The notes beneath the pieces are model-generated. The model made no database searches and was not told the origin of the DNA. It saw only the letters and a list, made by a program, of their open reading frames with translations. A stretch of 37,935 nucleotides of DNA, taken from a virus. Taxonomy: Duplodnaviria; Heunggongvirae; Uroviricota; Caudoviricetes. This document shows, one piece after another, positions 1 to 37,935 of the stretch; position 1 is the first letter of the stretch; the number at the start of each line of letters is the position of its first letter. The DNA lies in IMG/VR virus record IMGVR_UViG_2909298281_000006, positions 1-37,935 of that record; one strand, written 5' to 3'. The translations under genes and the position numbers were made by a program.

Positions 1-1005
1 TTAATCCCCCGTGGACACTGCGTGGACACTCACGCCACCTTTCAGCGGATTAAGGGCCACCGCATCCTGCAGGTAATCCGGTGCAAAATGTGCATATGCC
101 ATTGTTTGCTGAATGGTTGCGTGACCAAGAATCTTCTGAAGTGCAATAATGTTTCCTCCGTTCATCACAAAATGGCTGGCGAACGTATGCCGCAGCACAT
201 GTGCAGCCTGGCCTTTTGGTAAATCGGGCTTAACTCTTTTCAGCGCCAAGCAGAATTCCCGGTACTTCACCTCAAACAAGCCGCCTGTTTCTCTGGTTTT
301 GATCGCCTCACAAACTGCCTGCGAAATTGGCACTGTTCTTTTTCGGCCATTTTTGGTTTCAAGAAACGTTACACGGTTATGAACTATCTGTTCACCACGA
401 AGCTTACAAGCTTCACTCCAGCGCGCCCCTGTGCTTAAACACAAAAGCGCAACACGCCAGTAGTCGCCCTCCAGTGTATCGAGCAATAGCGCTACTTCCT
501 TCTGGGACAGGAAAGCCATTTCTCGTGGAGATACATAAAGAATAGAAATCCCCCTTACCGGATGCTCTGCATCCCAGAGGCCTATTTTCTTCAGTACGGT
601 AAACATTCCGGATAACCGATTCATGTATCTGTTAGCAGATGACGGTTTCAATCCATCAGCTATCTTTTGAGAACGCCACGCGATAATTTTCAGCTTATCA
701 AGATCCACAGCCTGCATATCAGCGCCAAGCTCATTGATTATGTTGCGCAGTTGTTTTCGATCTTCTTCAGCCTTACGCCTGTGCTGGCCGTGATACATCC
801 ACCACAACTCAAGCAAATCATTTAGCGTTCGACGATCACGGTAGCCCTGTATATATTCCCGCTTTTCAGCGTTCGCCATGATGTAGCGTTCAGTGGCCAC
901 CGCTACCGATTTTTTGTCAAATACCTTACGCACGCGCTTTCCCTTGCGTCCGTTCGGCCTGATGTCCAGCAAATAACGACCATCTTCGAGCTTCTTAATC
1001 GACAT
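1..1005 (-). CDS. int: P2-family tyrosine integrase
   Basis: ORF track 1..1020 starts at TTG; the ATG at 1005-1003 gives MSIKKLEDGRYLLDIRPNGRKGKR, closely matching the remembered P2 Int N-terminus. C-terminal LCLSTGARW...HVLRHTFASHF...LGH...YAHF catalytic region. Window begins exactly at the stop codon. Confidence 0.9.
   Translation of the reverse strand: MSIKKLEDGRYLLDIRPNGRKGKRVRKVFDKKSVAVATERYIMANAEKREYIQGYRDRRTLNDLLELWWMYHGQHRRKAEEDRKQLRNIINELGADMQAVDLDKLKIIAWRSQKIADGLKPSSANRYMNRLSGMFTVLKKIGLWDAEHPVRGISILYVSPREMAFLSQKEVALLLDTLEGDYWRVALLCLSTGARWSEACKLRGEQIVHNRVTFLETKNGRKRTVPISQAVCEAIKTRETGGLFEVKYREFCLALKRVKPDLPKGQAAHVLRHTFASHFVMNGGNIIALQKILGHATIQQTMAYAHFAPDYLQDAVALNPLKGGVSVHAVSTGD
11..28. 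repeat. Left copy of an 18-bp direct repeat GTGGACACTGCGTGGACA (partner at 36755..36772), inside the int 3-prime end
   Basis: Read directly: 11..28 GTGGACACTGCGTGGACA versus 36755..36772 GTGGTCACTGCGTGGACA, 17 of 18 identical. Confidence 0.5.
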
Positions 1006-1101
1006 CGCGAAGCCCTCCAATGAACCGCTCTACAATTTCTCCAGCCTCTTTCCAGCAATAATCAGACCAGACAAAAAGCAGGTCTAACCAGTTTTCTGGC
1101 C

Positions 1102-1422
1102 TCAGCGGGGTGATTTTTGGTTTGTTTCGGTTGAAACCTGATCGCCCTCCGAATCGAAGAAGCCATCAAGAGAGAGAGGCGGAGCAATCTGCCCCGTCGC
1201 AGCATTAGTTTGATTAAACATCACCCAATCCGAATACTTCCGAAAACGAGGATGATTCAAAATCAGGAGTAACGTTTCTCCAGGTATCATTCTTCCCAAT
1301 ATTTCATAATTTTTGAGATTGTTTTGAGATACCCCTGTCACCTCTTCCATCTCTCTACGTGACAATCCCTCTGCCTCTCGAATCAGGCGAAGTTTTTCTC
1401 CAAGGCTTGATTTATGGATCAT
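1102..1422 (-). CDS. C: Immunity repressor, P2 C-like (HTH)
   Basis: Track ORF starts at GTG 1440; ATG at 1422 gives MIHKSSLGEKLRLIREAEGLSRREMEEVTGVSQNNL (XRE-type HTH) with TGQIAP and KYSDWVMFNQ resembling remembered P2 C. Divergent from cox. Confidence 0.8.
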   Translation of the reverse strand: MIHKSSLGEKLRLIREAEGLSRREMEEVTGVSQNNLKNYEILGRMIPGETLLLILNHPRFRKYSDWVMFNQTNAATGQIAPPLSLDGFFDSEGDQVSTETNQKSPR

Positions 1423-1469
1423 ATGTGATCTAAACTCCACGCTATTGGGTTACATGTAATACAAAACAT

Positions 1470-1520
1470 TTAAATAGCCAAAATAAGCCTATATAAGCCA
1501 TTTTGGGCCATTTGGACGAA
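1470..1520. promoter_or_regulatory. Putative C/cox switch operator-promoter region
   Basis: In the 97-bp gap between divergent C and cox: inverted pair GCCAAAAT (1477-1484) / ATTTTGGG (1500-1507) flanking TATATAA, plus direct repeat GCCATTTTGG / GCCATTTGG (1498-1516). Confidence 0.4.
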
Positions 1521-1537
1521 TTAAGGAGATTACCACA

Positions 1538-1825
1538 ATGAGCGAATCAGAGCTTGAGGGGTTCATTCAGGTAGCACCATATCCACTTGAAGCGGTGCCA
1601 TATCAACTATTTGCCAAGATGATTGGTCGCAAAGAATCAACCGTCAGAACCATGATTGACGCTGCAAAGTTACCAACGATTGACTTTGTGAAACCAGGTT
1701 CAGTGAAGACGCGAGCATCAGAAAACTGGGTATATCTGCCAGCATTTAACGCAGGTATGCGCAAAGCATTTTTTGATCAGCCGAAAGAGCGCCGCGACGC
1801 ATGGTTGCTCTGGCTGGGTCTTTGA
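1538..1825 (+). CDS. cox: Cox excisionase / early regulator
   Basis: 95 aa; AVPYQLFAKMIGRKESTVRTMIDAAKLP...NWVYLPAFNAG...RRDAWLLWLGL matches the remembered P2 Cox pattern. AAGGAGA SD before the ATG. Confidence 0.85.
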   Translation: MSESELEGFIQVAPYPLEAVPYQLFAKMIGRKESTVRTMIDAAKLPTIDFVKPGSVKTRASENWVYLPAFNAGMRKAFFDQPKERRDAWLLWLGL

Positions 1826-1836
1826 CGAGGATTTTT

Positions 1837-2178
1837 ATGAGACAACAACGTAATTCACGCTTTCGTAATGGTGCTGAACGCCACGCTAACCGTTTCGCTA
1901 CCAGTGCATCACGCAGCAACATCCGCTACAGCCTGAGCGATACACACGCAACGCCGGATGGCTACCCTGTAAAACAAATCGGCGAGCACACCTGGCTGAT
2001 TGAGAAAGCTGGAATTGTGGTCCACAAATGCCCACGCAATCCGTTTACCGGAAACCGCATTTTTGCATTGAGCTGCGGCGACAATCAGTTTGGACAGGAT
2101 TTCACATTATACGAAGCTCTTCGCACGGTTGATCGTCTGCTTCGTGGGCAAAGTTTTATTAAACAGGCTGACTTATAA
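1837..2178 (+). CDS. Hypothetical early protein
   Basis: ATG at 1837 preceded by GAGGA; 113 aa; position equivalent to the P2 small early ORFs. Confidence 0.5.
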   Translation: MRQQRNSRFRNGAERHANRFATSASRSNIRYSLSDTHATPDGYPVKQIGEHTWLIEKAGIVVHKCPRNPFTGNRIFALSCGDNQFGQDFTLYEALRTVDRLLRGQSFIKQADL

Positions 2179-2188
2179 CAGGTGCTTT

Positions 2189-2467
2189 ATGACCAAAGAG
2201 TATGCACAAGGTGTATTTATCCGTTTTATTGATTTTCGCGGTGAACTGTTATTACGTGCATCAGCTATTGATGCTGTAGCCCAGGCAGAAAAAAAAGCAG
2301 TTACTCACGTTTATGCGAACAACGCACAACTGATCGTGGAGCTTCCGTACCAGGCTGTACGTGAAGCCATTAGCGAAGCTGAAAAGGCACGTCAGATTAA
2401 TAGCGATGAACCATACATCGAAATTATCTGCATGGATTCAAAAGCAGAAATCCAGAAGGCAGATTAA
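2189..2467 (+). CDS. Hypothetical early protein
   Basis: ATG at 2189 (internal Met of track ORF 2090..2467) preceded by AGGTG; 92 aa. Confidence 0.5.
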   Translation: MTKEYAQGVFIRFIDFRGELLLRASAIDAVAQAEKKAVTHVYANNAQLIVELPYQAVREAISEAEKARQINSDEPYIEIICMDSKAEIQKAD

Positions 2468-2478
2468 AGGGCGTTGCA

Positions 2479-2583
2479 ATGGACCAGGAATACAAAACTC
2501 TCGTTAATAAAGCACTTGAGCGCTTTCATTTTCGCTTAAACACGTCAGGCCCCACGCTGAACACGCAGCCCATGATTCATTAG
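2479..2583 (+). CDS. Small early ORF (34 aa), possibly the 5-prime part of a frame-disrupted gene continuing to 2720
   Basis: ATG 2479, stop TAG 2581-2583; a start-less ORF in the -1 frame continues from about 2520 to stop TGA 2718-2720. Confidence 0.3.
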   Translation: MDQEYKTLVNKALERFHFRLNTSGPTLNTQPMIH

Positions 2584-2716
2584 CGAGGGCTATCAGAAGT
2601 CTTTATGACGTAGCTTTTTACGCTGACGATTTGGATGCGATTAACGAGCTTTCCGAACTCGTCTGCGCCGCAGAATGCGGAGAGCGCATTGAACCGTATA
2701 AGCTGGGGAATATCGC

Positions 2717-2830
2717 ATGAGTATATTTATCTCATGGCTTGTTCTGATTATTTCGGTGGCCTGCGCCATTGGGATTATGCGAATTATTCATTCAGTAAAA
2801 AAGATTGAACGCTTTTTCACTGACGAATAA
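2717..2830 (+). CDS. Small hydrophobic protein (37 aa)
   Basis: ATG 2717 overlaps the preceding TGA (ATGA); MSIFISWLVLIISVACAIGIMRIIHSVKK has one predicted TM helix. Confidence 0.35.
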   Translation: MSIFISWLVLIISVACAIGIMRIIHSVKKIERFFTDE

Positions 2831-2922
2831 CAGCTTAAATAAAACACCAGATTAAACCCGAAAACCTGAAAACCATCCGCATTCGCGGAGGTATTCGCAC
2901 ACATAAATAACGGAGATATAAA

Positions 2923-3333
2923 ATGAACGCAAAAGAAGAAGGTATTATCAGAGCACTGAAAGAAATTTCAAAGACAGAAAACGAAGTAGCGAAAAAAGCC
3001 GTGGCAAATGCACATATGGACGTCGCAATCCACACACTGATAGTCGCAAGAGTCACGGCAGAAGCAGCCGAAATTATCGCAAAACAGGATGCTGAACTGG
3101 TGGTTCTCAGAACACAACCAGTCACCGGACTGGATTTATCTAACACCGGACGCCTTATTTACACAATTGGCTCGGAGCTACAGCGATACACCATTATCGC
3201 CGGATTACAGGATAAATACCTGATCACTCCGCACCCCATAAGGGAGTCAGAGATTCTGACAAATCTCCGCCTGATAGAGCGCTCTCAAGTTGCATTCATT
3301 GATGACGCCCAACACACCGTATTTAACGCATAG
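2923..3333 (+). CDS. Hypothetical early protein (136 aa)
   Basis: ORF with GGAGA SD 8 nt upstream of the ATG. Confidence 0.55.
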   Translation: MNAKEEGIIRALKEISKTENEVAKKAVANAHMDVAIHTLIVARVTAEAAEIIAKQDAELVVLRTQPVTGLDLSNTGRLIYTIGSELQRYTIIAGLQDKYLITPHPIRESEILTNLRLIERSQVAFIDDAQHTVFNA

Positions 3334-3356
3334 GGTTACTGGACAAAGGGGGCGCA

Positions 3357-3560
3357 ATGGCAATTAAGCGTTTTTCCGTCATTCGTTTCACCTCCAGAGG
3401 GCGTGAATACGAAGTTGACGAACGGCTGATTAAAACGCTCGACCGTCACCGTTCGCAACCTGACGCGCATCACATTTATCTCACTGACGACACTTACTTC
3501 TGCGCCACCAACGTGGTGCAGGTGAATCTTATCAGACTGGTACAGGAGCCACGCAGATGA
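3357..3560 (+). CDS. Hypothetical protein (67 aa)
   Basis: ORF with AGGGGG SD; stop overlaps the next start. Confidence 0.5.
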   Translation: MAIKRFSVIRFTSRGREYEVDERLIKTLDRHRSQPDAHHIYLTDDTYFCATNVVQVNLIRLVQEPRR

Positions 3561-3823
3561 CCATTCTGGACTACATCGCTACTCATCCGGGGTGTAGCGG
3601 CGGAGAGATCGCCGCAGCACTGAATACTCCAACCACAGCCATTAATGCTGAGTTACGCCAACTTTGGCGCGGCGGCTTAGTCATCAGAACAAACCGCAGC
3701 ACAGGTGGTCGCGCTCGCAAAACAGGAGGCCAGGCTTCTTACCACGTAAACCCGATGCCGTTCGGGTGTAGCAATCCACTTACTCACATGTTTAACCAGC
3801 TACTGAAGGAAGCCAGAGCATGA
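3557..3823 (+). CDS. Putative winged-helix DNA-binding protein (88 aa)
   Basis: ILDYIATHPGCSGGEIAAALNTPTTAINAELRQL resembles wHTH regulators; overlapping stop/start coupling with neighbours. Confidence 0.5.
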   Translation: MTILDYIATHPGCSGGEIAAALNTPTTAINAELRQLWRGGLVIRTNRSTGGRARKTGGQASYHVNPMPFGCSNPLTHMFNQLLKEARA

Positions 3824-4119
3824 GCACCATCAACCACCAGAAGCTACGCGAACTGGCATTTGCCCTGCAACGAATGGCAACGCCTCAAAAATTACTGGCA
3901 TTTCGCGCAATGCTCTCGCCGTCTGCTGTGCTGGCACTGCTGAATGAGCTGGAGCACGCCAGAACCACAGCTCCTGCCATTCGCCTGACACTCCATCATG
4001 AAATCGCTGATTTCTGCGCACCACTGGGTTCGCCCGGTGAACCAGAAACGCCGGAAGCAATGCAACGAGAGCTACTGCAACGCATCGACAAGGTTTTTGA
4101 TTTTTTCCTTAACCAGTAA
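3820..4119 (+). CDS. Hypothetical protein (99 aa)
   Basis: ORF translationally coupled to the upstream gene. Confidence 0.5.
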   Translation: MSTINHQKLRELAFALQRMATPQKLLAFRAMLSPSAVLALLNELEHARTTAPAIRLTLHHEIADFCAPLGSPGEPETPEAMQRELLQRIDKVFDFFLNQ

Positions 4120-4130
4120 AGGACCGCGAT

Positions 4131-4223
4131 ATGAACAAAAAGACCTGGTTTCGCGCATACATGTGGGCGCTGGTATGCGTCCTCATCTCTATCATTCTGT
4201 ATGCAGGACTGCTCCCCGAATGA
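4131..4223 (+). CDS. Tiny hydrophobic protein (30 aa)
   Basis: ATG 4131 after AAGGA; MNKKTWFRAYMWALVCVLISIILYAGLLPE, single TM. Confidence 0.3.
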   Translation: MNKKTWFRAYMWALVCVLISIILYAGLLPE

Positions 4224-4333
4224 TCTCATCAGACAGCTCCTTCCTGGTATTGCTGGGCATTTTCATTGCCATGCTGTACCCGGCAGGCGTTGTTCGCCTT
4301 TTCAGTAAGTACATCAAGGAAATCAAACAATGA
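4220..4333 (+). CDS. Tiny hydrophobic protein (37 aa)
   Basis: ATG 4220 overlaps the upstream stop; MISSDSSFLVLLGIFIAMLYPAGVVRLF; stop overlaps the SPFH gene start (ATGA). Confidence 0.35.
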   Translation: MISSDSSFLVLLGIFIAMLYPAGVVRLFSKYIKEIKQ

Positions 4334-5160
4334 AGAAATTCAAACTCTTTCAGATTCTCCCGCTTTTTGCCGCCATCCTGCTGGTTGGCTGCGATCGCGT
4401 TGAGCCAGGTAATGTGGGCATTAAAGTCAACAAACTGGGCGACGATAAAGGCGTCGGTGAAGTGGTTGGCGTTGGCCGCTACTGGACAGGCTGGAATACC
4501 GAGGTTTACATCTTCCCGACCTTCAAACAAATGAAGACCTACGATGAGCCGTTCAGCTTTCAGATGAGTGACGGCACAACCATCGGCTATCACATCGGTG
4601 TGGCCTACAAGGTTGATCCATCCAAAGTTACCACAGTGTTTCAGACCTACCGCAAAGGCGTGGATGACATTACCGACACTGACCTGCGCCAGAAGATCGC
4701 CGATGCACTCAACCGACTGGCCAGCAAAATGACCACCGATAAGTTTATCGACGGTGGCAAGTCTGAACTGCTGGATTCAGCACTTAAAGATATTCAGGAA
4801 GAGATGACCCCCATCGGTATTCAGGTCATGAGCCTCTCCTATGTCGGTAAACCGGAATATCCGCCAACCGTTATCGACAGCATTAATGCCAAAGTCACGG
4901 CAAACCAGAAAACCCTGCAACGCGAGCAGGAAGTCAAGCAACGCGAAGCAGAAGCCAACATGTTGCGCGCAGAAGCTGCCGGACAGGCTGATGCCATTCG
5001 CACAAAAGCCCAGGCTGAAGCCGACGCCATTCGTTTACGCGGTGAAGCTCTGCGCCAGAATCCCGGCGTTATGGAGCTGGAAGCGATTAACAAATGGAAC
5101 GGCACGCTGCCGCAATACATGACCAGCAATACCGCTGTTCCGTTCGTTCCCGTGAAGTAA
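4330..5160 (+). CDS. SPFH/band-7 (HflC/stomatin-like) lipoprotein
   Basis: 276 aa; signal peptide with lipobox LLVGC; SPFH-like core (GNVGIKVNKLG...YIFPTF...VAYKVDP) and Ala/Glu-rich C-terminal coiled-coil tail (REAEANMLRAEAAGQADAIRTKAQAEADAIRLRGEA). Confidence 0.75.
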   Translation: MKKFKLFQILPLFAAILLVGCDRVEPGNVGIKVNKLGDDKGVGEVVGVGRYWTGWNTEVYIFPTFKQMKTYDEPFSFQMSDGTTIGYHIGVAYKVDPSKVTTVFQTYRKGVDDITDTDLRQKIADALNRLASKMTTDKFIDGGKSELLDSALKDIQEEMTPIGIQVMSLSYVGKPEYPPTVIDSINAKVTANQKTLQREQEVKQREAEANMLRAEAAGQADAIRTKAQAEADAIRLRGEALRQNPGVMELEAINKWNGTLPQYMTSNTAVPFVPVK

Positions 5161-5166
5161 TTAAAT

Positions 5167-5210
5167 CCGGCCAGTGAAAACCGCTGGCCGGAGCAGTATC
5201 AGGATTTTTT
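5167..5210 (+). terminator. Putative rho-independent terminator after the SPFH gene
   Basis: Hairpin CCGGCCAG-(9 nt)-CTGGCCGG at 5167-5191, T-run at 5205-5210. Confidence 0.45.
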
Positions 5211-5327
5211 AGTATGCCGTTCTCACAAAAAAACCGCTTGCCATGCCGCAATCAGTCAGGTTACATTTCCGCTGCACCTCACAAAACGGGTGCCGGGTTT
5301 CGCAGCCTGCTGACTACACAAGCGCAC

Positions 5328-5348
5328 AACCGCGCCAGCGGTTTTTTT
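5328..5348 (+). terminator. Putative rho-independent terminator
   Basis: AACCGC-GCCA-GCGGTT hairpin immediately followed by TTTTT. Confidence 0.5.
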
Positions 5349-5527
5349 GTGCGTACTGTATTGCCACGTTTTTTTCGCATCAGAATTATGGCGGGGCGTA
5401 CGGGGCCGACTTCGGTCGGGCCGGGTTCTTGTGTAGCCGGTACTGCGAACCTCGTACGTCTCGCCACCCACAGTTTCGCAGCTCTGGATGGTGAGTTTTC
5501 ACAACTTACTACACAAGGGGCCACACC

Positions 5528-5758
5528 ATGGCAAACCGCAAACCACACCGCGCTATCGCGGAGCGTCGTCACATCCAGACTGAAATCAACCGCAGGCTTT
5601 CCCGCGCATCACGCGTCGCGCAAATCATGCACATCAATATGTTGCATGAGCGCAGCCACGCACTATCAAACATTTATTCCGCCTCTGTTTTCAGCTATCT
5701 GGCGGATGATCTGCACGAGCTTCAACAGCTCATCCAGCAGCAAAACAAACTCCATTAA
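5528..5758 (+). CDS. Hypothetical protein (76 aa)
   Basis: ORF with AAGGGG about 9 nt upstream; no recognisable motif. Confidence 0.4.
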   Translation: MANRKPHRAIAERRHIQTEINRRLSRASRVAQIMHINMLHERSHALSNIYSASVFSYLADDLHELQQLIQQQNKLH

Positions 5759-5830
5759 TTCCTGTTCCGGGCCTTTCCTGCACCTTGCGGCGGGAGGCCT
5801 TCGCACATCTGTAACAAGAGGATTGCCGCA

Positions 5831-6196
5831 ATGATTCTCGCCAACGACTTTCTTGAATACCTGCTCAACACAGAGCGTGATCTTGCCGCTCGCGTGCGTG
5901 ATCGTTATGACATGTACCTGAAATCCCTGCCTGTACCACAGCTCGCTGACGGAAAGATTGTTATTGATGGTCGCTACATGATTGACAGCCACGAGGGAAA
6001 TTACAGGCTTTACCGCATTGAAGGTGGCACCCCGTCCGTTATTGGCATTTACCAGCGCCCATCCTCTGCAATCGTCGATGTGATTGCCGACAGCATCCGC
6101 ATCACACATCGCCATGCCGACACAGAAGACACCGTGCTGGAAATTCAGCGGCTGGCTACAGTCTGCCGCGACACCCTGAATGGCATGACGAAGTAA
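5831..6196 (+). CDS. Hypothetical protein (121 aa) immediately upstream of A
   Basis: AGAGGA SD; sits in the operon position just before replication gene A. Confidence 0.55.
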   Translation: MILANDFLEYLLNTERDLAARVRDRYDMYLKSLPVPQLADGKIVIDGRYMIDSHEGNYRLYRIEGGTPSVIGIYQRPSSAIVDVIADSIRITHRHADTEDTVLEIQRLATVCRDTLNGMTK

Positions 6197-6202
6197 ATCA
6201 CT

Positions 6203-8350
6203 ATGACGGCAGAGTACATCAGGGACTGGCAACAACCGCGCCACGCAGTGGGGCGTGAAGGAACGGGGATCCCCGCTCCTGAATCCGCGCTTTCCTCCTG
6301 GCTGGATGCCTACCGGGCAGAGAACGAGCGCCGCCAGGAAATGGCTGATGCGGCGTTCTCCGCCACGCCGCTGGGCAACCTGATTAATAAAAGCCTGGAC
6401 GCACAGGAAAAACAGGACAAAACCATCACACTGGCAGGAGACGCCAGAAAGCAGGCACGCGGCGCGGTGGATGAAGCCATGGCCTCGCTGCGCCTGCTGC
6501 CGTCCTATCTGCGCGATCCGCTTATTCGCCACCTCTCCTTCCTGCGCAAAAAACAGGAATCTGACCGCCAGAAAGGTAAAAAGAACCAGCAGGCTGAACG
6601 CTACGCGCGCGGGACCCTGCGCAAAATATTCGAACGTCTGGACCGCACCGACCACCGCTGGCTGACACCGGGTTATCGCGCCCTTGCCGGACGCGAACGC
6701 CTGGATGATTTGCTTTACCTCCCGCAGCTCAACAAGCACCAGATACAGACGCTGGCCACCATGACGGCGGCGATGTTCAGCAGCACCTTCGAAAAACTCT
6801 GCGATGGCTTTGGCGCAACCGATGGCGAGCTGACCATGGATGTAACCCTGAAGGCGTATCAGATGCTGGCCCGCATGGCGTTACACCTGCACGCCATGCC
6901 TCCACATTATGACGCACTGACAACAGACAAAGACCGGAGGAACGAACCGGACACGGAGCTGCTGCCGGGCGCAATCCTTCGCCTGACCTGTGCGGAATGG
7001 TGGAAACGCAAACTGTGGCTGTTACGTTGCGAGTGGAGAGAAGAACAACTCCGCGCCGCCTGTCTGGTTTCCAGAAAAACATCGCCCTATCTGAGCCAGG
7101 ACGCGTTAAGCGAGTTTCGCGCACAGCGCGAGAAGACACGCGATTTCCTGAAAAGTTTCATGCTGGAAAACGAAGACGGGTTCACGATTGATCTCGAGAC
7201 AGTGTATTACGCGGGAGTAAGTAACCCGGTTCACCGTAAGGCAGAAATGATGGCCACCATGAAGGGACTGGAACTTCTGGCCGAAGCCCGTGGCGACAGA
7301 GCGGTGTTTCTGACTGTCACCTGCCCGTCAAAATACCACGCCACAACAGAGAACGGTCATCCGAATCCCAAATGGAACGGGGCCACCATGCGCGACTCCA
7401 GCGATTACCTGGTTAACACGTTTTTTGCGGCTGTCCGCAAAAAACTGAACCGCGACGGTCTGCGCTGGTATGGCATCCGCACGGTGGAGCCTCACCATGA
7501 CGGCACCGTGCACTGGCATATGATGGTCTTTGCTCATCCGGAAGAAATCGACACCATTGTGTCCCACACCCGCGATATTGCCATTCAGGAAGACCGCCAC
7601 GAGCTGGGCGATGACATAACTCCGCGCTTTAAGGCGGAGTACGTCGACGGCTCAAAAGGCACACCAACCAGCTACATCGCCACCTACATCGGAAAGAACC
7701 TGGACAGCCACGCCGTGGATGGCATCGACCCGAAAACGGGCAAGCCACGCGTTGACCACGAAACCGGAAAATCAATGGCCGAGAGCGTGGAGCGCGCCAT
7801 CGGCTGGGCGCGCCTTCACCGGGTCCGCCAGTTCCAGTTCTTTGGCATCCCCTCCCGTCAGGTGTGGCGTGAACTGCGCCGCCTTGCCAGCCAGATGGCA
7901 CGCAACCCGGAAGGCCCGCAACGACTGAAGGACGACGCAATGGATGCGGTACTCGCTGCCGCTGATGCCGGGTGTTTTGCCTCCTACATTGAAAAACAGG
8001 GTGGCGTACTTGTTCCACGCAAAGACTACCTGATTCGCACCGCCTACGACCTCGCCGATGAGCTGAACGATTACGGCGAACAGAGCGTACAGATTTACGG
8101 GATCTGGTCACCACTCATCGGGGAATCCTCCCGTGTGTGCACGCATCCGGATAACTGGAAGCTGGTAAGACGTAAACCGGAAGCGGAAGACAGCGCCCGC
8201 GAAAATGGTTTTGACCTTCAGGGCGGCCCTGCCGCCCTTGGACTCGTGGCAATAACTGTCCCCGTGTACAGGAAACGGACAACAACGGGACAGAACAGCC
8301 GGAGGAACGGCCAGCACCGTGGCCGCAGCTTCCTGAAGGCGTTGACGTGA
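6203..8350 (+). CDS. A: Replication initiator A (rolling-circle initiator/endonuclease)
   Basis: 715 aa, matching the size and position of P2 gpA; contains a Tyr-containing YIATYIGKNLD motif consistent with rolling-circle initiator active sites. Confidence 0.85.
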   Translation: MTAEYIRDWQQPRHAVGREGTGIPAPESALSSWLDAYRAENERRQEMADAAFSATPLGNLINKSLDAQEKQDKTITLAGDARKQARGAVDEAMASLRLLPSYLRDPLIRHLSFLRKKQESDRQKGKKNQQAERYARGTLRKIFERLDRTDHRWLTPGYRALAGRERLDDLLYLPQLNKHQIQTLATMTAAMFSSTFEKLCDGFGATDGELTMDVTLKAYQMLARMALHLHAMPPHYDALTTDKDRRNEPDTELLPGAILRLTCAEWWKRKLWLLRCEWREEQLRAACLVSRKTSPYLSQDALSEFRAQREKTRDFLKSFMLENEDGFTIDLETVYYAGVSNPVHRKAEMMATMKGLELLAEARGDRAVFLTVTCPSKYHATTENGHPNPKWNGATMRDSSDYLVNTFFAAVRKKLNRDGLRWYGIRTVEPHHDGTVHWHMMVFAHPEEIDTIVSHTRDIAIQEDRHELGDDITPRFKAEYVDGSKGTPTSYIATYIGKNLDSHAVDGIDPKTGKPRVDHETGKSMAESVERAIGWARLHRVRQFQFFGIPSRQVWRELRRLASQMARNPEGPQRLKDDAMDAVLAAADAGCFASYIEKQGGVLVPRKDYLIRTAYDLADELNDYGEQSVQIYGIWSPLIGESSRVCTHPDNWKLVRRKPEAEDSARENGFDLQGGPAALGLVAITVPVYRKRTTTGQNSRRNGQHRGRSFLKALT

Positions 8351-8949
8351 ATGAATGGATGCGCTCACTGAAACGGCACGAACGCCGGGCACTGATGCGT
8401 TCGCTGCGTGACAAACAGGCAAAAAACAGCAGTGATGAAATGCAGAACTGGACACAGAGCCGCAAACAGCCACAGCCTTTGCCTGATAACCACGAGTTAC
8501 TCGCTAAAGAATGGCGGGAGTCTGCTGAATCTCTCGGCCTGCATATCGGTGAACAGCAGATGCAGCACCTGTTACGGGGCGGCAGTCTGTACGTTGGCGG
8601 CAGCATCATTACACCGCAGGGATTTGAAATTGTACGCAAACCGGATACCCGCCCGGACAGCCGAATCACGCAGCTCTGGCAACGCCTGAGTCGTAATCAC
8701 GGCGTAAGCAGCACGGAGATCCGCCATAACCCGGTCGCCAGCTATCTGGAACAACTAGAGGCATCAGACCCTGAAGCCGCCGCACGCCTGGCATCCACAC
8801 TTCAGCAAGACCAGAACACCATGAAAACACCAGTTACCGTACTTTCTGACATGCTGCGCGCCATCCGCGACGCAGAGCACGCACAGAGAATCAATGAAAC
8901 CACTAAACATGCTCGCAAAAAAATCAGTTTATTGCATCGAACACGATAG
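8347..8949 (+). CDS. Hypothetical protein (200 aa), translationally coupled to A
   Basis: Start overlaps the A stop (ATGA); position of the small post-A ORF in P2. Confidence 0.55.
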   Translation: MNEWMRSLKRHERRALMRSLRDKQAKNSSDEMQNWTQSRKQPQPLPDNHELLAKEWRESAESLGLHIGEQQMQHLLRGGSLYVGGSIITPQGFEIVRKPDTRPDSRITQLWQRLSRNHGVSSTEIRHNPVASYLEQLEASDPEAAARLASTLQQDQNTMKTPVTVLSDMLRAIRDAEHAQRINETTKHARKKISLLHRTR

Positions 8950-8961
8950 AAATATAGAGCT

Positions 8962-8989
8962 AAGGCCGCCCTAGGAATAAGGAGGCCTT
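8962..8989. terminator. Hairpin between convergent A operon and cargo operon
   Basis: AAGGCC...GGCCTT inverted repeat at the convergence point. Confidence 0.35.
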
Positions 8990-8994
8990 GAAAA

Positions 8995-9804
8995 TCAACC
9001 TATCTTCTTATGAAGTAAAATTAATTTCTGTATTAATTTGGAATGAAACATAGATATATCAGAAATTCTTATTTCATTAGGCGAGTCTATATGATTGGAA
9101 ACTTCTTCCTCCAAGGAGTCACAAATACTTTCTAGATTTTCAATATCTGCATTTAATTCTGGAAAACTATTAAACAAATATAATGAATCCCGTAACTCTC
9201 CTAGTTTTGGTAAAAGAGTATTACTGAATACACTAAGAAACTCCTCTTCTGATAATGCCATGGAGTTTTTAAAACTTTGCACAACATCGAATGCCAACCC
9301 ATTAATTTTAGGCATAATTACTTCTCTTACCCAATATCCTTCATTAATAGCTTCTTTACGTTCTTTTCTATGTTGAACATAAGGAATAACAAAGGATGAA
9401 ACTAAGGCAAATAAAGAGATGCCAATAGAAATCCACTCTGGACCATTTTCCGGAACCTTTACAATATTATATATATCATGGGAATTTGGAACATCTTTGA
9501 AATAATTAGCAAATAAATCTTTTTTGTTATCCCTTGCCAGAGATAACTTATGAAAGGTGTCGTTTGCCTTTTCACAAAACATCAAGCCATCATTCGGGTT
9601 TCCGGATAACAAAAACGGTGATGATATACCACTAAGTCCTGAATCGGAAATATAAAAAGGCGTGTTTGGATAAAGTGACTCATTACATTCAATGTTTTCT
9701 TTATTGGAAAAATCTGTCACAGAGCAAGCTGCGGGGAATATAAAAAAAATGACAGACAGCGCTGTCATTTTGATTTGAAAAATATTTTTAAAAGAAGGGA
9801 ACAT
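8995..9804 (-). CDS. Cargo gene 3: bitopic membrane protein (N-terminal signal/anchor plus one central TM), candidate effector
   Basis: 269 aa; hydrophobic N-terminus MTALSVIFFIFPAACS, central TM WISIGISLFALVSSFVIPYV, acidic C-terminal domain; AGGAGAGG upstream; start overlaps the upstream gene by 17 nt; AT-rich. Confidence 0.7.
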   Translation of the reverse strand: MFPSFKNIFQIKMTALSVIFFIFPAACSVTDFSNKENIECNESLYPNTPFYISDSGLSGISSPFLLSGNPNDGLMFCEKANDTFHKLSLARDNKKDLFANYFKDVPNSHDIYNIVKVPENGPEWISIGISLFALVSSFVIPYVQHRKERKEAINEGYWVREVIMPKINGLAFDVVQSFKNSMALSEEEFLSVFSNTLLPKLGELRDSLYLFNSFPELNADIENLESICDSLEEEVSNHIDSPNEIRISDISMFHSKLIQKLILLHKKIG

Positions 9805-10132
9805 TTTTATGTAAGCCTCTCCTTACAGCTCTATCTAATTCAGAAAGCATACCTTCTTTATATTCACGACCATCAAGTACAGTGCGACTATAAAATTCGC
9901 TAGGCGAAGAAAATTTCGGCAAAACCGTTTCAAGCATACCTAGAAAGTATGAGCTTGATACAACAATTCCCTTGGGGATCAATAGATATAATCTATCATT
10001 ACTGGTTGTGCAAAATTTCCCTATATTAAAGTAATCATAGGCCTGGCGCCCATTAGAACGTCCAGCAAAAAGTTTCTTGTTACTATCTTTTACTAACTTA
10101 TTGAAATCTATGGTGATGTCAGCCATTTTCAT
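9788..10132 (-). CDS. Cargo gene 2: small STAS-like / anti-sigma-factor-antagonist-like protein (tentative)
   Basis: 114 aa; ITIDFNKLVKDS and GIVVSSSYFLGML resemble the STAS/SpoIIAA DSSG region (from memory); 10-nt gap to the upstream GHKL gene stop. Confidence 0.6.
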   Translation of the reverse strand: MKMADITIDFNKLVKDSNKKLFAGRSNGRQAYDYFNIGKFCTTSNDRLYLLIPKGIVVSSSYFLGMLETVLPKFSSPSEFYSRTVLDGREYKEGMLSELDRAVRRGLHKNVPFF

Positions 10133-10142
10133 GTACCTGTCC

Positions 10143-11522
10143 TCAAGTTCGCTGGGTGGCGTTTTCTGGTAGAGGAAAACGAATATTGATCATAACTCCA
10201 GGAAATCGAGCATCCTTCATACGCTTAAGATAGTTGCGATCCGGTTCAGATTCAAGCCCTACATCATTAAAAGGGTAAGTAAAAATGTCACTTTCCTCGT
10301 CATTAACCAACCTTTGCTTTAATTTATATGATCCATCAAAGTTAATATGAGTACTACCAGATATTAAAGTCATTTTTATCCCACCTTTAATATCTCTTCC
10401 CATTTTTTTAAGATTATCATGCATATCTTGAAATAACTTCAATAATTCAATTGTTCCGGTGCCAGAACTGTCAGTTTCTTTCTCGTTTTTACAACTCACC
10501 CGCCCTTGCAAGGCCGCTACTGTTGTTAATCCTTCCTTAAACATACCCTTTTTCTTAATATGCTTATTTATGTATGGATTAACTTGTTGACTTAATGAAA
10601 AATGATCCTCAGGTAAATTATCAAAAGTTTCGCTGATAGTTTTCCCAAAATTGAAAACAGCCAACTCACATATGGGGTTTCGTACGTTATTATTAACAAA
10701 ACCTCTCAAATACCAGCGTGGGCGTTGCTCTAACCCACAATGCCGCTCCGCATTATCAAGGAGTTCCCCCATGCAGGAAGTTAAATGCTTTTCTGCCTCA
10801 TGTACAAGTTTTAAATTATGATCATTTAAGCATTCGTTTATGTATGCGGTAAATTTTTCAGCAGTGACATTTTTTCTGTCATGGGCAAAGGCAGAAGCAT
10901 TCTCCTTTCCGATACTATCAGCAGAGAAGATTCGTTTCTTCGGATTCGCTTTTTTCGATGCTTCAGTAGAGTCCAGAACTTTACCTGGTGCAGCATTACT
11001 AATCTCTTTTACAAGCCCGACATCCCTGATAATTTCAAGATACTGTTCATCTTTAGGGTAGATACCATTAATCTGAATCATCGTATCTTTGAAATTTATA
11101 TTACTTTGCCTTGCTGCTGTAAGAGCAACACCTAATAGACACTCAAGACCAAGACAGTGTTTTTTGTTTTTCTTGTAATCAAAAATATATGATTTCCATT
11201 TACCTCTTGCAATTAATTTTGTGGCTGCACTAATAAATAGCAGAGATTTCTCTGGATTGTCATATAAGTCAAAATATTTAGGTATTAATATCTTCTCTGC
11301 GTCACGACGAAGAATTGATGAGTCATACTCTTTTATAATCGATATATTTTCAATGAACGTAGCGACTTGGTTTTGGACAGGAGTTGTTTCATCGGAAAAA
11401 CGAAGACTACCATTTTTCTCTTGCGCAGGCTTTTTTTTCTTAGCTCTCTCAACGCTACGAAGAAATCGCAACCATCCACGTAAAAAGGTTCTTTTAGAAT
11501 CTTCTTTATTGATTTTTTTCAT
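10143..11522 (-). CDS. Cargo gene 1: GHKL-superfamily ATPase / putative protein kinase
   Basis: Track ORF runs to TTG 11618; ATG at 11522 (MKKINKED) preferred. N-box-like ELLDNAERH and G2-like SSGTGTIELL; the N-terminal ~230 aa have no motif I recognise. Confidence 0.65.
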   Translation of the reverse strand: MKKINKEDSKRTFLRGWLRFLRSVERAKKKKPAQEKNGSLRFSDETTPVQNQVATFIENISIIKEYDSSILRRDAEKILIPKYFDLYDNPEKSLLFISAATKLIARGKWKSYIFDYKKNKKHCLGLECLLGVALTAARQSNINFKDTMIQINGIYPKDEQYLEIIRDVGLVKEISNAAPGKVLDSTEASKKANPKKRIFSADSIGKENASAFAHDRKNVTAEKFTAYINECLNDHNLKLVHEAEKHLTSCMGELLDNAERHCGLEQRPRWYLRGFVNNNVRNPICELAVFNFGKTISETFDNLPEDHFSLSQQVNPYINKHIKKKGMFKEGLTTVAALQGRVSCKNEKETDSSGTGTIELLKLFQDMHDNLKKMGRDIKGGIKMTLISGSTHINFDGSYKLKQRLVNDEESDIFTYPFNDVGLESEPDRNYLKRMKDARFPGVMINIRFPLPENATQRT

Positions 11523-11601
11523 TTCCAAATGTTCCTGCAAAGTTAACGTAGCCCACAAGGCGCTAAGTATACTTTCTGCTATATTTTTTTCACTATACAA
11601 A

Positions 11602-11628
11602 TGCACAATAGTGCACAAATTTGCACAA
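11602..11628. repeat. Three direct TGCACAA repeats with exact 10-bp phasing upstream of the cargo operon (fourth copy at 11694-11700)
   Basis: Read directly: TGCACAA at 11602-11608, 11612-11618, 11622-11628. Confidence 0.6.
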
Positions 11629-11639
11629 TTTTTTTGAAC

Positions 11640-11720
11640 GACTTTTTGCCCTTCTGGCCCGCGTGGCGGCTGGATCCGTCAAGGATCCGTGCGTGCACAA
11701 AAAAACGCGCTTTTTCTGCG
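11640..11720. other. Candidate cos region
   Basis: P2-family cos lies between the old/tin locus and Q; GCGTGGCGG (11661-11669) resembles the start of the 186/P2 cohesive end as I recall it; adjacent direct repeat GGATCCGT x2. Confidence 0.3.
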
Positions 11721-12001
11721 CGCAGGTGACGGGGGAACAGCCCGCGTTTCAGGGGGTAAATAGCATTCCCTGAACGATGTCGCAGAGATAGAACAGAATG
11801 GCTGTATTTCTCACGCTGAGCGTGAAAAAGACGTGAGGGCTTTTGATTTGATGGGGTGAAAGGTAAGGCCGTCAAAATCGCACTGAGACGGCGAGAACAT
11901 GCAGTCAACGCGGTGGGATTGCGTAAGAGTCTGACTGTCGATGATGGCAATCAGCAGGAAAGCGTCGTGAAATTATCTGACTGATACAGGAGCTGGAGAG
12001 T

Positions 12002-12026
12002 CGGGGCATAAATTTTTTATGCCCCG
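12002..12026. terminator. Perfect 11-bp-stem hairpin downstream of Q
   Basis: CGGGGCATAAA-TTT-TTTATGCCCCG, 27 nt beyond the Q stop. Confidence 0.45.
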
Positions 12027-12052
12027 GCGAAGCAGCAGACAAGCGAAGCGCG

Positions 12053-13099
12053 TCAGGATGTGGGCTGGGTGTCTAACAGTGCGTAAGGGTTAAAGCGGAT
12101 CACCTCTTCGCCAAGCCAGTCATTGATGTGCTTCATGGCCTCCATGACGGGCATCAGCTCGTTAATTGCGTAAACCCGCGCGGCTTTCTCCACATCACCA
12201 AACGCACTTTTTTCGCCCGGCATCGCCCCCATCAGTTGCGGCGGAACGCGGTGCGCAGCCAGCACATCATCACGGGATGCCGCCTTAACATTCATGAACT
12301 CATCCTTTGCGGTGATCTGCTGGAACGGCAAAATTTGCACCCCTTCTTTGCCCCCGTTGGGCGCATGAATGAGCACGTTTTTAAATGCACCACCACCACG
12401 CGCACCCTGTAACGTTTCTTTCAGGGAGTCCATGCTTTCGCGGTTTACCTGCGCTGCACCGATGTAGATGATGCACCCGGCGTGGGATCCGTTGTCGTAG
12501 TACAGTTTTCTGAACATGTCCGCCGAATGAGAAAGGCTGGCCGAGAGTAATGCGCCAAGATATTCCGGCATGCCGTAGATTTCCTGGTTAATATCCGGAT
12601 TCATCAGGTGGCACACTTTGCCAGGGCGAAGCTGGAACGCGTCCTTGCCATCCTGCACATACCACCATGATTCAAGATCGCTTCCGCGTCGCATGTATTT
12701 CGCCAGGGCGTGCCGTAATTTAAGCGGTTCGCCGAGCATATTGCTCCGAAGCTCAAGGAATGCGTTACCGAACACAAACCAGTCCAGCGCCAGCGCCGAG
12801 AAATCCTGCCGGGAAAGCAGCGGGTGCGGGATGTAGCACCCGAGCAATACATTACGCTTAAAGTAAAGCGCAGACTGATGCCAGGACGTTTGCCGGGCGG
12901 CTCTTGCCAGACCGTACCAGTCCACCGGGGTTTCATACCACCGCCCGTTATCAGCACAGTACATATTGTCCAGCAGGTCATGCCCGGTCAGGCGATAAGG
13001 ACCATCAAATGTGAATGCACTGAGCGATGATTCTTTCCTGAGCGCATCAGCGAGATCAATGCGTGAACTCATGCGCACTTTTTTATTTTTTCTGCTCAT
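12053..13099 (-). CDS. Q: Portal protein
   Basis: 348 aa; size, position and orientation match P2 gpQ; start overlaps the P stop. Confidence 0.9.
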   Translation of the reverse strand: MSRKNKKVRMSSRIDLADALRKESSLSAFTFDGPYRLTGHDLLDNMYCADNGRWYETPVDWYGLARAARQTSWHQSALYFKRNVLLGCYIPHPLLSRQDFSALALDWFVFGNAFLELRSNMLGEPLKLRHALAKYMRRGSDLESWWYVQDGKDAFQLRPGKVCHLMNPDINQEIYGMPEYLGALLSASLSHSADMFRKLYYDNGSHAGCIIYIGAAQVNRESMDSLKETLQGARGGGAFKNVLIHAPNGGKEGVQILPFQQITAKDEFMNVKAASRDDVLAAHRVPPQLMGAMPGEKSAFGDVEKAARVYAINELMPVMEAMKHINDWLGEEVIRFNPYALLDTQPTS

Positions 13100-14850
13100 C
13101 AGAACTCCATAACCGTAAAACGCTCGTTTTCCCCTTCGCCGCCAATCGGTTCGTTAATGACAGCAAGCATGGTTGCCCACGCAAGGTCGCCGTGGCTGAT
13201 CCCCCTCGCACGGTCCGTTTCGTAAGTGATAAAGCCGCCCGGTGTTTTCACCTTACGCACGGCGTTAAAGGCTGCGACCAGCTCGCGTTCGGCGCGATCA
13301 TATTCCCACCGCCCGGCACGCATTATTTGCAGCATTTTCAGTACCAGCGACCGTTTTGATGACAGCGTGAAGGTGTACGGAATAGCAGCAGGGAAAAACC
13401 GTTTCACTATCTGATAAACAGCCTCCCCGTTCCCGCCCGTCACATCAATGCCGATGTGTTCCACGTTGTAGCGACACGTGAACTCTTCAATGACTCTGGC
13501 CTGTTCTTCAAACTCCAGCCCCTGAACGCGTCGCGTCTCCACCGTTCGAAAACGGCCTCCAGGAACAGCCGGAGGAACCACCACGGACACAGCGCCGCTG
13601 TCGCCGTTTCCACTGCTGCCGTTTGCGTCATACCCAATCCATACCGGACGATTCCCCATCGGGCGGGGAGCAAAAGGTTTCCAGTCTTTCCAGTCGTCGT
13701 ATCCGTCAACACCGCAGCCAATCAGGATATTCAGGTTAAATGCCGATTCCCCTTCGCGGACAAACTCACACATATAGAGATTGCGGAACTCGTCTTCGGT
13801 GTTTTCATCACGAATTTCGTCAATATCGGTGTGTTTCCAGCCGTGATTAACCACATCTTCCAGCGTGACAATTTGCCGCCACGTCCGGTCAGGGCAGATA
13901 AGCCCGTTATGCAGCGTTTTCCAGTCCACAGAAAAACGCTGGCGTTTATGCGTGGCCTTTTTCTCGTTCCAGCGGTCGCCATTCCAGTAGGCGTATGCCT
14001 CGTGCGTTTCGGTGGATGGCGTGGAGAAGTAGGTGCGCCGCAGTCCGCTGAGGGTTGCCATAGCGCCAGCCACCTTGCGCAGTTCAGCAAAGCGACTGAC
14101 CCAGAAAAATTCATCAAAATAAAAATTGCCCGTGTAGGACTGTGCCGTCGCAGCAGAAGTACCAAGAAAATGCAGCTCTGCGCCGTTGGAGAGGATGATT
14201 TTATCGCCCCCTTTCAGCTCCACATCAACTTCAGCCGCAGCCTTCTGAATAATGCTTTTAAACTGGAACGCCTGACGACGCGACGCAGACAAAAAAATCT
14301 GGTTACGCTGGTAAGGTTGTGCCACATCGTCACGCAGCGCCATCAGCAGTGCTTCCTGTGCAAAATACCAGGTCGCCCCAATCTGTCGGGATTTCAGGAT
14401 CATCCTGTTACGTATCCCGGCTTCCCTGCAAAGGGTCAGGGAGTCAAACCAGCCCCGCTGATGCCACTCCAGCCTGCTGATGATTTTTTCCCGCAGTGCG
14501 GCAATCTGTTCCGGCGTGAAATGATTTTTGAGTTTTTTCGCCCGGCCTTTCTTTCCTGCGGCCATCACATCCGGCTGGCCATCATGCAGCTTTTTAAGCT
14601 GCCGGGTCAGCAGGTCTATTTCCTTGAAGTCACCACCTGTTTTATTCTGTTTTTCAGTAAGCTGGATGAGGCGCGCATCGATGGACTGCGTGACACGCTG
14701 CACGGGTGGCGTTTCATCCCACTGGTCGCGTTTTTTCCACGCATAAATCGTGTTCGGGTTTATTCCCATCAGACGTGATATTTCTGCGGGCGGATAACCC
14801 TGCCAGTAAAGTTGCCGCGCACGCTGGCGCACAAAAGCGTCCTGAATCAT
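13099..14850 (-). CDS. P: Terminase large (ATPase) subunit
   Basis: 583 aa; size and position match P2 gpP. Confidence 0.9.
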   Translation of the reverse strand: MIQDAFVRQRARQLYWQGYPPAEISRLMGINPNTIYAWKKRDQWDETPPVQRVTQSIDARLIQLTEKQNKTGGDFKEIDLLTRQLKKLHDGQPDVMAAGKKGRAKKLKNHFTPEQIAALREKIISRLEWHQRGWFDSLTLCREAGIRNRMILKSRQIGATWYFAQEALLMALRDDVAQPYQRNQIFLSASRRQAFQFKSIIQKAAAEVDVELKGGDKIILSNGAELHFLGTSAATAQSYTGNFYFDEFFWVSRFAELRKVAGAMATLSGLRRTYFSTPSTETHEAYAYWNGDRWNEKKATHKRQRFSVDWKTLHNGLICPDRTWRQIVTLEDVVNHGWKHTDIDEIRDENTEDEFRNLYMCEFVREGESAFNLNILIGCGVDGYDDWKDWKPFAPRPMGNRPVWIGYDANGSSGNGDSGAVSVVVPPAVPGGRFRTVETRRVQGLEFEEQARVIEEFTCRYNVEHIGIDVTGGNGEAVYQIVKRFFPAAIPYTFTLSSKRSLVLKMLQIMRAGRWEYDRAERELVAAFNAVRKVKTPGGFITYETDRARGISHGDLAWATMLAVINEPIGGEGENERFTVMEF

Positions 14851-15004
14851 TGCTCCCCCTGAGTAATTACAGGAAGATTACCCGCGCGCGAAACCGTTCT
14901 CCTTAACCCCCTGTTCTGACTGTTTTCTTACAACAAAAGCCCTTTGTATCAGCCTGTTACGCTTTGCCATCATGACTGAAGAACCAGTCAGAGGGGCAAA
15001 AACT

Positions 15005-15841
15005 ATGACTAATGAAAAAAAGACATCCCGCAAAAAGTTTCGCGTGGCTGTCTCCGGTGTGACGGCAGACGGGCGCGAAATCAACGGCGACATGCTGAAA
15101 GCTGCCGCCACCAGTTATAACCCGTCCGTTTATGGTGCACGTGTGAATATTGAGCACATCCTGTCACCACTCCCCGGTAGCGAGTTTTCCGCTATGGGCG
15201 ATGTTGTGGGGTTGAGCACCGAAGACATAACCGATGGCCCGCTGGCAGGCCGCACGGCACTGTATGCCGAAATTGAGCCGACCGCTCGCATGATGTCCCT
15301 GCTTAACGATGGTAAAAAAATTTACTCCAGTATTGAGCTGGAACCACAGTCAACCATCACGGGAGGCCCTTACCTGCGCGGGCTGGCAATGACCGACACC
15401 CCCGCCAGCCTGGGCACGGAACGTCTGGCCTTTGCGGCACAACAACGTATGCAACTGATGACATTCAACTGTCAGCAGGGAGACGTGGCGATGTTCACCG
15501 CCGCTATGGAGTCAGAACTTATCGAACTCACCGAACAACGTCAGGAAGAAGGCACCCAGTGGTTTAACCGCGTTATGGGGATTATTGGCCGTGGCCGCAA
15601 AGCGGATGACGCCAGTTTCTCCCGTATTCAGGAAGCGGTGGAAGGTGTCGCAACGTCACAGGCCGATATTATCGACCGTTTTAATGCACTGGAAACCCGC
15701 CATCAGCAGGACAGCCAGAAAATCACTTCGCTGACCACAGAGCTGACAGCACTGAAGGAAAAGCTGCGCACGCAGGACGGCGATCCGCAGAACCGGTTCA
15801 CCGCAACGGGCGCAGCCTCCGACCAGCTGGCTGACTTCTGA
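15005..15841 (+). CDS. O: Capsid scaffolding protein
   Basis: ATG 15005 after GAGGGG; KKFRVAVSGVTADGREINGDM...YGARVNIEHI matches the remembered P2 gpO N-terminal pattern. Confidence 0.85.
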   Translation: MTNEKKTSRKKFRVAVSGVTADGREINGDMLKAAATSYNPSVYGARVNIEHILSPLPGSEFSAMGDVVGLSTEDITDGPLAGRTALYAEIEPTARMMSLLNDGKKIYSSIELEPQSTITGGPYLRGLAMTDTPASLGTERLAFAAQQRMQLMTFNCQQGDVAMFTAAMESELIELTEQRQEEGTQWFNRVMGIIGRGRKADDASFSRIQEAVEGVATSQADIIDRFNALETRHQQDSQKITSLTTELTALKEKLRTQDGDPQNRFTATGAASDQLADF

Positions 15842-15864
15842 TAAGACAAAGGAGCAAATTTTTT

Positions 15865-16917
15865 ATGAATCTGGTGATGTCAGATAATGCCCGTAACAAG
15901 CTGGGCTGCTACATGACGCGACAGGCGTCGATTAACAATATCCCGGTTTCTGGGCTGGTATCGCGATTTACCGTGGAACCCTCGGTGCAGCAGCGTTTTG
16001 AAAACGCCTCAAAGGATAGCACCGAACTTACAAAAAAAATTAACGTGATCGGTGTGACCGACCAGAAAGGCGAAAAAGTCCTCATGGACACCACCGGGCC
16101 GATTGCGCGCACAAATACCAGTTATGACGGCACAGATCGCCGCAACCCGATTAACGCTGTCGACCTGAAGTCCCGTCAGTACCAGTGTGAGCAGGTGAAC
16201 TACGACACGTTTATTTCGTATCCGCAGCTTGATGCCTGGGCGGCGCACAATGACTTCCAGACCCGCATCAGCGCACAGATTGCCCGACAGGTGGCGCTTG
16301 ACCGCATCATGATCGGCTTTAACGGCACGTCACACGCGGAAAAATCCAACTTCAGCACCAACAAGCTGCTTCAGGACGTTAACGTGGGGTGGCTGAAGCA
16401 CATCAGAACCAATGCCAGCGCGCGCGTAATGAATGACGTGACGCTGACCTCCCGCAACATGGACAACACCGTGGCGCACGCGGGTAAGTATGCGAACGCT
16501 GATGCACTGGTTCAGGACGCACGCTCATCCCTGCTGGATGAATGGCACAAGGAAGCTGACGACCTCGTGGTGATTATGGGGCGCAACCTGTTTAACTCGC
16601 TGCGTCTGCCCGTGCTGAACAGCATCAGCGGCCAGAATCCCAATGCGGAATTACTCGCCGGACAGCTCATCCTGTCATCGCGCACCATTGGCGGGCTGGG
16701 TGTGTTCCTTGCGCCGTTCTTCCCGGATGCAACGATGCTGATCACCTCGTTCAACAACCTGTCGATTTACTGGCAGAAAGGTTCAATGCGTCGTCTGATG
16801 AAAGACGAACCGGAATACAACCGCATCGCCACCTACCAGTCCATCAATGACGCTTATGTCGTTGAAGACTATGGCAAGTGCGCGATGGTCACTGGCCTGA
16901 AGTTCGCCGACAGCTAA
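15865..16917 (+). CDS. N: Major capsid protein
   Basis: 350 aa; FTVEPSV, GFNG, NLSIYW and YVVEDY motifs match remembered P2 gpN. Confidence 0.9.
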   Translation: MNLVMSDNARNKLGCYMTRQASINNIPVSGLVSRFTVEPSVQQRFENASKDSTELTKKINVIGVTDQKGEKVLMDTTGPIARTNTSYDGTDRRNPINAVDLKSRQYQCEQVNYDTFISYPQLDAWAAHNDFQTRISAQIARQVALDRIMIGFNGTSHAEKSNFSTNKLLQDVNVGWLKHIRTNASARVMNDVTLTSRNMDNTVAHAGKYANADALVQDARSSLLDEWHKEADDLVVIMGRNLFNSLRLPVLNSISGQNPNAELLAGQLILSSRTIGGLGVFLAPFFPDATMLITSFNNLSIYWQKGSMRRLMKDEPEYNRIATYQSINDAYVVEDYGKCAMVTGLKFADS

Positions 16918-16962
16918 TCAACTCACAGCGGGCATCATGCCCGCCTGTAACGGAGAGAAAAA

Positions 16963-17763
16963 ATGATTACTCCTGCACAGCAACACTGGCAGAACGTGAT
17001 GGCACAGCGCGCAGGCCGGGCGAATGAAGGCGTGGACCACGCCGCGCGTACCGCGCATGAAGAGGTGCTGTATCGTCTGCGTCTGGCACAGGCCCGGCTT
17101 AAGGGCGTACAGGCCAGAAGCGCGAAAGCCGCCATCAAAAAAGAGTTGTTGCCGGACTTTTCCGGCTGGATTGAGGGAACGCTGGAGGCTGACGGCGGGC
17201 AGCAGGATGAAGTGATTGCCACGCTGATGGTGTGGGCGATTGACTGCGGCGATCTTCCGCTGGCGTTGCGTATTGGTGCGTATGTGGTCCGTCATAACCT
17301 CATTATGCCGGATAACTTTGGCCGTACTGCTGCCACAGTGCTGACCGAAGAAATCTGCAACCCGGTACTGACGCAGGCCGGGACGGATGCCGACGCGGAT
17401 TTGTCCGCCTTTATCGAACCACTGGATACCCTCCGGGAGATTGTCACCGACCAGGACATGCCGGACGAAGTGCGCGCCAAATTATGCAAGGCGTGCGCCT
17501 TTGCCCGTCGTGGCCTGAGTGATGCGGACAGCATGGCCCTGTCACTGAAGCTGCTGCGCGAAGCAATGCACCTGAACCCGAATGCAGGTGTGAAACGCGA
17601 GATTGCAACCCTTTCCCGCGCCCTGAAAAAAGCCGATTCCGCAGCCGCACCAGAAGATGCCAGCACACCGCAGGCGCAGGACGAAAGCAGCAAAAGTAAA
17701 AAGACAACGCGGAAGCCTGCAACACGAAAAACCACCGCGACGCAGAAGGCGAAGCGCGGTTAA
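16963..17763 (+). CDS. M: Terminase small / endonuclease subunit
   Basis: 266 aa; position after N and similarity to P2 gpM. Confidence 0.85.
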   Translation: MITPAQQHWQNVMAQRAGRANEGVDHAARTAHEEVLYRLRLAQARLKGVQARSAKAAIKKELLPDFSGWIEGTLEADGGQQDEVIATLMVWAIDCGDLPLALRIGAYVVRHNLIMPDNFGRTAATVLTEEICNPVLTQAGTDADADLSAFIEPLDTLREIVTDQDMPDEVRAKLCKACAFARRGLSDADSMALSLKLLREAMHLNPNAGVKREIATLSRALKKADSAAAPEDASTPQAQDESSKSKKTTRKPATRKTTATQKAKRG

Positions 17764-17780
17764 CGACTGACCCCGTCAGC

Positions 17781-17850
17781 GGGCGGCGTGCGCGGTGTTC
17801 CGGTTTGACTCCGTGACCGTTTACACCGCGCACCCACCGCCCGATTTTTT
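17781..17850 (+). terminator. Stem-loop plus T-run between M and L (terminator or attenuator)
   Basis: GGGCGGCGTGCGCGGTG pairs with CACCGCGCACCCACCGCCC, followed by GATTTTTT. Confidence 0.4.
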
Positions 17851-17864
17851 CAGGAGTGAACCCC

Positions 17865-18359
17865 ATGAGTATGGTTGCCAGAACCAACCCCGGACCCGCA
17901 GAGGACGACATCACCGATACCGATGATGGTGATACCCGTATTTCAGCGGGCGCATTCTGGCCGGATATTGTGCTGCGTGAGCTGCGTCTGGCGATACGAC
18001 TGCCGGGCCGTGTGACCACCTCCCGCCTGCTGCATACCGCCACCGGGGCCGTGGCACACGTTACCCGCGAGCTGGAAGCGTGGCAGAAGGAACAGCAGGC
18101 GGCTGGCCATCAGACGCTGGCCGATGTTCCGGCACCCGTAATTAACGGAGAAAGCGTCAATCTCTGGCACTGGCGCAATGCCGTTTATACCGCCACACGC
18201 GCCCTGATTCTGGAGCGTTACCGCGATGCGGACACAACGGATAAGGGCGACCGCCGGGCGGACGCACTGGATATACAGACATCGGATTTGTGGCGCGATG
18301 TGAGCTGGGCCATCTCTGACATTCTGCGCCGCCCGCGAATTTTTGCGGAGCTGTGCTGA
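17865..18359 (+). CDS. L: Head completion/stabilisation protein
   Basis: ATG 17865 after AGGAG (track ORF begins at GTG 17856); size and position of P2 gpL. Confidence 0.8.
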   Translation: MSMVARTNPGPAEDDITDTDDGDTRISAGAFWPDIVLRELRLAIRLPGRVTTSRLLHTATGAVAHVTRELEAWQKEQQAAGHQTLADVPAPVINGESVNLWHWRNAVYTATRALILERYRDADTTDKGDRRADALDIQTSDLWRDVSWAISDILRRPRIFAELC

Positions 18360-18559
18360 TGAAAGTGAAGGCACTGGAAGGCGACACCGTGGATTCGCTC
18401 TGTTTCCGGTACTACGGCACGACGCAGGGCGTCACCGAAAAGGTGCTGGATGCCAACCCCGGACTCTGTCAGCAGGTATTTCTGGACGCCGGGCAGGACG
18501 TGGAGATGCCGGAGCCGGAGAAGAAGAAACGAGAAATGATTCAGTTGTGGGGGGAGTAG
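18359..18559 (+). CDS. X: Tail protein X
   Basis: ATG overlaps the L stop (TGATG); about 66 aa, matching the size and position of P2 gpX. Confidence 0.75.
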   Translation: MKVKALEGDTVDSLCFRYYGTTQGVTEKVLDANPGLCQQVFLDAGQDVEMPEPEKKKREMIQLWGE

Positions 18560-18561
18560 CA

Positions 18562-18885
18562 GTGAGCACCATTCAAACAGGGATCACAGAGCAGGTTATT
18601 GCGTGGCTCTTTGACCACCTGCCAACGGTGTATGCAGTAGGCGCGGCGGTCAGCATTTCCGCGCTGATGAGTCTTTATGACGGACGAACACTGGTTCAGA
18701 CCGTAACGGGATCGCTGGCGTGCGGCGTTCTTGCCATGGCCGTGGCCGGGTCGTTGCGCTTCTTCGGGTTTCCTGAAGATGCCGTGACGTTTATCGGCGC
18801 ATCAATCGGTTTTATGGGCGCAGAGAAAGCACGCGACAAGGTTATTGCGGCCTTTAATCGCAGGGTGAAGGAGAAGGACGAATGA
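18562..18885 (+). CDS. Putative holin
   Basis: GTG start at 18562 after GGGGGGAG; 107 aa with 2-3 hydrophobic helices and a charged C-terminus; first gene of the lysis cassette. Confidence 0.6.
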   Translation: MSTIQTGITEQVIAWLFDHLPTVYAVGAAVSISALMSLYDGRTLVQTVTGSLACGVLAMAVAGSLRFFGFPEDAVTFIGASIGFMGAEKARDKVIAAFNRRVKEKDE

Positions 18886-19274
18886 GCAACACATTTAAAT
18901 TCAGCAGCCGGAGCGAAAAGAATTTGCAGGGCGTAAATCCTGATCTGGTGAAAGTGACCCGACGGGCACTGGAAATCTCGGAAGTGGATTTTGGTATCAC
19001 CGAAGGGTTGCGCAGCCGTTACCGCCAGAAACAACTTGTGGCCACAGGTAAGAGCCAGACCATGAACAGCCGCCACCTTACGGGGCATGCCGTGGATGTT
19101 GTGGCTTATATCGGCAGCCAGGTGTCATGGGAATGGCCGCTGTACGAAAAAATCGCAGCAGCATTCAGACAGGCCAGCCGGGAACTGAATATTCCGGTGG
19201 AATGGGGCGGCGACTGGAAGCCCCTGAAAGACGGACCGCATTTTCAGTTACCACACGGAGCCTATCCGGCATGA
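18882..19274 (+). CDS. Endolysin, zinc peptidase M15-type (L-Ala-D-Glu peptidase-like)
   Basis: 130 aa; SRHLTGHAVDV resembles the H-x6-D zinc-binding motif of M15/VanY-type phage endolysins. Confidence 0.7.
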   Translation: MSNTFKFSSRSEKNLQGVNPDLVKVTRRALEISEVDFGITEGLRSRYRQKQLVATGKSQTMNSRHLTGHAVDVVAYIGSQVSWEWPLYEKIAAAFRQASRELNIPVEWGGDWKPLKDGPHFQLPHGAYPA

Positions 19275-19678
19275 AGCTCTGGCCCACGCTGGGCGTCGCT
19301 TTCCTTCTGATTGCCGCATGGGGAACATCCATGCGTCTGTCGTGGTCGCTGGGCTGGGAGAACGCCAGAAACGAAGCGCAGGCCAGCGCTCTGAAAAGTA
19401 CCGTCGACACCCTGAATATCATCAGCGCCGGGGTACAGGATATGCAGCAGGTGCTGGCACAGCTCCGCGCGGAAAATCAGCAACGCAATCAGGACGGAGA
19501 GGCCAGACGTGAACAGCTACGCAACGATATTGCAAAAGATGAATGCGCCCACGCTTTGCCTGACGCTCGTTTTACTGACAGGTTGCGCAGGCACGCAGAA
19601 CGCGCCACGGCCAGCGCCGTCAGTCCGGCTTATACCGCAGACGCTGACCATACCGGTAACGCCTCCCCCCTTCCCTGA
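19271..19678 (+). CDS. lysB: i-spanin (Rz / LysB-like)
   Basis: ATG overlaps the endolysin stop; N-terminal TM MKLWPTLGVAFLLIAAW followed by a coiled-coil-like region. Confidence 0.65.
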   Translation: MKLWPTLGVAFLLIAAWGTSMRLSWSLGWENARNEAQASALKSTVDTLNIISAGVQDMQQVLAQLRAENQQRNQDGEARREQLRNDIAKDECAHALPDARFTDRLRRHAERATASAVSPAYTADADHTGNASPLP

Positions 19679-19829
19679 CACTCCCACATGGGGAAATCTC
19701 GGTATATGGGGCGACCGCCTTCTGGATGCACTGGAAACCTGTAACGCGGATAAACGGGCCATTGAATTACTGGAACAGCGCAGGCTGCAAAGACTGAACA
19801 ACGAGGACAACAACCATGCTGAAAACTGA
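19539..19829 (+). CDS. lysC: o-spanin lipoprotein (Rz1 / LysC-like), overlapping lysB out of frame
   Basis: MNAPTLCLTLVLLTGCAG lipobox followed by a Pro-rich segment; begins inside lysB in another frame. Confidence 0.6.
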   Translation: MNAPTLCLTLVLLTGCAGTQNAPRPAPSVRLIPQTLTIPVTPPPFPDTPTWGNLGIWGDRLLDALETCNADKRAIELLEQRRLQRLNNEDNNHAEN

Positions 19830-20283
19830 TTCCCTGCGTGAAGCCATGACCCGTTCATGCCGATGGTGTCAGGCTAACCCGGAAAAATTCACCATTTTCG
19901 TGGAGAGCGGCAACATTGAAACGACAGGAGAAACCCCATCGTTTGTTTACCGCTATCAGATGGTGATGTTTGTCATGGATTACGCCGGGGAGCTGGACGA
20001 CCTCACGCTGCCGCTGCTGGCGTGGTTATCAGAAAATCAGCCACAGTTGTTGCTCAATCCGGAGCGTAATCAGGACATCAAATTCTCCGCCGTTATCAAT
20101 GACGATGACAGCGCCGATCTCCTGTTTACGCTCCCTCTGCGGGAACGCGTTCGCATCACGCGCAGCAGTCAGGGCACGCCGCAGGCAGAACACCTGCCGG
20201 AGCCAAAACCCCGCCTGCCATCTTCCGAAGGCGACTGGTCGCATGTATTCCAGGATGTGACGTGGGGTGAAAGCGATGGATAA
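19816..20283 (+). CDS. R: Tail completion protein R
   Basis: 155 aa; size and position of P2 gpR. Confidence 0.8.
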   Translation: MLKTDSLREAMTRSCRWCQANPEKFTIFVESGNIETTGETPSFVYRYQMVMFVMDYAGELDDLTLPLLAWLSENQPQLLLNPERNQDIKFSAVINDDDSADLLFTLPLRERVRITRSSQGTPQAEHLPEPKPRLPSSEGDWSHVFQDVTWGESDG

Positions 20284-20911
20284 GGCATTCACCCGCGTGG
20301 ATGAAACCTTTGAGGCCATCCGCGACAGCCTGAATCAGCAGGCCATCAATAACATTGCCAGAAAGCTGGCACAGGATTTACGCCGCGCCCAGCAGGCGCG
20401 CATCCGGTCACAGAAAGCGCCGGACGGGACCGCGTGGACACCACGCAGACGCCGCGTAACCCGGATACAGGAACGCATTCGCTTTATCTGGAATAACGAA
20501 GCACGCACGCTGAAAAACTGGCATCACGACACGGGGAAATACGGGCGAACCATTACCGGGTGGGATGAGGATAAAAATAATATCCGCACGTTTTACCGGG
20601 ATGACATCGACCGTTTTCTGGAAATACGCACCCGGCGCATCAACCAGGACAGCACAAAGCACGTCCCCATGTTCGTAAAACTGCGCACCTCCCGCTACCT
20701 GAAAGCCCGTGCGGATGCTTCCGGTGTGACGGTGGGTTACAGCGGCGTGGCCGCACGTATTGCACGCGTTCATCAGTTCGGTGAGCGCGATCAGGTTGCG
20801 CCGGGCATTTTCACCGATTACCCGGTACGTGAGCTGTTGGGCATCAGTCAGGCAGATGAACGCCTGATTTATAACACGGTGCTGGGCCGGATTGCGGAGG
20901 CTGTACGGTGA
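20267..20911 (+). CDS. S: Tail completion / virion morphogenesis protein S
   Basis: 214 aa; follows R with overlap. Confidence 0.75.
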   Translation: MKAMDKAFTRVDETFEAIRDSLNQQAINNIARKLAQDLRRAQQARIRSQKAPDGTAWTPRRRRVTRIQERIRFIWNNEARTLKNWHHDTGKYGRTITGWDEDKNNIRTFYRDDIDRFLEIRTRRINQDSTKHVPMFVKLRTSRYLKARADASGVTVGYSGVAARIARVHQFGERDQVAPGIFTDYPVRELLGISQADERLIYNTVLGRIAEAVR

Positions 20912-21489
20912 GCGCAGAACTCATGCGACTGCTGAGCAATATCATCCGCACCGGGATCATCTCTGAAGTTGATGAGAAGTCCTGGCGCGTGCGCGTTCGC
21001 AGCGGCGAACTGGAAACAGGCTGGCTGCGCTGGAACACCACGCGCGCGGGAGCCTTCAATGTGTGGCTGCCGCCATCACCAGGCGAACAGGTGGTAATTG
21101 CCTGCATTGGCGGCAATCCGGAAACCGCCATGATAATTGGCAGCCTGTGGAGTGATGCCAATCCGGCCCCCGGCAAAAGCCTGAAAGAAATCGTGATCAG
21201 CGCGCCGGACGGCGCGGTGTTCCGCTACGACGCGGACGCAGGCGCACTGAGCGCCAGCGGCATGAAAACAGCCACCCTGCAGGCATCCGTCAGCGTGACA
21301 CTGGATACGCCCGTCGTGGAATGCACAGACCTTCTGAGAACAGCGACGATTGACGTCACAAAAGGAGGAAAGATGAGCGGCAATATCACGCACAGCGGCG
21401 GCGATTTCACCTCAAACGGCATCACAGTGCATACGCATAAACACGGTGGCGTTAAAGGTGGCAGCGATTCGACGGGAGGCCCGCAGTGA
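20908..21489 (+). CDS. V: Baseplate spike protein V
   Basis: 193 aa; position and size of P2 gpV. Confidence 0.85.
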   Translation: MSAELMRLLSNIIRTGIISEVDEKSWRVRVRSGELETGWLRWNTTRAGAFNVWLPPSPGEQVVIACIGGNPETAMIIGSLWSDANPAPGKSLKEIVISAPDGAVFRYDADAGALSASGMKTATLQASVSVTLDTPVVECTDLLRTATIDVTKGGKMSGNITHSGGDFTSNGITVHTHKHGGVKGGSDSTGGPQ

Positions 21490-21836
21490 CAACCCGCTAC
21501 ACAGGAATGAATCCGGACGGAACGGGAAACCTGAACGATATGGAGCACCTGAAACAGTCAGTCAGGGACATCCTGACCACCCCGCTGGCAAGCCGGGTTA
21601 TGCGACGGGAATATGGCAGCCTTGTGCCCGATTTAATTGACGAACCCATGAATAACACCACACGTCTGCAATGCATGAGTGCTGCCGTGATTGCGCTGAC
21701 ACGATGGGAACCCCGCATTGCCCTGGATGCCATCGACGTTGTCTGGAAGGCAGGAGGCCGCGCCAGGGTGACGCTGTCGGGTACTGTCATGCAGACCATG
21801 CAGAATGTTGAATTAACCATCACGCTGAGAGAGTAA
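21486..21836 (+). CDS. W: Baseplate protein W (gp25-like)
   Basis: 116 aa; position between V and J. Confidence 0.85.
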   Translation: MTTRYTGMNPDGTGNLNDMEHLKQSVRDILTTPLASRVMRREYGSLVPDLIDEPMNNTTRLQCMSAAVIALTRWEPRIALDAIDVVWKAGGRARVTLSGTVMQTMQNVELTITLRE

Positions 21837-21839
21837 ATC

Positions 21840-22736
21840 ATGCCCGCCGTTGACCTTTCACAGTTACCGGACCCCGCCATCATCGCGGAGCCTGACTTTG
21901 AGGCAATTCTGGCTGACACAAAGGCCATGATGATTGCGGCTTATCCCGCCGAACAACGTGAAGCCGTCTCCGCCGCGCTGGAGCTGGAATCGGAACCTCT
22001 GAACGTTATCGCCCAGACAACAGCGTTTCGTGAAATGCTGTTACGCCAGCGGGTCAATGAGGGTGCACGCGCCTGCATGTTAAGCCACAGCGCCGGGACA
22101 GACCTGGACAACCTCGCAGGCAATATGAACACAAAGCGCCTGGTTATCACTCCGGCAACGGATACCACCGACGCGGTGATGGAAAGCGACACCTCGCTGA
22201 GACTGCGGGCGCAACGGGCGTACGACGGCCTGAGTGTTGCTGGCCCGTCAGGTGCATACGAGTATTTTGCCCGCAGCGCCAGCGGTCTGGTGCGTGATGC
22301 GCGGGCTATCAGTCCGTCTCCGGCAAATGTGACGGTTTCCATCCTGTCCACTGAAGGCGACGGCACAGCAACGGAGGCGTTGCTTAATACCGTTCGCGCC
22401 GTTCTGAATGCAGAGGATACCCGCCCGGTGGCCGACCGCCTGACCGTACAGAGTGCCAGAATCGTGACATGGCGGCTGAATGCAAAACTGTACTTTTACC
22501 CCGGCCCGGAATCCGAACCTATTCTGGCTGCGGCGGAATCGTCGTTCAGGAAGTGGCTGGCTGACCAGGGGCTTATCGGTCAGGACGTGGCGTTGTCCGC
22601 CATTGCTGCCGCACTGCATGTGCACGGTGTGCAACGCGTGGAGATAACCGAACCCACACAGAATATGGCCATCAGCGACATACAGGCGGCGCGCTGTGAG
22701 TCGTTCACCATCAGCGAAGGTGGGCGCAATGAGTAA
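21840..22736 (+). CDS. J: Baseplate protein J
   Basis: 298 aa; position and size of P2 gpJ. Confidence 0.85.
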   Translation: MPAVDLSQLPDPAIIAEPDFEAILADTKAMMIAAYPAEQREAVSAALELESEPLNVIAQTTAFREMLLRQRVNEGARACMLSHSAGTDLDNLAGNMNTKRLVITPATDTTDAVMESDTSLRLRAQRAYDGLSVAGPSGAYEYFARSASGLVRDARAISPSPANVTVSILSTEGDGTATEALLNTVRAVLNAEDTRPVADRLTVQSARIVTWRLNAKLYFYPGPESEPILAAAESSFRKWLADQGLIGQDVALSAIAAALHVHGVQRVEITEPTQNMAISDIQAARCESFTISEGGRNE

Positions 22737-23259
22737 TTCGCTGTTACCACCATCAGCCAGCAATTTCATGCGTTGCGCCGAAGCTGTCGGAGCGCGCATT
22801 ACAAACATCCCGGTAGACCTCAACACACTGTGGTCACCAGATACCTGCCCGGTGCATCTGCTGCCTTATCTCGCCTGGGCATTTTCCGTTGACCGCTGGG
22901 ATCGCAACTGGCCGGAAGAGACAAAGCGACAGGTTATTCGTGATGCATGGCTGATACACCGACACAAAGGGACCATCAGCGCACTGCGCCGGGCCATTGA
23001 GCCGCTGGGATACCTCATTCGCGTGTCTGAGTGGTGGGAGTTCGGCGGAGAACCGGGAACATTTACCGTTGAAGTCGGCACGCTGGACAGTGGCGTGACG
23101 GAGGAAATGTATCTGGAAATGGAGCGGTTGATTGCTGATGCCCGCCCGGTCAGCCGCCACATGACAGGGCTGAATATCATTCAGGAAATTCCGGGGGATA
23201 TTTTCGCAGCGGCGGCAACTTATGACGGTGAAGTCATTACCATTTATCCGGACGATTAA
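22729..23259 (+). CDS. I: Baseplate/tail protein I
   Basis: ATG 22729 overlaps the J stop (ATGAGTAA); 176 aa. Confidence 0.8.
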
Positions 23260-23261
23260 GC

Positions 23262-25811
23262 ATGAGTACCACAACACGTAAATTTAAAACCGTTATCACC
23301 GATACGGGTGCAAAAAAATTAGCTCAGGCAGCCGCGCCAGATGGTAAGCCTGTCCGCCTGACTCATATGGCCGTGGGCGACGGTGGCGGCACGTTGCCCA
23401 CACCAGACAGTAAGCAGACCCGTCTGGTGCATGAGGTGTGGCGACATACTGTTAATCGCGTCATCCTGGACGCAACACATCAGAACCGCATTATTGCGGA
23501 GCTGGTTATTCCTCCTGAAACGGGCGGATTCTGGATCCGGGAAATTGGTGTATTTGATGAGCACGGCGATTTAATCGCGGTGGGCAATACTGCCGAAAGT
23601 TACAAGCCAGCCGTTGCCGAAGGGTCCGGTCGTGCACAAACATTTCGCACCATTCTGACCGTATCCAGCACTGCCACCGTGGCGCTTACCGTGGATAACA
23701 CCATGGTGATGGCCACAGTGGATTACGTGGATGACAAACTGAAAGAGCATGAACAGTCACGACGTCACCCGGACGCCTCGCTGACCGCAAAAGGCTTTGT
23801 TCAACTCAGTAGCGCCACTAACAGCGTGTCTGAAACGCAGGCTGCAACGCCGAAAGCAGTAAAGGCCGCGTATGATCTTGCTAACGGTAAATATACTGCG
23901 CAGGATGCCACCACAGCGCGAAAAGGCCTTGTCCAGCTCAGTAGCGCCACCAACAGCACGTCTGAAACGCTGGCGGCAACGCCAAAGGCAGTAAAATCAG
24001 CCTATGACAATGCAGAGAAACGTCTGCAGAAAGACCAGAACGGCGCTGATATACCCGATAAGGGACGCTTCCTGAACAACATTAACGCGGTCAGTAAAAC
24101 AGACTTTGCTGATAAGCGTGGTATGCGTTATGTGCGGGTTAACGCTCCTGCAGGTGCAACATCTGGAAAATATTACCCTGTTGTTGTTATGCGTTCTGCT
24201 GGCTCAGTAAGCGAACTGGCATCAAGGGTCATTATCACCACGGCAACGCGAACCGCAGGCGATCCGATGAATAACTGCGAGTTTAACGGATTTGTTATGC
24301 CTGGTGGCTGGACTGACAGGGGGCGTTATGCTTATGGAATGTTCTGGCAATATCAAAACAATGAACGAGCCATCCACTCAATAATGATGAGTAATAAGGG
24401 CGATGATTTGCGCTCTGTGTTCTATGTTGATGGCGCTGCTTTCCCTGTTTTTGCGTTTATCGAAGATGGCCTGTCAATATCCGCACCTGGTACTGATCTC
24501 GTTGTTAATGATACGACCTATAAGTTTGGGGCAACAAATCCGGCGACTGAATGTATCGCGGCGGACGTTATCCTTGATTTTAAGAGTGGGCGTGGTTTTT
24601 ATGAGTCTCATTCGTTAATCGTTAACGATAACTTGTCGTGCAAAAAACTTTTTGCCACAGACGAAATTGTAGCGCGTGGTGGTAATCAGATTCGAATGAT
24701 AGGTGGGGAGTATGGGGCATTATGGCGTAATGATGGCGCTAAAACTTACCTGCTGCTTACCAATCAAGGTGATGTTTATGGTGGCTGGAATACATTAAGA
24801 CCGTTTGCTATTGATAACGCAACCGGCGAACTGGTTATTGGAACCAAACTGTCCGCAAGTCTGAACGGTAATGCATTAACAGCAACAAAGCTGCAAACGC
24901 CAAGACGGGTTTCTGGTGTTGAGTTTGATGGTTCCAAAGATATTACTTTAACCGCCGCGCATGTGGCTGCTTTTGCCAGAAGGGCAACGGATACATATGC
25001 CGATGCGGATGGTGGCGTTCCCTGGAATGCCGAATCAGGCGCTTATAATGTCACCCGCTCTGGCGACAGCTATATTCTGGTTAACTTCTATACCGGAGTC
25101 GGAAGTTGCCGGACCTTGCAGATGAAGGCGCATTACAGAAATGGTGGTCTGTTCTACCGTTCTTCAAGAGACGGTTATGGTTTTGAGGAAGACTGGGCAG
25201 AAATTTATACCTCGAAAAGTCTTCCACCGGAAAGCTACCCAGTCGGCGCACCAATCCCGTGGCCATCAGATACCGTTCCGTCTCGTTATGTCCTGATGCA
25301 GGGGCAGACTTTTGACAAATCTGCCTACCCGAAACTTGCAGTGGCTTATCCGTCAGGCGTTATTCCTGATATGCGTGGCTGGACGATTAAGGGCAAGCCC
25401 GCCAGTGGTCGTGCCGTATTGTCTCAGGAACAGGACGGCATTAAATCGCACACCCACAGCGCCAGCGCATCCAGTACTAATTTGGGGACGAAAACCACAT
25501 CGTCGTTTGATTACGGAACTAAATCCACAAATAACACCGGAGCACATACACACAACTTTGCTTACAACAATACTTCAGCATACGCAGAAACTCCCGGTAC
25601 CGGTGGTGGAATGCATGCAAGTAACACAAGCAAGACAGCAAGTAATCGTGTATTAAGCGCAGGAGCTCATGCTCACACAGTAGCAATAGGTGCGCATACA
25701 CATACGCTCGCTATTGGTTCGCATACACACACCATTACCATTGCCGCTTATGGCAACGCGGAAAACACCGTAAAAAACATCGCATTTAACTATATTGTGA
25801 GGCTTGCATAA
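23262..25811 (+). CDS. H: Tail fibre protein H
   Basis: 849 aa; two copies of [24 protein letters not shown]; C-terminal tail-collar-like PDMRG segment and HTH-triplet His-rich tip. Confidence 0.85.
23793..24007 (+). repeat. Two ~83-bp direct repeats (period 132 bp) inside H encoding the tail-fibre repeat
   Basis: Read directly: 23793-23875 and 23925-24007 are highly similar. Confidence 0.6.
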
Positions 25812-26410
25812 TGGCATTCAGAATGAGTGAACAACCACGAACCATAAAAATTTATAATCTGCTGGCCGGAACCAATGAATTTATTGGTGAAGGTGATACA
25901 TACATTCCACCTCATACAGGTCTACCTGCAAATAGTACTGATATTGCTCCGCCAGATATTCCAGCTGGCTTCGTGGCTATTTTCAACAGTGATGAGGCGT
26001 CCTGGCATCTCGTTGAAGATCATCGTGGTAAAACGGTTTATGACGTGGCTTCCGGCGACGCGTTATTTATTTCTGAACTGGGTCCGTTACCGGAAAATGT
26101 TACCTGGTTGTCGCCGGAAGGGGAATATCAGAAGTGGAACGGCATAGCCTGGGTGAAGGATACGGAAGCAGAAAAACTGTTCCGGAAACGGGAGGCGGAA
26201 GAAACAAAAAACAGCCTCATGCAGGTAGCCAGTGAGCATATTGCGCCGCTTCAGGATGCTGCAGATCTGGAAATTGCAACGGAGGAAGAAATCTCGTTGC
26301 TGGAAGCATGGAAAAAGTATCGGGTATTGCTGAACCGTGTTGATACATCAAGTGCACCGGATATTGAGTGGCCTGCTTCCCCAGTGGAATCAAGGAGTAA
26401 ACAAGCATAA
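25811..26410 (+). CDS. G: Tail fibre assembly chaperone
   Basis: 199 aa immediately after H with ATGA-type overlap; typical tail fibre assembly protein position. Confidence 0.8.
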
Positions 26411-26503
26411 GGCTTTCATTTCAAACCATTGTAGTCCAGTTTTTTGTATAGTACCCTGCTCATTTCGAATGACATGAGTGATTTGGAATTTCAGGGTGCC
26501 ATT

Positions 26504-27682
26504 ATGAATGTTATTTCATCATTAAAACAGCTTAACAGACAGCGAAATATTAAAACAAAAAAGATAAAGACGAAGGCCAGACTGGCATTTCTAAAAATGC
26601 GATACAGAAGGAAAACATCATTACAGCCGGATAGTTATAAAACAGTGTGCATTTTCATGCACATGCAGGCCATTGGTGACGGCATCGTTACCTCAGGGTT
26701 TATTAAACAACTTCAAGAATCCGGCATGGTGGTATATGTGATAGCACCTCCAAGAGTATCATTCCTCTTTACTGATATTGTTGGCGTGGATGCCTTTATT
26801 TCTTACGAGAAAAATAAATTTAACGAACTAAAAGCAAAGATAAAAAAACTGAATGTAGATCTTGTTGTTGACTTCTCAAATTTTGATAACACAGCGATAA
26901 CCAGATTGCAAACACTACATTTACTTAAACCTAAACACTCTATCTGTTTTAATCATCCTGCCGTAACTATTTTTGATACAAATATAATCGATAATCGTTC
27001 CATTCACTCATCTGAAAGAATGAAAAAAGTTTTATCTTTACTAAAGATAAAAAATAATGATTACGCTGCAGCGCTTAATTTTGACAACAAAATATATGAA
27101 CCAGCAAATATTGTTGCAAATGAATTCAGGAAGAAAAACAAAAAATTAGTTATATTTAACCCTTATGGCTCTCAGAATAGCAGAACCTTGTCTGATGAAC
27201 AGATAAACAAAGTACTAGCTTACCTTAACAACCTTAAGGGATATCACACAATAGTTTTTAACATGGGAAAACAGATTAATCACAATGGATTGGATAATGT
27301 GTCTCTATCTCCATTTTCTGATGCAGGATGTTCATTTGCATTGGTTCGCCATGCTGATTTTGTTATAACTGTAGATACTGCTATTGTACATTTAGCCAGT
27401 GCATTAAACATTAGACAATACTGTATATATAATAACAGAATGCATGAAGGAAAATTCGAAAATAATATAGTGTGGGGGCCAAACAGCAAATTAGCGACTC
27501 AACTCACCACATCCGAACATCTAAGGTCTGAAGGGGGCGACGATATGCATAAATTCGACATAATGCTTTTAATTAATGCTATCAAACAAGATTTGACAAA
27601 CGATATACCGAATTACCACTCGGATTTAGGTTGTAAAAATAGCTCCAGAAACCCAGAATTAGAAAGTAGCAAATCTTTATAA
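26504..27682 (+). CDS. Glycosyltransferase family 9-like (heptosyltransferase-like) cargo gene
   Basis: Track ORF starts at TTG 26444; ATG 26504 preferred. AIGDGIVTSGFIKQL and VDTAIVHLASALN resemble GT9 N- and C-terminal motifs (WaaC/WaaF-like D-S-G-x-x-HLAAAL); AT-rich. Confidence 0.65.
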   Translation: MNVISSLKQLNRQRNIKTKKIKTKARLAFLKMRYRRKTSLQPDSYKTVCIFMHMQAIGDGIVTSGFIKQLQESGMVVYVIAPPRVSFLFTDIVGVDAFISYEKNKFNELKAKIKKLNVDLVVDFSNFDNTAITRLQTLHLLKPKHSICFNHPAVTIFDTNIIDNRSIHSSERMKKVLSLLKIKNNDYAAALNFDNKIYEPANIVANEFRKKNKKLVIFNPYGSQNSRTLSDEQINKVLAYLNNLKGYHTIVFNMGKQINHNGLDNVSLSPFSDAGCSFALVRHADFVITVDTAIVHLASALNIRQYCIYNNRMHEGKFENNIVWGPNSKLATQLTTSEHLRSEGGDDMHKFDIMLLINAIKQDLTNDIPNYHSDLGCKNSSRNPELESSKSL

Positions 27683-27735
27683 CGTAGAAACCTCAACTGT
27701 TTTATCAGGACCTACGATATATTATATAACAACAA

Positions 27736-27769
27736 GCCGCCCATTACCCAATATGAGGGTATTGGCGGC
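27736..27769. terminator. Hairpin between convergent GT9 gene and U
   Basis: GCCGCCCATTACCC-AATATGA-GGGTATTGGCGGC imperfect inverted repeat. Confidence 0.4.
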
Positions 27770-27778
27770 AATATAAAA

Positions 27779-28273
27779 TCAGAACAGCCCTTTAACTGAA
27801 CTGGCCGCGCTGTTAAGAGATGATGTCACCTTATCTTTGAAGCCGGACAACATATCGCTGAACGATGAGGATTGCAGGCGCTCCCGCAAATCCTCATCAC
27901 AGCGTTCAAGAGTCAGTGAAAATTCTATCTTTTTCGCCTTACCGTAGCGATCAAACTCGGAACGGGTCGTATTCGTTTCAGTCAGCACATACATGCCGTA
28001 AATCTGCCCGACACCATCAATCAGAGGCCAGGGGCGTCCTGTATACGCCTGCGTGGTCAGCAGCGACAGGGACACTTCGCCACCTGTAATTTCAGGATAA
28101 AGCACACCAGAAAGAACGATGCGATCATCACCTGCACCGATATACTGCCAGCTTGCTGAACGGTTAACGCGTTCATTTTTCACATGCCGCCAGCTTTTGT
28201 TTTGCTGTAACTGTTGATGCGGCAATGTACGCAGCTCAAAAACAAACATGCCATAGATCATCATCATGGCCAT
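27779..28273 (-). CDS. U: Tail protein U
   Basis: 164 aa; similarity to remembered P2 gpU; downstream of T on the same strand. Confidence 0.8.
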   Translation of the reverse strand: MAMMMIYGMFVFELRTLPHQQLQQNKSWRHVKNERVNRSASWQYIGAGDDRIVLSGVLYPEITGGEVSLSLLTTQAYTGRPWPLIDGVGQIYGMYVLTETNTTRSEFDRYGKAKKIEFSLTLERCDEDLRERLQSSSFSDMLSGFKDKVTSSLNSAASSVKGLF

Positions 28274-28279
28274 GACTCC

Positions 28280-31096
28280 TCAATCTTTATCGTAAAAACT
28301 GCCACGTCCGGCACGGGCGCGCCGTTCCATCTCTGCCCTGACCATTTCGCCGACCAGTTTCGCCAGTTCGCGGGGATTCTGTGTAACAACGTTATGCAGA
28401 TGAACATGAATTTCACCACCAAATCCGGAGGCAACAGGCTCCCGGTTACGGGAAGTTACAGGAACTGATGCCACTGGAGATCGTATAGCCTCCGCCACCG
28501 GGCGGGAGCTGGCCGCAACAACAGGGACCAGCGCCGGAGGCAGCGGAGCCGGGACCACGGGTGTGATATTAATTGCGGGGGCAGGCTTACTGACCTGCGC
28601 AATCTTCCGCTCCTGCCACTCCCCACGAACAGCAAGTGCTCGGGGCAGGTTTTTAAAGACAATATCGCCGGGGCCAATGCGTTTTTTCGTCTCCTCAACC
28701 AGCTTACCTGTGTTATCAGCAATTTTGCTGAGTCTGCGCAGCGTACCGGTATTGCTGTCTGTGAGCGGTTTATTGTCTTTGGGGTTATCACCTCCGGTGC
28801 CATTGCCATTTTCCACAGGCTTCGGCGGATTGATTTTCGCCAGGTCCCCCTGAAGCAAGGCAACCTTGTCCTGAAGAATGGCCGCACGCTGTGCGTCTTC
28901 GATTTTCTTGCGCGCCCTTTCCGCTTCATCCGGAAGCACACCAAGCTTTTCAAGTATCCACGCCAGCGTATCCAGCAACATTTTTGCAGGTGTCAGAACA
29001 AGTTGTAACGCACCGCCAAGAACGTTACCGAATATCTCGCCAGCACTGGTACATTTATCCAGAGTTTCCTTGCTGGACTCCATCGGTGACAGCAGCGATT
29101 TAAACCAGTTAAACATCTGGCTGATCCCACTCCCGATTGCGTCAAAAACAGGACCAAACCGTTCAAAGGTTTCGCGCAACGGGGTCAGCCTTTCCATAAT
29201 CCCGCTGAACACCCCGGCAAAAAATGCCCTGATGGGATCCCAGTATTTCCAGATAAGAACGGCAGCTCCGGCAAGCGCAGCCACGATAAGACCAACCGGA
29301 CTGAACAGCGCCCCGATAGCGCCTCCCAGTAAAGAAACGGAACCCGTCACCATTCCCCATAGTGCTGGCAGAACCCTGACAGCATTCATTGATCCGGTCA
29401 GGAGGGAAAAACCAAGACGCAGTTTTGCCAGCGGGCCAGCAAGCACACCAATAGCCAACGACAACGAGCCGACCGTTGCAGTCATCGCCAGCAATGCCCC
29501 ACCTGCAATCAGTAGCTGGCGCGTCAGTGCCGGATGGGCCTGCGCCAGCGCCGTCACCTTTGATACCACCCGCGTGAGCCACTGCGTGACAGAACGCAGC
29601 GGACCGTCAATCAGATCTGCAATGCGGATGCGCAACCCTTCCCATGCACTGCCGAGTGATTTCAGATCGCCGTCAAGGTTGTTGGCCATAACCTTTGCTG
29701 TGCGTTCAGCCTCACCGCGCGCGCCTTCAAGTTCTTTTCTCAGTTTGGGTAAGGAGCCGTCACCCGCTGCATCAACGAGCGCCATAAACGATGTGAAAGC
29801 CTCTTCTCCGGCAATGTCCTTAAAGAACGATACCCGGTCAACTTCCCCGTATTTGCGGGTGGCTTTATAAAGGTCGGCCAGTACATCCTCCATCGGGCGC
29901 ATTTTGCCGTTCGCGTCAGAGACAGCCACACCCAGCTCTTTCAGCGCCTCTGCTGCCGCCTTTGGCGGTGATGCCAGACGAGCCAGGCTGGCACGCATTG
30001 CCGTCCCGGCATCACTCCCTCTGATGCCCATATTTGCCAGCACGCCCGCCATCGCAGCGGCCTGCTCCAGCGATATTCCCAGCTTACCCGCCACCGGACC
30101 TGCATATTTCATGGTTTCGCCCAGCGCGCGAAGGTCAGTGTTGGTACGGGTAAACGCCGCTGTAAGCGTGTCGCCAACCCGGTCCATCTGGTCAGCAGAG
30201 AGGCCGAACTGCGTCAGGATATTTGAGCCAATATCCGCCGTCTCGCCGAGATCCATACCGCCAGCCGTTGCCATGCTCAGCACGCCGGGAAGCGCAGCCT
30301 GAATGGCCTGCGGAGTAAAACCAGCCATTGCAAGAAATGCCTGTCCACTGGCGGCATCTCCAGCGGTGAACTGCGTTTCAGAGCCAAGTTTTAACGCCTG
30401 CTCACGCAGCGCCTTAAACTGTGGGCTGTTTTTGTCGATTCGCGTCAGTGCCTGAACGCGGGACATCTCTTTCCCGAACCCAATCGCGGGCTGCAAAAAA
30501 CGCCCGGCAGCATAGCCGCCCGCCGCTGCCGCACCTGTTGCCAGTGCACCACCTGTTTTCAGTTTTCCCGCGGTTTCCTGCGCGCGCGAATACCGCTCAC
30601 GCGCCCGCGTTACACGCGCAAGCGCCTGCCGTTCGCGTTCAAGCTGGTTGTTGTACTGTTCGGTGCGTCTGATGGCCTGTTGAATGGTGTTATCGCTGCC
30701 TGTCAGGGAAATGCCGTGGCGTTTCAGCTCTCCGCCAAGTTCCCGCATTTTCTGAATCTCCCGTGTGCGCGATTCATTCAGGCGTTCAAGCCGGGTGCTT
30801 AACTGCTGCATCAGCTTTTGTTGTTTTTCGCTGAGCACTGTACCCGTGTGTTGTAACTGATTAAGGGCGTTAAGCTGGCGTCGTGCTTTCAATATGCCAG
30901 CATCCGCTTTACTGACAGCGTCACGGGCGCGCTCAAATGAACGCGCCTGACGCTCGAGATTTTTGATCGCCCCCTGCGTTCGCTGGATGGAGTCACCAAA
31001 CTGCCCCATCAGGCGGCGGGCGTTTTCGGCAGGCCGGGTCAGCCTGTCAACGGCGCTGAAAGCGACCCGGATATCAAGAGTCTTCATTATCTGCAT
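28280..31096 (-). CDS. T: Tail tape measure protein
   Basis: 938 aa, Ala/Gly-rich with coiled-coil-like N-terminal half; position after E/E-prime. Confidence 0.85.
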   Translation of the reverse strand: MQIMKTLDIRVAFSAVDRLTRPAENARRLMGQFGDSIQRTQGAIKNLERQARSFERARDAVSKADAGILKARRQLNALNQLQHTGTVLSEKQQKLMQQLSTRLERLNESRTREIQKMRELGGELKRHGISLTGSDNTIQQAIRRTEQYNNQLERERQALARVTRARERYSRAQETAGKLKTGGALATGAAAAGGYAAGRFLQPAIGFGKEMSRVQALTRIDKNSPQFKALREQALKLGSETQFTAGDAASGQAFLAMAGFTPQAIQAALPGVLSMATAGGMDLGETADIGSNILTQFGLSADQMDRVGDTLTAAFTRTNTDLRALGETMKYAGPVAGKLGISLEQAAAMAGVLANMGIRGSDAGTAMRASLARLASPPKAAAEALKELGVAVSDANGKMRPMEDVLADLYKATRKYGEVDRVSFFKDIAGEEAFTSFMALVDAAGDGSLPKLRKELEGARGEAERTAKVMANNLDGDLKSLGSAWEGLRIRIADLIDGPLRSVTQWLTRVVSKVTALAQAHPALTRQLLIAGGALLAMTATVGSLSLAIGVLAGPLAKLRLGFSLLTGSMNAVRVLPALWGMVTGSVSLLGGAIGALFSPVGLIVAALAGAAVLIWKYWDPIRAFFAGVFSGIMERLTPLRETFERFGPVFDAIGSGISQMFNWFKSLLSPMESSKETLDKCTSAGEIFGNVLGGALQLVLTPAKMLLDTLAWILEKLGVLPDEAERARKKIEDAQRAAILQDKVALLQGDLAKINPPKPVENGNGTGGDNPKDNKPLTDSNTGTLRRLSKIADNTGKLVEETKKRIGPGDIVFKNLPRALAVRGEWQERKIAQVSKPAPAINITPVVPAPLPPALVPVVAASSRPVAEAIRSPVASVPVTSRNREPVASGFGGEIHVHLHNVVTQNPRELAKLVGEMVRAEMERRARAGRGSFYDKD

Positions 31097-31310
31097 TCCC
31101 GCTGCGAAGTGCCGCCCGCTCGCGCCAGCTAACCACTTCGCCGGGCGTCATCATGAAGATTTCGGCGGGCGACCAGTTAAAAATGGCGGCAATATCCGCC
31201 ACCAGATCTTCGATGTGCTCAAAGCACACCAGGGTGATTACGCTGCCGTCTCCTGCACGCTCTTCGCGCCAGAGTCTGGCTCGCTCATAAAATTTACAGC
31301 CACAGCGCAC
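31074..31310 (-). CDS. E-prime frame: C-terminal extension of the tail assembly chaperone, reached by -1 frameshift from E
   Basis: ORF in the -1 frame overlapping the E 3-prime end and the T 5-prime end; no independent ATG/SD. Confidence 0.55.
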   Translation of the reverse strand: MRCGCKFYERARLWREERAGDGSVITLVCFEHIEDLVADIAAIFNWSPAEIFMMTPGEVVSWRERAALRSGNADNEDS

Positions 31311-31612
31311 AACTGAATAAAATCGCGTGACGACATTTTTTTAATCATCACTTCATCCAGTCGTGGCGAGGTCACGCGAGGCAACAGCGTAAACATGGTA
31401 TCCGCTTTCAGATTCAGCACATCAGACAGCGACAGACCACGCAGGGATCCAGCCTGCTCAATAGCCCCGGTGATCTCCACATACGTGATTTTTTCGCCAC
31501 CACGCTCAATTGGTCGGGTCAGTTTTACGCCATGTTCGACAGCCATATCCTCACCTGCCGTCACATCATCCGCCACGGTGTTATTCCGGGTTTCAGTATC
31601 GATGTCTTTCAT
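31238..31612 (-). CDS. E: Tail assembly chaperone E
   Basis: 124 aa with a good SD (AAAGGAGAAAACTG ATG); position between FII and T. Confidence 0.7.
   Translation of the reverse strand: MKDIDTETRNNTVADDVTAGEDMAVEHGVKLTRPIERGGEKITYVEITGAIEQAGSLRGLSLSDVLNLKADTMFTLLPRVTSPRLDEVMIKKMSSRDFIQLCAVAVNFMSEPDSGAKSVQETAA
31289..31295 (-). other. Candidate -1 programmed frameshift heptamer A_AAU_UUU
   Basis: On the minus strand AAATTTT sits in the E frame as A AAT TTT and reads AAA TTT T in the E-prime frame, inside the E/E-prime overlap. Confidence 0.45.
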
Positions 31613-31667
31613 CAGTTTTCTCCTTTTCAGTCAGAGGCGACGCACTGCGCCGCCTGCATATTACTTA

Positions 31668-32180
31668 TCAGCCAAGCTCGAGCGCGGAACGGATACGGTC
31701 AGGCACAATGTCCTTGCCGTCCTTCCGGTAAATGAAGTTCAGCAGGTCAATCTCCCACAACGGGCGATCGTTAACACTCAGCTTGTAGTAGGTGTTTTTA
31801 ATGGCGTAAGTGTGTGATGTGGCTTCGCCCTGTTTGGCTTCCCCCATATCAATTTCCGTCACACGTCCGCGCATTGCGACTTCATACAGGTCGCTTTCTG
31901 CATCGGTGTAGTATTCACCCGCAAAACGCAGCAGCGTGCCGTCAATCGTGCCGCCATACTTAAGGAACAGCTCACGAACTGCGCCCCCCATGACAAAGCT
32001 CGCATCAAGCGCGGAGTCGTCCAGACCGAGATCAATACTTACCGCACCCATCATGCCACCACCCCGGTAGCTGTCGGTTTTGCGCGTCAGCTTAGGTAGA
32101 GTGACGGACGTCACCTTACCCACTTCGTTTTCACCATCCACAAACAGCGTAAAAAAGCGAAGATGTTTTGGTACAGCCAT
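31668..32180 (-). CDS. FII: Tail tube protein
   Basis: 170 aa; follows the sheath gene with a 1-nt overlap. Confidence 0.85.
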   Translation of the reverse strand: MAVPKHLRFFTLFVDGENEVGKVTSVTLPKLTRKTDSYRGGGMMGAVSIDLGLDDSALDASFVMGGAVRELFLKYGGTIDGTLLRFAGEYYTDAESDLYEVAMRGRVTEIDMGEAKQGEATSHTYAIKNTYYKLSVNDRPLWEIDLLNFIYRKDGKDIVPDRIRSALELG

Positions 32181-33364
32181 CAGGCACCTCCCAGCACCGC
32201 AAATGCGGGACCAAAGAATTCATCAGTAAACGACTGGTAAAGCTCCATGTCTTCCAGCGGGGGAACGGGCGTATATTTGTAGCGAATACGCACGCGCCCC
32301 TGACGTAAATTCGTGGTGCCGTTATCCACCACGTCATACCAGCACGACGCCCCAATCAGTTTCCCGGCAGTAACCAGTGAATCCAGTTTTGCCCTGATGG
32401 CACTGATAACATCCTTCACGTTCGCAGGCGTCAGTGGACTGTCGATGGTTTCAAACTGCGCTTCCGCAATTGAATCAGCCAGCACCTGTGCGGTTCGGGT
32501 ATACACCTCAAAGATGTAGGCGTTCGTTTCCGGTGTGCGGTTGCCCCAGAAGCGGAACCCGTTGCGACGAATAATGGTCGTGATTTCTTTGTTGTTGAGG
32601 CTGTTGGCATCACTGTCTTCGGCCTGCAACGACCAGAACACATGCCTGGACATCCCCAGCACATTTTTAACCGGAACGTTGGACAGCGATTTGTGCCAGC
32701 CCTGTTCATGGTCAATGTACGCACGAAGGCCGCACGCATAGGCAGGCGCGGGGAACGTTTCGTTTTTGCCACTTTTCGGGTTGTAGGCGATGAAGTCCGG
32801 CCATAAGAGCATCACCTCACGTTCGTTGAATTTCTGGCGGTAGGTAATCGCCTCAGCCATCGTGTTACAGCCGTGACATGAGGCATACACAAACGCGCGC
32901 AGTTTACCTGCAATCACGCACAGGGATTTTGTTACAGCCTCCGTGTCCAGCTCCGGCGCGGCCAGAATACGCGGACGGTATCCGATGCTTTCATCCTGCT
33001 CTGCAACAAGCAGCGCATACATCCCCGTATAGCTGCCGTCATCCTCAGAACCACCGATAACCAGTTGATCCTGCGTCTTTCCGTCTTCTTCTTTGTGTTC
33101 AGCCACGCGAACGACGATCACCTTTGTGCTCACCTGGTCTGCGATGGCCTTAAGCGCACGATAAAGCGTCCCCGTTGTTCCGCATTTTCCCAGCACGTCA
33201 TTGACGCGGGTCAGCAGTGTGGGCTTGTTCAGCGGGAACAGCTTCGCGTCCGCATCATCCGCCGTTGCCACGATACCGATAACGCTGGAATCAACATCGT
33301 TAATCGCTGTTACCAGGTCGGTATTTTCCGTAACACGGGCACCATGAAAACGAGTTTCACTCAT
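32180..33364 (-). CDS. FI: Contractile tail sheath protein
   Basis: 394 aa; FPLNKP, GWHK, IRRNGFRFWGNRT and YKYTPVPPLE match remembered P2 gpFI. Confidence 0.9.
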   Translation of the reverse strand: MSETRFHGARVTENTDLVTAINDVDSSVIGIVATADDADAKLFPLNKPTLLTRVNDVLGKCGTTGTLYRALKAIADQVSTKVIVVRVAEHKEEDGKTQDQLVIGGSEDDGSYTGMYALLVAEQDESIGYRPRILAAPELDTEAVTKSLCVIAGKLRAFVYASCHGCNTMAEAITYRQKFNEREVMLLWPDFIAYNPKSGKNETFPAPAYACGLRAYIDHEQGWHKSLSNVPVKNVLGMSRHVFWSLQAEDSDANSLNNKEITTIIRRNGFRFWGNRTPETNAYIFEVYTRTAQVLADSIAEAQFETIDSPLTPANVKDVISAIRAKLDSLVTAGKLIGASCWYDVVDNGTTNLRQGRVRIRYKYTPVPPLEDMELYQSFTDEFFGPAFAVLGGA

Positions 33365-33520
33365 AGCTTCAGCCCCTTGTATCCGTTAAATGATTCGGCA
33401 ACAATCATCACCCACCACGCGCGTAATCTCACCCCTGCGCCGTTCTCCCGACCCGGCGACAACAAAAAGCAGTAACCCCCTCCGCACGCACATGCGACCA
33501 TGCCGCACAGGGAGGGAAAG

Positions 33521-34630
33521 ATGACCGACACCACCATGCAATTGCTCAGTCAGAGCACAGACCCCGTGAAAATGCCGGATTTTGATATTCTCGCGGAGGG
33601 TAAAACGCTGTCAGGCGTGGCAGAGCGCCTGATGAGCCTGTCACTGACCGACAACCGGGGATTTGAAGCGGACCAGCTCACCATCACGCTGGATGATGCG
33701 GATGGTCAGTTGCAGCTACCGCCACGGGGCGCGCGCCTGACGGTTCTCATTGGCTGGAAAGGCGAACCGCTGACAGAAAAAGGCTCTTACATTGTCGATG
33801 AAATCGCACACGAAGGACCGCCGGACAGGCTGACTGTTTCAGCCAGAAGCGCAGATTTTCGGGATGAATTTAACGTTAAACGTGAGGTGTCCTGGCATGA
33901 TGTGACCGTTGAGCGTGTGGTATCCGCCATCGCTCATCGGTACGGTCTGAAACCGCAAATCAGCGAAATGCTGATGCATATCGAAATCGACCACGCCGAC
34001 CAGACCGAAGAAAGTGACATGTCCTTCCTTACGCGCATGGCGGAAATGCTGGGCGCAATCACCACGGTAAAAAGCGGTAATCTGTTATTCATCATGCCCG
34101 GCGGTGGCGTGAACGCACAGGGCCAGCCGTTGCCATCGTTCGCCATCACACGCAGCAGCGGCGATCGCCATCAGTTCCGCATTGCTGACCGCGAGGCGTA
34201 TACGGGGGTACGCGCTTACTGGCTTGATCTTAATTACGGGAAAAAGAAAAAAGTCAGCGTGAAACGCCGCAAACCGCCAAAACCGAAAAAAGAGAAAAGC
34301 AGCAGCCGTGAAGGTGATTATATGGAAGGCGCGGAAGGCAATGTGTTTGTGTTACGCAAGACTTATCAGAACGAGCAGGCAGCAAGACGCGCAGCGGCGG
34401 CAAAGTGGCAACAACTACAACGCGGAGCCGCATCATTCTCCATCACACTGGCACGCGGACGCGCAGGACTCTACCCCGAAATGCATGGCACGGTAACAGG
34501 ATTTAAAAGCGAGATTGATAATCAGGACTGGATTATTGCAAAAGCCGAGCACACCATTGATAACAGCGGCTTTACCACTCAGCTTGAGCTTGAAGCAAAA
34601 ATCCCGGAATGGATAGCGGAAACAGAGTGA
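33521..34630 (+). CDS. D: Tail protein D (late control D family)
   Basis: ATG 33521 after GGAGGG; RGFEAD, EGPPDRLT, SADFR, SWHD, GDRHQF, GDY and ASFSITLA motifs match remembered P2 gpD. Confidence 0.85.
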   Translation: MTDTTMQLLSQSTDPVKMPDFDILAEGKTLSGVAERLMSLSLTDNRGFEADQLTITLDDADGQLQLPPRGARLTVLIGWKGEPLTEKGSYIVDEIAHEGPPDRLTVSARSADFRDEFNVKREVSWHDVTVERVVSAIAHRYGLKPQISEMLMHIEIDHADQTEESDMSFLTRMAEMLGAITTVKSGNLLFIMPGGGVNAQGQPLPSFAITRSSGDRHQFRIADREAYTGVRAYWLDLNYGKKKKVSVKRRKPPKPKKEKSSSREGDYMEGAEGNVFVLRKTYQNEQAARRAAAAKWQQLQRGAASFSITLARGRAGLYPEMHGTVTGFKSEIDNQDWIIAKAEHTIDNSGFTTQLELEAKIPEWIAETE

Positions 34631-34672
34631 GCAACTTAGAATAGCGACAGCACCACGTTAAGGGAGGTCGCT

Positions 34673-34933
34673 ATGTTCCGTTGTCCGCTTTGTGGCGCAT
34701 CTGCCCGTATCCGCACCAGTCGTCCGGAAAATGATTCAAACACCGTGCGGCAAAAGTATTACCAGTGTAACAATCTGGAATGCGGCGTATGCTTCTCAAC
34801 ACTGGAAGCTTTCCATAAATTCACATCAAAACACGCCTCCGGCGTTCACTCTTCAGAAGATATCCCGTGGCATGATCTGCCAGCTTCACACAGGGGAAAC
34901 AATCAGATGAGTTTGCCTTTATCTCAGAATTAA
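34673..34933 (+). CDS. ogr: Late gene transcriptional activator, zinc-finger Ogr/Delta family
   Basis: MFRCPLCGASARIRTSR...YYQCNNLECGVCF resembles P2 Ogr (MFHCPLC...HQCQNVNC); AGGGAGG SD. Confidence 0.85.
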   Translation: MFRCPLCGASARIRTSRPENDSNTVRQKYYQCNNLECGVCFSTLEAFHKFTSKHASGVHSSEDIPWHDLPASHRGNNQMSLPLSQN

Positions 34934-34993
34934 CAGGCAGAATTGCCGGAGTAACAAAAAAGCGATAGATTACGCGCGGGTGCCTTTCGGCTG

Positions 34994-35206
34994 ATGGTCG
35001 GAGGGAATACCCGAAGGCCAGATGTGGAAAGGCCCCGGAAAACATCCCTGTTTAACCGAGGCCCTAACCGCATTACCTTGACAAGTGAAAGGTTAGCGCC
35101 TCTCCGAAAAAGGAGCAAGTGCTATGTCGCAAAAATCGCTTACGGCCATCACGTTCTGCGTGACGGCAATCCTCATCATCTGGATGCTGCACGGTTCGCT
35201 GTGTGA
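34994..35206 (+). CDS. mok-like overlapping reading frame (70 codons) upstream of and overlapping the hok-like gene
   Basis: ATG 34994; 70-codon ORF ending inside the hok-like gene in another frame, mirroring the mok/hok arrangement. Confidence 0.3.
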   Translation: MVGGNTRRPDVERPRKTSLFNRGPNRITLTSERLAPLRKRSKCYVAKIAYGHHVLRDGNPHHLDAARFAV

Positions 35207-35263
35207 AATACGGATGAGTTTCTGGGGAGCGGAGTTTGCGGCGTTCTTACAGTGTAAGCAGTA
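35123..35263 (+). CDS. Hok/Gef-family type I toxin (46 aa)
   Basis: MSQKSLTAITFCVTAILIIWMLHGSLCEIRMSFWGAEFAAFLQCKQ: N-terminal TM then SLCEIR and EFAAF, the Hok signature (cf. Hok ...KSLCEIRYRDGHREVAAF...); GGAG 8 nt upstream. Confidence 0.65.
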
Positions 35264-35441
35264 AGGAAACCGCGACGGGGAGCAATCCCCCGGTCAATCA
35301 GTTGCCAGAGTAAGGTCGATAAGGCATCCTGTCTCATTCTATACCAGCTAATCAATTGACACATATCAATAAAAAGCCTGATAAAATCAAAATGTTTTGT
35401 TACAAATGTCAGCTAGTAGAGAGCCAAAGGAGGCAGATTAT

Positions 35442-35774
35442 ATGGCATTAATCAAATGTCCTGAATGCCAGAAAGAGGTGATCGATTCAGTATTGTCTTG
35501 CCCTGCTTGTGGCAAACAACTGAAAAAACTTAAACGTTCATTTTTTGGAGAACTCATTAAGTATTTTTTCATATTATTTAATATTTTTATAATCTACACG
35601 ATTTGTGTTGGGCTAAGAGAGGTTGGTGAAATAATAAACAACGCCACATCCGATGCCGAAAAAGCCGGTACAGTTATTGGTACGGGCTTAGGTTTAATTG
35701 CTATTGGAGGCTTATGGGTTATTGGCAATATCATTATCGGAAATTTAGTATTTCTTACTAAACCAAAGGGATAA
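35442..35774 (+). CDS. Zinc-ribbon membrane protein (110 aa)
   Basis: ATG 35442 after AAAGGAGG; CPEC...CPACG zinc ribbon followed by two hydrophobic helices; AT-rich. Confidence 0.55.
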   Translation: MALIKCPECQKEVIDSVLSCPACGKQLKKLKRSFFGELIKYFFILFNIFIIYTICVGLREVGEIINNATSDAEKAGTVIGTGLGLIAIGGLWVIGNIIIGNLVFLTKPKG

Positions 35775-35778
35775 CAAA

Positions 35779-36672
35779 ATGAAAAATATGATTATTTCTA
35801 TAGGTGCATCATTTATATCAATTAGTGTGCTACCTGCTCACGCAGCAACTGAGCATAATAACTTTAAGTCATCACTCCAGTGCCGAGCAATAGAAAATAA
35901 TAAAGAAAGACTTTCTTGTTATGATAAGTCAATACAACCGACTCGAACGACAGTTGCTGAAAAATTCGAAAGCAGAGATCAATGCCCTGATGAGAAAGAT
36001 GATGACAGACGTTTATCTTGTTATGACCGTTTTTTTTCTCCAACATTTACTCCGCCTGTAAGCTCAAAATCTAAATCGAAACAGCTAGTAACAACAGAGG
36101 CTCAGCAACCAAATCTTTCTGAGATATCTAAATGCCGAGCAGAAACCGATAAAGAAACTAGAGTAAACTGCTACGATAAACTATTTCCACAGGAAAAAGT
36201 TGCGCAATCTAAATCAAAATTAGAGAAAGCCACAGACACAGGAAAATGGCACACATCCATTACTACATCGCCAATTGATGATTCGAAAAATGTAATTTTA
36301 TCGTTAGAAAGTGATGATTATATAAGAACTCCATTTGGAGAAGCGGTTACCCCTACTCTGTTTATAGCTTGCCGAGAAAAGAAAACCGAAGTATTTCTTA
36401 ATTGGGATGTATATTTAGGCCTTGAACAAACCAGCATGCTGTATCGCCTTGATAAACAGAAAGCAGTTGAGCGAAACTGGCTAGTATCTACAGATACAAA
36501 GGCTGTTTTTTATAAAGGCAATGACATTAACTTCATCAGAAAACTAGCCAACTCAAACAAAATGTATGCAAAAATAACCCCTTATAATGAAAGCCCTGTA
36601 AGTGCAACTTTCAATTTAAACGGCCTGTCAACCACGCTAAAACCGCTTCAAGAAGCCTGTAACTGGAAATAG
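35779..36672 (+). CDS. Secreted protein with three Cys-containing repeats
   Basis: Signal peptide MKNMIISIGASFISISVLPAHA; three repeats C-x7/8-R-[LV]-x-C-Y-D-[KR] (RLSCYDK, RLSCYDR, RVNCYDK); AT-rich. Confidence 0.6.
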   Translation: MKNMIISIGASFISISVLPAHAATEHNNFKSSLQCRAIENNKERLSCYDKSIQPTRTTVAEKFESRDQCPDEKDDDRRLSCYDRFFSPTFTPPVSSKSKSKQLVTTEAQQPNLSEISKCRAETDKETRVNCYDKLFPQEKVAQSKSKLEKATDTGKWHTSITTSPIDDSKNVILSLESDDYIRTPFGEAVTPTLFIACREKKTEVFLNWDVYLGLEQTSMLYRLDKQKAVERNWLVSTDTKAVFYKGNDINFIRKLANSNKMYAKITPYNESPVSATFNLNGLSTTLKPLQEACNWK

Positions 36673-36701
36673 TATAAACCATGCGGCTAAGCCACAATCA
36701 C

Positions 36702-36741
36702 AGATAACACAAAGCCCGTGAAAACGGGCTTTGTGTTATCT
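36702..36741. terminator. Perfect 17-bp-stem hairpin after the secreted-protein gene
   Basis: AGATAACACAAAGCCCG-TGAAAA-CGGGCTTTGTGTTATCT. Confidence 0.5.
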
Positions 36742-36754
36742 ATAACTCGAAAAT

Positions 36755-36772
36755 GTGGTCACTGCGTGGACA
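36755..36772. repeat. Right copy of the 18-bp direct repeat GTGGTCACTGCGTGGACA (partner at 11..28)
   Basis: 17 of 18 identical to 11..28; its reverse-strand reading ...VHAVTTFSSYR-stop mimics the Int C-terminus ...VHAVSTGD-stop. Confidence 0.5.
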
Positions 36773-36939
36773 TGCGCCGATACAAATCCTTTTATATCAA
36801 AAAGTTAAATCAACATCTTTTTCATCAACAAGGATTTTCACGTTTGTGTTACCTGTATGAGACGAGAGTTAACCGGACAAGTGTGCCATAATCTCGCGGC
36901 CAGGCATACTTGCGAAGATTTCAGGTATAAGGATACGTA

Positions 36940-37935
36940 ATGATACAACCTATTTCCGGCCCTCCTCCTGGGCAACCACCAGGTCAGGGAGATAACCTGC
37001 CGTCTGGCGCGGGCAATCAGCCTTTATCCAGTCAGCAACGTACTTCGCTGGAAAGCTTAATGACGAAAGTGACCTCACTGACGCAACAGCAAAGAGCAGA
37101 ACTGTGGGCGGGTATCAGGCACGATATTGGTCTGTCGGGAGATTCACCGCTGCTTTCGCGTCACTTCCCTGCCGCTGAGCATAACCTGGCGCAACGTCTG
37201 CTGGCCGCGCAAAAAAGCCATTCTGCCCGCCAGCTTTTAGCGCAATTAGGGGAGTATTTACGTCTGGGGAATAATCGTCAGGCGGTCACGGATTATATCC
37301 GTCATAACTTTGGTCAGACGCCGCTGAATCAGCTCTCACCGGAGCAATTAAAAACCATTCTCACCCTGTTGCAGGAAGGGAAGATGGTTATTCCGCAACC
37401 ACAGCAGCGCGAGGCGACCGACCGTCCTTTATTACCGGCGGAGCACAATGCGCTAAAACAGCTGGTGACCAAACTTGCGGCGGCAACGGGGGAACCCAGC
37501 AAACAGATCTGGCAATCGATGCTGGAACTTTCCGGGGTGAAAGATGGCGAGTTAATTCCAGCGAAACTGTTTAACCATCTGGTGACCTGGCTACAGGCGC
37601 GTCAGACGCTAAGCCAGCAAAATACGCCGACGCTGGAATCACTACAGATGACGCTAAAACAACCTTTAGATGCCAGTGAACTGGCGGCGTTATCGGCATA
37701 TATCCAGCAAAAATATGGTCTTTCTGCGCAATCATCGCTTTCTTCTGCCCAGGCCGAGGATATTCTTAATCAGCTTTATCAACGGCGGGTTAAAGGGATT
37801 GATCCGCGTGTTATGCAACCGCTGCTTAATCCTTTTCCACCGATGATGGACACGTTGCAAAATATGGCAACGCGTCCCGCGCTGTGGATACTGTTAGTCG
37901 CGATTATCCTGATGCTGGTCTGGCTGGTTCGTTAA
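36940..37935 (+). CDS. Hypothetical tail-anchored membrane protein (Pro/Gln-rich N-terminus, C-terminal TM), probably host flank
   Basis: 331 aa; MIQPISGPPPGQPPGQ...; C-terminal TM ALWILLVAIILMLVWLV; AAGGA SD; window ends exactly at its stop. Confidence 0.6.
   Translation: MIQPISGPPPGQPPGQGDNLPSGAGNQPLSSQQRTSLESLMTKVTSLTQQQRAELWAGIRHDIGLSGDSPLLSRHFPAAEHNLAQRLLAAQKSHSARQLLAQLGEYLRLGNNRQAVTDYIRHNFGQTPLNQLSPEQLKTILTLLQEGKMVIPQPQQREATDRPLLPAEHNALKQLVTKLAAATGEPSKQIWQSMLELSGVKDGELIPAKLFNHLVTWLQARQTLSQQNTPTLESLQMTLKQPLDASELAALSAYIQQKYGLSAQSSLSSAQAEDILNQLYQRRVKGIDPRVMQPLLNPFPPMMDTLQNMATRPALWILLVAIILMLVWLVR

Follow-up and report, generated by a model that had tools for sequence, protein, structure and literature searches.

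What is a gene for an SPFH lipoprotein doing in the early operon of a P2-like prophage, and what are the two very small open reading frames that precede it? The locus lies within a window of 37,935 nt, the whole stretch of viral DNA analysed here. A preliminary description, made from the letters of the sequence, had placed between cox and gene A a 276-aa lipoprotein preceded by two ATGA-coupled micro-ORFs and followed by terminators. We ask here what these genes are, how widely they occur together, and what role they may have.

An optional cassette in the early region

The features of the region are listed below with their coordinates, strand and the evidence for each.

4120..5213, +, optional cassette of 1.1 kb (relatives match both flanks without the stretch)
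4131..4333, +, gene for a 67-aa two-transmembrane hairpin protein (P88 gp11, phrog_1130), frameshifted (PHROG matches, P88 alignment)
4131-4223, +, fragment ORF of 30 aa (ATGA overlap with the next ORF)
4214..4217, +, CCCC run, CCCCC in relatives, site of a 1-nt deletion (alignment with relatives)
4220-4333, +, fragment ORF of 37 aa (ATGA overlap with the SPFH ORF)
4330..5160, +, SPFH/Band_7 lipoprotein of 276 aa (P88 gp12, phrog_200; Pfam, PHROG, AF2, Foldseek)
4330..4395, +, putative signal peptide and lipobox L-V-G-C with Asp at +2 (reading of the sequence)
4396..4956, +, SPFH (Band_7) alpha/beta domain, aa 23-209 (Pfam envelope, AF2 strands and helices)
4864..5058, +, Ala/Glu-rich helix of 65 residues, aa 179-243 (AF2 helix H179-243)
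5166..5192, +, GC-rich RNA hairpin of 11 bp at the 3' end of the cassette (folding energy)

The stretch is bounded by the stop codon of an ead/Ea22-like gene (4119) and by the ATG (5214) of a conserved downstream block, and lies on the + strand between cox and A as originally described. In 705R2, 569R5, P884B11 and Shae_phiSM both flanks are matched and the cassette is missing. The same site in E. coli genomes measures 1754 bp when empty and 2841 bp when filled, and it is filled in 145 of the approximately 1281 genomes that have a P88-type early region. In that some related phages have it and others lack it between the same conserved genes, it resembles a moron in the sense of Hendrix and Juhala, and the earlier view that this is not a canonical P2 early gene is upheld, as most relatives have no cassette here. 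Most likely the region is a mobile, optional cassette of two membrane-protein genes that a P88-like prophage (P2 family) carries within its early lytic operon.

The sequence of the cassette is already known, since it is annotated in phage P88 as gp11-gp12, at the same position and with 94% nucleotide identity across the region. The P88 gp12 protein is identical to the lipoprotein of the window, and the gene that is split here is unbroken in P88, as gp11. The labels given in P88 are 'membrane protein' for gp11, and 'lipoprotein' or 'putative SPFH domain protein' for gp12. The identical SPFH protein sequence occurs on at least 970 contigs. Four further open reading frames in the region, 4192-4593 (-), 4839-5129 (-), 3998-4333 (+) and 4841-5122 (+), gave no family matches and were treated as spurious.

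The gene for the small membrane protein begins after a gap of 11 nt from the upstream gene, and a crude consensus scan found no sigma-70-like site in 3300-4330. The two promoter-like sites of the region (5238 and 5361) were considered as promoters for the cassette itself, but they fit isrK and C4. These data suggest that the cassette is read with the early lytic operon; the promoter scan is crude, and expression in the lysogen is possible. Directly after the stop codon of the lipoprotein gene the RNA hairpin at 5166-5192 has an MFE of about -22 to -23.4 kcal/mol (z = -3.8). It has no adjacent U tract, and a terminator scan of the + strand gives it no score. A terminator-like site of canonical form, at 5328-5343, is part of the isrK RNA that lies downstream. 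The first description of terminators after the lipoprotein gene holds only in part.

Two small open reading frames and a missing base

Both small open reading frames and their ATGA overlaps exist as first described, but they are not separate genes. The two fragments match a single PHROG family of 66 positions, phrog_1130, the first over positions 1-24 (E = 9.4e-6) and the second over positions 26-62 (E = 1.6e-11), and alignment with phage P88 reveals that one C is missing from a C5 run in the window. The micro-ORFs are the two halves of one frameshifted gene. C5 is present in 58 of 58 P88-type loci matching the local pattern, and the approximately 70 related P2-like loci that were retrieved by way of their SPFH protein all have the two-transmembrane ORF intact and ATGA-coupled to the SPFH gene.

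The intact protein consists of two transmembrane helices only. They are joined by a loop with the conserved motif P-x-[LM]-[ILVM]-S-[SA], in which Ser33 is invariant and Pro29 nearly so, and the deletion splits the gene inside this motif (LLP/R/MIS). A search of Pfam and NCBIfam with the 67-aa protein and with its fragments gave no domain match, and the NfeD domain suggested as something to look for was detected with neither collection. Across Pfam, NCBIfam and PHROG its sole profile match is phrog_1130, labelled 'membrane protein'.

The break is not the only one of its kind. Over 20.6 kb the only differences of the window from its closest complete relative are three deletions of 1 nt, each in a homopolymer; one, again in a C run, breaks the essential replication gene A. 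The break in the small gene reflects either recent decay or an error of sequencing or assembly.

An SPFH protein with predicted export and lipid anchor

The 276-aa protein is a clear member of the SPFH family, and here profile search and fold comparison bear out the original assignment. It matches Pfam Band_7 (PF01145) with E = 5.7e-31 and a score of 108.4 bits, where 23.6 would suffice, over profile positions 2-176 of 176, and phrog_200 with E = 1.8e-112. PHROG 200 (lipoprotein) and PHROG 1130 (membrane protein) are thus both matched, in adjacent genes that overlap at ATGA. The gene is not a conserved core early gene of known function. Its AF2 model has a mean pLDDT of 90.6, and Foldseek matches it to prohibitin, HflK/C, erlin, stomatin, flotillin, QmcA and MVP with E values from 1e-14 to 1e-7. 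Full-length alignments to cage protomers span 245-300 columns. In the model an alpha/beta SPFH domain leads into a long helix, the arrangement of the cage-forming members, and the Ala/Glu-rich helix of aa 179-243 is in this model the predicted equivalent of the coiled-coil wall of SPFH cages.

Prohibitin, erlin and stomatin are the top matches across the whole protomer (E = 1e-14 to 1e-12), and prohibitin faces a compartment topologically equivalent to the periplasm. These proteins are eukaryotic, share 14-17% identity with the phage protein, and are held by a hydrophobic or transmembrane anchor, whereas the anchor predicted here is an N-terminal acylated Cys. The lipobox, MKKFKLFQILPLFAAILLVG followed by Cys21 (codon 4390-4392), has Asp22 at the +2 position (codon 4393-4395). 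On reading of the sequence it conforms to the pattern [LVI][ASTVI][GAS]C. The Cys is invariant in alignment A7. The SPFH core could be placed in 82 of the representatives, about 60 of which have a lipobox within approximately 12 residues of it, and the lipobox is kept in the homologues from N4, TL, phiE125, phiCbK and crAss. By the Lol-avoidance rule of the Enterobacterales, Asp at +2 leads to retention in the inner membrane. The protein is probably acylated at Cys21 and retained in the inner membrane by virtue of Asp22.

The nearest bacterial neighbour in both sequence and structure is HflK/HflC, which likewise has an SPFH domain and a long helix and whose periplasmic orientation the phage protein would share. 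The phage protein is nevertheless not an HflK/C equivalog. It scores 25.7 bits against a cut-off of 134.4 for HflC (TIGR01932) and 23.5 against 159.4 for HflK (TIGR01933), and where HflK/C has two adjacent transmembrane-anchored paralogues, the locus has only one SPFH gene, whose product begins with a lipobox signal peptide. Nor is the pair of SPFH-NfeD type. The operons QmcA-YbbJ, YqiJ-YqiK and PH1511-PH1510 also combine an SPFH gene with one for a small membrane protein, and QmcA is a structural neighbour (Foldseek, 8z5g), but the phage partner lacks an NfeD/OB-fold domain, for which its length would not suffice. The SPFH domains of QmcA and YqiK face the cytoplasm, while that of the phage lipoprotein is predicted to be exported. 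In a search of the defence models of PADLOC-DB 2.0 the SPFH protein had no match at E ≤ 0.1, and the small protein matched only PDC-M18B, at a chance level of 14-16 bits.

Occurrence of the pair and its possible role

Among 5426 complete E. coli genomes, 576 carry the lipoprotein subfamily, which also occurs in 385 records of phages, both temperate and virulent. An Stx2 phage has the SPFH lipoprotein with an ATGA-coupled partner of 62 aa, and the pair is found in other lambdoid contigs, in P1-like phage-plasmids such as Cyrano, in UTI89, in virulent coliphage N4 (gp19-gp20) and in a Seunavirus. A search of bacterial genome contigs, using a profile of seven aligned sequences, placed it also in Sutterella, Dyella, Luteibacter, Leptospira and Flavobacterium. 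In Leptospira the pair adjoins housekeeping genes, and the module is therefore not inherently a phage function. The small partner, with its conserved loop motif, adjoins the lipoprotein or is fused to it in several phyla. About 15 of 150 representatives at 50% identity were called as in-frame fusions of hairpin, lipobox and SPFH, and the AF2 model of one natural fusion has three N-terminal helices followed by SPFH (mean pLDDT 88.7). No recognisable hairpin neighbour was seen at the TL, crAss-like and Cytophagales loci. Between P2-like and lambdoid copies the mature SPFH part is 87-96% identical in nucleotide sequence, compared with about 55-65% for the hairpin gene and signal peptide, a pattern consistent with a partner that changes fast while the scaffold is conserved.

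In N4, gp19 is a two-transmembrane protein of 68 aa with the loop LLPSMVSALDS, and the gene overlaps the start of gp20, a lipobox-bearing SPFH protein of 278 aa that is 61.5% identical to that of the window. N4 differs in being a virulent podovirus, in having the pair after the RNAPII genes, and in having Tyr rather than Asp after the lipobox Cys. Since the pair occurs both in temperate early regions and in strictly virulent phages, it most likely serves lytic development and not lysogenic conversion.

We propose the following mechanism. The product of the first gene is a hairpin of about 67 aa, with both ends probably cytoplasmic by the positive-inside rule and the conserved loop at the periplasmic face. 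The second gene is translationally coupled to it through the ATGA overlap. Its product would be exported, acylated at Cys21 and kept, by Asp22, on the outer leaflet of the inner membrane. There its long helix should allow it to oligomerise, forming a closed cage at the periplasmic surface. The analogy is with all full-length SPFH proteins of solved structure, and on this basis cage formation and a physical interaction of the hairpin with the SPFH protein may be expected. The patch of membrane that this cage would surround early in lytic growth would hold the hairpin partner. Our best guess is that it proofs the envelope, either blocking the entry of a superinfecting genome or stabilising the inner membrane until lysis. 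T4 Imm and Sp, T5 Llp and TP-J34 Ltp are small early phage proteins, in the inner membrane or exposed to the periplasm, that block later phages; on the hypothesis of an exclusion activity they are functional analogues only. The proposal as a whole, comprising an optional membrane cassette, a periplasmic acylated SPFH cage around a hairpin, a lytic role, and a first gene broken in this window, has in our judgement an even chance of being correct.

Several other roles must be weighed against this. The pair might be a device responding to membrane stress or setting the time of lysis, in which the inner membrane is stabilised by the cage, or the hairpin forms pores like a small class II holin and is sequestered in the cage, so that lysis is delayed and the burst is larger. 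The partner, with about 67 aa, two transmembrane helices and a charged C-terminal tail, has the size and layout of a holin, the position of the pair among early lytic genes suggests expression at that stage, and N4, which carries the pair, is known for long lysis-inhibited infections. Yet the only profile that the small protein matches is phrog_1130, and a complete P2-type lysis cassette is present elsewhere in the window, the closest relative annotating holin, endolysin, LysB-like and LysC genes. We consider this role unlikely, though it fares better than those that follow.

A second possibility, which takes up the suggestion of the preliminary description, is mimicry of HflK/C, whereby the lipoprotein binds or displaces the host proteins at FtsH, alters the turnover of FtsH substrates, and so tunes the choice between lysis and lysogeny or host physiology. 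HflK and HflC are its best bacterial sequence matches in the PDB and NCBIfam, the fold of the HflK/C protomer is matched with E of about 1e-13, and the periplasmic orientation would be shared. However, the bit scores are far under both equivalog cut-offs, and HflK/C is a hetero-pair with N-terminal transmembrane anchors where the phage has one gene, a predicted lipid anchor and, as conserved partner, a 67-aa hairpin instead of FtsH. Virulent N4 and the Seunavirus, which have no lysogeny decision to make, carry the pair, and P2-type phages are not known to have a CII-like FtsH-dependent switch. Such mimicry appears improbable.

Less probable again is lysogenic conversion, with the lipoprotein at the surface or in OMVs acting as a virulence or immunomodulatory factor on an animal host. 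The precedent, likened by description, is PM0222 of Pasteurella multocida, a prophage HflK/C-like protein of 25-35 kDa that is detectable in cultured lysogens, is found in OMVs and activates TLR1/2, and deletion of which attenuates virulence (PMC9872710). The cassette is also frequent in the prophages of pathogenic E. coli, including Stx2 phages. Against this, Asp at +2 predicts retention in the inner membrane and not passage to the outer membrane in Enterobacterales, and the carriers include virulent phages and environmental bacteria (Leptospira, Dyella). Its place among early lytic genes, where the crude scan detected no promoter, also argues against expression in the lysogen. In the literature on SPFH proteins and prophages, on exclusion, on P88 and on N4 gp19/gp20 we found no functional study of phage SPFH lipoproteins, but only annotation-level mentions and the PM0222 paper.

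Finally, a functional split, in which re-initiation at ATGA yields single-helix peptides of 30 and 37 aa as part of a three-gene coupled unit or phase-variable switch, is very improbable: the TGA created by the deletion does overlap the in-frame Met31 codon, making re-initiation plausible, and the change from C5 to C4 recurs in L135 and L140, which are different alleles, with another frameshift in L133, but the gene is intact in the P2-like loci described above, the break falls in its most conserved motif, C5 is short for a phase-variation tract, the intact form is overwhelmingly dominant, the window has other homopolymer deletions, one of them in essential gene A, and the source record, CP024252.1, is missing from the RefSeq complete-genome set searched.

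The preferred reading, a lipid-anchored cage around a hairpin with a role in lytic growth, can be extended. It is possible, and we put it forward tentatively, that this is an ancient two-component module captured repeatedly by phages (P2-like, lambdoid, P1-like, N4-like, Vequintavirinae and others), representing a new class of exclusion or envelope-proofing system that seals or compartmentalises the inner membrane early in infection. The fast-evolving hairpin would then be the element of specificity, and the SPFH cage the conserved scaffold.

SPFH proteins are universal membrane scaffolds. About 10% of the complete E. coli genomes, together with 385 phage records, carry one lipoprotein subfamily of them, and its predicted export and lipid anchor contrast with the transmembrane-anchored cellular paradigms. 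With it travels a previously unremarked two-helix partner with an invariant loop Ser. Some annotations require correction: the two micro-ORFs are false, 'serine protease' is a legacy label, and the partner gene has been called from Met31. As the carriers N4 (gp19-gp20) and P88 are genetically tractable, the role of a putative phage SPFH cage is directly testable.

The hairpin gene and its apparent split

The preliminary description placed two tiny coupled membrane ORFs ahead of the SPFH lipoprotein gene. The reading frames of the window in this region are:

4131-4223, + strand, micro-ORF of 30 aa, ATGA overlap with 4220-4333
4220-4333, + strand, micro-ORF of 37 aa, ATGA overlap with 4330-5160
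4330-5160, + strand, SPFH lipoprotein of 276 aa, ATGA overlap with the ORF upstream

Both micro-ORF peptides match one 66-position PHROG family, the 30-mer at positions 1-24 of phrog_1130 and the 37-mer at positions 26-62. Phage P88 is 94% identical to the window across the region and has a single 204-nt gene, gp11 ('membrane protein'), ATGA-coupled to gp12. One difference in the alignment matters: the P88 run CCCCC is one base shorter, CCCC, in the window (4214-4217). The 67-aa gene is intact in 10/10 contigs encoding the identical SPFH protein, C5 is found in 58/58 viral-contig loci that fit the local pattern, and an intact two-TM ORF overlaps the start of the SPFH gene at every P2-like locus (about 70 in total). 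The two micro-ORFs are thus a single gene split by a 1-nt deletion, and their appearance in the window is an artefact of one missing base. The break falls exactly within the most conserved motif of the hairpin protein (LLP/R/MIS). The C5-to-C4 change is also present on two other alleles (loci L135 and L140). Most other '37-aa proteins' in the databases are gene-caller internal starts on intact genes. At related loci L131, L132 and L136-L139 (position 5001-5114 in each) the only annotation of the intact 67-aa gene starts at internal Met31 and gives a 37-aa 'putative membrane protein'; in several public assemblies this start is a gene-calling artefact that masks the full hairpin gene.

The window is identical to the locus from GenBank CP024252.1 (L134) across the shared 9333 nt. 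Compared with the closest complete relative, E. coli 67-1, it has 98.1% identity across 20.6 kb with exactly three indels, all of them 1-nt deletions within homopolymers:

4214, in the hairpin gene
8235, in a C run, splitting the essential replication gene A into 6203-8350 and 8347-8949
17845, intergenic

Gene A (6203-8949) is read as ORFs of 715 and 200 aa, where relatives encode 915-957 aa, and the DUF4754 gene near 2479-2583 is truncated (called as 34 aa vs 80). CP024252.1, the source record of the window, was not found in the RefSeq complete-genome set that contains its sister records. This assembly contains homopolymer errors, or else the prophage is defective. We conclude that the hairpin gene was split by an assembly error, or has decayed very recently, at a run prone to errors, and that the split is not an architecture.

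The SPFH lipoprotein and its hairpin partner

The 276-aa product begins MKKFKLFQILPLFAAILLVG-C-D: a signal peptide with its lipobox, then Asp at +2. Its sequence hits the full Pfam Band_7 profile (E=5.7e-31, 108 bits vs a cut-off of 23.6) and PHROG 200 'lipoprotein' (E=1.8e-112), and its initial assignment as an SPFH lipoprotein was therefore correct. In an AlphaFold2 model (99-sequence alignment, mean pLDDT 90.6) the SPFH alpha/beta domain is accompanied by two helices, one of 65 residues (aa 179-243) and one short, and by a tail. In Foldseek searches of the PDB the whole protomer aligns with prohibitin, HflK/HflC, erlin, stomatin, flotillin, QmcA and major vault protein (E from 1e-14 to 1e-7), all of which form cages or rings. 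Sequence profiles rank prohibitin first (3e-9), then HflC/HflK (about 1e-6). On these profile matches and whole-protomer alignments, the protein is a bona fide member of the SPFH family. HflK/C equivalog identity was rejected, the NCBIfam HflC and HflK scores being far under their cut-offs. The suggested check for an SPFH-NfeD pair was also negative, as Pfam and NCBIfam find no NfeD domain in the partner protein. Many phage records (L003, a Stx2 phage locus, at 2947-3774; other Stx2 phages, phiP27 and phiCbK) label the lipoprotein 'serine protease' or 'putative serine protease', and a few 'transposase'. These are legacy mislabels, supported by neither Pfam nor fold.

In Stx2-converting and other lambdoid phages the mature SPFH part adjoins int-xis and is about 92% nt-identical; the copies on P1-like phage-plasmids are about 76% nt-identical. 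It is carried by 576/5426 E. coli genomes, both chromosomal and plasmid-borne. Homologues were found by tblastn in 385 phage records, with N4, Vequintavirinae, Bruynoghevirus, phiCbK, crAss-like and Lak phages among the virulent matches.

A small two-TM ORF lies immediately upstream of the SPFH gene in each phage context examined:

Stx2 phage, 62 aa, ATGA-coupled
another lambdoid group, 78 aa, 20-nt overlap with the SPFH start
Cyrano, 66 aa
UTI89, 70 aa
N4 gp19, 68 aa, overlapping gp20
a Seunavirus, one gene away from the SPFH gene

The partner is also upstream in Sutterella, Dyella, Luteibacter, Leptospira and Flavobacterium genomes; the Leptospira pair adjoins succinate dehydrogenase genes and is therefore cellular there. 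Hairpin, lipobox helix and SPFH domain are called as one in-frame fusion in about 15 of the best 150 50%-identity representatives, and one that we modelled has three N-terminal helices plus the SPFH domain (mean pLDDT 88.7). Apart from the near-identical UTI89 copy, the hairpins are just 11-45% identical to P88 gp11. Common to them is P-x-[LM]-[ILVM]-S-[SA]-x-[ST] between the helices, with Ser33 invariant and Pro29 almost invariant. In more distant homologues (TL, crAss-like phages, Cytophagales) the lipobox is kept and no hairpin is recognisable.

An optional cassette in the early region

Comparison with other P2-like early regions shows that the cassette is optional and not a core gene. In vB_EcoM-705R2, 569R5, P884B11 and Shae_phiSM both flanks are matched and about 1.1 kb is missing; the junctions are the stop of the ead/Ea22-like gene (4119) and a point just ahead of the ATG at 5214. 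With the joined flanks as query, the early region is found in 1281/5426 complete E. coli genomes, the site measuring 1754 bp when empty vs 2841 bp when filled. Only 145 E. coli genomes have the P88-type cassette.

A crude consensus scan found no promoter for the cassette, which lies 11 nt from the upstream stop and so has no room for one. Its 3' end is a strong hairpin without a U tract. Transcription from the early promoter probably runs through the cassette, as through its neighbours. Antisense and alternative-frame ORFs within it have no family support. The SPFH protein has no counterpart in PADLOC.

The cassette is mosaic. Nucleotide identity of P2-like to lambdoid copies is 87-96% in the mature SPFH part and falls to about 55-65% in the hairpin gene and the signal peptide. 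The signal-peptide segment (window 4330-4392 compared with loci L015, L003 and L076) is swapped independently of its neighbours; against UTI89 it is 59% nt-identical, the hairpin gene 87% and the mature SPFH part 96%. Such independent replacement suggests that a recombination junction lies where the genes overlap.

Directly downstream lies a P1/P4-style antisense-RNA/antirepressor module within the P2-like early operon:

5274-5348, isrK RNA (64 bits), sigma-70-like site ahead at 5238-5267
5384-5471, C4 antisense RNA (83 bits), sigma-70-like site ahead at 5361-5389
5528-5758, Derepression-family ORF, 76 aa

A 206-aa ORF (5214-5834) overlaps the whole module. Its Pfam Phage_ASH match (aa 17-110) covers both RNA genes, and what is called 'ash family protein' may therefore be translated from RNA genes.

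Elsewhere, three co-directional minus-strand ORFs (269, 114 and 491 aa; 8995-11618) between gene A and the portal gene sit where P2 has its tin/old accessory region. Neither Pfam nor PADLOC gives a match for them, and they are candidate defence or accessory cargo. The tail-fibre assembly region contains an Rfam IS009 RNA match (26154-26352, 208 bits). Next comes a 412-aa ORF (26444-27682) that weakly matches glycosyltransferase family 9 (heptosyltransferase) and could be a conversion gene that modifies LPS; at this place the closest relative carries a serine acetyltransferase. Past the right prophage end (35397-36672) are a zinc-ribbon ORF, a VasI/TagO-type T6SS-associated ORF and then flk. 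The integration site, between pdxB and flk, is the same in E. coli 67-1.

Possible role of the pair

The sequences show a coupled two-gene unit in an early lytic operon position, predicted to encode an exported, lipobox-bearing SPFH protein and its conserved hairpin partner. By established rules Cys21 would be acylated. Asp at +2 confers inner-membrane retention under the enterobacterial Lol-avoidance rule, and the lipoprotein would be retained there. The positive-inside rule predicts an N-in/C-in hairpin, consistent with the fused forms, which would put the conserved loop at the periplasmic face next to the SPFH domain. By analogy, the lipoprotein may oligomerise into a cage enclosing the hairpin.

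Since strictly virulent as well as temperate phages carry the pair, it more likely serves lytic development than lysogenic conversion or the choice between lysis and lysogeny. Tentatively, the pair could proof the envelope, excluding superinfecting genomes or stabilising the membrane. Rival explanations are that the pair modulates FtsH or the timing of lysis, or that its lipoprotein is a virulence factor like Pasteurella PM0222 (PMC9872710).

A full-text literature search found no functional study of this subfamily. Surveys of T4-like phages list SPFH ORFs without function, and according to a 2026 paper (PMC13239085) it 'remains unclear' why a phage has an SPFH lipoprotein. The cassette is a real, widespread and already-annotated accessory unit. 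What is new is its breadth and its variant architecture, in which an SPFH protein predicted to be lipid-anchored and periplasmic is paired with a conserved hairpin protein, rather than the copy in the window.

What the first reader, a model, noticed from the sequence alone, without database searches (positions are those of the whole stretch)
8995..11640. Three-gene AT-rich cargo operon in the P2 old/tin hotspot: candidate uncharacterised anti-phage system
Between the replication module (A plus post-A ORF) and the cos/Q region, where P2 carries old and tin, lies a tightly packed minus-strand operon with much lower GC than the flanking phage genes. Gene 1 (10143-11522) has a GHKL-type N-box ELLDNAERH and a glycine-rich SSGTGTIELL segment downstream, the pattern of RsbW/SpoIIAB-type serine kinases and histidine-kinase ATPase domains, plus about 230 N-terminal residues I cannot place. 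Gene 2 (9788-10132, 114 aa) has ITIDF and VVSSSYFLGML, reminiscent of STAS anti-sigma-factor antagonists that are substrates of such kinases. Gene 3 (8995-9804) is a membrane protein with a hydrophobic N-terminus and one central TM helix, a plausible effector. Gaps are 10 nt and a 17-nt overlap. I do not recognise this as Old, Tin, PARIS, Gabija, Septu, Kiwa, CBASS, a retron or a restriction system. It loosely parallels kinase/partner-switching and Detocs-like sense-relay-effector logic, but that is inference.
Basis: partly seen in the sequence, partly recalled or inferred. Interest (0 to 1): 0.85.

Follow-up and report, generated by a model that had tools for sequence, protein, structure and literature searches.

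The report
Kinase–STAS–membrane protein cassette in P2 hotspot
A P2-like prophage carries, in its known anti-phage cargo slot, a three-gene cassette whose kinase is a distant relative of the recently described CapK/VapK immune kinases, but here the kinase and its small partner come with a membrane protein instead of a nuclease toxin; it is very probably an untested phage-defence system.

Summary
Three tightly packed minus-strand genes (10143-11522, 9788-10132, 8995-9804) form a GC-poor island (0.31-0.39 against 0.53-0.60) between P2 gene A and portal gene Q.

- **Gene 3:** a secreted, lipobox-type N-terminus, one TM helix and a conserved cytoplasmic helical domain.

The ordered trio is conserved in about 55 loci across Proteobacteria, a Bacteroidetes MAG and viral contigs, with no effector swapping. 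PADLOC, Pfam and NCBIfam give no hit.

Prior art exists. Rousset 2022 catalogued it untested as P2 system #19, "HATPase_c | DUF4325". DefensePredictor flags gene 2.

Verdict: a new variant of a known kind, a VapKSC-like switch with a membrane third component. The defence role and the mechanism are inferred, not shown.

The parts
10143..11522 (-). Gene 1 (K): a 459-aa STAS-GHKL kinase-like protein, a distant CapK/VapK homologue.
11433..11522 (-). Gene 1 residues 1-30: a Lys/Arg-rich N-terminal helix whose role is unknown.
   Evidence: Helix 6-29 in the AF2 model. The basic character is kept across the family consensus.
10908..11309 (-). Gene 1 residues ~72-205: a STAS-like α/β domain with a degenerate acceptor site. 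The D/C-L-G/A-x-E motif sits where STAS proteins carry D-S-S-G.
10167..10880 (-). Gene 1 residues ~215-452: a GHKL (Bergerat) ATP-binding kinase domain of SpoIIAB/RsbW type.
10740..10766 (-). N-box ELLDNAERH (E253, N257, H261).
   Evidence: Translation; invariance. The spacing E-x3-N-A-x2-H matches VapK (EIYANSFEH) and CapK (ELIGNVRDH).
10638..10658 (-). Atypical G1 box VFNFGKT. Asn291 replaces the canonical Asp of D-x-G-x-G.
   Evidence: Translation. Position 291 is N in 92, S in 11, D in 2 and G in 1 of 106 members. VapK and CapK keep Asp.
10452..10469 (-). G2 box / ATP-lid hinge SSGTGT (G354, G356).
   Evidence: Translation; invariant.
9788..10132 (-). Gene 2 (S): a 114-aa (or 112-aa from ATG 10126) small α/β protein, the putative STAS-like (DUF4325-like) kinase substrate.
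   Evidence: ORF. A GAGG Shine-Dalgarno lies 8 nt before ATG 10132. AF2 pLDDT 89.8. It is adjacent to gene 1 in every locus examined. The family hits phrog_37359 at up to E 8.4e-7. Rousset 2022 annotates it DUF4325.
9950..9958 (-). Ser57-Ser58-Ser59 (112-aa numbering) at the strand-to-helix junction. Ser59 is the only family-wide invariant Ser and the predicted phospho-acceptor.
   Evidence: Translation. Alignment of 24 diverse homologues with CapS and VapS. hhalign places S58 on VapS S48. CapS S54 also directly precedes an aromatic residue (PMC13373217).
8995..9804 (-). Gene 3 (M): a 269-aa membrane protein, the putative effector or anchor.
   Evidence: ORF. Homologues follow gene 2 in all Gamma/Beta loci and viral contigs. 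In Alphaproteobacteria and Bacteroidetes the third gene has the same architecture.
9724..9804 (-). Gene 3 residues 1-27: a secretion signal with the lipobox-like sequence F-P-A-A-C27.
   Evidence: Translation. C27 is invariant in alignment A2. 12 of 30 distinct homologues have a lipobox-like site; most others have an SPase-I-like site. Not checked with SignalP or LipoP.
9442..9723 (-). Gene 3 residues 28-121: a fast-evolving periplasmic segment, absent in Alphaproteobacterial, Bacteroidetes and some Erwinia versions.
   Evidence: Mean pairwise identity is 0.30, against 0.63-0.70 for the rest of the protein. Absence in other lineages.
9379..9441 (-). Gene 3 TM helix (residues 122-142), followed by a basic stretch HRKERK, which implies a C-in topology.
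   Evidence: Translation; hydropathy.
8998..9378 (-). Gene 3 residues 143-269: a conserved cytoplasmic helical domain with the juxtamembrane motif YWVREVIMPKI.
   Evidence: W158, V162 and P165 are invariant. The motif was found in 29 of 30 distinct homologues. No PDB or Pfam relative.
11523..11600 (-). Probable promoter and 5' UTR of the operon. It holds only weak σ70-like hexamers, including TATAGT and TATACT.
   Evidence: Sequence. The scan found one site at 11593-11566, but promoter-like sites are no more frequent than chance (8 against 9.8 expected). Homology to cassette-free P2-like phages ends at about 11600.
8955..8974 (-). Weak terminator-like hairpin after gene 3, convergent with the end of gene A.
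   Evidence: 6-bp stem; sequence.
11705..11723 (-). Context: a GC hairpin plus T-run that ends the Q/P (portal/terminase) transcript upstream of the cassette, in the phage backbone.
   Evidence: Conserved in the upstream alignment.

Best explanation
The cassette is a self-contained three-gene anti-phage module carried as cargo in the cos-proximal A-Q hotspot of a P2-like (P88/Xuanwuvirus-type) prophage. It works as a serine-phosphorylation switch of the CapKS/VapKSC kind.

Gene 1 (K) is a STAS-GHKL serine kinase. Gene 2 (S) is its small STAS-like substrate. Gene 3 (M) is a membrane-anchored protein whose conserved domain faces the cytoplasm.

Proposed mechanism, by analogy with VapKSC:
1. In uninfected cells, unphosphorylated S binds the cytoplasmic domain of M and keeps it inactive.
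2. A phage-derived cue activates K. In CapK/VapK the cue is single-stranded DNA bound between the STAS and GHKL domains.
3. K phosphorylates S on Ser59 (112-aa numbering).
4. Phospho-S lets go of M.
5. M self-associates in the inner membrane and collapses membrane integrity or energisation. That arrests or kills the cell before the phage completes (abortive infection). The cassette has no phosphatase gene, so the switch is one-way.

Shown here: the folds and homology of K; conservation of its catalytic residues; a conserved Ser in S at the acceptor position; the topology of M; the invariant K-S-M order; the hotspot location.

Inferred: kinase activity, the S-M interaction, the trigger, the toxicity of M, and defence itself.
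For: **K**
- The AF2 model is confident (pLDDT 81.8).
- Gene 1, VapK and CapK all hit PHROG 3364, across the STAS and GHKL parts of the profile: E 2.4e-7, 3.6e-38 and 1.5e-12.
- The family HMM scores CapK above all 2000 shuffles, and VapK above 1989 of 2000.
- hhalign is collinear over both domains.
- E253, N257, G293, G354 and G356 are invariant in 106 of 106 members.

**S**
- It is always the next gene.
- Its single invariant Ser lies at the β3-α2 junction. That is where CapS S54 and VapS S48 are phosphorylated (PMC13373217).
- An independent HHpred label calls it DUF4325, the STAS-like family.

**M**
- A third gene of the same architecture is present in every locus with enough sequence, apart from one ambiguous MAG locus (L015/L016).
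- It co-diverges with K and S (Spearman 0.59-0.61).

**Defence context**
- The locus is the P2 old/tin hotspot, where most tested cargo is defensive (PMC9122126; PMC13586616).
- Diverged orthologues (48-56% identity) sit in the same slot of other P2-like phages.
- Elsewhere the trio lies next to type I R-M and AAA_15 genes, a methylase, SRA-HNH, NERD and HipA, and AbiEi, Old/GajA-like and MADS genes.
- DefensePredictor gives gene 2 a log-odds of 7.46.
- VapKSC, the closest system, gives about 2-log protection against Bas42.
Against: - I found no experiment on this cassette. It is absent from Rousset's tested set and from Vassallo's selection.
- Gene 2 is not detectably related by sequence to VapS or CapS. 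157 and 1160 of 2000 shuffles score as high, and VapS falls in a different PHROG.
- The G1-box Asp that contacts adenine in all canonical GHKL enzymes is Asn or Ser in this family. ATP use and kinase activity are therefore not assured.
- A single-TM protein with a helical cytoplasmic domain has no recognisable toxin fold, and its toxicity is assumed.
- The fast-evolving periplasmic segment would suit a sensor at least as well as an effector.
- Defence neighbours occur in only a minority of the non-P2 loci.
Confidence: 0.45

Rival explanations
1. Outside-in sensing. M is the sensor rather than the effector. Its fast-evolving periplasmic segment detects phage entry, for example tail-tip or ejection proteins, or envelope damage. 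It passes this across the membrane by releasing S or K. The output is the kinase itself, acting either on host or phage targets or by SpoIIAB-like sequestration of a transcription factor.
For: The periplasmic segment is the most variable part of the whole cassette: 0.30 identity against 0.63-0.70. M diverges about four times faster than K and S between two E. coli cassettes. That pattern is typical of surfaces in an arms race. The structural relatives of K, SpoIIAB and RsbW, are anti-sigma factors as well as kinases.
Against: The periplasmic segment is missing entirely in Alphaproteobacterial, Bacteroidetes and some Erwinia versions, which keep only the TM helix and cytoplasmic domain. It therefore cannot be the core sensor. 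No further effector gene is conserved next to the trio. In the characterised relatives the kinase is the sensor, for ssDNA.
Confidence: 0.17
2. CapKS-like regulator. [quoted passage not shown]
For: K is homologous to CapK. CapK and CapS regulate adjacent immune operons.
Against: Gene 2 is only 112-114 aa and has no wHTH or other DNA-binding domain. [quoted passage not shown] The downstream partner is always the same kind of membrane protein, whereas CapKS precedes many different operons.
Confidence: 0.07
3. Not defence. The cassette is a lysogenic-conversion or stress-response partner-switching module, for instance an envelope or general stress switch, or an addiction (toxin-antitoxin-like) module that stabilises the prophage. 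It would have no specific anti-phage role.
For: Classical STAS/GHKL partner switches control stress responses. The CapK authors note that the line between stress and immune pathways is blurred. Some chromosomal copies sit among ordinary metabolic genes. P2 hotspots also carry non-defence cargo such as partition systems and cdt toxin.
Against: The hotspot position recurs across diverged P2-like phages. The cassette is present on 25 viral contigs. Several loci have defence-island neighbours. DefensePredictor scores gene 2 as defensive. No sigma factor or phosphatase partner is conserved nearby.
Confidence: 0.2
4. Superinfection exclusion at the envelope. M is a lipoprotein that blocks receptor use or DNA injection by incoming phages, like T5 Llp or Cor. 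K and S are accessory.
For: M has a lipobox-like signal and a periplasmic segment. The weak, non-significant best PDB sequence hit of the M profile is the T5 lytic conversion lipoprotein (E 0.68).
Against: That hit is not significant and covers only the signal region. The conserved part of M is cytoplasmic. Many homologues have no periplasmic part at all. Known Sie lipoproteins do not need a kinase.
Confidence: 0.06

Closest known systems
VapKSC (VapK kinase, VapS STAS antitoxin, VapC PIN toxin); Chambers et al., EMBO J 2026, PMC13373217
   Same: - It is a three-gene operon in the same order: a STAS-GHKL kinase, then a protein of about 115 aa with a conserved Ser at the β3-α2 junction, then a third protein.
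- The kinases are homologous. Both hit PHROG 3364 across both domains.
- Neither system has a phosphatase.
- Both are found in defence neighbourhoods.
   Different: - The third gene is a single-pass membrane protein with a cytoplasmic helical domain, not a PIN nuclease.
- K is 459 aa against 302 aa. It has an added basic N-terminal helix and insertions.
- The G1 box is N/S-x-G instead of D-x-G-x-G.
- Gene 2 and VapS are not detectably related by sequence and fall in different PHROGs.
- The ssDNA trigger has not been tested for this family.
CapK + CapS (regulators of CBASS, Bub, Thoeris and other operons); same paper
   Same: The kinase has STAS-GHKL architecture and is homologous to gene 1: CapK hits PHROG 3364 at E 1.5e-12, and the gene 1 family HMM scores CapK above 2000 of 2000 shuffles. 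The substrate Ser precedes an aromatic residue (CapS S54-F55; gene 2 S59-Y60).
   Different: CapK has an N-terminal HTH. CapS carries a wHTH and is a DNA-binding repressor, whereas gene 2 has no DNA-binding domain. CapKS sits upstream of many different operons, whereas this K-S pair is always followed by the same kind of membrane protein.
SpoIIAB-SpoIIAA and RsbW-RsbV partner-switching modules (anti-sigma kinase plus STAS antagonist)
   Different: Here the STAS-like domain is fused to the kinase and is not itself phosphorylatable (a D/C-L-G/A-x-E site). No sigma factor or PP2C phosphatase is associated. There is no Pfam-level sequence match. The cassette is mobile and phage-borne.
P2-hotspot system #19, 'HATPase_c | DUF4325' (Rousset et al. 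2022, Table S5B)
   Same: It is this very cassette, with identical protein sequences.
   Different: That entry is only a catalogue line with HHpred labels and '1 TM in protein 3'. There is no test, no name in DefenseFinder or PADLOC, no link to CapK/VapK (which were described four years later) and no recognition of the STAS-like domain inside protein 1.
Defence systems with small membrane effectors (Rst_2TM-1TM-TIR, Rst_RT-nitrilase-1TM, Rst_Hydrolase-3TM, CBASS/Pycsar TM effectors)
   Same: A sensor or enzyme is paired with a small TM protein presumed to kill by membrane disruption. Several of these occur in P2/P4 hotspots.
   Different: There the effector is thought to be activated by a nucleotide messenger or an unknown signal, not by a phospho-switch. 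I found no sequence relationship: the gene 3 HMMs against the RT-nitrilase 1TM protein are not significant.

Membership tests
CapK/VapK-type STAS-GHKL kinases | A GHKL (Bergerat) kinase domain of SpoIIAB/RsbW type with an intact N-box Asn. | tested here: met
CapK/VapK-type STAS-GHKL kinases | A STAS domain N-terminal to the kinase domain in the same polypeptide. | tested here: met
CapK/VapK-type STAS-GHKL kinases | Sequence homology to CapK/VapK. | tested here: met
   All three share PHROG 3364: gene 1 at 2.4e-7, VapK at 3.6e-38, CapK at 1.5e-12. The family HMM against CapK gives 6.4 bits with 0 of 2000 shuffles as high; against VapK, 11 of 2000. Direct hhalign is only marginal (E 0.036).
CapK/VapK-type STAS-GHKL kinases | A canonical G1 box D-x-G-x-G. 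| tested here: not met
   The sequence is VFN291FGKT. Across the family the position is N in 92, S in 11 and D in 2 of 106. This is a hallmark deviation of the family.
CapK/VapK-type STAS-GHKL kinases | Activation by single-stranded DNA through an aromatic residue in the STAS-GHKL groove (CapK W68). | not testable with these tools
The equivalent residue could not be assigned reliably.
VapKSC system | A small STAS-domain partner with a conserved Ser/Thr phospho-acceptor on α2. | tested here: inconclusive
VapKSC system | A VapC-like PIN nuclease as the third gene. | tested here: not met
   The third gene is a signal-peptide/TM protein with no PIN or any other Pfam match. This holds in all loci examined.
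CapKS regulator pair | The substrate carries a C-terminal wHTH and represses an adjacent operon. | tested here: not met
   Gene 2 is 112-114 aa, a single α/β domain, with no HTH.
Rst_3HP (the validated P2-hotspot system of three hypothetical proteins) | Protein homology to Hp1, Hp2 and Hp3. | tested here: inconclusive
   None of the three proteins hit any PADLOC v2.0.0 model at E ≤1, apart from a chance-level PDC-S02 hit. The N-termini of the three proteins are absent from Rousset's Table S2 of tested systems and appear only in catalogue Table S5. I did not confirm that PADLOC v2.0.0 holds 3HP models, and I did not obtain the 3HP sequences.
Detocs / two-component phosphorelay defence | A HisKA dimerisation/phospho-His domain, an Hpt or receiver domain, and a PNP effector. 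| tested here: not met
   No HisKA, Hpt or REC match in Pfam or PADLOC. The kinase fold is closest to Ser kinases of SpoIIAB type.
Bacterial lipoprotein (gene 3 N-terminus) | A signal peptide ending in a lipobox [LVI][ASTVI][GAS]C. | tested here: inconclusive
   The sequence is IFPAAC27, with Pro at position -3. The Cys is invariant in the 11-sequence alignment A2. A lipobox-like site is present in 12 of 30 distinct homologues. SignalP and LipoP are not available.

The most novel reading that the evidence does not exclude
This is the founding example of a phosphorylation-gated membrane effector in phage defence. A CapK-family kinase senses infection and, by phosphorylating a minimal STAS-like protein, unleashes a single-pass membrane protein. 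In the enterobacterial branch, the hypervariable periplasmic lipoprotein segment would add a second input from outside the cell, sensing phage entry at the envelope. One switch would then integrate cytoplasmic and periplasmic cues. The Asn/Ser-for-Asp change in the G1 box may also mean the family uses a nucleotide other than ATP, or works as a pseudokinase-like clamp.
Probability: 0.15. Interest if true: 0.8.

Novelty: new variant of a known kind. Interest (0 to 1): 0.62.

Why it matters
- **Modularity.** That would strengthen the view that this sensor pair is a modular front end of bacterial immunity.
- **Size of the family.** It is sizeable: 1173 representatives at 50% identity, spread across Proteobacteria, Bacteroidetes and phages. 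Pfam, NCBIfam and PADLOC miss it entirely, so genome surveys currently overlook it.
- **Ease of testing.** It is about 2.7 kb, native to E. coli and sits in a proven defence hotspot. Point mutants follow directly from the analysis: K N257A and E253A, S S59A and S59E, and M with residues 28-121 deleted.
- **Open biochemical question.** The altered G1 box raises the question of which nucleotide these GHKL proteins use.

Tried and rejected
**Family and structure searches that found nothing**
- PADLOC, Pfam and NCBIfam scans of all three proteins, and of ten distant gene 1 relatives: no meaningful hit.
- Pfam scan of all 30 gene 2 homologues: nothing, and no DUF4325 even at E ≤10.
- Profile searches of PDB sequences with the gene 1, 2 and 3 families: nothing significant.
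- Foldseek of gene 2 against the PDB: nothing. That library ends in April 2026 and probably predates 9Z7O and 9Z71.
- Rfam scan of the region: nothing.

- AFDB50 was not available.
- The viral-contig scan with VapK found nothing, and a tblastn of plasmids gave only two distant hits. I could therefore not build a VapK/VapS family profile for a profile-to-profile test.

**Comparisons that were not significant**
- hhalign of gene 2 against gene 1's STAS-like domain.
- hhalign of the gene 1 and gene 2 families against the single VapK and VapS sequences: in the right register but not significant.
- Gene 3 HMMs against the RT-nitrilase-associated 1TM effector.
- Gamma-type against Alpha-type third genes: only marginal (best E 0.0026). 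I claim shared architecture, not proven homology.

**Ideas rejected**
- The cassette is Rst_3HP. This was not excluded outright, but the cassette is absent from Rousset's table of tested systems and has its own catalogue entry.
- The TTGTGCA repeats are a cassette operator. They belong to the phage backbone.
- The effector is swappable. The trio is invariant in 31 further loci.
- The 'post-A ORF' is a gene. It is the frameshifted tail of A.
- Promoter prediction is no better than chance.

Full report
**1. The observation**

The window is a P2-like (P88/Xuanwuvirus-type) prophage. It runs from the integrase at its left end, through the early genes, to replication gene A (6203-8949; Phage_GPA, E 4.5e-131). 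After the cassette come portal Q (12053-13099, minus strand), the terminase and the structural genes.

- 10143-11522, 459 aa
- 9788-10132, 114 aa (PGAP starts at 10126, giving 112 aa)
- 8995-9804, 269 aa

There is a 10-nt gap between genes 1 and 2 and a 17-nt overlap between genes 2 and 3. GC falls to 0.31-0.39 over 9001-11500, against 0.53-0.60 on both sides. The quoted motifs are at the stated places.

One detail needs correcting. The 'post-A ORF' is the tail of gene A, separated by a 1-nt deletion in a C-run near 8235. A near-identical relative has one 2748-nt CDS.

**2. What the three proteins are**

None of them matches any PADLOC, Pfam or NCBIfam model.

*Gene 1.*
- A word-indexed search found only 59 clusters, all unannotated and without Pfam hits. 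An exhaustive profile search found 1173 representatives at 50% identity, 561 of them below E 1e-30, and nearly all of the 150 listed are full length at about 440 aa.
- An AF2 model built on 45 homologues is confident (pLDDT 81.8, pTM 0.81).
- Together with the secondary-structure map this gives three parts: a basic helix (about residues 1-30), a STAS-like domain (about 72-205) and a GHKL domain (about 215-452).
- Across 106 family members, E253, N257, G293, G354 and G356 are invariant and H261 is present in 105. The G1-box Asp is replaced by Asn (92), Ser (11), Asp (2) or Gly (1), which is a hallmark of this family.

*Gene 2.*
- It folds confidently (pLDDT 89.8) into a small α/β domain.
- In an alignment of 24 diverse homologues, the only invariant Ser is Ser59 (112-aa numbering). 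It lies at the strand-to-helix junction, just before an aromatic residue.

*Gene 3.*
- It has an N-terminal secretion signal ending in a lipobox-like A-A-C27. The Cys is invariant in the 11-sequence alignment, and 12 of 30 distinct homologues have a lipobox-like site.
- After the signal come a periplasmic segment, one TM helix (residues 122-142) followed by basic residues, and a conserved helical cytoplasmic domain with the motif YWVREVIMPKI.
- It has no relative in Pfam or the PDB.

**3. Link to known biology**

A literature search found Chambers et al., EMBO J 2026 (PMC13373217).
- CapK is an HTH-STAS-GHKL kinase activated by ssDNA. It phosphorylates Ser54 of CapS, a STAS-wHTH repressor, which derepresses adjacent immune operons.
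- The related VapKSC operon encodes VapK (STAS-GHKL), VapS (116 aa; a STAS domain plus a short tail; acceptor S48) and a VapC PIN toxin. VapS inhibits VapC until it is phosphorylated. The operon gives about 2-log protection against phage Bas42.

I took the CapK, CapS, VapK and VapS sequences from the paper's supplementary files.

| Test | Result |
|---|---|
| hhalign, gene 1 family vs VapK (single sequence) | E 0.15 |
| hhalign, broader 106-sequence profile vs VapK | E 0.036, collinear: STAS 75-154 to 12-84, GHKL 211-299 to 114-198 |
| Family HMM vs CapK, 2000 shuffles | 0 shuffles score as high |
| Family HMM vs VapK, 2000 shuffles | 11 shuffles score as high |
| Gene 1 vs PHROG 3364 (304 positions, unknown function) | E 2.4e-7, residues 75-453 |
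| VapK vs PHROG 3364 | E 3.6e-38 |
| CapK vs PHROG 3364 | E 1.5e-12 |
| Bacteroidetes family member vs PHROG 3364 | E 4.6e-6 |

The PHROG result is the decisive link. Gene 1 is therefore a true but distant CapK/VapK homologue.

For gene 2 the link is weaker.
- hhalign puts S58 on VapS S48, and CapS reads 'GIVATDS54SF' against 'GIVVSSSYF'.
- The scores are not significant, however: 157 and 1160 of 2000 shuffles score as high.
- The families also fall in different PHROGs: 37359 for gene 2 and 9989 for VapS.

**4. Conservation of the system**

- In 22 reference-genome loci with enough sequence, gene 2 always directly follows gene 1.
- A gene 3 homologue is recognised in all Gamma- and Betaproteobacterial loci.
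- In Alphaproteobacteria and a Bacteroidetes MAG the third gene is, with one ambiguous exception (L015/L016), a TM helix plus a helical cytoplasmic domain of about 130 aa, without the periplasmic part. Its sequence relationship to the Gamma type is only marginal.
- All 25 informative viral contigs and six further genomic loci carry the same ordered trio. There is no effector swapping.
- Across 26 distinct trios the mean pairwise identities are K 40.5%, S 42.5% and M 31.0%. Divergences are correlated: K~S 0.79, K~M 0.59, S~M 0.61.
- Within M, the periplasmic segment is the fastest-evolving part (0.30, against 0.63-0.70 for the rest).
- Between two E. coli cassettes, K is 91.5% identical, S 89.5% and M 62.8%.

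**5. Context**

- In E. coli, gene 1 occurs in 23 of 5426 complete genomes, always chromosomal and always annotated as hypothetical.
- Orthologues at 56% and 48% identity occupy the same A-Q slot, in the same orientation, in other P2-like prophages of Enterobacteriaceae and Klebsiella.
- Outside P2 the trio lies next to type I R-M and AAA_15 genes in Vibrio. In an Aeromonas prophage it lies next to a methylase, SRA-HNH, NERD and HipA. In another Aeromonas it sits among metabolic genes.
- Among 149 flanking ORFs from 22 loci there are integrases, transposases, AbiEi, Old/GajA-like ATPases, methyltransferases, MADS components and PD-Lambda-5_B.
- The right edge of the cargo is near 11600, where homology to cassette-free P2-like phages begins. 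One phage record starts at about window 11647, so the cassette abuts cos, as described for this hotspot.
- A hairpin plus T-run at 11705-11723 ends the Q/P transcript. The cassette's own promoter is not predictable above chance.

**6. Prior art**

- Rousset et al. 2022 list this cassette, with identical protein sequences, as P2-hotspot system #19, 'HATPase_c | DUF4325', with 155 occurrences and '1 TM in protein 3' (Table S5B).
- It is not among the systems they cloned. The N-termini of the three proteins occur only in the catalogue file.
- DefensePredictor lists gene 2 (WP_000763711.1) as a 'Predicted novel defense gene' with mean log-odds 7.46.
- It is absent from the held supplements of Vassallo 2022.
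- The CapK paper does not mention a membrane variant. No other paper in the library does either.
- The 2026 P2/P4 survey notes that 19% of P2 elements carry only genes of unknown function at the defence locus, and it tested only P4 loci.

**7. Interpretation**

The best-supported reading is a VapKSC-like phospho-switch whose third component is a membrane protein.
- K senses infection, possibly through ssDNA as in CapK.
- K phosphorylates S on Ser59.
- S then releases the cytoplasmic domain of M.
- M damages or de-energises the membrane.

Shown: the folds, the homology of K, the catalytic and acceptor residues, the topology, the invariant gene order and the hotspot location.

Inferred: kinase activity, the S-M contact, the trigger, the toxicity of M, and defence itself.

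The main caveats are the unconfirmed STAS fold of gene 2, the non-canonical G1 box and the lack of any experiment. The chief rival makes M a sensor, as its hypervariable periplasmic segment suggests. That segment is dispensable in many lineages, which argues that it is a lineage-specific addition rather than the core of the system.

**8. Verdict**

The cassette is not categorically new. Its kinase belongs to a family described in 2026, and the cassette itself was catalogued in 2022. It is, however, an untested variant, invisible to current databases, with a different output module. It is also cheap to test.

Noticed in passing
window 6203-8949 (indel near 8235): Replication gene A is split into 6203-8350 and 8347-8949 by a 1-nt deletion in a C-run. 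A near-identical E. coli relative has a single 2748-nt CDS, with 2 differences in all. This is either a homopolymer sequencing error or a replication-defective prophage.
   Followed up: partly
window 26444-27682 (+): A second GC-poor island (0.32-0.34) lies between the tail-fibre genes and the tail sheath block, which is the P2 Z/fun cargo position. It encodes a 412-aa protein with a glycosyltransferase family 9 (heptosyltransferase-like) match (E 3.7e-6) and a strong hit to phrog_36326. PADLOC gives no hit. It may be an LPS-modifying lysogenic-conversion gene.
   Followed up: partly
window 35397-36672 (+), and 36940-37935: A GC-poor pair (about 0.35) lies beyond the late genes: a 125-aa zinc-ribbon protein and a 297-aa VasI-like (type VI secretion, PF11319, E 3.4e-24) protein. 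An ORF with a weak GemA-like match follows. I did not determine whether this is prophage cargo or flanking chromosome.
   Followed up: no
window 11602-11628 (-), with a fourth copy at 11694-11700: Three TTGTGCA repeats at exact 10-bp spacing lie just upstream of the cassette. They are conserved upstream of diverged cassettes and in P2-like phages that lack the cassette. A Xuanwuvirus record starts at about window 11647. They are probably a cos-proximal backbone element, such as a terminase or host-factor site, and not a cassette operator. The heptamer itself is not over-represented window-wide (8 found, 9.45 expected).
   Followed up: partly
window 9746-9771 (-): A 10-bp-stem hairpin (AAAATGACAG...CTGTCATTTT) followed by a T-run lies inside gene 3, over codons 12-20 of the signal peptide, which include the internal Met13 codon. 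It could modulate translation or read-through of gene 3, or it could be a by-product of the AT-rich composition.
   Followed up: no
window 4330-5160 (+): An SPFH/Band 7 domain protein (E 5.7e-31) is encoded among the early genes of the prophage, upstream of an Ash-family protein (5214-5834). Neither hits PADLOC.
   Followed up: no
Rousset 2022 Table S5A (seen): Another P2-hotspot arrangement, 'hypothetical + DUF4325 + hypothetical' (WP_032254602 + WP_032254618 + WP_126646822), is listed. It may be a VapKSC-like or a further K-S-X variant in the same hotspot.
   Followed up: no
L005 (contig DEQA01000158.1, 3147 bp): A 3.1-kb contig in a 'Planococcaceae bacterium' MAG carries the cassette at 100% identity to the E. 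coli version. This is most likely an E. coli contaminant binned into a Firmicutes MAG.
   Followed up: no

What the first reader, a model, noticed from the sequence alone, without database searches (positions are those of the whole stretch)
11591..11700. Helically phased TGCACAA repeat array upstream of the cargo operon
TGCACAA occurs at 11602, 11612 and 11622, exactly 10 bp apart, so all copies sit on one face of the helix, with a fourth copy at 11694. The array lies about 80-110 bp upstream of the preferred ATG (11522) of the GHKL gene. This looks like a binding-site array for a regulator or nucleoid protein rather than coding sequence. The track ORF starting at TTG 11618 would have to translate through it, which argues for the 11522 start.
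Basis: seen in the sequence. Interest (0 to 1): 0.45.

Follow-up and report, generated by a model that had tools for sequence, protein, structure and literature searches.

The report
Repeat boxes of phage packaging site
The phased TGCACAA repeats are real, but they most likely belong to the prophage's DNA-packaging (cos) site, whose outer edge marks where the swappable cargo genes begin, and are not a control site for the cargo operon.

Summary
TGCACAA sits at 11602, 11612, 11622 and 11694, with spacing 10, 10 and 72 bp. A triple 7-mer at period 10 arose in 1 of 2000 shuffles.

The cargo-regulator reading is not supported. The window is a P88-like (P2-family) E. coli prophage. About 1140 E. 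coli genomes share DNA that starts at the first repeat, and only 23-24 share the cargo. Across 38 different cargo junctions, the neighbouring gene more often reads towards the array than away from it.

A 19-nt sequence at 11725-11743 matches the P2 cohesive end at 13 of 19 positions. Measured from it, the repeats lie at -123, -113, -103 and -31. P2 and its satellite P4 carry TGCAT boxes at -123/-124, -111, -101 and -29. In 109 unrelated P2/186-type cos flanks these positions hold TGCA in 53-94% of cases, against 2% at control positions. Satellites that share only cos with P88-like phages keep the array, and their homology also begins at the first repeat.

Best reading: these are the distal and proximal recognition boxes of the cos site, analogous to lambda cosB. 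Binding by terminase is inferred. The ATG at 11522 is supported as the gene start.

The parts
11602..11628 (+). Distal cos boxes 1-3: TGCACAA x3 at 10-bp spacing, at -123, -113 and -103 from the proposed cosN. This is the outer edge of the conserved cos module.
   Evidence: Searches give the sequence. One search shows homology in about 1140 E. coli genomes starting at 11600-11603. Searches show the same positions in P88-type phages of 8 genera and in satellites. Searches show TGCAT boxes at equivalent positions in P2, P4 and 186-type cos.
11629..11636 (+). T7 tract directly after box 3. It is invariant with the array and perfectly complementary to the A-run after box 4.
   Evidence: inverted repeat I5.
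11637..11693 (.). cos spacer. Its length is fixed (box 3 to box 4 is 72 bp) but its sequence varies between lineages. It contains TGCCC at 11647 and a GGATCCGT direct repeat at 11672 and 11683.
   Evidence: No IHF consensus site here.
11694..11700 (+). Proximal cos box 4 (TGCACAA), at -31 from cosN and followed by an A-run. Equivalent to the TGCAT at -29 of P2 and P4, which lies within the homology shared by P2 and P4 next to cosN (my estimate of the published 55-bp core).
   Evidence: 94% of 109 unrelated P2/186-type flanks have TGCA here.
11705..11723 (.). GC-rich hairpin between box 4 and cosN. It occupies the same place as CCGCCCCGTGAAGCGGGCG in P2 and P4. The terminator scan flagged it on the - strand.
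11725..11743 (+). Proposed cosN (cohesive-end site) GGTGACGGGGGAACAGCCC. Assigned by homology; the ends have not been mapped.
   Evidence: 13 of 19 identical to the annotated P2 cohesive end. Identical or differing at one position in P88-type cos across 8 genera. The variant GGCGAGGCGGGGGAGCAAG bridges to P2.
11744..11762 (+). Right flank of cosN, still shared with satellites (...GCGTTTCAGGGGGTAAAT). This is the right edge of the cos module.
11566..11593 (-). Candidate sigma-70 promoter of the cargo operon: -35 GTGAAA at 11593-11588 and -10 TATACT at 11571-11566. It lies in cargo-specific DNA just outside the array. Prediction only.
   Evidence: 9 of 12 match. This stretch is the best conserved part of the leader in the 80%-identical cargo homologue.
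10143..11522 (-). First cargo gene (459 aa from ATG 11522), function unknown. Two further cargo genes lie at 9788-10132 and 8995-9804.
   Evidence: PGAP start. Searches found no family or structure hit.
13099..14850 (-). Terminase large subunit gpP with an N-terminal helix-turn-helix (aa 6-63, nt 14662-14835). Candidate reader of the boxes.
   Evidence: PF06056, HTH_23, Terminase_6N/6C; the first 70 aa are 80-84% identical among phages with TGCACAA boxes, against 66-78% for the rest of the protein.
16963..17763 (+). Terminase small subunit gpM. The other candidate reader of the boxes.
   Evidence: PF05944; 40.6% identity to P2 gpM..

Best explanation
The three phased TGCACAA copies are the distal repeat block of the prophage's cos (DNA-packaging) site, and the fourth copy is its proximal box. 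The module runs from 11602 to about 11762. Its order is three boxes one helical turn apart, a T7 tract, a spacer of fixed length but free sequence, a fourth box exactly 72 bp after the third, a GC hairpin, and then the 19-nt cohesive-end site at 11725-11743.

I infer that the phage terminase reads the boxes. Reading boxes on one face of the DNA would assemble the enzyme and place its nuclease on cosN about 100-120 bp away. Lambda gpNu1 uses the R3/R2/R1 sites of cosB in this way.

Selection for packaging stops at the first box. The exchangeable cargo (defence hotspot) therefore begins at that base in every relative. The cargo operon's own promoter lies in the 79 bp between the array and ATG 11522 and travels with the cargo. 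The AT-rich array at about -44 to -70 of that promoter may help it incidentally, but that is not why the array is conserved.

Shown: the repeat anatomy, its conservation independent of cargo, its fixed register to cosN, and its presence in satellites. Inferred: the cosN assignment (by homology), terminase as the binding protein, and a requirement for packaging.
For: 1. Backbone, not cargo. 1143 E. coli records match the 11450-12060 region. Nearly all sampled rows begin at query 151-154, which is window 11600-11603. Only 24 extend into the cargo.

2. IMG/VR context. Of 163 loci where the array has the phage-type cos right flank, 116 are unique and fall into 38 unrelated left-flank clusters. The junction is always at the first box. 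The neighbouring large ORF reads towards the array in 23 clusters, away in 12, and none is found in 3. In P88 and phiT5282H the cargo is convergent with the array.

3. Register to cosN. Boxes lie at -123, -113, -103 and -31 in the window. The same holds in P88-type cos of Kluyvera, Erwinia, Pantoea, Mixta, Enterobacter, Citrobacter and Symbiopectobacterium, despite divergent spacers; Apirhabdus has the same architecture but its array sits 1-2 bp closer to cosN. P2 has TGCAT at -123, -111, -101 and -29. P4 has it at -124, -111, -101 and -29, although the two share no other sequence at -100 to -125.

4. Generality. 213 unique P2/186-type cos flanks form 109 non-homologous spacer clusters. TGCA lies within 2 bp of -123, -112, -102 and -30 in 53%, 83%, 83% and 94% of cluster representatives. 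Control positions average 2%, with a maximum of 8%. In 24 P4-like satellite flanks the figures are 96%, 100%, 100% and 100%.

5. Satellites with P88-type cos. L189 and L204 share the block with the phage from the first TGCACAA through about 19 nt past cosN, and nothing beyond it. L193 keeps the three boxes and a downstream TGCACAA, but its spacer and the region where cosN is expected differ. L204 and L193 carry an integrase, a Toprim primase and their own P2-family capsid gene, with no portal detected; only an integrase fragment was detected on L189.

6. Footprint-like conservation between E. coli and Enterobacter phages. The array plus T7, box 4 and cosN are invariant. The spacer and hairpin are divergent.

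7. Candidate readers are encoded here: gpM (PF05944) and gpP with an N-terminal HTH. That HTH is the best conserved part of the terminase among phages sharing the boxes.

8. Literature. The P2 and P4 hotspots abut cos, and cos is the only region the two elements share (PMC9122126).
Against: No binding or packaging experiment exists for these boxes.

The papers I could read cite only a 55-bp cos core for P2-family phages (PMC3931495, PMC5247547 and PMC5694545, all citing Ziermann and Calendar 1990). By my alignment of P2 and P4 that core would contain the proximal box but not the distal triple. The distal boxes might therefore be dispensable or only stimulatory.

cosN is assigned by homology only. 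The linear GenBank record of P88_4B11 instead starts at the equivalent of window 11647, at TGCCC 18 bp after box 3. If that reflects real ends, the cut site differs from my assignment, although the array would then sit even closer to it.

The first distal box is the least conserved: 53-64% in P2/186-type phages, and TGCACGA or CGCACAA variants occur here.

gpM and gpP are no more diverged from their P2 counterparts than the other head proteins.

TGCA is a palindrome, so in some lineages boxes 1 and 2 also form a hairpin stem.
Confidence: 0.72

Rival explanations
1. One reading: the array is an operator or activator array through which a phage or host regulator (Ogr, C, Cox or a nucleoid protein) controls the leftward cargo operon.
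For: The array lies 80-106 bp upstream of ATG 11522, and about -44 to -70 from a predicted promoter. Phased direct repeats are typical of winged-helix regulators and of P2 Cox boxes (general knowledge). In P2 the mapped old-tin transcript starts lie 26-28 bp outside the first TGCAT box, so that promoter's -35 overlaps a box.
Against: The array is invariant next to 38 different cargo junctions, most of them convergent with it. It is present in satellites. Its register is to cosN, not to any promoter. No second site exists anywhere in the window, including the C/cox and late-promoter regions. It does not contain the TGT-N12-ACA dyad that I recall as the Ogr site of P2 late promoters, judged by inspection.
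Confidence: 0.05
2. Secondary, non-exclusive role: the AT-rich, phased array acts as an UP-element-like or bent upstream element that boosts whichever leftward cargo promoter lands beside it.
For: The predicted promoter lies directly outside the array, in a stretch conserved between two 80%-identical cargo versions. The P2 old promoter abuts and overlaps its own boxes.
Against: Only 12 of 38 junctions have a leftward neighbour, at gaps of about 80-430 bp. This cannot explain the conservation or the register to cosN. No transcript data are available.
Confidence: 0.15
3. The array plus T7 is an intrinsic terminator or insulator that stops rightward early or cargo transcription from running into cos.
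For: The terminator scan lists GTGCACAAATTTGCAC followed by AATTTTTTT on the + strand. In P4 and 186-type flanks, boxes 1 and 2 can pair as a stem followed by T residues.
Against: The hairpin is weak: -6.1 kcal/mol, z = -0.8 against shuffles. Rightward cargos bring their own strong terminators immediately before the array (left-flank sequences). A terminator would conserve pairing, not the letters TGCA at fixed distances from cosN. P2 itself has no T-run there.
Confidence: 0.05
4. The boxes belong to cos but are read by a host DNA-bending protein rather than by terminase, or they act only through DNA flexibility, since TG/CA steps once per turn favour wrapping.
For: The strict 10-bp and 72-bp phasing with a free spacer sequence suggests a bent or wrapped structure. 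The TGCA core is shared by lineages whose terminases differ.
Against: No IHF consensus lies in 11560-11760. The box extension differs by lineage within the same hosts: TGCAT, TGCACAA, and (T/C)GCAG in phiCTX. That fits a phage-encoded reader better.
Confidence: 0.1
5. The array is a recombination site at which cargo cassettes are exchanged, which is why variation starts there.
For: The break in homology is exact to the base in hundreds of genomes. Rousset et al. speculate that cos ends promote exchange (PMC9122126).
Against: No recombinase or matching second site bounds the other side of the cargo. The boundary is equally explained by selection ending at the edge of cos. The boxes are kept in P4, where the hotspot lies on the other side of cosN.
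Confidence: 0.04

Closest known systems
Bacteriophage lambda cosB (R3, R2 and R1 sites for gpNu1, with the IHF site I1)
   Same: Several copies of a short motif lie on one side of the nicking site. One copy is close and the others are roughly 100 bp away. They are separated by DNA thought to be bent, and together they define packaging specificity.
   Different: The sequences are unrelated. No IHF site was found here. As I recall, P2-family phages package monomeric circles. P2-family TerL carries its own N-terminal HTH. Binding has not been shown.
The 55-bp cos core of P2 and P4 (Ziermann and Calendar 1990, as cited in PMC3931495, PMC5247547, PMC5694545)
   Same: The 19-nt cosN is homologous (13 of 19). 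The genomic position is the same, between hotspot and portal. The proximal TGCA box and the GC hairpin just before cosN are also shared.
   Different: By my alignment of P2 and P4, the triple array lies outside the published 55-bp core. The box here is TGCACAA with strict 10-bp spacing, whereas P2 and P4 have TGCAT at 12-13 and 10 bp.
[quoted passage not shown]
   Same: A P2-family phage in which repeats flanking cos were noticed. By eye, (T/C)GCAG boxes lie at about -109, -99, -83, -37 and -28 from cosR.
   Different: The box sequence and host differ. I could not read the paper that defines R3-R6, so the equivalence is my own reading of the sequence.
P2 old-tin promoter region
   Same: A leftward cargo promoter sits directly against the outermost cos box. 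In P2 the mapped starts are at -151 and -149 from cosN.
   Different: In P2 the -35 overlaps box 1. Here the predicted -35 lies 9 bp outside it, and no transcript start has been mapped.
Direct-repeat operators (OmpR/PhoB-type response-regulator sites, P2 Cox boxes)
   Same: 7-bp direct repeats with AT-rich 3-bp spacers at one helical turn.
   Different: The array is not tied to a promoter or regulon and occurs at only one locus in the genome. Its position is fixed relative to cosN.

Membership tests
P2-family cos (packaging) site | GC-rich 19-nt cohesive-end sequence homologous to that of P2 or 186 | tested here: met
   GGTGACGGGGGAACAGCCC at 11725-11743 is 13 of 19 identical to P2 GGCGAGGCGGGGAAAGCAC. 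It is identical or differs at one position across 8 genera.
P2-family cos (packaging) site | Located between the gene A / hotspot side and the portal gene Q | tested here: met
   Gene A lies at 6203-8949, cargo at 8995-11522, the array and cosN at 11602-11743, and the portal at 12053-13099.
P2-family cos (packaging) site | Shared between helper phages and their satellites when little else is | tested here: met
   Satellites L189 and L204 share exactly the block from box 1 to about 19 nt past cosN. L193 keeps the boxes, but its spacer and the region where cosN is expected differ. P4 shares its boxes with P2.
P2-family cos (packaging) site | TGCA-type boxes at about -123, -112, -102 and -30 from cosN (a feature defined here) | tested here: met
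   Window: -123, -113, -103, -31. In 109 unrelated P2/186-type flanks the frequencies are 53%, 83%, 83% and 94%, against a 2% background.
P2-family cos (packaging) site | Cleaved by terminase to give cohesive ends, and required in cis for packaging | not testable with these tools
   No virion-end data are available. The only linear record (P88_4B11) starts at the equivalent of 11647, which disagrees with the homology-based cosN.
Lambda cosB-type terminase recognition repeats | Repeated motif on one side of cosN within about 130 bp | tested here: met
Lambda cosB-type terminase recognition repeats | Bound by the small terminase subunit | not testable with these tools
   gpM and an HTH-bearing gpP are encoded in the window. 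The conservation pattern is compatible but not decisive.
Lambda cosB-type terminase recognition repeats | IHF site between the proximal and distal repeats | tested here: not met
   No WATCAANNNNTTR match with up to 1 mismatch lies between 11190 and 14946.
Operator or activator array of the cargo operon | Co-inherited with the regulated operon and fixed relative to its promoter | tested here: not met
   The same array lies next to 38 different junctions in both gene orientations, at gaps up to about 480 bp.
Operator or activator array of the cargo operon | Further sites of the same motif at other regulated promoters | tested here: not met
   No other paired site in 37.9 kb, even with 2 mismatches allowed.
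Intrinsic (rho-independent) terminator | Stable GC-rich stem followed by a T-run, more stable than chance | tested here: not met
   -6.1 kcal/mol, z = -0.8, with 35 of 200 shuffles folding at least as well.

The most novel reading that the evidence does not exclude
The distal TGCA-box triple lies outside the published 55-bp cos core. It may be a previously unrecognised and required specificity element of all P2-family cos sites. On this reading it is read by the N-terminal HTH of the large terminase, or by gpM. Its lineage-specific spelling (TGCAT, TGCACAA, (T/C)GCAG) would then set which satellites a given helper can package. Its outer edge would fix the recombination boundary of the defence-gene hotspot.
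Probability: 0.3. Interest if true: 0.6.

Novelty: new member of a known kind. Interest (0 to 1): 0.38.

Why it matters
The result turns an apparent cargo regulator into part of the packaging signal. That matters for annotation: the gene start is ATG 11522, and the hotspot boundary is at 11602.

It also gives a base-precise landmark for delimiting defence hotspots in P2-like prophages and their satellites. The cargo begins at the outermost cos box.

The conserved box architecture suggests that the functional cos site is larger than the 55-bp core usually quoted. The boxes lie at about -123, -112, -102 and -30, with a strict 72-bp gap, and the pattern holds across P2, 186, P4 and P88-type elements.

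This is directly testable. It is relevant to helper-satellite specificity and to the design of P2/P4-based cosmids and transducing particles.

Tried and rejected
1. I first took cosN to be at about 11647-11680. The reasons were GCGTGGCGG, the conserved TGCCC 18 bp after box 3, and the start of the P88_4B11 record. I dropped this after divergent variants showed GGCGAGGCGGGGGAGCAAG and GGTGACGGGGGAACAGCCC further right, aligning with the P2 cosN and restoring the same box distances as in P2 and P4. By my comparison of the sequences printed, the 11647 region resembles the spacer of 186-type cos; this was not formally aligned.

2. I first read the 11705-11723 hairpin as the P-Q operon terminator. 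It is more likely the counterpart of the hairpin next to cosN in P2.

3. The apparent extension of homology to 11573 in E2348/69-like prophages is only T-rich terminator similarity. The extension to 11497 in strain TOE17 is an IS1-truncated remnant of the same cargo.

4. DnaA-box (TTWTNCACA) and Ogr-site (TGT-N12-ACA) resemblances, both consensus sequences recalled from memory, were checked by eye and are imperfect. As I recall, P2 replication starts inside gene A. Neither was pursued.

5. gpM and gpP covariation with box type: all head proteins are about equally diverged from those of P2, so this does not discriminate.

6. Rfam found nothing relevant. The only hit was a sub-threshold gyrA RNA match at 11994-12047.

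7. Literature: the primary cos paper (PubMed 2265763) and the 2016 P2 review are not held. One search was wasted on 'gpM' matching a weather satellite.

8. The genome-wide pattern scan also returns unrelated TGCACAA triplets, such as a Bryobacteraceae multi-copy repeat and iteron-like arrays in other viral contigs.

Full report
**Observation.** TGCACAA is present on the + strand at 11602, 11612, 11622 and 11694. The repeat finder gives spacings of 10, 10 and 72 bp. The heptamer is not over-represented in the window: 8 copies against 9.7 expected. The arrangement is what stands out. Three identical 7-mers at a 10-bp period occur only here. They appeared in 1 of 2000 dinucleotide-preserving shuffles of the window, and in 0 of 5000 shuffles of the low-GC segment. 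No other pair of such sites exists in the window, even with two mismatches allowed.

**Context.** The window is a P2-family prophage of the P88 / Xuanwuvirus type.
- Replication gene A lies at 6203-8949.
- A low-GC block (27-42% GC) of three leftward genes lies at 8995-11522.
- A 530-bp intergenic region follows.
- Portal Q (12053-13099), large terminase P (13099-14850), scaffold, capsid and small terminase M (16963-17763) come next.

RefSeq annotation of an identical prophage starts the first cargo gene at the ATG equivalent to 11522. None of the three cargo proteins hits Pfam, NCBIfam, PADLOC or any PDB sequence.

**The array belongs to the backbone, not to the cargo.** Megablast of 11450-12060 against 5426 complete E. 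coli genomes finds 1143 records. Only 24 extend into the cargo. In a spread sample, nearly every other record begins at query position 151-154, which is window 11600-11603, the first base of the first repeat.

In IMG/VR, 163 array-bearing loci reduce to 116 unique sequences with 38 unrelated left flanks. The break is always at the first repeat. The neighbouring large ORF reads towards the array in 23 clusters, away in 12, and is absent in 3. Rightward cargos often end in their own terminator immediately before the array. Phage P88 and Enterobacter phage phiT5282H are examples with convergent cargo. Two apparent exceptions were explained. One is an IS1-truncated remnant of the same cargo, and the other is T-rich terminator similarity. 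A site that regulates this cargo operon would not behave this way.

**The array is in fixed register with the cohesive-end site.** Divergent relatives keep the three repeats, and one or two further copies downstream, while the GC-rich DNA between them changes. Some variants carry GGCGAGGCGGGGGAGCAAG, which is close to the P2 cohesive end GGCGAGGCGGGGAAAGCAC. At the same place the window has GGTGACGGGGGAACAGCCC (11725-11743), 13 of 19 identical to P2.

Box positions measured from the start of this sequence:

| Element | Box positions |
|---|---|
| Window | -123, -113, -103, -31 |
| P2 | -123, -111, -101, -29 |
| P4 (satellite) | -124, -111, -101, -29 |

P2 and P4 share no other sequence at -100 to -125. 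In P2 that DNA is the old promoter region; in P4 it is the 3' flank of psu. The gap between the last distal box and the proximal box is 72 bp in all of them.

P88-type cos sites in species-representative genomes of Kluyvera, Erwinia, Pantoea, Mixta, Enterobacter, Apirhabdus, Citrobacter and Symbiopectobacterium show the same architecture with variable spacers.

**Generality.** Exact-match scans of IMG/VR for the P2 and 186 cohesive ends gave 213 unique cos flanks in 109 clusters with non-homologous spacers.

| Set | n | near -123 | near -112 | near -102 | near -30 |
|---|---|---|---|---|---|
| Spacer-cluster representatives | 109 | 53% | 83% | 83% | 94% |
| Phage flanks | 140 | 64% | 82% | 88% | 96% |
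| P4-like satellite flanks | 24 | 96% | 100% | 100% | 100% |

Values are the fraction with TGCA within 2 bp of the stated position. At 119 control positions the mean was 2% and the maximum 8%. Pseudomonas phage phiCTX has (T/C)GCAG boxes at roughly -109, -99, -83, -37 and -28, and its GenBank record annotates repeats around cos.

**Satellites.** Three IMG/VR loci with the TGCACAA array lack a portal. L204 and L193 encode an integrase, a Toprim primase and their own P2-family capsid protein, and L193 also has a GPO scaffold. Only an integrase fragment was detected on L189. In L189 and L204, homology to the phage starts at the first repeat and ends about 19 nt past the proposed cosN. L193 keeps the boxes, but its spacer and the region where cosN is expected differ. 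[quoted passage not shown] What a satellite keeps in common with its helper is what the helper's packaging machinery needs.

**Pattern of constraint.** Between the E. coli prophages and the Enterobacter phage, three elements are invariant: the array plus T7, the fourth box with its A-run, and GCGCA plus cosN. The spacer and the hairpin before cosN are divergent. This looks like discrete recognition elements held at fixed distances.

**Mechanism proposed.** The boxes are the recognition part of cos and cosN is the cutting part, as with cosB and cosN in lambda. Three contacts one turn apart, and a fourth seven turns further on the same face, would assemble terminase on bent or wrapped DNA and place its nuclease on cosN.

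Two candidate readers are encoded in the window. One is gpM (PF05944). The other is the N-terminal helix-turn-helix of gpP (PF06056 and HTH_23, residues 6-63). Among phages that share TGCACAA boxes, that HTH segment is 80-84% identical to the window's. The rest of gpP is 66-78% identical and gpM 62-69%. Its presumed recognition helix differs from that of P2 and 186. This is compatible with the proposal but not decisive, because all head proteins are about 37-48% identical to those of P2. Binding and a requirement for packaging are inferences.

**The cargo promoter.** A sigma-70-like site lies in cargo-specific DNA just outside the array, with -35 GTGAAA at 11593-11588 and -10 TATACT at 11571-11566. 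This is the best conserved stretch of the leader in an 80%-identical cargo homologue, whose leader otherwise differs by indels. In P2 the mapped old-tin transcript starts lie at -151 and -149 from cosN, so that promoter's -35 overlaps the first TGCAT box. Leftward cargo promoters therefore nestle against cos. The AT-rich array could act as an incidental upstream element, but this cannot explain its conservation.

**Rivals.**
- Intrinsic terminator: the hairpin is weak (-6.1 kcal/mol, z = -0.8), and the letters TGCA are conserved rather than base pairing.
- IHF site: none is found in the region.
- Known RNA family: no relevant match.
- Recombination site: not needed to explain the sharp boundary. 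It is also hard to reconcile with P4, where the hotspot lies on the other side of cosN.

**Caveats.**
- The papers I could read quote a 55-bp cos core for P2-family phages (PMC3931495, PMC5247547, PMC5694545). By my alignment that core would include the proximal box but not the distal triple.
- The primary paper is not held. I cannot say whether the distal repeats were mapped or noticed there.
- The linear record of P88_4B11 starts at the equivalent of 11647, not at my cosN. If that reflects real ends, the cut site moves but the array remains inside the cos module.

**Verdict.** The repeats are real and non-random. They are not a cargo-operon operator. They are most likely the box elements of the P2-family packaging site, in the P88-lineage spelling.

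Noticed in passing
window about 8235 (gene A, 6203-8949): The replication endonuclease gene is split into two ORFs (6203-8350 and 8347-8949). The cause is a 1-nt deletion (a C) relative to the otherwise 99.97% identical prophage in NZ_CP066032. It is either a frameshifted, possibly defective, prophage or a sequencing error.
   Followed up: yes
L204 (12.7 kb), L193 (13.6 kb), L189: L204 and L193 are small integrative elements with integrase(s), a Toprim primase and their own P2-family major capsid gene, and no portal detected. L193 also has a GPO scaffold. L189 was only checked by tblastn, which found an integrase fragment. L189 and L204 carry the P88-type cos including the TGCACAA boxes; L193 keeps the boxes in a divergent cos. 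They look like capsid-encoding satellites of P88-like phages.
   Followed up: partly
window 8995-11522 (- strand): The three cargo proteins (269, 114 and 459 aa) have no Pfam, NCBIfam, PADLOC or PDB-sequence match, so the 'GHKL' label is unverified. The cassette is in 21 of the 5426 complete E. coli genomes at 99% identity or more, plus two genomes with an 80%-identical version (23 in all).
   Followed up: partly
window 14662-14835 (gpP residues 6-63): The large terminase has an N-terminal helix-turn-helix (PF06056, HTH_23). It is more conserved than the rest of the terminase among phages sharing the TGCACAA boxes: 80-84% against 66-78% for the rest of gpP and 62-69% for gpM.
   Followed up: partly
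window 11629-11636 and 11698-11705: Box 3 is followed by T7 and box 4 by A7. Together they form a perfect 8-nt inverted repeat across the 61-bp spacer. T-run and A-run partners recur in divergent cos variants.
   Followed up: no
window 11647-11693: The cos spacer holds TGCCC exactly 18 bp after box 3 in most variants. This is where the linear P88_4B11 record starts. It also holds a direct repeat GGATCCGT at 11672 and 11683. The role of these features is unknown.
   Followed up: partly
window 11760-12050: About 300 bp lie between cosN and the portal stop that P2 lacks. The P88 record annotates two small hypothetical ORFs there. A strong hairpin, GGGGCATAAATTTTTTATGCCCC, near 11996-12018 gave a sub-threshold Rfam gyrA-RNA match.
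   Followed up: no
L454-L533 (genome-contig scan): TGCACAA-N3 triplets are also a multi-copy repeat in Bryobacteraceae and Bryobacterales MAGs, with several copies per contig. They also occur as iteron-like arrays in unrelated viral contigs (L101, L106, L133/L148, L191). None of these has a cos context.
   Followed up: no
L453 (E. coli TOE17): An IS1 insertion or deletion has removed everything between cox and the first 25 bp of the cargo gene in an otherwise related prophage. The cargo leader and cos remain intact.
   Followed up: partly

What the first reader, a model, noticed from the sequence alone, without database searches (positions are those of the whole stretch)
26444..27682. GT9-family glycosyltransferase as cargo between tail fibre chaperone G and the tail genes
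An AT-rich gene sits where P2 carries the Z/fun moron. Its product has AIGDGIVTSGFIKQL near the N-terminus and VDTAIVHLASALN near the C-terminus, which resemble the conserved motifs of GT9 heptosyltransferases (WaaC/WaaF/WaaQ) and the related autotransporter heptosyltransferases. A prophage-borne GT9 enzyme could remodel LPS core or glycosylate a surface protein, giving lysogenic conversion or superinfection exclusion. It is flanked by terminator-like hairpins, so is probably independently expressed.
Basis: partly seen in the sequence, partly recalled or inferred. Interest (0 to 1): 0.55.

Follow-up and report, generated by a model that had tools for sequence, protein, structure and literature searches.

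The report
Prophage-borne WaaU-like LPS core glycosyltransferase
A P88/P2-like E. coli prophage carries, right after its tail-fibre genes, an intact sugar-transferase gene of the family that builds the core of lipopolysaccharide; it most likely re-decorates the host's LPS core, an ordinary kind of lysogenic conversion but an uncharacterised member acting on the core rather than the O-antigen.

Summary

The closest characterised relative is E. coli K-12 WaaU, the outer-core heptosyltransferase IV (hhalign 99.4%, E 8e-22, full length). The autotransporter heptosyltransferases are more distant.

- **Homolog contexts.** Homologs at 26-55% identity sit in chromosomal LPS loci of Serratia, Vibrio, Gilliamella, Orbus and Citrobacter. 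Others follow tail-fibre genes in three other Providencia prophage types.
- **Distribution in E. coli.** 49 of 5426 complete genomes carry the gene. 45 of these 49 have an R3-type core and none has K-12 waaU.
- **Retention.** The gene stays intact, with dN/dS about 0.2, in decayed prophages.

Best reading: a lysogenic-conversion enzyme that adds a sugar, probably heptose, to the LPS outer core. Corrections: the phage is P88-like, not P2 proper. The slot normally holds an invertible fibre segment and an invertase. Independent expression is not supported. RefSeq already annotates the gene as GT9. Interest is moderate.

The parts
26504..27682 (+). GT9 glycosyltransferase gene (392 aa plus stop), WaaU-like subfamily. 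It has an N-terminal basic helix (residues 3-33; 14 K/R and 1 D/E in the first 45 residues), two Rossmann domains, and a disordered tail (371-392).
26444..26503 (+). In-frame upstream extension of the longest ORF (TTG start). It is probably 5' leader, not coding. It overlaps a hairpin at 26451-26499 whose 3' arm covers the AGGGTG ribosome-binding site.
   Evidence: The alignment shows that the family N-terminus starts at the ATG. Fold z-score -2.4.
26382..27775 (+). The GT9 cassette proper. This DNA is neither lambda-tfa-like on its left nor P88-backbone-like on its right.
   Evidence: The lambda tfa match ends at 26381. P88 homology resumes at 27776. No flanking repeats.
27736..27769 (-). GC-rich hairpin (GCCGCC...GGCGGC) between the convergent GT9 and gpU stop codons. 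A T-rich tail is present only on the minus strand, so it probably terminates the tail operon and may act in both directions.
   Evidence: Folds on both strands, z -3.8 and -2.8. It lies inside the cassette, not in the P88 backbone.
24008..25811 (+). Distal (receptor-binding) part of tail fibre gene H (whole gene 23262-25811). It is the left part of the 24008-27775 block that replaces the P88 fibre-tip and invertase module.
   Evidence: Break-point mapping against P88 and P88_4B11. The Providencia prophage fibre C-terminus is 33% identical.
25811..26410 (+). Tail fibre assembly protein (G/Tfa). It is 93.7% identical in DNA to phage lambda tfa and lies immediately upstream of the GT9 gene.
   Evidence: Pfam Caudo_TAP 146.8 bits. 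Lambda match.
27779..28273 (-). gpU tail protein, the last gene of the inverted FI-FII-E-T-U tail module and the right-hand neighbour of the cassette.
   Evidence: Pfam Phage_P2_GpU 133 bits. Same layout in P88.

Best explanation
The gene encodes a cytoplasmic GT-B glycosyltransferase of family GT9, probably held at the inner membrane by its basic N-terminal helix. It belongs to the branch that contains E. coli K-12 WaaU, the heptosyltransferase IV that decorates the LPS outer core. In a lysogen it would act during core assembly on the inner face of the inner membrane. It would add one extra residue to the host's outer core, which is R3-type in 92% of carriers. The donor is most likely ADP-L-glycero-D-manno-heptose. 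The altered core is then exported as usual and changes the cell surface. The likely benefit is reduced adsorption of core-dependent phages, including relatives of the prophage, with possible side effects on O-antigen ligation.

Shown here: GT9 identity, an intact set of catalytic motifs, the WaaU-like affinity, LPS-locus contexts of homologs, the core-type association, and retention under purifying selection.

Inferred: the acceptor, the donor sugar, expression in the lysogen, and phage exclusion as the selected benefit.

For: **Motifs.** G58, D59, R227, D291, T292 and H296 are invariant in 34 sequences. They align with the GD motif of WaaQ and WaaU and with the VDTGLSH motif of WaaC.

**Closest characterised relative.** K-12 WaaU matches over 307 columns, including the N-terminal helix (probability 99.4%, E 7.9e-22). 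WaaQ gives 4.7e-7. WaaC matches only the C-terminal motif. WaaF is not significant.

**Homologs in LPS loci.**
- Inside a Serratia-type waa cluster, 55% identity.
- Vibrio waa clusters.
- Gilliamella loci with three or four GT8 genes and a second WaaU-like gene.
- An Orbus locus with GT2, GT9 and EptA-like genes.
- The head of Citrobacter O-antigen loci.

**Mobile-element copies with other LPS enzymes as neighbours.** The neighbours are a GT25, a GT2 and an acetyltransferase-like ORF.

**Core-type association.** 45 of 49 carriers have the R3 marker, against 1364 of 5426 genomes overall (Fisher p 4e-23). Among genomes with the same prophage tail module but no GT9, 42% are R3 (p 1e-12). None of the 49 has K-12 waaU, where about 9 would be expected.

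**Retention.** The ORF is intact in badly decayed prophages, with dN/dS of 0.17-0.29.
Against: - No experiment bears on the gene, and no paper on it was found.
- The donor sugar cannot be read from sequence.
- The association tests are not corrected for phylogeny, and many carriers are clonal.
- At least one carrier lineage (AR_0128) has an R1 core.
- No promoter was identified, so expression in the lysogen is assumed. With no terminator after gene G, the gene may be read mainly with the late operon.
- The tail-fibre tip is lambda Stf-like. From general knowledge, Stf binds OmpC rather than LPS, which weakens a simple picture of the enzyme masking the phage's own receptor.
- The Citrobacter homologs sit at O-antigen loci, so a non-core glycan is a possible acceptor.
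Confidence: 0.6

Rival explanations
1. It modifies a surface glycan other than the LPS core, such as O-antigen, enterobacterial common antigen or a capsule. This would be classical seroconversion.
For: Homologs at 46-47% identity lie at the head of O-antigen-type loci in Citrobacter, next to galF-like, wzx and wzy-like genes. The Providencia prophage copies are paired with a GT2 or an acetyltransferase-like gene, as in seroconversion modules.
Against: The nearest characterised relative is the core enzyme WaaU. Closer homologs sit inside waa clusters. The association is with a core type (R3), across carriers from many different sources. From general knowledge, all characterised non-BAHT GT9 enzymes act on LPS core.
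Confidence: 0.15
2. It glycosylates the phage's own tail fibre or another virion protein during late gene expression, changing host range or immune recognition.
For: The gene directly follows tail-fibre or Tfa genes in four unrelated prophage types. It is on the same strand as H-G, with no terminator between and no promoter of its own detected. Fibre tip, Tfa and GT9 form one replacement block relative to P88.
Against: The gene stays intact under purifying selection where the fibre and Tfa genes are pseudogenes or deleted. Many homologs are chromosomal LPS genes with no phage nearby. The basic N-terminal helix shared with WaaU suggests membrane or LPS association.
Confidence: 0.08
3. It is a BAHT-type protein O-heptosyltransferase (like TibC or Aah) that modifies an autotransporter adhesin encoded elsewhere in the host.
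Confidence: 0.04
4. It is an intracellular anti-phage defence gene of the variable slot that acts on DNA or on a phage protein, not on the envelope.
For: It occupies a variable cargo slot of a P2-family prophage. Such prophages are known reservoirs of defence systems (PMC9122126).
Against: There is no PADLOC hit. The hotspot described in that paper is the one at 8995-11618, not this slot. The window contains no genes for DNA hypermodification. The homolog contexts are LPS loci.
Confidence: 0.05

Closest known systems
WaaU (RfaK) of E. coli K-12: ADP-heptose:LPS heptosyltransferase IV, family GT9
   Same: Full-length profile match that includes the unusual basic N-terminal helix (hhalign 99.4%, E 7.9e-22, 307 columns). 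Both have low GC: 31% for waaU and 34% for this gene. WaaU adds HepIV to the third outer-core glucose, which is the O-antigen attachment site (PMC13293308).
   Different: Only about 21% identical. About 100 clusters at 50% identity are closer to this family than WaaU is. The gene lies in a prophage, not in the waa operon. It is found in R3-core hosts and never together with waaU. Donor and acceptor are unproven.
Inner-core heptosyltransferases WaaC, WaaF and WaaQ (GT9)
   Different: Sequence similarity is weak: WaaQ E 4.7e-7, WaaC motif only, WaaF not significant. NCBIfam equivalog scores are far below their cut-offs. These enzymes lack the long N-terminal helix.
Bacterial autotransporter heptosyltransferases (BAHT: TibC, Aah)
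   Same: A distantly related GT-B fold. From general knowledge, they use ADP-heptose as donor.
Phage O-antigen seroconversion modules (gtrABC, oac and similar)
   Same: From general knowledge, these are prophage cargo that alter LPS and block adsorption of related phages. This is the same logic as proposed here.
   Different: Those systems act on the O-antigen, mostly in the periplasm, with GtrA, GtrB and GtrC-type proteins. Here a single cytoplasmic GT9 of the core-assembly type is present.
P88 / P88_4B11 (Xuanwuvirus) host-range slot, and P2 Z/fun
   Same: The same genomic slot, between the tail-fibre assembly gene and the tail genes. From general knowledge, P2 carries the T5-exclusion gene Z/fun at the analogous position.
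   Different: P88 has an invertible alternative fibre tip with its Tfa, plus an invertase, in that slot. There is no sequence relationship to the GT9 gene.
GT9 genes listed in Pseudomonas aeruginosa prophages (PMC10449497)
   Same: Prophage-borne GT9 genes listed alongside O-antigen acetylases as putative surface-modifying cargo.
   Different: Listed by annotation only. The host and phages are different, and homology to this family was not examined.

Membership tests
Glycosyltransferase family 9 (Pfam PF01075, CAZy GT9) | Profile match above the curated threshold | tested here: met
   26.9 bits against a gathering score of 22, E 3.7e-6, covering residues 226-332 of the 412-aa translation. RefSeq also names it a GT9 family protein.
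Glycosyltransferase family 9 (Pfam PF01075, CAZy GT9) | GT-B fold closest to solved GT9 enzymes | tested here: met
Glycosyltransferase family 9 (Pfam PF01075, CAZy GT9) | N-terminal Gly-Asp motif (WaaC Asp13 equivalent) and C-terminal Asp-Thr-x-x-x-His motif (WaaC Asp261/Thr262/His266 equivalents; residue roles taken from general knowledge of WaaC) | tested here: met
   G58, D59, D291, T292 and H296 are invariant in 34 sequences. They align to the WaaQ and WaaU GD motif and to WaaC VDTGLSH.
Glycosyltransferase family 9 (Pfam PF01075, CAZy GT9) | Glycosyl transfer from ADP-heptose (or another nucleotide sugar) to an acceptor | not testable with these tools
   Needs an enzyme assay.
WaaU-like outer-core heptosyltransferase IV | Full-length homology to WaaU, including the N-terminal extension | tested here: met
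   hhalign probability 99.4%, E 7.9e-22, 307 columns starting at WaaU residue 13. The cluster nearest to WaaU (P0131) was hit by the family profile at E 2.6e-33.
WaaU-like outer-core heptosyltransferase IV | Encoded in the waa (LPS core) gene cluster | tested here: not met
   The window gene lies in a prophage. Homologs of 26-55% identity are in waa clusters of Serratia and Vibrio. It is therefore not filed as WaaU itself.
WaaU-like outer-core heptosyltransferase IV | Adds L,D-heptose to a terminal outer-core glucose | not testable with these tools
   Indirect evidence only: 92% of carriers have an R3 core and none has waaU.
BAHT autotransporter heptosyltransferases (TibC/Aah) | Closest structural and sequence relatives are TibC or Aah | tested here: not met
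BAHT autotransporter heptosyltransferases (TibC/Aah) | Four-cysteine iron-finger motif (from general knowledge of the TibC structure) | tested here: not met
   No invariant or near-invariant cysteine in the family. The cysteines at 49, 148, 276, 307 and 377 form no CxxC pattern.
BAHT autotransporter heptosyltransferases (TibC/Aah) | Adjacent autotransporter substrate gene | tested here: not met
   None in the window or in any homolog context.
Catalogued anti-phage defence systems (PADLOC-DB 2.0) | Match to a defence-protein model | tested here: not met
   0 families at E <= 1.
Prophage lysogenic-conversion (moron) genes | Non-essential cargo with atypical composition, variably present among related prophages, and retained when the prophage decays | tested here: met
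   GC 33.7% against 50.9%. Present in 49 of about 700 to 1400 related prophages. Absent from P88 and from all deposited phage genomes. Intact in decayed prophages with dN/dS about 0.2.

The most novel reading that the evidence does not exclude
The fibre tip, its chaperone and the GT9 gene travel as one 'key plus lock-changer' cassette between unrelated myovirus lineages: the P88-like phage in E. coli, and E217-like and Mu-like prophages in Providencia. On this reading the phage imports a receptor-binding module together with an enzyme that converts the host's LPS core type. That would be core-level seroconversion, specific to R3-type cores in E. coli. It would give receptor-level superinfection immunity and might redirect O-antigen ligation.
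Probability: 0.3. Interest if true: 0.65.

Novelty: new member of a known kind. Interest (0 to 1): 0.42.

Why it matters
Phage-driven change of LPS is well known for O-antigens. As far as I know and could find, change of the core oligosaccharide by a prophage enzyme has not been described in E. coli. If this enzyme adds a residue to the R3 core, the type found in O157, O111 and many other strains, three things follow.

- It would create a core variant that waa-based core typing does not see.
- It could alter sensitivity to core-dependent phages and tailocins, which matters for phage therapy.
- It might affect O-antigen ligation and recognition of the core by antibodies.

The prediction is directly testable with one gene and standard LPS chemistry.

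Tried and rejected
- **PDB sequence searches.** Neither the single sequence nor the family profile gave a useful hit. WaaC appeared only at E 0.07, so fold comparison was needed.
- **Other profile libraries.** PADLOC gave nothing. PHROGs gave only a family of unknown function, phrog_36326. NCBIfam equivalogs were far below their cut-offs.
- **Deposited phage genomes.** There is no DNA match, and the only protein match is 23% identity in two Campylobacter phage records.
- **Signals for expression.** The sigma-70 promoter scan around the gene found no more sites than in shuffles. The P2 late-promoter-like pattern TGT-N12-ACA is not enriched, and none lies upstream.
- **Insertion signature.** No direct or inverted repeats flank the cassette.
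- **WaaK idea.** I first assumed the WaaK-type GlcNAc transferases were GT9 relatives. The R3 enzyme annotated as a GlcNAc transferase shows no relationship to the family and, by inspection of its sequence, looks like a GT4-type enzyme. That idea was dropped.
- **DNA glycosylation.** Rejected, because the window has no genes for hydroxymethyl-base synthesis.
- **AlphaFold-database fold search.** The library was unavailable.
- **Literature.** Searches found no study of this gene.

Full report
**1. What is there**

Its first 20 codons are not conserved. An alignment of the 34 known family members starts at the ATG at 26504 and then conserves a strongly basic stretch, LNRxRNIKTKKIK...YRKK. RefSeq uses the same start. 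The gene is therefore 26504-27682 and encodes 392 aa.

Its GC content is 33.7%, against 50.9% for the window. That is similar to E. coli's own outer-core gene waaU, at 31%. Upstream lies a tail-fibre assembly gene (Caudo_TAP, 146.8 bits). Downstream, on the opposite strand, lies gpU.

**2. Is it a GT9 enzyme?**

Yes. Four lines of evidence agree.

- Pfam PF01075 scores 26.9 bits against a gathering score of 22.
- An AlphaFold model built on the family alignment is confident (pLDDT 90, pTM 0.86). It shows a long N-terminal helix, two Rossmann domains and a disordered tail.
- Foldseek ranks the GT9 structures first: 3tov, WaaC and WaaF at E 7e-14 to 2e-11.

G58, D59, R227, D291, T292 and H296 are invariant across the family. 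They align with the GD motif of WaaQ and WaaU and with the VDTGLSH motif of WaaC. From general knowledge of WaaC, these correspond to Asp13, Asp261, Thr262 and His266.

**3. Which branch of GT9?**

A profile-profile comparison with the K-12 enzymes gave the following.

| K-12 enzyme | Result |
|---|---|
| WaaU | probability 99.4%, E 7.9e-22, 307 columns including the N-terminal helix |
| WaaQ | E 4.7e-7 |
| WaaC | only the C-terminal motif aligns |
| WaaF | not significant |

WaaU is the heptosyltransferase IV. It puts a fourth heptose on the third outer-core glucose, which is the O-antigen attachment site in K-12 (PMC13293308).

The R3-core enzyme that RefSeq annotates as a GlcNAc transferase shows no relationship to this family. 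By inspection of its sequence it looks like a GT4-type enzyme.

A profile search of 1.84 billion cluster representatives found 119 clusters at E < 1e-30. The WaaU-like cluster appears at 2.6e-33, and roughly a hundred uncharacterised clusters are closer. These come from Gilliamella, Orbus, E. fergusonii and Edaphovirga.

The family is thus an uncharacterised sister group within a broad WaaU-like clade. The BAHT reading is disfavoured for three reasons: the poorer structural match, the absence of any conserved cysteine set, and the absence of an autotransporter neighbour.

**4. Context of homologs**

Chromosomal copies sit in LPS loci.

- A 55%-identical homolog lies inside a Serratia-type waa cluster: waaL, waaQ, waaG, waaP, waaB, two GT8 genes, the homolog, then waaA and coaD.
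- Vibrio homologs lie between coaD/mutM and waaA/waaF.
- Gilliamella homologs lie among three or four GT8 genes and a second WaaU-like gene.
- The Orbus homolog lies beside a GT2, a GT9 and two EptA-like genes.
- Citrobacter homologs lie at the head of the O-antigen locus.

Mobile copies are also common.

- In Providencia stuartii, P. alcalifaciens and P. rettgeri the gene directly follows the tail fibre or Tfa gene of three different prophage types. In two of these it is followed by an acetyltransferase-like ORF or a GT2.
- Other copies lie after a portal gene, near dinI, or beside an integrase and a GT25.
- The P. stuartii prophage fibre C-terminus, Tfa and GT9 are 33%, 44% and 52% identical to those of the window.

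**5. The phage and the slot**

The tail region is 95-97.5% identical to P88, P88_4B11 and Citrobacter phage phiSM, all of genus Xuanwuvirus. These phages share the inverted FI-FII-E-T-U module, so the inversion is normal for the genus.

In P88 and P88_4B11 the slot between Tfa and gpU holds an inverted alternative fibre tip with its Tfa, plus a DNA invertase. Homology to P88 stops at 24008, inside gene H, and resumes at 27776. The distal fibre, Tfa and GT9 therefore form one 3.8-kb replacement block.

The Tfa gene is 93.7% identical to lambda tfa as far as 26381. This leaves 26382-27775 as the GT9 cassette. No deposited phage genome carries the gene.

**6. Expression signals**

No convincing promoter and no G-proximal terminator were found. 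The one strong hairpin (27736-27769) has its T-tract on the minus strand. Read-through from the H-G late operon is at least as likely, and expression in the lysogen is unproven.

**7. Population evidence**

The gene is in 49 of 5426 complete E. coli genomes, always on the chromosome. I used concatenated queries to score a second marker in the same genomes.

| Comparison | Result |
|---|---|
| Carriers that also have K-12 waaU | 0 of 49 (waaU is in about 1033 genomes; about 9 expected) |
| Carriers with the R3 marker gene | 45 of 49 |
| All genomes with the R3 marker | 1364 of 5426; Fisher OR 35, p 4e-23 |
| Genomes with the same gpU-T tail module but no GT9 that are R3 | 42%; OR 15, p 1e-12 |

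The closest carrier, MB06101, has a typical R3 waa cluster. One exception, AR_0128, has an R1-type cluster. These tests are not corrected for phylogeny.

In MB06101, AR_0128 and L6-21 the prophage is heavily decayed. In L6-21 only a Tfa pseudogene and a gpU fragment flank the gene. Yet the GT9 ORF is intact in all three, and dN/dS among the alleles is 0.17-0.29. This argues for a benefit to the lysogen and against a role in virion assembly.

**8. Interpretation**

The best-supported mechanism is lysogenic conversion at the level of the LPS core. A WaaU-like GT9 adds a residue, probably heptose, to the outer core of mainly R3-type hosts.

The confidence is layered.

| Claim | Confidence |
|---|---|
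| GT9 enzyme | about 0.95 |
| LPS core is the acceptor | about 0.7 |
| Heptose is the donor sugar | about 0.5 |
| Phage exclusion is the selected benefit | about 0.4 |

The rivals are modification of another surface glycan, fibre glycosylation, BAHT-type protein heptosylation and intracellular defence. Each is scored in its own section.

**9. Novelty**

RefSeq already labels the protein as GT9, and PHROGs holds it as a family of unknown function. Prophage GT9 genes have been listed in Pseudomonas. No paper on this gene or on its proposed role was found.

It is a new, uncharacterised member of a known kind: a prophage-borne LPS-modifying enzyme. What stands out is the core-type association and the linkage to the fibre module.

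Noticed in passing
window 8995-11618 (minus strand): A second AT-rich island (31-39% GC) with three ORFs of 269, 114 and 491 aa, between the replication gene and the portal gene. This is the P2 old/tin defence hotspot described in PMC9122126. The ORFs have no Pfam or PADLOC hit. The island is complete in 23 E. coli genomes, where all three are annotated as hypothetical proteins. That paper mentions a validated three-gene system without recognisable domains that protects against P1. I did not check whether it is the same system.
   Followed up: partly
window 27779-33364 against 23262-26410 and 33500-34630: The tail module FI-FII-E-T-U is inverted relative to H-G and D-ogr. This looked like a rearrangement but is the normal layout of P88-like (Xuanwuvirus) phages.
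   Followed up: yes
window 25811-26381: The tail-fibre assembly gene and the end of the fibre gene are 93.7% identical in DNA to phage lambda tfa and stf. A lambdoid side-fibre tip has been grafted onto a P2-family baseplate fibre.
   Followed up: partly
window 35397-36672: A third AT-rich stretch (35-37% GC) after ogr, with a zinc-ribbon ORF and an ORF annotated as 'type VI secretion system-associated protein TagO'. ORFs of the same lengths (333 and 894 nt), at the same position after ogr, are included in the P88_4B11 phage genome record; I did not compare the sequences. The stretch may therefore be prophage cargo near the attachment site rather than host DNA.
   Followed up: no
E. coli CH468, NZ_CM166354.1 4426772-4429150 (hit H24): In this one carrier the match to the GT9 gene is split into two pieces and an ISKpn26 transposase is annotated within its span, so the gene appears to be interrupted by the insertion sequence. 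This is the only apparently disrupted copy among the 49 carriers.
   Followed up: no
L003 11167-11733 (minus strand); L076 7144-8118 (minus strand); L075 3557-4309 (minus strand): Mobile copies of the family in Providencia and in a metagenome contig are paired with a second surface-glycan enzyme: a hexapeptide-repeat acetyltransferase-like ORF, a GT2 and a GT25 respectively. This suggests two-enzyme conversion modules.
   Followed up: partly
protein P0163: A 2,789-aa protein in the representative library matches the family profile in six separate stretches around the VDTxxxH motif region. This is an odd repetitive architecture and I did not examine it.
   Followed up: no
L022 (Symbiopectobacterium purcellii) 8001-9085: The 50%-identical homolog, 75% identical in DNA to the Serratia waa copy, sits alone among several copies of two IS-like ORFs near smpB. 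This suggests recent mobilisation of a waa gene by transposition.
   Followed up: no

What the first reader, a model, noticed from the sequence alone, without database searches (positions are those of the whole stretch)
27683..33520. Tail sheath-tube-tape measure block (FI-FII-E-T-U) lies on the opposite strand to V-W-J-I-H-G and D
In canonical P2 as I recall it, FI, FII, E, T, U and D are one rightward operon on the same strand as V to G. Here FI to U read leftward while D and ogr read rightward, so FI and D are divergent (156-bp gap, 33365-33520) and U converges on the GT9 gene across a hairpin. The boundaries look like a proper promoter region and a terminator, with no long inverted repeats, so this is probably a stable lineage-specific rearrangement. 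It means D needs its own promoter and the cargo slot is bounded by G and U.
Basis: partly seen in the sequence, partly recalled or inferred. Interest (0 to 1): 0.35.

Follow-up and report, generated by a model that had tools for sequence, protein, structure and literature searches.

The report
Inverted tail-gene block in P88-type prophage
The tail sheath-to-U genes of this P2-like prophage really do sit on the opposite strand from the P2 layout, but this is the fixed, normal arrangement of the common P88-type phage lineage, and one activator site between FI and D probably drives both genes.

Summary
U, T, E/E', FII and FI (27779-33364) read leftward. V-G, D (33521-34630) and ogr (34673-34933) read rightward. 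P2, 186, Fels-2 and phiCTX have all of them on one strand.

It is neither an assembly error nor a flipping segment. The FI|D junction is intact in 1,356 of 5,426 complete E. coli genomes. A synthetic collinear U-D junction is found in none. All 80 close viral contigs agree. Phage P88 (Xuanwuvirus, about 96% identical) is annotated the same way.

Across species, 51 of 80 D-containing loci carry the inversion and 29 keep the P2 order. The 51 have D at 61% identity or more and span over 20 genera of Enterobacterales.

The 156-bp FI|D gap holds one Ogr-type dyad, TCT-N12-ACA at 33444-33461. Its centre lies 88.5 nt from the FI ATG here, and 82.5 nt in P2 PF and most inverted relatives. A -10-like hexamer starts exactly 35 nt out on both sides. 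The D-side hexamer is specific to the inverted clade.

I infer a second bidirectional late promoter like P2's PP/PO. PV appears lost, because S overlaps V.

This is ordinary for the lineage. The promoter logic is inferred, not shown.

The parts
27736..27769 (-). Hairpin 10 nt downstream of the U stop codon. The stem is GCCGCC..ACCC / GGGU..GGCGGC, followed by UUGUUGUU on the U strand. It is the likely terminator of the leftward FI-U operon. It belongs to the GT9 cargo insert, not to the conserved backbone.
   Evidence: Fold (centroid hairpin -20.4 kcal/mol; z-score of the 96-nt piece only -0.86). Homology with P88-type phages starts at 27776.
27779..28273 (-). gpU tail protein gene, the last gene of the inverted block.
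   Evidence: Pfam Phage_P2_GpU 5.5e-39. 46% identical to P2 U.
28280..31096 (-). gpT tape measure gene (938 aa).
   Evidence: Pfam PhageMin_Tail 2.3e-58. 33% identical to P2 T.
31074..31310 (-). E' reading frame, which overlaps the 3' end of E. It is the presumed frameshift extension that gives E+E', as in P2.
   Evidence: Pfam Phage_P2_GpE 2.1e-12. P2 annotation of E+E'. The slippery site was not identified.
31238..31612 (-). gpE tail assembly chaperone gene.
   Evidence: Pfam Phage_TAC_7, weak at 4.8e-4. 35% identical to P2 E.
31668..32180 (-). gpFII tail tube gene.
   Evidence: Pfam Phage_tube 8.6e-46.
32180..33364 (-). gpFI tail sheath gene, the first gene of the leftward operon.
   Evidence: Pfam sheath domains. 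45% identical to P2 FI.
33404..33409 (-). -10-like hexamer GATGAT for the leftward FI promoter (PF). It starts 35 nt from the dyad. The predicted transcription start is about 33394-33397.
   Evidence: NANNAT at k=35 in 39/41 unique inverted loci and 14/14 P2-type loci. The same spacing holds in the mapped P2 PF and PO promoters.
33444..33461 (.). Single Ogr-type dyad TCTCCCGACCCGGCGACA (TCT-N12-ACA, one mismatch from TGT-N12-ACA), centred at 33452.5. The centre lies 88.5 nt from the FI ATG and 68.5 nt from the D ATG.
   Evidence: Consensus taken from PMC3931495. The P2 PF dyad centre is 82.5 nt from the FI ATG.
33496..33501 (+). -10-like hexamer GACCAT for the inferred rightward D promoter. 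It starts 35 nt from the dyad. The predicted transcription start is about 33507-33510, just before the Shine-Dalgarno sequence GGGAGGG (33510-33516).
   Evidence: NANNAT at k=35 in 30/41 unique inverted loci (33/41 within k=34-37), against 1/14 within k=34-37 on the equivalent far side of P2-type loci.
33521..34630 (+). gpD (tail hub / late control D) gene, separated from U by the inversion.
   Evidence: Pfam Phage_GPD 7.3e-18. 48% identical to P2 D.
34673..34933 (+). ogr-type late activator gene (86 aa, CX2C-X24-CX4C), 42 bp downstream of D.
   Evidence: Pfam Ogr_Delta 5.1e-14. 38% identical to P2 Ogr.
14915..14932 (.). The matching dyad in the P|O intergenic region, TCTGACTGTTTTCTTACA. It shares GTTCT-N12-ACAACAAAA with the FI|D site and also has -10-like hexamers on both sides. 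It serves as the comparison site for the same regulon.
   Evidence: The same pair of sites is found in P88.
26444..27682 (+). GT9-like glycosyltransferase cargo gene (GC about 33%) in the variable slot between G and U.
   Evidence: Pfam Glyco_transf_9 3.7e-6. Composition. The G-GT9-U junction is intact in 46 E. coli genomes.

Best explanation
The window is a P88-type (Xuanwuvirus-like) member of the P2 family (Peduoviridae). In an ancestor of a large Enterobacterales-infecting clade, the segment carrying the PF late promoter and FI-FII-E/E'-T-U was inverted. D and ogr stayed in place.

The inversion is fixed in that clade. It is not an artefact and not a switch.

The inversion placed the PF activator site back-to-back with D. 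The FI|D gap now appears to work as a second bidirectional late promoter, built like P2's PP/PO. One symmetric Ogr-binding dyad (TCT-N12-ACA, centre 33452.5) sits about 55 nt upstream of two divergent start sites. Each start site has a -10-like hexamer 35 nt from the dyad and no -35 element.

Leftward, the promoter would give the FI-U transcript, which ends at the hairpin after U. Rightward, it would give D, and probably ogr by read-through.

Because S overlaps V here, the P2 PV promoter is probably absent. The late regulon would then be PP, PO (O through G), PF and a new PD, served by two activator sites instead of three.

Shown: the gene order, its fixation and phylogenetic spread, and the conserved dyad and hexamers. 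Inferred: Ogr binding, the start sites, and Ogr dependence of D.
For: The collinear order is seen in P2, 186, Fels-2 and the outgroup phiCTX. The collinear state is therefore ancestral.

The inverted order is annotated in P88 and in phiT5282H. P88-type phages match window 27776-35000 as one piece at 94-97% identity.

The FI|D junction is intact in 1,356 of 5,426 complete E. coli genomes. The synthetic collinear U-D junction is found in 0 of 1,419 genomes that carry these genes. All 80 IMG/VR relatives show the inverted order.

In one-genome-per-species contigs, 51 loci with D at 61% identity or more are inverted, and 29 loci with D at 54% or less are collinear.

Dyad evidence:
- Exactly one T[GC]T-N12-ACA was found in the gap of 42 of 51 sequences scored by script (41 loci plus the window). 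Most of the rest are visible by eye.
- The dyad centre is mostly 82.5 nt from the FI ATG in the inverted clade, the same distance as in P2 PF.
- NANNAT starts exactly 35 nt from the dyad on the FI side in 39/41 unique loci and on the D side in 30/41. In collinear loci it is 14/14 on the FI side, and only 1/14 has one (within k=34-37) on the far side.
- The mapped P2 start sites lie 47-50 nt beyond the dyad, and one site is annotated as serving both pP and pO.

GTTCT-N12-ACAACAAAA occurs exactly at only two places in the window, the P|O and FI|D gaps. These are the only intergenic sites with a dyad plus -10-like hexamers on both sides, and the same holds in P88.

In phiT5282H both sites change together to GGTCTGGCC...CGACAACAAAA.

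An Ogr-family activator is encoded next to D. P88 is inducible and phiSM is spontaneously active, so the layout is functional (PMC6456863).
Against: There is no transcript or binding data.

The window's dyad has TCT rather than the consensus TGT. The strict consensus TGT-N12-ACA is absent from both gaps.

The motif GTTCT-N12-ACAACAAAA was derived from the two sites it then 'finds', so its chance estimate is partly circular.

The loci are phylogenetically related. Conserved positions overstate independent support.

The D-side hexamer is weaker, GATCCT, in one subgroup that includes phiT5282H. It is missing at k=34-37 in 8 of 41 loci.

The predicted D leader is only about 12-14 nt in this window.

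The 'clade' is defined by D identity bands, not by a rooted tree.
Confidence: 0.75

Rival explanations
1. D is transcribed from its own promoter in the FI|D gap, or inside the 5' end of FI, and this promoter does not depend on the shared dyad or on Ogr. The conserved GC-rich block and hexamer on the D side would then serve another factor or only a sigma-70 promoter.
For: D must have a promoter somewhere in or near the gap, because FI is on the other strand. The D-side block CGCGCGCG..TGAAAnnAT is conserved as a unit and could be a separate element. The D-side hexamer is less regular than the FI-side hexamer (30/41 versus 39/41).
Against: The generic sigma-70 scan found no promoter-like site in the gap facing D. 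There is no -35-like hexamer upstream of GACCAT. The hexamer sits at exactly the same distance from the dyad as in mapped Ogr-dependent promoters. gpD is a late structural protein in P2 and is expressed from PF.
Confidence: 0.2
2. The block is a site-specific invertible (phase-variable) segment, like the Gin/Cin/Hin tail-fibre switches found next to it in P88. The window would then show only one of two orientations.
For: P88 carries a DNA invertase gene directly beside U. Tail-fibre segments in related loci do flip (PMC13280938).
Against: No inverted repeats lie at the block boundaries. There is no invertase gene in this window. 1,356 genomes have the FI|D junction and none has the alternative junction. 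The orientation is constant across 51 species-level loci with diverged sequences.
Confidence: 0.01
3. The orientation is an assembly or scaffolding error in this contig.
For: None beyond the departure from the P2 map.
Against: The same junctions occur in more than 1,300 independently finished genomes, in isolated phage genomes (P88, phiSM, P884B11) and in 80 viral contigs.
Confidence: 0.01
4. The divergent arrangement is ancestral, and the collinear P2 operon arose later by the reverse inversion.
For: An inversion is symmetric, and no rooted tree was built here.
Against: The collinear order is found in the more distant and more diverse relatives: 29 loci with lower D identity, plus P2, 186, Fels-2 and Pseudomonas phiCTX. 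From general knowledge, not tested here, R-type pyocin clusters are also collinear. In collinear loci U and D overlap or abut, as in a long-standing operon.
Confidence: 0.04

Closest known systems
Escherichia phage P88 (Xuanwuvirus P88, NC_026014), with Citrobacter phage phiSM and Xuanwuvirus P884B11
   Same: They are 94-97% identical over U-T-E-FII-FI-D-ogr as one collinear piece and about 95% identical over most of the rest. Gene order and strands are identical, with a 157-bp FI|D gap. The same two dyad sites are present. S overlaps V.
   Different: The slot between G and U holds an invertase plus an alternative fibre cassette in P88, and a low-GC GT9 glycosyltransferase here. Other cargo regions also differ (8995-11618, and downstream of ogr). 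The C-terminal part of the fibre gene H and gene G are lambdoid-like here.
Bacteriophage P2 late gene organisation (PP, PO, PV, PF; F operon FI-FII-E-E'-T-U-D)
   Same: All genes have homologues at 33-73% amino-acid identity. An Ogr-family activator is encoded. The dyad lies 88.5 nt upstream of the FI ATG in this window, and 82.5 nt, as in P2, in most inverted relatives. The -10 spacing is the same. The PP/PO bidirectional architecture with one activator site is conserved.
   Different: FI-U is inverted relative to V-G and D. D is uncoupled from U and has its own ribosome-binding site and an inferred promoter. No PV gap exists because S and V overlap. The dyad half-site is TCT, not TGT. Ogr has a 24-residue rather than a 22-residue spacer between its cysteine pairs.
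P2 PP/PO divergent late promoter pair
   Same: One symmetric activator site lies midway between two divergent genes. The start sites are (P2) or would be (here) about 55 nt from the dyad centre on each side. Each side has a -10-like hexamer 35 nt beyond the dyad and no -35 element.
   Different: In P2 this architecture is mapped experimentally for P and O. Here it is only inferred for FI and D. The flanking sequences of the D and P halves show no clear homology.
Enterobacter phage phiT5282H (Novemvirus) and Klebsiella Kp48xx prophage-derived phages
   Same: They show the same inverted FI-U block with a divergent D. The dyad is TCT-N12-ACAACAAAA in both the P|O and FI|D gaps.
   Different: DNA identity is only about 67-71%. 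The D-side hexamer is the weaker GATCCT.

Membership tests
P2-like (Peduoviridae) contractile tail module | Homologues of FI (sheath), FII (tube), E/E' (chaperone pair), T (tape measure), U and D are present together. | tested here: met
   Pfam hits. tblastn against P2 proteins gives 33-48% identity.
P2-like (Peduoviridae) contractile tail module | E' reading frame overlaps the end of E (programmed frameshift product E+E'). | tested here: inconclusive
   An overlapping ORF at 31074-31310 hits Pfam Phage_P2_GpE. No slippery heptamer was identified in the sequence.
Canonical P2 F operon (FI-FII-E-T-U-D on one strand, the same strand as V-G) | FI through D are collinear and co-transcribed from PF. 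| tested here: not met
   FI-U are on the - strand, while D and V-G are on the + strand. P2, 186, Fels-2 and phiCTX are collinear.
Xuanwuvirus (P88-like phages) | Same gene order and strands as P88, including the inverted FI-U block and the S/V overlap. | tested here: met
   P88 annotation. Single-piece alignments at 96% identity.
Xuanwuvirus (P88-like phages) | Genus-level nucleotide similarity over the whole genome (ICTV uses about 70%). | tested here: inconclusive
   Coverage of 76-79% at 95-96% identity for the two query pieces gives roughly 73-76%. No formal intergenomic distance was computed.
Ogr/Delta-dependent late promoter | Dyad TGT-N12-ACA centred about 55 nt upstream of the start site. 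| tested here: inconclusive
   The window has TCT-N12-ACA, one mismatch from the consensus. The strict pattern is absent. More distant members of the inverted clade have perfect TGT-N12-ACA at the same position. The start site is not mapped.
Ogr/Delta-dependent late promoter | -10-like element at fixed spacing from the dyad, without a -35 element. | tested here: met
   GATGAT (FI side) and GACCAT (D side) both start 35 nt from the dyad. No sigma-70 consensus promoter was found in the gap.
Ogr/Delta-dependent late promoter | A cognate Ogr-family zinc-finger activator is encoded by the phage. | tested here: met
   The ORF at 34673-34933 hits Pfam Ogr_Delta at 5.1e-14.
Ogr/Delta-dependent late promoter | Transcription depends on the activator, which contacts the RNA polymerase alpha subunit. 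| not testable with these tools
   This needs reporter or in vitro transcription assays.
Site-specific invertible DNA segment (Gin/Cin/Hin type) | Inverted crossover repeats at both ends, an adjacent invertase gene, and both orientations present in populations. | tested here: not met
   No boundary inverted repeats. No invertase gene in the window. 1,356 genomes show this orientation and 0 show the other.

The most novel reading that the evidence does not exclude
The inversion rewired the P2 late regulon. It turned the one-way PF promoter into a second two-way, Ogr-dependent promoter that now also drives D, and by read-through ogr, which would give positive feedback. At the same time the PV promoter was lost by fusion of the O and V operons. 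The clade would thus run four late transcription units from two activator sites instead of three. This would be a natural case of a symmetric class I activator site being co-opted in the opposite direction after a rearrangement. I found no description of it in the literature searches I ran.
Probability: 0.55. Interest if true: 0.35.

Novelty: already known. Interest (0 to 1): 0.22.

Why it matters
The result mostly matters as a clarification. A departure from the textbook P2 map that looks like a rearrangement or misassembly is in fact the standard layout of one of the commonest E. coli prophage types. About a quarter of complete E. coli genomes carry it, and so do relatives across Enterobacterales. 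Annotators and prophage-boundary tools should expect it.

There is a modest biological point. The lineage offers a natural experiment in promoter evolution. A single symmetric Ogr site seems to have been reused to drive a gene that was stranded by the inversion. The same lineage appears to have dropped the PV promoter.

The layout also places the variable or cargo slot between two converging late operons. This may matter for how cargo genes such as the GT9 glycosyltransferase are insulated or expressed.

Tried and rejected
- The strict TGT-N12-ACA search gave five matches in the window, fewer than the chance expectation of 8.9, and none in the P|O or FI|D gaps. The sites became visible only after allowing TCT and comparing relatives.
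- The generic sigma-70 and terminator scan was uninformative. Promoter-like hits were at chance level, and the U-side hairpin was not picked up as a terminator.
- The 34692-34910 frame first taken for ogr is wrong. It gave no Pfam hit and a non-Ogr translation.
- I tested whether the D-side half of the promoter was copied from the P- or O-side half. Ungapped identities anchored on the dyad are 11-16 of 50, which is background. There is no evidence for duplication. The T52_D row in that table was offset by one base.
- Literature searches turned up no explicit description of the inversion. I searched for P88, Xuanwuvirus, P2-like plus inverted plus late promoter, and Peduoviridae plus inversion plus synteny, and I checked the P88 paper, the P2-like diversity paper, the C. 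rodentium prophage paper and a Xenorhabdus tailocin paper. The xnp1 paper was not held.
- Start-codon calling by script failed or mis-set the gap in six loci (L115, L123, L126, L128, L129, L132). Their dyads are visible by eye.
- PADLOC and Pfam gave nothing for the low-GC three-gene cassette at 8995-11618.
Full report
**What is in the window**

- On the minus strand: U (27779-28273), T (28280-31096), E (31238-31612) with an overlapping E' frame (31074-31310, Pfam Phage_P2_GpE), FII (31668-32180) and FI (32180-33364).
- On the plus strand: V, W, J, I, H and G (20908-26410), a low-GC GT9-like glycosyltransferase (26444-27682), D (ATG at 33521 after GGGAGGG, through 34630) and ogr.
- ogr is the 86-aa ORF at 34673-34933 (Pfam Ogr_Delta 5e-14; 38% identical to P2 Ogr). 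The overlapping 34692 frame is not ogr.
- tblastn with P2 proteins finds every tail gene at 33-73% identity in these orientations.

The FI|D gap is 156 bp, as stated. A hairpin at 27736-27769 follows the U stop codon and is followed by UUGUUGUU on the U strand. It is a plausible but unremarkable terminator. It lies in the cargo insert rather than in the conserved backbone, because homology with relatives starts at 27776. No inverted repeats flank the block.

**Comparison with P2 and relatives**

The annotated P2 record has FI, FII, E, E', T, U, D and ogr on the same strand as V-G, with U and D abutting. The same holds for 186, Fels-2 and the Pseudomonas outgroup phiCTX.

The window differs by an inversion of exactly the segment from the PF promoter through U.

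**It is the normal layout of a known lineage**

Megablast against phage genomes shows that window 27776-35000 aligns as one piece at 94-97% identity to Citrobacter phage phiSM, Xuanwuvirus P884B11, Escherichia phage P88 and others. Most of 1-24000 aligns to the same phages at about 95%.

The P88 RefSeq annotation shows the identical order and strands: G+, cargo, U-, T-, E'-, E-, FII-, FI-, D+. Its FI|D gap is 157 bp. P88 is inducible and phiSM is spontaneously active (PMC6456863), so the layout is functional.

**Not an artefact and not a switch**

- A 1,051-bp probe across the FI|D junction is intact in 1,356 of 5,426 complete E. coli genomes.
- A synthetic probe that joins the U gene to the D gene in the P2 orientation is covered as one place in 0 of the 1,419 genomes that contain the two halves.
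- All 80 near-identical IMG/VR contigs that reach far enough show FI- next to D+.
- The G-GT9-U junction is present in 46 genomes.

**Phylogenetic spread**

I scanned one genome per species with an alignment of D proteins. I then mapped the tail genes in each 21-kb locus by local tblastn.
- 51 loci are inverted (V+..G+ U- T- E- FII- FI- D+ ogr+). Their D is 61-98% identical to the window's D.
- These loci come from Salmonella, Edwardsiella, Serratia, Erwinia, Pantoea, Enterobacter, Kosakonia, Klebsiella, Citrobacter, Pectobacterium, Brenneria, Xenorhabdus, Photorhabdus, Providencia, Morganella, Yersinia, Hafnia and others.
- 29 loci keep the P2 order. Their D is at most about 54% identical.

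The split is clean. Enterobacter phage phiT5282H (genus Novemvirus) and a set of Klebsiella phages also carry the inversion.

This is a single old event by parsimony, although I did not build a rooted tree.

**How D is probably expressed**

P2 late promoters carry the dyad TGT-N12-ACA (PMC3931495). In the P2 record a single activator site is annotated as serving both pP and pO. Reading the P2 sequence, the dyad centre lies 55.5 nt from each of those two start sites and 56.5-58.5 nt from the PF start. The PF dyad centre is 82.5 nt from the FI ATG.

The strict pattern is absent from the window's gaps. One mismatch away, however, TCT-N12-ACA occurs at 33444-33461 in the FI|D gap and at 14915-14932 in the P|O gap. 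The two sites share GTTCT-N12-ACAACAAAA exactly, and this pattern occurs nowhere else in the window without mismatches. That motif was derived from these two sites, so the statistic is partly circular.

Across the inverted loci:
- The script found exactly one T[GC]T-N12-ACA in the gap of 42 of 51 sequences scored (41 loci plus the window). The more distant members (Xenorhabdus, Photorhabdus, Dryocola, Hafnia) have perfect TGT-N12-ACA.
- Its centre is 78.5-88.5 nt from the FI ATG, mostly 82.5 nt. This matches P2 and the collinear loci, which give 79.5-83.5 nt.

So PF moved with FI.

I anchored 41 unique sequences on the dyad. A NANNAT hexamer then starts exactly 35 nt out on the FI side in 39 of 41 and on the D side in 30 of 41 (33 of 41 within one or two nt). 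Background elsewhere is 4-8%. In collinear loci the FI side has it in 14 of 14, and only 1 of 14 has one within k=34-37 on the far side.

In the window the hexamers are GATGAT (33404-33409, minus strand) and GACCAT (33496-33501). By analogy with the mapped P2 starts, 47-50 nt beyond the dyad, the predicted starts are about 33394-33397 for FI and about 33507-33510 for D. The latter lies just ahead of the D ribosome-binding site.

Window-wide, the only intergenic places with a dyad and -10-like hexamers on both sides are the P|O and FI|D gaps. The same two sites are found in P88. In phiT5282H both sites change together to GGTCTGGCC..CGACAACAAAA. This is what one expects if the same protein reads both sites.

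I therefore infer that the FI|D gap is a second bidirectional Ogr-dependent late promoter. This remains an inference. There are no transcript or binding data. The sequences are related, so the counts are not independent. A subgroup also has a weaker D-side hexamer, GATCCT.

**Related changes**

S (20267-20911) overlaps V (20908-), as in P88. P2, 186 and Fels-2 instead have a gap there, annotated in P2 as carrying PV. No dyad lies between S and V. The lineage probably runs O through G as one operon.

The slot between G and U is variable. The gap is 59 bp to more than 4 kb in relatives. It holds an invertase and fibre cassette in P88 and the GT9 gene here. It corresponds to the P2 Z/fun slot, but it now lies between converging operons.

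**Verdict**

The feature is the ordinary, already sequenced and annotated layout of the P88/Xuanwuvirus lineage and its wider clade, so its novelty is low. The only modestly new element is the inferred regulatory rewiring, in which one dyad drives both FI and D and PV is lost. I did not find this described in the papers I could search.

Noticed in passing
window 8995-11618 (- strand): A low-GC (33-37%) three-gene cassette (269, 114 and 491 aa) lies between the replication genes and the portal gene. This is the position of tin/old in P2. It has no Pfam or PADLOC hit. It is a candidate uncharacterised cargo or defence cassette in a known P2 hotspot.
   Followed up: partly
window 23931-26410: The C-terminal part of tail fibre gene H is 99% identical to side tail fibre genes of lambdoid phages such as mEp332 and PhiR34_1. 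Gene G is about 94% identical to lambda tfa. The receptor-binding module has been swapped between P2-like and lambdoid phages.
   Followed up: no
window 20267-20911 / 20908-21489: S overlaps V by 4 nt, and no Ogr-type dyad lies between them. The PV promoter of P2 and 186 is probably absent, and O through G would form one late operon.
   Followed up: partly
window 6203-8350 and 8347-8949: The gpA-type replication endonuclease is one 940-aa gene in P88. Here it appears as two overlapping ORFs of 715 and 200 aa. This could be a frameshift, meaning a defective prophage or a sequencing error, or a genuinely different gene structure.
   Followed up: no
window 35397-37935: Downstream of ogr there is a low-GC stretch. 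It holds a zinc-ribbon protein (125 aa), a protein with a T6SS VasI domain (297 aa, Pfam 3.4e-24) and a further 331-aa ORF that runs to the window end. None has a PADLOC hit. It could be phage cargo or host flank beyond attR.
   Followed up: partly
L085 (NZ_JBQPOM010000071.1, 'Vagococcus sp. WN89Y'): A contig labelled as a Firmicute (Vagococcus) carries a P88-type prophage whose D protein is 98% identical to the window's D. This is most likely contamination or a mislabelled assembly.
   Followed up: no
window 26444-27682: The GT9-like glycosyltransferase cargo (GC about 33%) starts 33 bp after G with no terminator in between. It may be read through from the late operon. The same insert is found in only 46 of about 1,400 E. 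coli genomes with this prophage type.
   Followed up: partly
window 34673-34933: The Ogr homologue has a CX2C-X24-CX4C cysteine spacing, whereas P2 has CX2C-X22-CX4C. It also has a longer C-terminal tail (86 versus 72 aa).
   Followed up: no

Follow-up and report, generated by a model that had tools for sequence, protein, structure and literature searches.

The locus immediately right of ogr in this DNA is, with a probability that we put at about 87%, a hok/sok-type type I toxin-antitoxin module: accessory cargo of a P88-like prophage that is integrated at the 5' end of pdxB in Escherichia coli and has the module between its ogr and attR. The window (the whole stretch analysed, 37,935 nucleotides) is a segment of an E. 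coli chromosome with a P88-like (P2-family) prophage. The toxin gene is real, and the system is of a known kind and a known member of it: it is annotated in RefSeq, its peptide is catalogued in Hok cluster 72, and the toxicity of the peptide has been assayed. Only the missing canonical mok leader frame is unusual. To what was known we add the location of a Sok-like gene, the boundaries of the mRNA, the finding that the Rfam threshold misses this subfamily, and the lack of a canonical mok. The initial annotation had proposed a Hok/Gef-type type I toxin under antisense-RNA control, and this proposal is now supported by a profile match, by a full-length, below-threshold match of the leader to the Rfam sok model, by the toxicity of an identical peptide and by comparative evidence for Sok. 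Coordinates of all features are given in Table 1.

Table 1. Features of the hok/sok-type module and neighbouring cargo genes, in positions of the window
Feature	Coordinates	Strand	Details
Predicted hok promoter	34943-34971	+	-35 TTGCCG 34943-34948, 17-nt spacer, -10 TAGATT 34966-34971; predicted start at about G34978
Predicted full-length hok mRNA (conserved module)	34978-35329	+	about 352 nt; from comparison of 38 unique loci
5' tac-like element	34978-34992	+	GGGUGCCUUUCGGCU; pairs with the 3' fbi-like element in MFE and centroid folds
70-codon 'mok-like' frame	34994-35206	+	+2 relative to hok; ORF present, overlaps the hok start
Predicted Sok-like antisense RNA	35022-35082	-	about 60 nt; 5' tail 35082-35064, hairpin arms 35063-35056 and 35038-35031, UUUCC tail
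Target of the predicted Sok 5' tail	35064-35082	+	most variable segment of the module; mean column entropy 0.70 bits
Predicted Sok promoter	35090-35118	-	-35 TTGCTC 35118 to 35113, 17-nt spacer, -10 TAACCT 35095 to 35090, 7 nt, G 35082
Stem enclosing the hok ribosome-binding site	35094-35124	+	UAGCGC 35094-35099 with GUGCUA 35119-35124 (including the A of AUG); MFE folds
hok toxin ORF, HokA-like, Hok cluster 72	35124-35264 (including stop)	+	46 aa; Pfam match, RefSeq identity
GC-rich 3'-UTR hairpin	35274-35295	+	GACGGGGAGCAAUCCCCCGGUC; helix 14, 98.5% of cells paired, 3 compensatory pairs
3' fbi-like fold-back element	35314-35329	+	GGUCGAUAAGGCAUCC; core GGCAUCC 35323-35329; pairs with the tac-like element
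Zinc-ribbon membrane protein gene	35442-35774		cargo between the hok module and attR
VasI/TagO-like protein gene	35779-36672		cargo between the hok module and attR

A Hok/Gef-family toxin gene

The toxin ORF translates as MSQKSLTAITFCVTAILIIWMLHGSLCEIRMSFWGAEFAAFLQCKQ, with a hydrophobic stretch read from the sequence at about residues 6-23 near the N-terminus, followed by SLCEIR and EFAAF. Its ATG stands 8 nt 3' of an AAGGAG Shine-Dalgarno (SD) sequence at 35110-35115. The initial annotation had described a 46-aa frame with a good SD, an N-terminal hydrophobic segment and the same two motifs; all are present, and its coordinates (35123-35263) were off by one base. It had also suggested a search with the Pfam Hok_Gef profile. 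The peptide matched PF01848 (HOK_GEF) over residues 7-44 with 29.9 bits (E = 4.1e-7), above the gathering score of 22 bits.

The best NCBIfam match was the HokA equivalog NF007290, with 34 bits against a cutoff of 89, and the ORF therefore belongs to a distinct HokA-like subfamily and is not HokA. Both cysteines are hard-coded in K-12 hokA and in the present gene. The peptide is identical to RefSeq WP_000078916.1 ('Hok/Gef family protein'), which is annotated on a RefSeq E. coli chromosome with 99.8% identity to the window across the region. Among 29 homologues from Escherichia, Salmonella and Klebsiella, 13 columns are invariant, including C27 and C44, and variation in the ORF is greatest at third codon positions, intermediate at first and least at second positions. 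These sequence comparisons indicate purifying selection on the Hok frame.

The peptide is also listed, as 72_1621 in the 'high-abundance cluster' 72 (plasmid LRP137), in Table S2 of a 2026 survey of Hok diversity (Escalera-Maurer et al., bioRxiv 10.1101/2025.08.07.668861). In that preprint, 42 of 45 Hok constructs were toxic in E. coli upon arabinose induction, and 72_1621 is not among the three non-toxic ones (19_179, 60_1482 and 69_1540). The toxicity on overexpression that the initial annotation had asked about is thus already on record for an identical peptide, as that of an overexpressed coding sequence behind a foreign SD. The survey dealt with coding sequences only and left mok, Sok and mRNA structure aside, so the RNA anatomy of the present locus is additional to it.

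In phage records the present gene goes under the label 'MokW-like host killing'. We considered whether the gene is hokW and rejected this identity: HokW is a 51-aa Gef-like protein (MKQQKAM...; Takada et al. 2021, PMC8621323) and a different paralogue, and the label is annotation transfer only.

Genomic context and distribution

The gene ogr occupies 34673-34933 (Pfam Ogr_Delta, 52 bits) and ends 10 nt before the predicted hok -35 element. On the other side, similarity to prophage-free K-12 begins at 36819, within the first ~23 nt of pdxB, which places attR at about 36819-36841. The module had been described as lying right of ogr, next to the prophage end. The first part holds, and the module is inside the prophage, but about 1.5 kb and two cargo genes separate it from the right end (attR).

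The order ogr, hok, zinc-ribbon gene, TagO-like gene, flk is the same in the near-identical RefSeq chromosome. The block from ogr to the TagO-like gene is also found in phages PhiR44_2 and 500465-2, and a remnant of it is carried on ETEC plasmids. P88-like phages (P88 gp52) share the position after ogr, and the order gpD, ogr, hok recurs in P88 and in divergent Salmonella P2-like prophages, with the chromosomal junction coming next in the Salmonella loci. A further type of Salmonella prophage also has hok as its final gene, ahead of chromosomal fieF/pfkA. In Stx phages a cluster-72 copy is present at a separate locus, with DNA that is ~82% identical.

A 401-bp region of the locus was matched in 1,750 of 5,426 complete E. 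coli genomes, about a third, with up to 9 copies per genome. Full-length Hok homologues were found in Escherichia, Shigella, Salmonella and Klebsiella. A search of genome contigs with an alignment as the query gave only 7 loci, several of them on apparently contaminated assemblies. Enrichment of Hok genes in prophages has already been reported.

The predicted hok mRNA module and its fold

Forty-four unique full-length loci, 66-100% identical, were aligned first, and 38 unique predicted mRNAs in a second step. The majority of IMG/VR loci extend only 3 nt past the hok stop codon and could not be used for the 3' UTR, which left the 38 full-length unique sequences. A generic scan of 34850-35480 for sigma-70 promoters and terminators found nothing. 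Both promoters of the module were found only through homology to curated loci combined with conservation. The hok promoter matches 8 of 12 consensus positions, just under the threshold, and was missed by the generic scan for this reason; the Sok promoter was missed because its hexamers are weak. In nearly all aligned loci a TAGAWT -10 element is kept 6-7 nt before an invariant GGGTGCC, and the flanks farther upstream are unrelated. We treat the hok promoter and the transcript start as predictions from sequence and conservation.

The 38 unique loci share a module that runs from GGGTGCC to GGCAYYC, with a length of 334-356 nt and unrelated flanks; between-locus similarity stops directly after the fbi-like element. 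The 3' motif GGCAYYC is the complement of the 5' motif GGGTGCC. The minimum free energy fold of the predicted mRNA had a z-score of -4.87 and closed 34978-34992 onto 35314-35329. In the consensus structure, which was derived from the same 38-sequence alignment that was used to assess covariation, there are 88 pairs with 98.7% of cells paired, and 14 compensatory pairs were counted, compared with 6.2 +/- 1.7 in shuffled alignments (0/500) and 1-6 in slid controls.

In 38/38 sequences the 7-bp core of the tac/fbi duplex is formed. Each of the 21 distinct combinations of tac and fbi ends gives a duplex of 13-18 bp, with energies of -21.5 to -29.6 kcal/mol. The duplex of the window contains one G.U wobble and, at -21.9 kcal/mol, is the weakest of the set. 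In a co-evolution test cognate ends were barely better than non-cognate ends (-24.9 vs -22.8 kcal/mol). Since the core is invariant, it supplies conservation and not covariation; the pairing as a whole is supported by conservation and by the module boundaries, with little covariation.

Within the stem that encloses the hok ribosome-binding site, an anti-SD sequence, CUCC 35102-35105, pairs with GGAG 35112-35115 of the SD. The outer part of this stem (helix 7) is paired in 99.6% of cells over the 38 sequences, and a hairpin at 35031-35063 is likewise part of the consensus fold. The first hok codons (35127-35140) form a long helix with an invariant 3' coding segment (35231-35244), which accounts for the synonymous sites there that never vary. 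By analogy with the R1 hok mRNA, the GC-rich hairpin in the 3' UTR is likely to be the point at which 3' exonucleolytic trimming would stop. When 3'-trimmed RNAs were folded, the 5' end swapped its partner to GGAAAGGCCCC, as in the Rfam model, and the probability that the SD is unpaired was 0.23-0.33 throughout.

The leader (34978-35137) gave a full-model match to Rfam RF01794 'sok' with E = 1.6e-8 and 46 bits, below the gathering score of 59. Relatives in the subfamily scored 38-57 bits, with the match at the same position in all of those tested, compared with 118 bits for hokC, 110 for hokB and 87 for an R1-like copy. On these scores the hok leader is judged to be homologous to RF01794 but divergent. 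The window variant is without ~86 bp that are present after the fbi-like element in close relatives, and there was no terminator call downstream of that element in the window. The true 3' end of the mRNA may for these two reasons differ from the predicted one.

A predicted Sok-like antisense gene

The initial annotation had seen no Sok-like promoter by eye, and the generic scan likewise gave none; anchoring on sokC, sokB and R1 did reveal one. On this comparison, the minus strand carries a predicted Sok-like antisense gene, with RNA ends as given in Table 1. Complementarity of the antisense RNA to 34980-35060 had been expected; the predicted target is instead about 35022-35082.

The Sok promoter is positionally homologous to those of R1, sokB and sokC, and its -35 element overlaps the hok SD. 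R1, sokB, sokC and the window share one layout: a -35 TTGNNN lies over the complement of the hok SD and is separated by 17 nt from a -10 element, a G start comes about 7 nt further on, and some 20 nt of tail then lead to a GC hairpin that is followed by a U-rich tail. Within the subfamily the geometry is strict, and 38/38 unique loci have TTGNNN or TTTACT, exactly 17 nt, TAACCT or TATCCT, 7 nt and then G. The Sok-like RNA likewise matches the layout of the curated K-12 sokC and sokB RNAs and of R1 Sok, and it folds with -29.9 kcal/mol and a z-score of -3.7.

The hairpin of this RNA is more stable on the antisense than on the sense strand (-19.3 vs -12.8 kcal/mol), and this was true of 38/38 sequences, comprising all 14 distinct variants. 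The antisense hairpin is stronger because a sense C.A mismatch reads as an antisense U.G wobble. Selection on an antisense terminator would be expected to give such an asymmetry. The segment targeted by the Sok 5' tail varies most within the module, with a mean entropy of 0.70 bits compared with 0.11-0.21 in the hairpin stems, the promoter core, tac and fbi. This variability would be consistent with diversification of antisense specificity among paralogous copies.

The leader lacks a canonical mok frame

A 70-codon frame that overlaps the hok start in another reading frame had been compared to mok. The frame is present exactly at 34994-35206; the likeness to mok is otherwise poor, as the frame does not begin where mok canonically does and is closed in 24/66 unique relatives, most of the divergent lineages among them. 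Its ATG at 34994 has no SD and lies inside the 5' stem, 78 nt 5' of the canonical mok start; in the Salmonella group this codon is CTG. A GTG within the frame, at 35024, follows AAGG, is located under the predicted 3' tail of Sok and is a better candidate start, and TTG 35078 is a further possible one. The +2 frame is open through the hok SD in 42/66 unique sequences, all of them from the E. coli clade of the window. No canonical-start ORF extends to the hok SD in the remaining 24, among them P88, 500465-2, the Stx-phage copy (L003) and most Salmonella loci. In such closed-leader loci, either all three frames meet a stop ahead of the hok SD or there is no canonical start after the stops. A few divergent loci have just one isolated start without an SD: TTG at -38 in another frame (Klebsiella L097), TTG at -46 (L104) and GTG at -28 (S. 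diarizonae L015).

R1-like hok, hokC and hokB have an ATG at -57 or -58, 7-8 nt past a conserved GAGG, in a frame that leads into hok. No member of the present subfamily has a start codon at this position. We also considered two other forms of mok, and both were rejected. In K-12, mokA and mokC extend hok in frame at the N-terminus; here a stop closes frame 0 at -27 or closer in 67/67 sequences, and no start follows it. The closing stop is TAG at -30 in 61/67 sequences, the window among them, and it lies within the Sok -10 region. Non-canonical starts (AUU, AUA or AUC) at the canonical mok position are unconserved, and in most lineages stops precede the hok SD.

Lineages in which mok is closed keep the toxin and every RNA element, and the most economical reading is therefore that the subfamily does not rely on mok. 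The frame at 34994-35206 is probably not a functional mok, judging from these alignments, although the frame that begins at GTG 35024 may conceivably have a mok-like role specific to its clade. Without a conserved mok leader ORF, translational control is probably mok-independent.

In R1, Hok can be made only if mok is translated as far as the hok SD. Set beside this requirement, the lack of a canonical mok start here is a point against our overall reading of the locus.

Comparison with known systems

The present locus resembles R1 hok/mok/sok in its Hok/Gef toxin, the tac/fbi pairing, the sequestered hok SD, and a predicted antisense gene that has its -35 over the hok SD, 17 nt between its promoter hexamers and a terminator in the form of a GC hairpin; its leader matches RF01794 over the full model, below threshold. 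It differs from R1 in the toxin (46 aa vs 52), in the score of the leader (46 bits vs 87 for the R1-like copy), in having no ATG at -57, no conserved mok and no terminator directly past fbi, and in being prophage-borne where R1 is plasmid-borne. The curated RNAs of K-12 sokB and sokC have the same layout as the present Sok gene. Toxin family membership, the toxicity of the identical peptide, the full-model similarity of the leader RNA to RF01794 and the conservation and covariation of RNA elements are each documented here or in the cited work.

A prophage-borne hok/sok type I system has been described in Stx2 prophage Sp5 (Takada et al. 2021, PMC8621323). This hokW-sokW pair requires RNase III and Hfq and assists lysis and phage release. 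After addition of mitomycin C the Sok RNA vanishes and Hok precedes endolysin, and deletion of the pair halves phage release (PMC8621323). The likeness to the present locus lies in the kind of system and in its carriage by a prophage; the toxin, as noted above, is another paralogue.

Proposed mechanism and alternative explanations

The transcripts, their ends, their processing, the dependence on RNase III and the biological role at this locus are what we infer for the following model. A weak promoter just past ogr would give the ~352-nt hok mRNA, which would be inert as long as its 5' and 3' ends are paired through tac and fbi and the SD and AUG are buried in the local stem. Slow 3' trimming up to the GC-rich hairpin would free the 5' end, and the refolded mRNA would become both translatable and able to bind the antisense RNA. 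The short-lived Sok-like RNA, made from 35082 to about 35022 from a promoter over the hok SD, would pair with the leader and lead to destruction of the mRNA, probably by RNase III. When the supply of Sok stops, be it by loss of the element, by shut-off of host transcription caused by a phage or by prophage induction, the 46-aa Hok would be made, would insert into the inner membrane, and the cell would be killed or lysed. Expression of ogr in lysogens has been reported for a P2-like Salmonella prophage in a prophage transcriptomics paper whose data include no homologous hok locus. With this expression, 10 nt between ogr and the hok promoter and no terminator between them, read-through from ogr into the hok leader is possible.

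One alternative is that the locus is a canonical, mok-dependent hok/mok/sok system, in which the frame at 34994-35206, or the part of it from GTG 35024, is translated, ribosomes open the SD stem and Sok blocks the leader ORF. The requirement for mok in R1 would lead one to expect this, and so would the open frame that overlaps the hok start and reaches the hok SD in 42/66 sequences, together with a GTG that follows AAGG and lies under the Sok 3' tail. We nevertheless think it distinctly unlikely. By our estimate the ~19 extra codons would stay open by chance in ~40% of cases, the ATG at 34994 has the defects described above, and every member lacks the canonical start that R1-like hok, hokC and hokB have, while the 24 sequences with no ORF into the hok SD retain the toxin and all RNA elements. 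The missing mok could also be taken as a sign of decay, such that the locus encodes a potentially toxic peptide but the native module is silent, as has been argued for the chromosomal hok loci of K-12, and has no current function. The G.U pair that weakens the fold-back of the window variant and its lack of the ~86 bp and of any terminator that relatives have after fbi would agree with a relic, as would the report, as cited in bioRxiv 10.1101/2025.08.07.668861, that chromosomal hokA, hokB and hokC are unable to mediate post-segregational killing. This we regard as improbable, for the codon-position bias and the 13 invariant residues speak of purifying selection, conservation with compensatory changes extends to the promoters, the hairpin, the SD stem and tac/fbi, and the module occurs in viable phages, of which P88 is one, in about a third of complete E. 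coli genomes and, at a matching position, in Salmonella prophages.

A further alternative accepts a functional module and concerns only its biological role, which would be help in lysis and phage release upon induction and not addiction or abortive infection. The only prophage hok/sok that has been studied, hokW-sokW, points this way through the effect of its deletion on phage release (PMC8621323), and the position of hok 10 nt past ogr, an activator of late genes, with no terminator between, may allow lytic read-through to swamp Sok. The transfer is by analogy only, as HokW belongs to another, Gef-like type and to a lambdoid phage, and R1 hok/sok has been linked to phage exclusion and plasmid addiction (as cited in bioRxiv 10.1101/2025.08.07.668861). 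The sequence does not discriminate among roles. We consider an exclusive role in lysis possible but somewhat unlikely; stabilisation of the prophage or abortive infection, which the initial annotation had put forward, is plausible, and prophage retention, abortive infection and help in lysis are all compatible with the data. For the locus itself we retain the reading as a hok/sok-type type I module.

Implications

We tentatively suggest, at a little under even odds, that the slot between ogr and attR of P2-family prophages is the preferred home of Hok cluster 72 and that this cluster is naturally mok-less. Translation of Hok would then be gated only by RNA refolding (release of tac/fbi and the SD stem) and by Sok-triggered decay, with no coupling to a leader peptide, and the fast-evolving target of the Sok 5' tail would insulate copies within one genome from each other. 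For annotation, the Sok-like RNA and the full mRNA module can be added where they are currently unannotated, and the 'MokW-like' label of phage records is misleading. Should the absence of mok prove true, this abundant cluster would offer a natural case for asking whether the hok family can do without the leader-peptide coupling that R1 requires.

Long-range pairing within the hok reading frame

The reading frame of hok, the 46-aa Hok/Gef toxin gene, itself contains a 12-bp helix in which codons 2-6 pair with the segment that encodes AEFAAF. The DNA GCGGAGTTTGCGGCGTTCTTACA is invariant, synonymous sites included, and the helix accounts for this invariance.

Features within and around the hok module (window coordinates unless a locus is named)
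Feature	Position	Strand	Remarks
Long-range helix in hok ORF	35127-35140 with 35231-35244	+	12 bp; paired in 100% of cells, 38 sequences
Zinc-ribbon membrane protein	35442-35774		110 aa; cargo gene
VasI/TagO-like protein	35779-36672		297 aa; Pfam VasI 85.9 bits
STnc540, Salmonella locus L101	2795-2992	minus	Rfam RF02082
STnc540, Salmonella locus L105	2808-2989	minus	Rfam RF02082

Cargo genes and possible transcription downstream of hok

The interval between hok and attR (35442-36672) holds two cargo genes, for a zinc-ribbon protein and for a VasI/TagO-like protein with three repeats of the motif (L/V)(S/N)CYD(K/R). Phages PhiR44_2 and 500465-2, as well as ETEC plasmids, carry both genes together with ogr-hok; both are missing from P88. 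The VasI/TagO-like gene would represent a type VI secretion-associated protein carried as a moron of a P2-like phage.

A junction (35329/35330) lies directly after fbi, the 3' fold-back element predicted to pair with the 5' end of the hok mRNA. About 86 bp are absent there in the window, in the related locus L001 and in the ETEC plasmid copy; they are present directly 3' of GGCAYCC in PhiR44_2 and 500465-2. P88 has a canonical intrinsic terminator 22 nt 3' of its own fbi. No plus-strand terminator was called in the window between hok and flk, the gene that follows TagO. Thus, hok transcripts may read through into the cargo genes. The GC hairpin of the hok 3'-UTR also scores as terminator-like on the minus strand in the related loci L002 (2135-2158) and L005 (2134-2157), with the tail CGGTTTCCTT, and in these relatives it might block transcription arriving from downstream. 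At the equivalent site of the window (35274-35295), where the hairpin is slightly different, a minus-strand terminator was not called.

Integration site and distribution of hok

Similarity to prophage-free K-12 begins within the first ~23 nt of pdxB (36819-36841), which places the integration site of the prophage at the pdxB 5' end, with attR a duplicate of the pdxB start. The window starts at the stop codon of an integrase-like ORF (1-1020, minus strand), and attL lies beyond it. In two Salmonella loci the sRNA STnc540 (172-178 bits) is found just past the hok module and adjoins ihfA at the prophage junction.

The genome contig search also returned hok loci L010, L011 and L014, from assemblies that bear the labels Planococcaceae MAG, Vagococcus sp. 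and Xanthomonas pisi. Their hok proteins are 72-98% identical to the query, and enterobacterial contamination probably accounts for these contigs. Locus L006 (positions 1787-4250), from E. coli plasmid p120899_146 (NZ_CP025917.1), holds a prophage remnant of the kind found on ETEC virulence-type plasmids, comprising a gpD fragment, ogr, hok, the Zn-ribbon gene and a split TagO, which adjoins a group II intron reverse transcriptase. Prophage-type hok therefore occurs on plasmids too.
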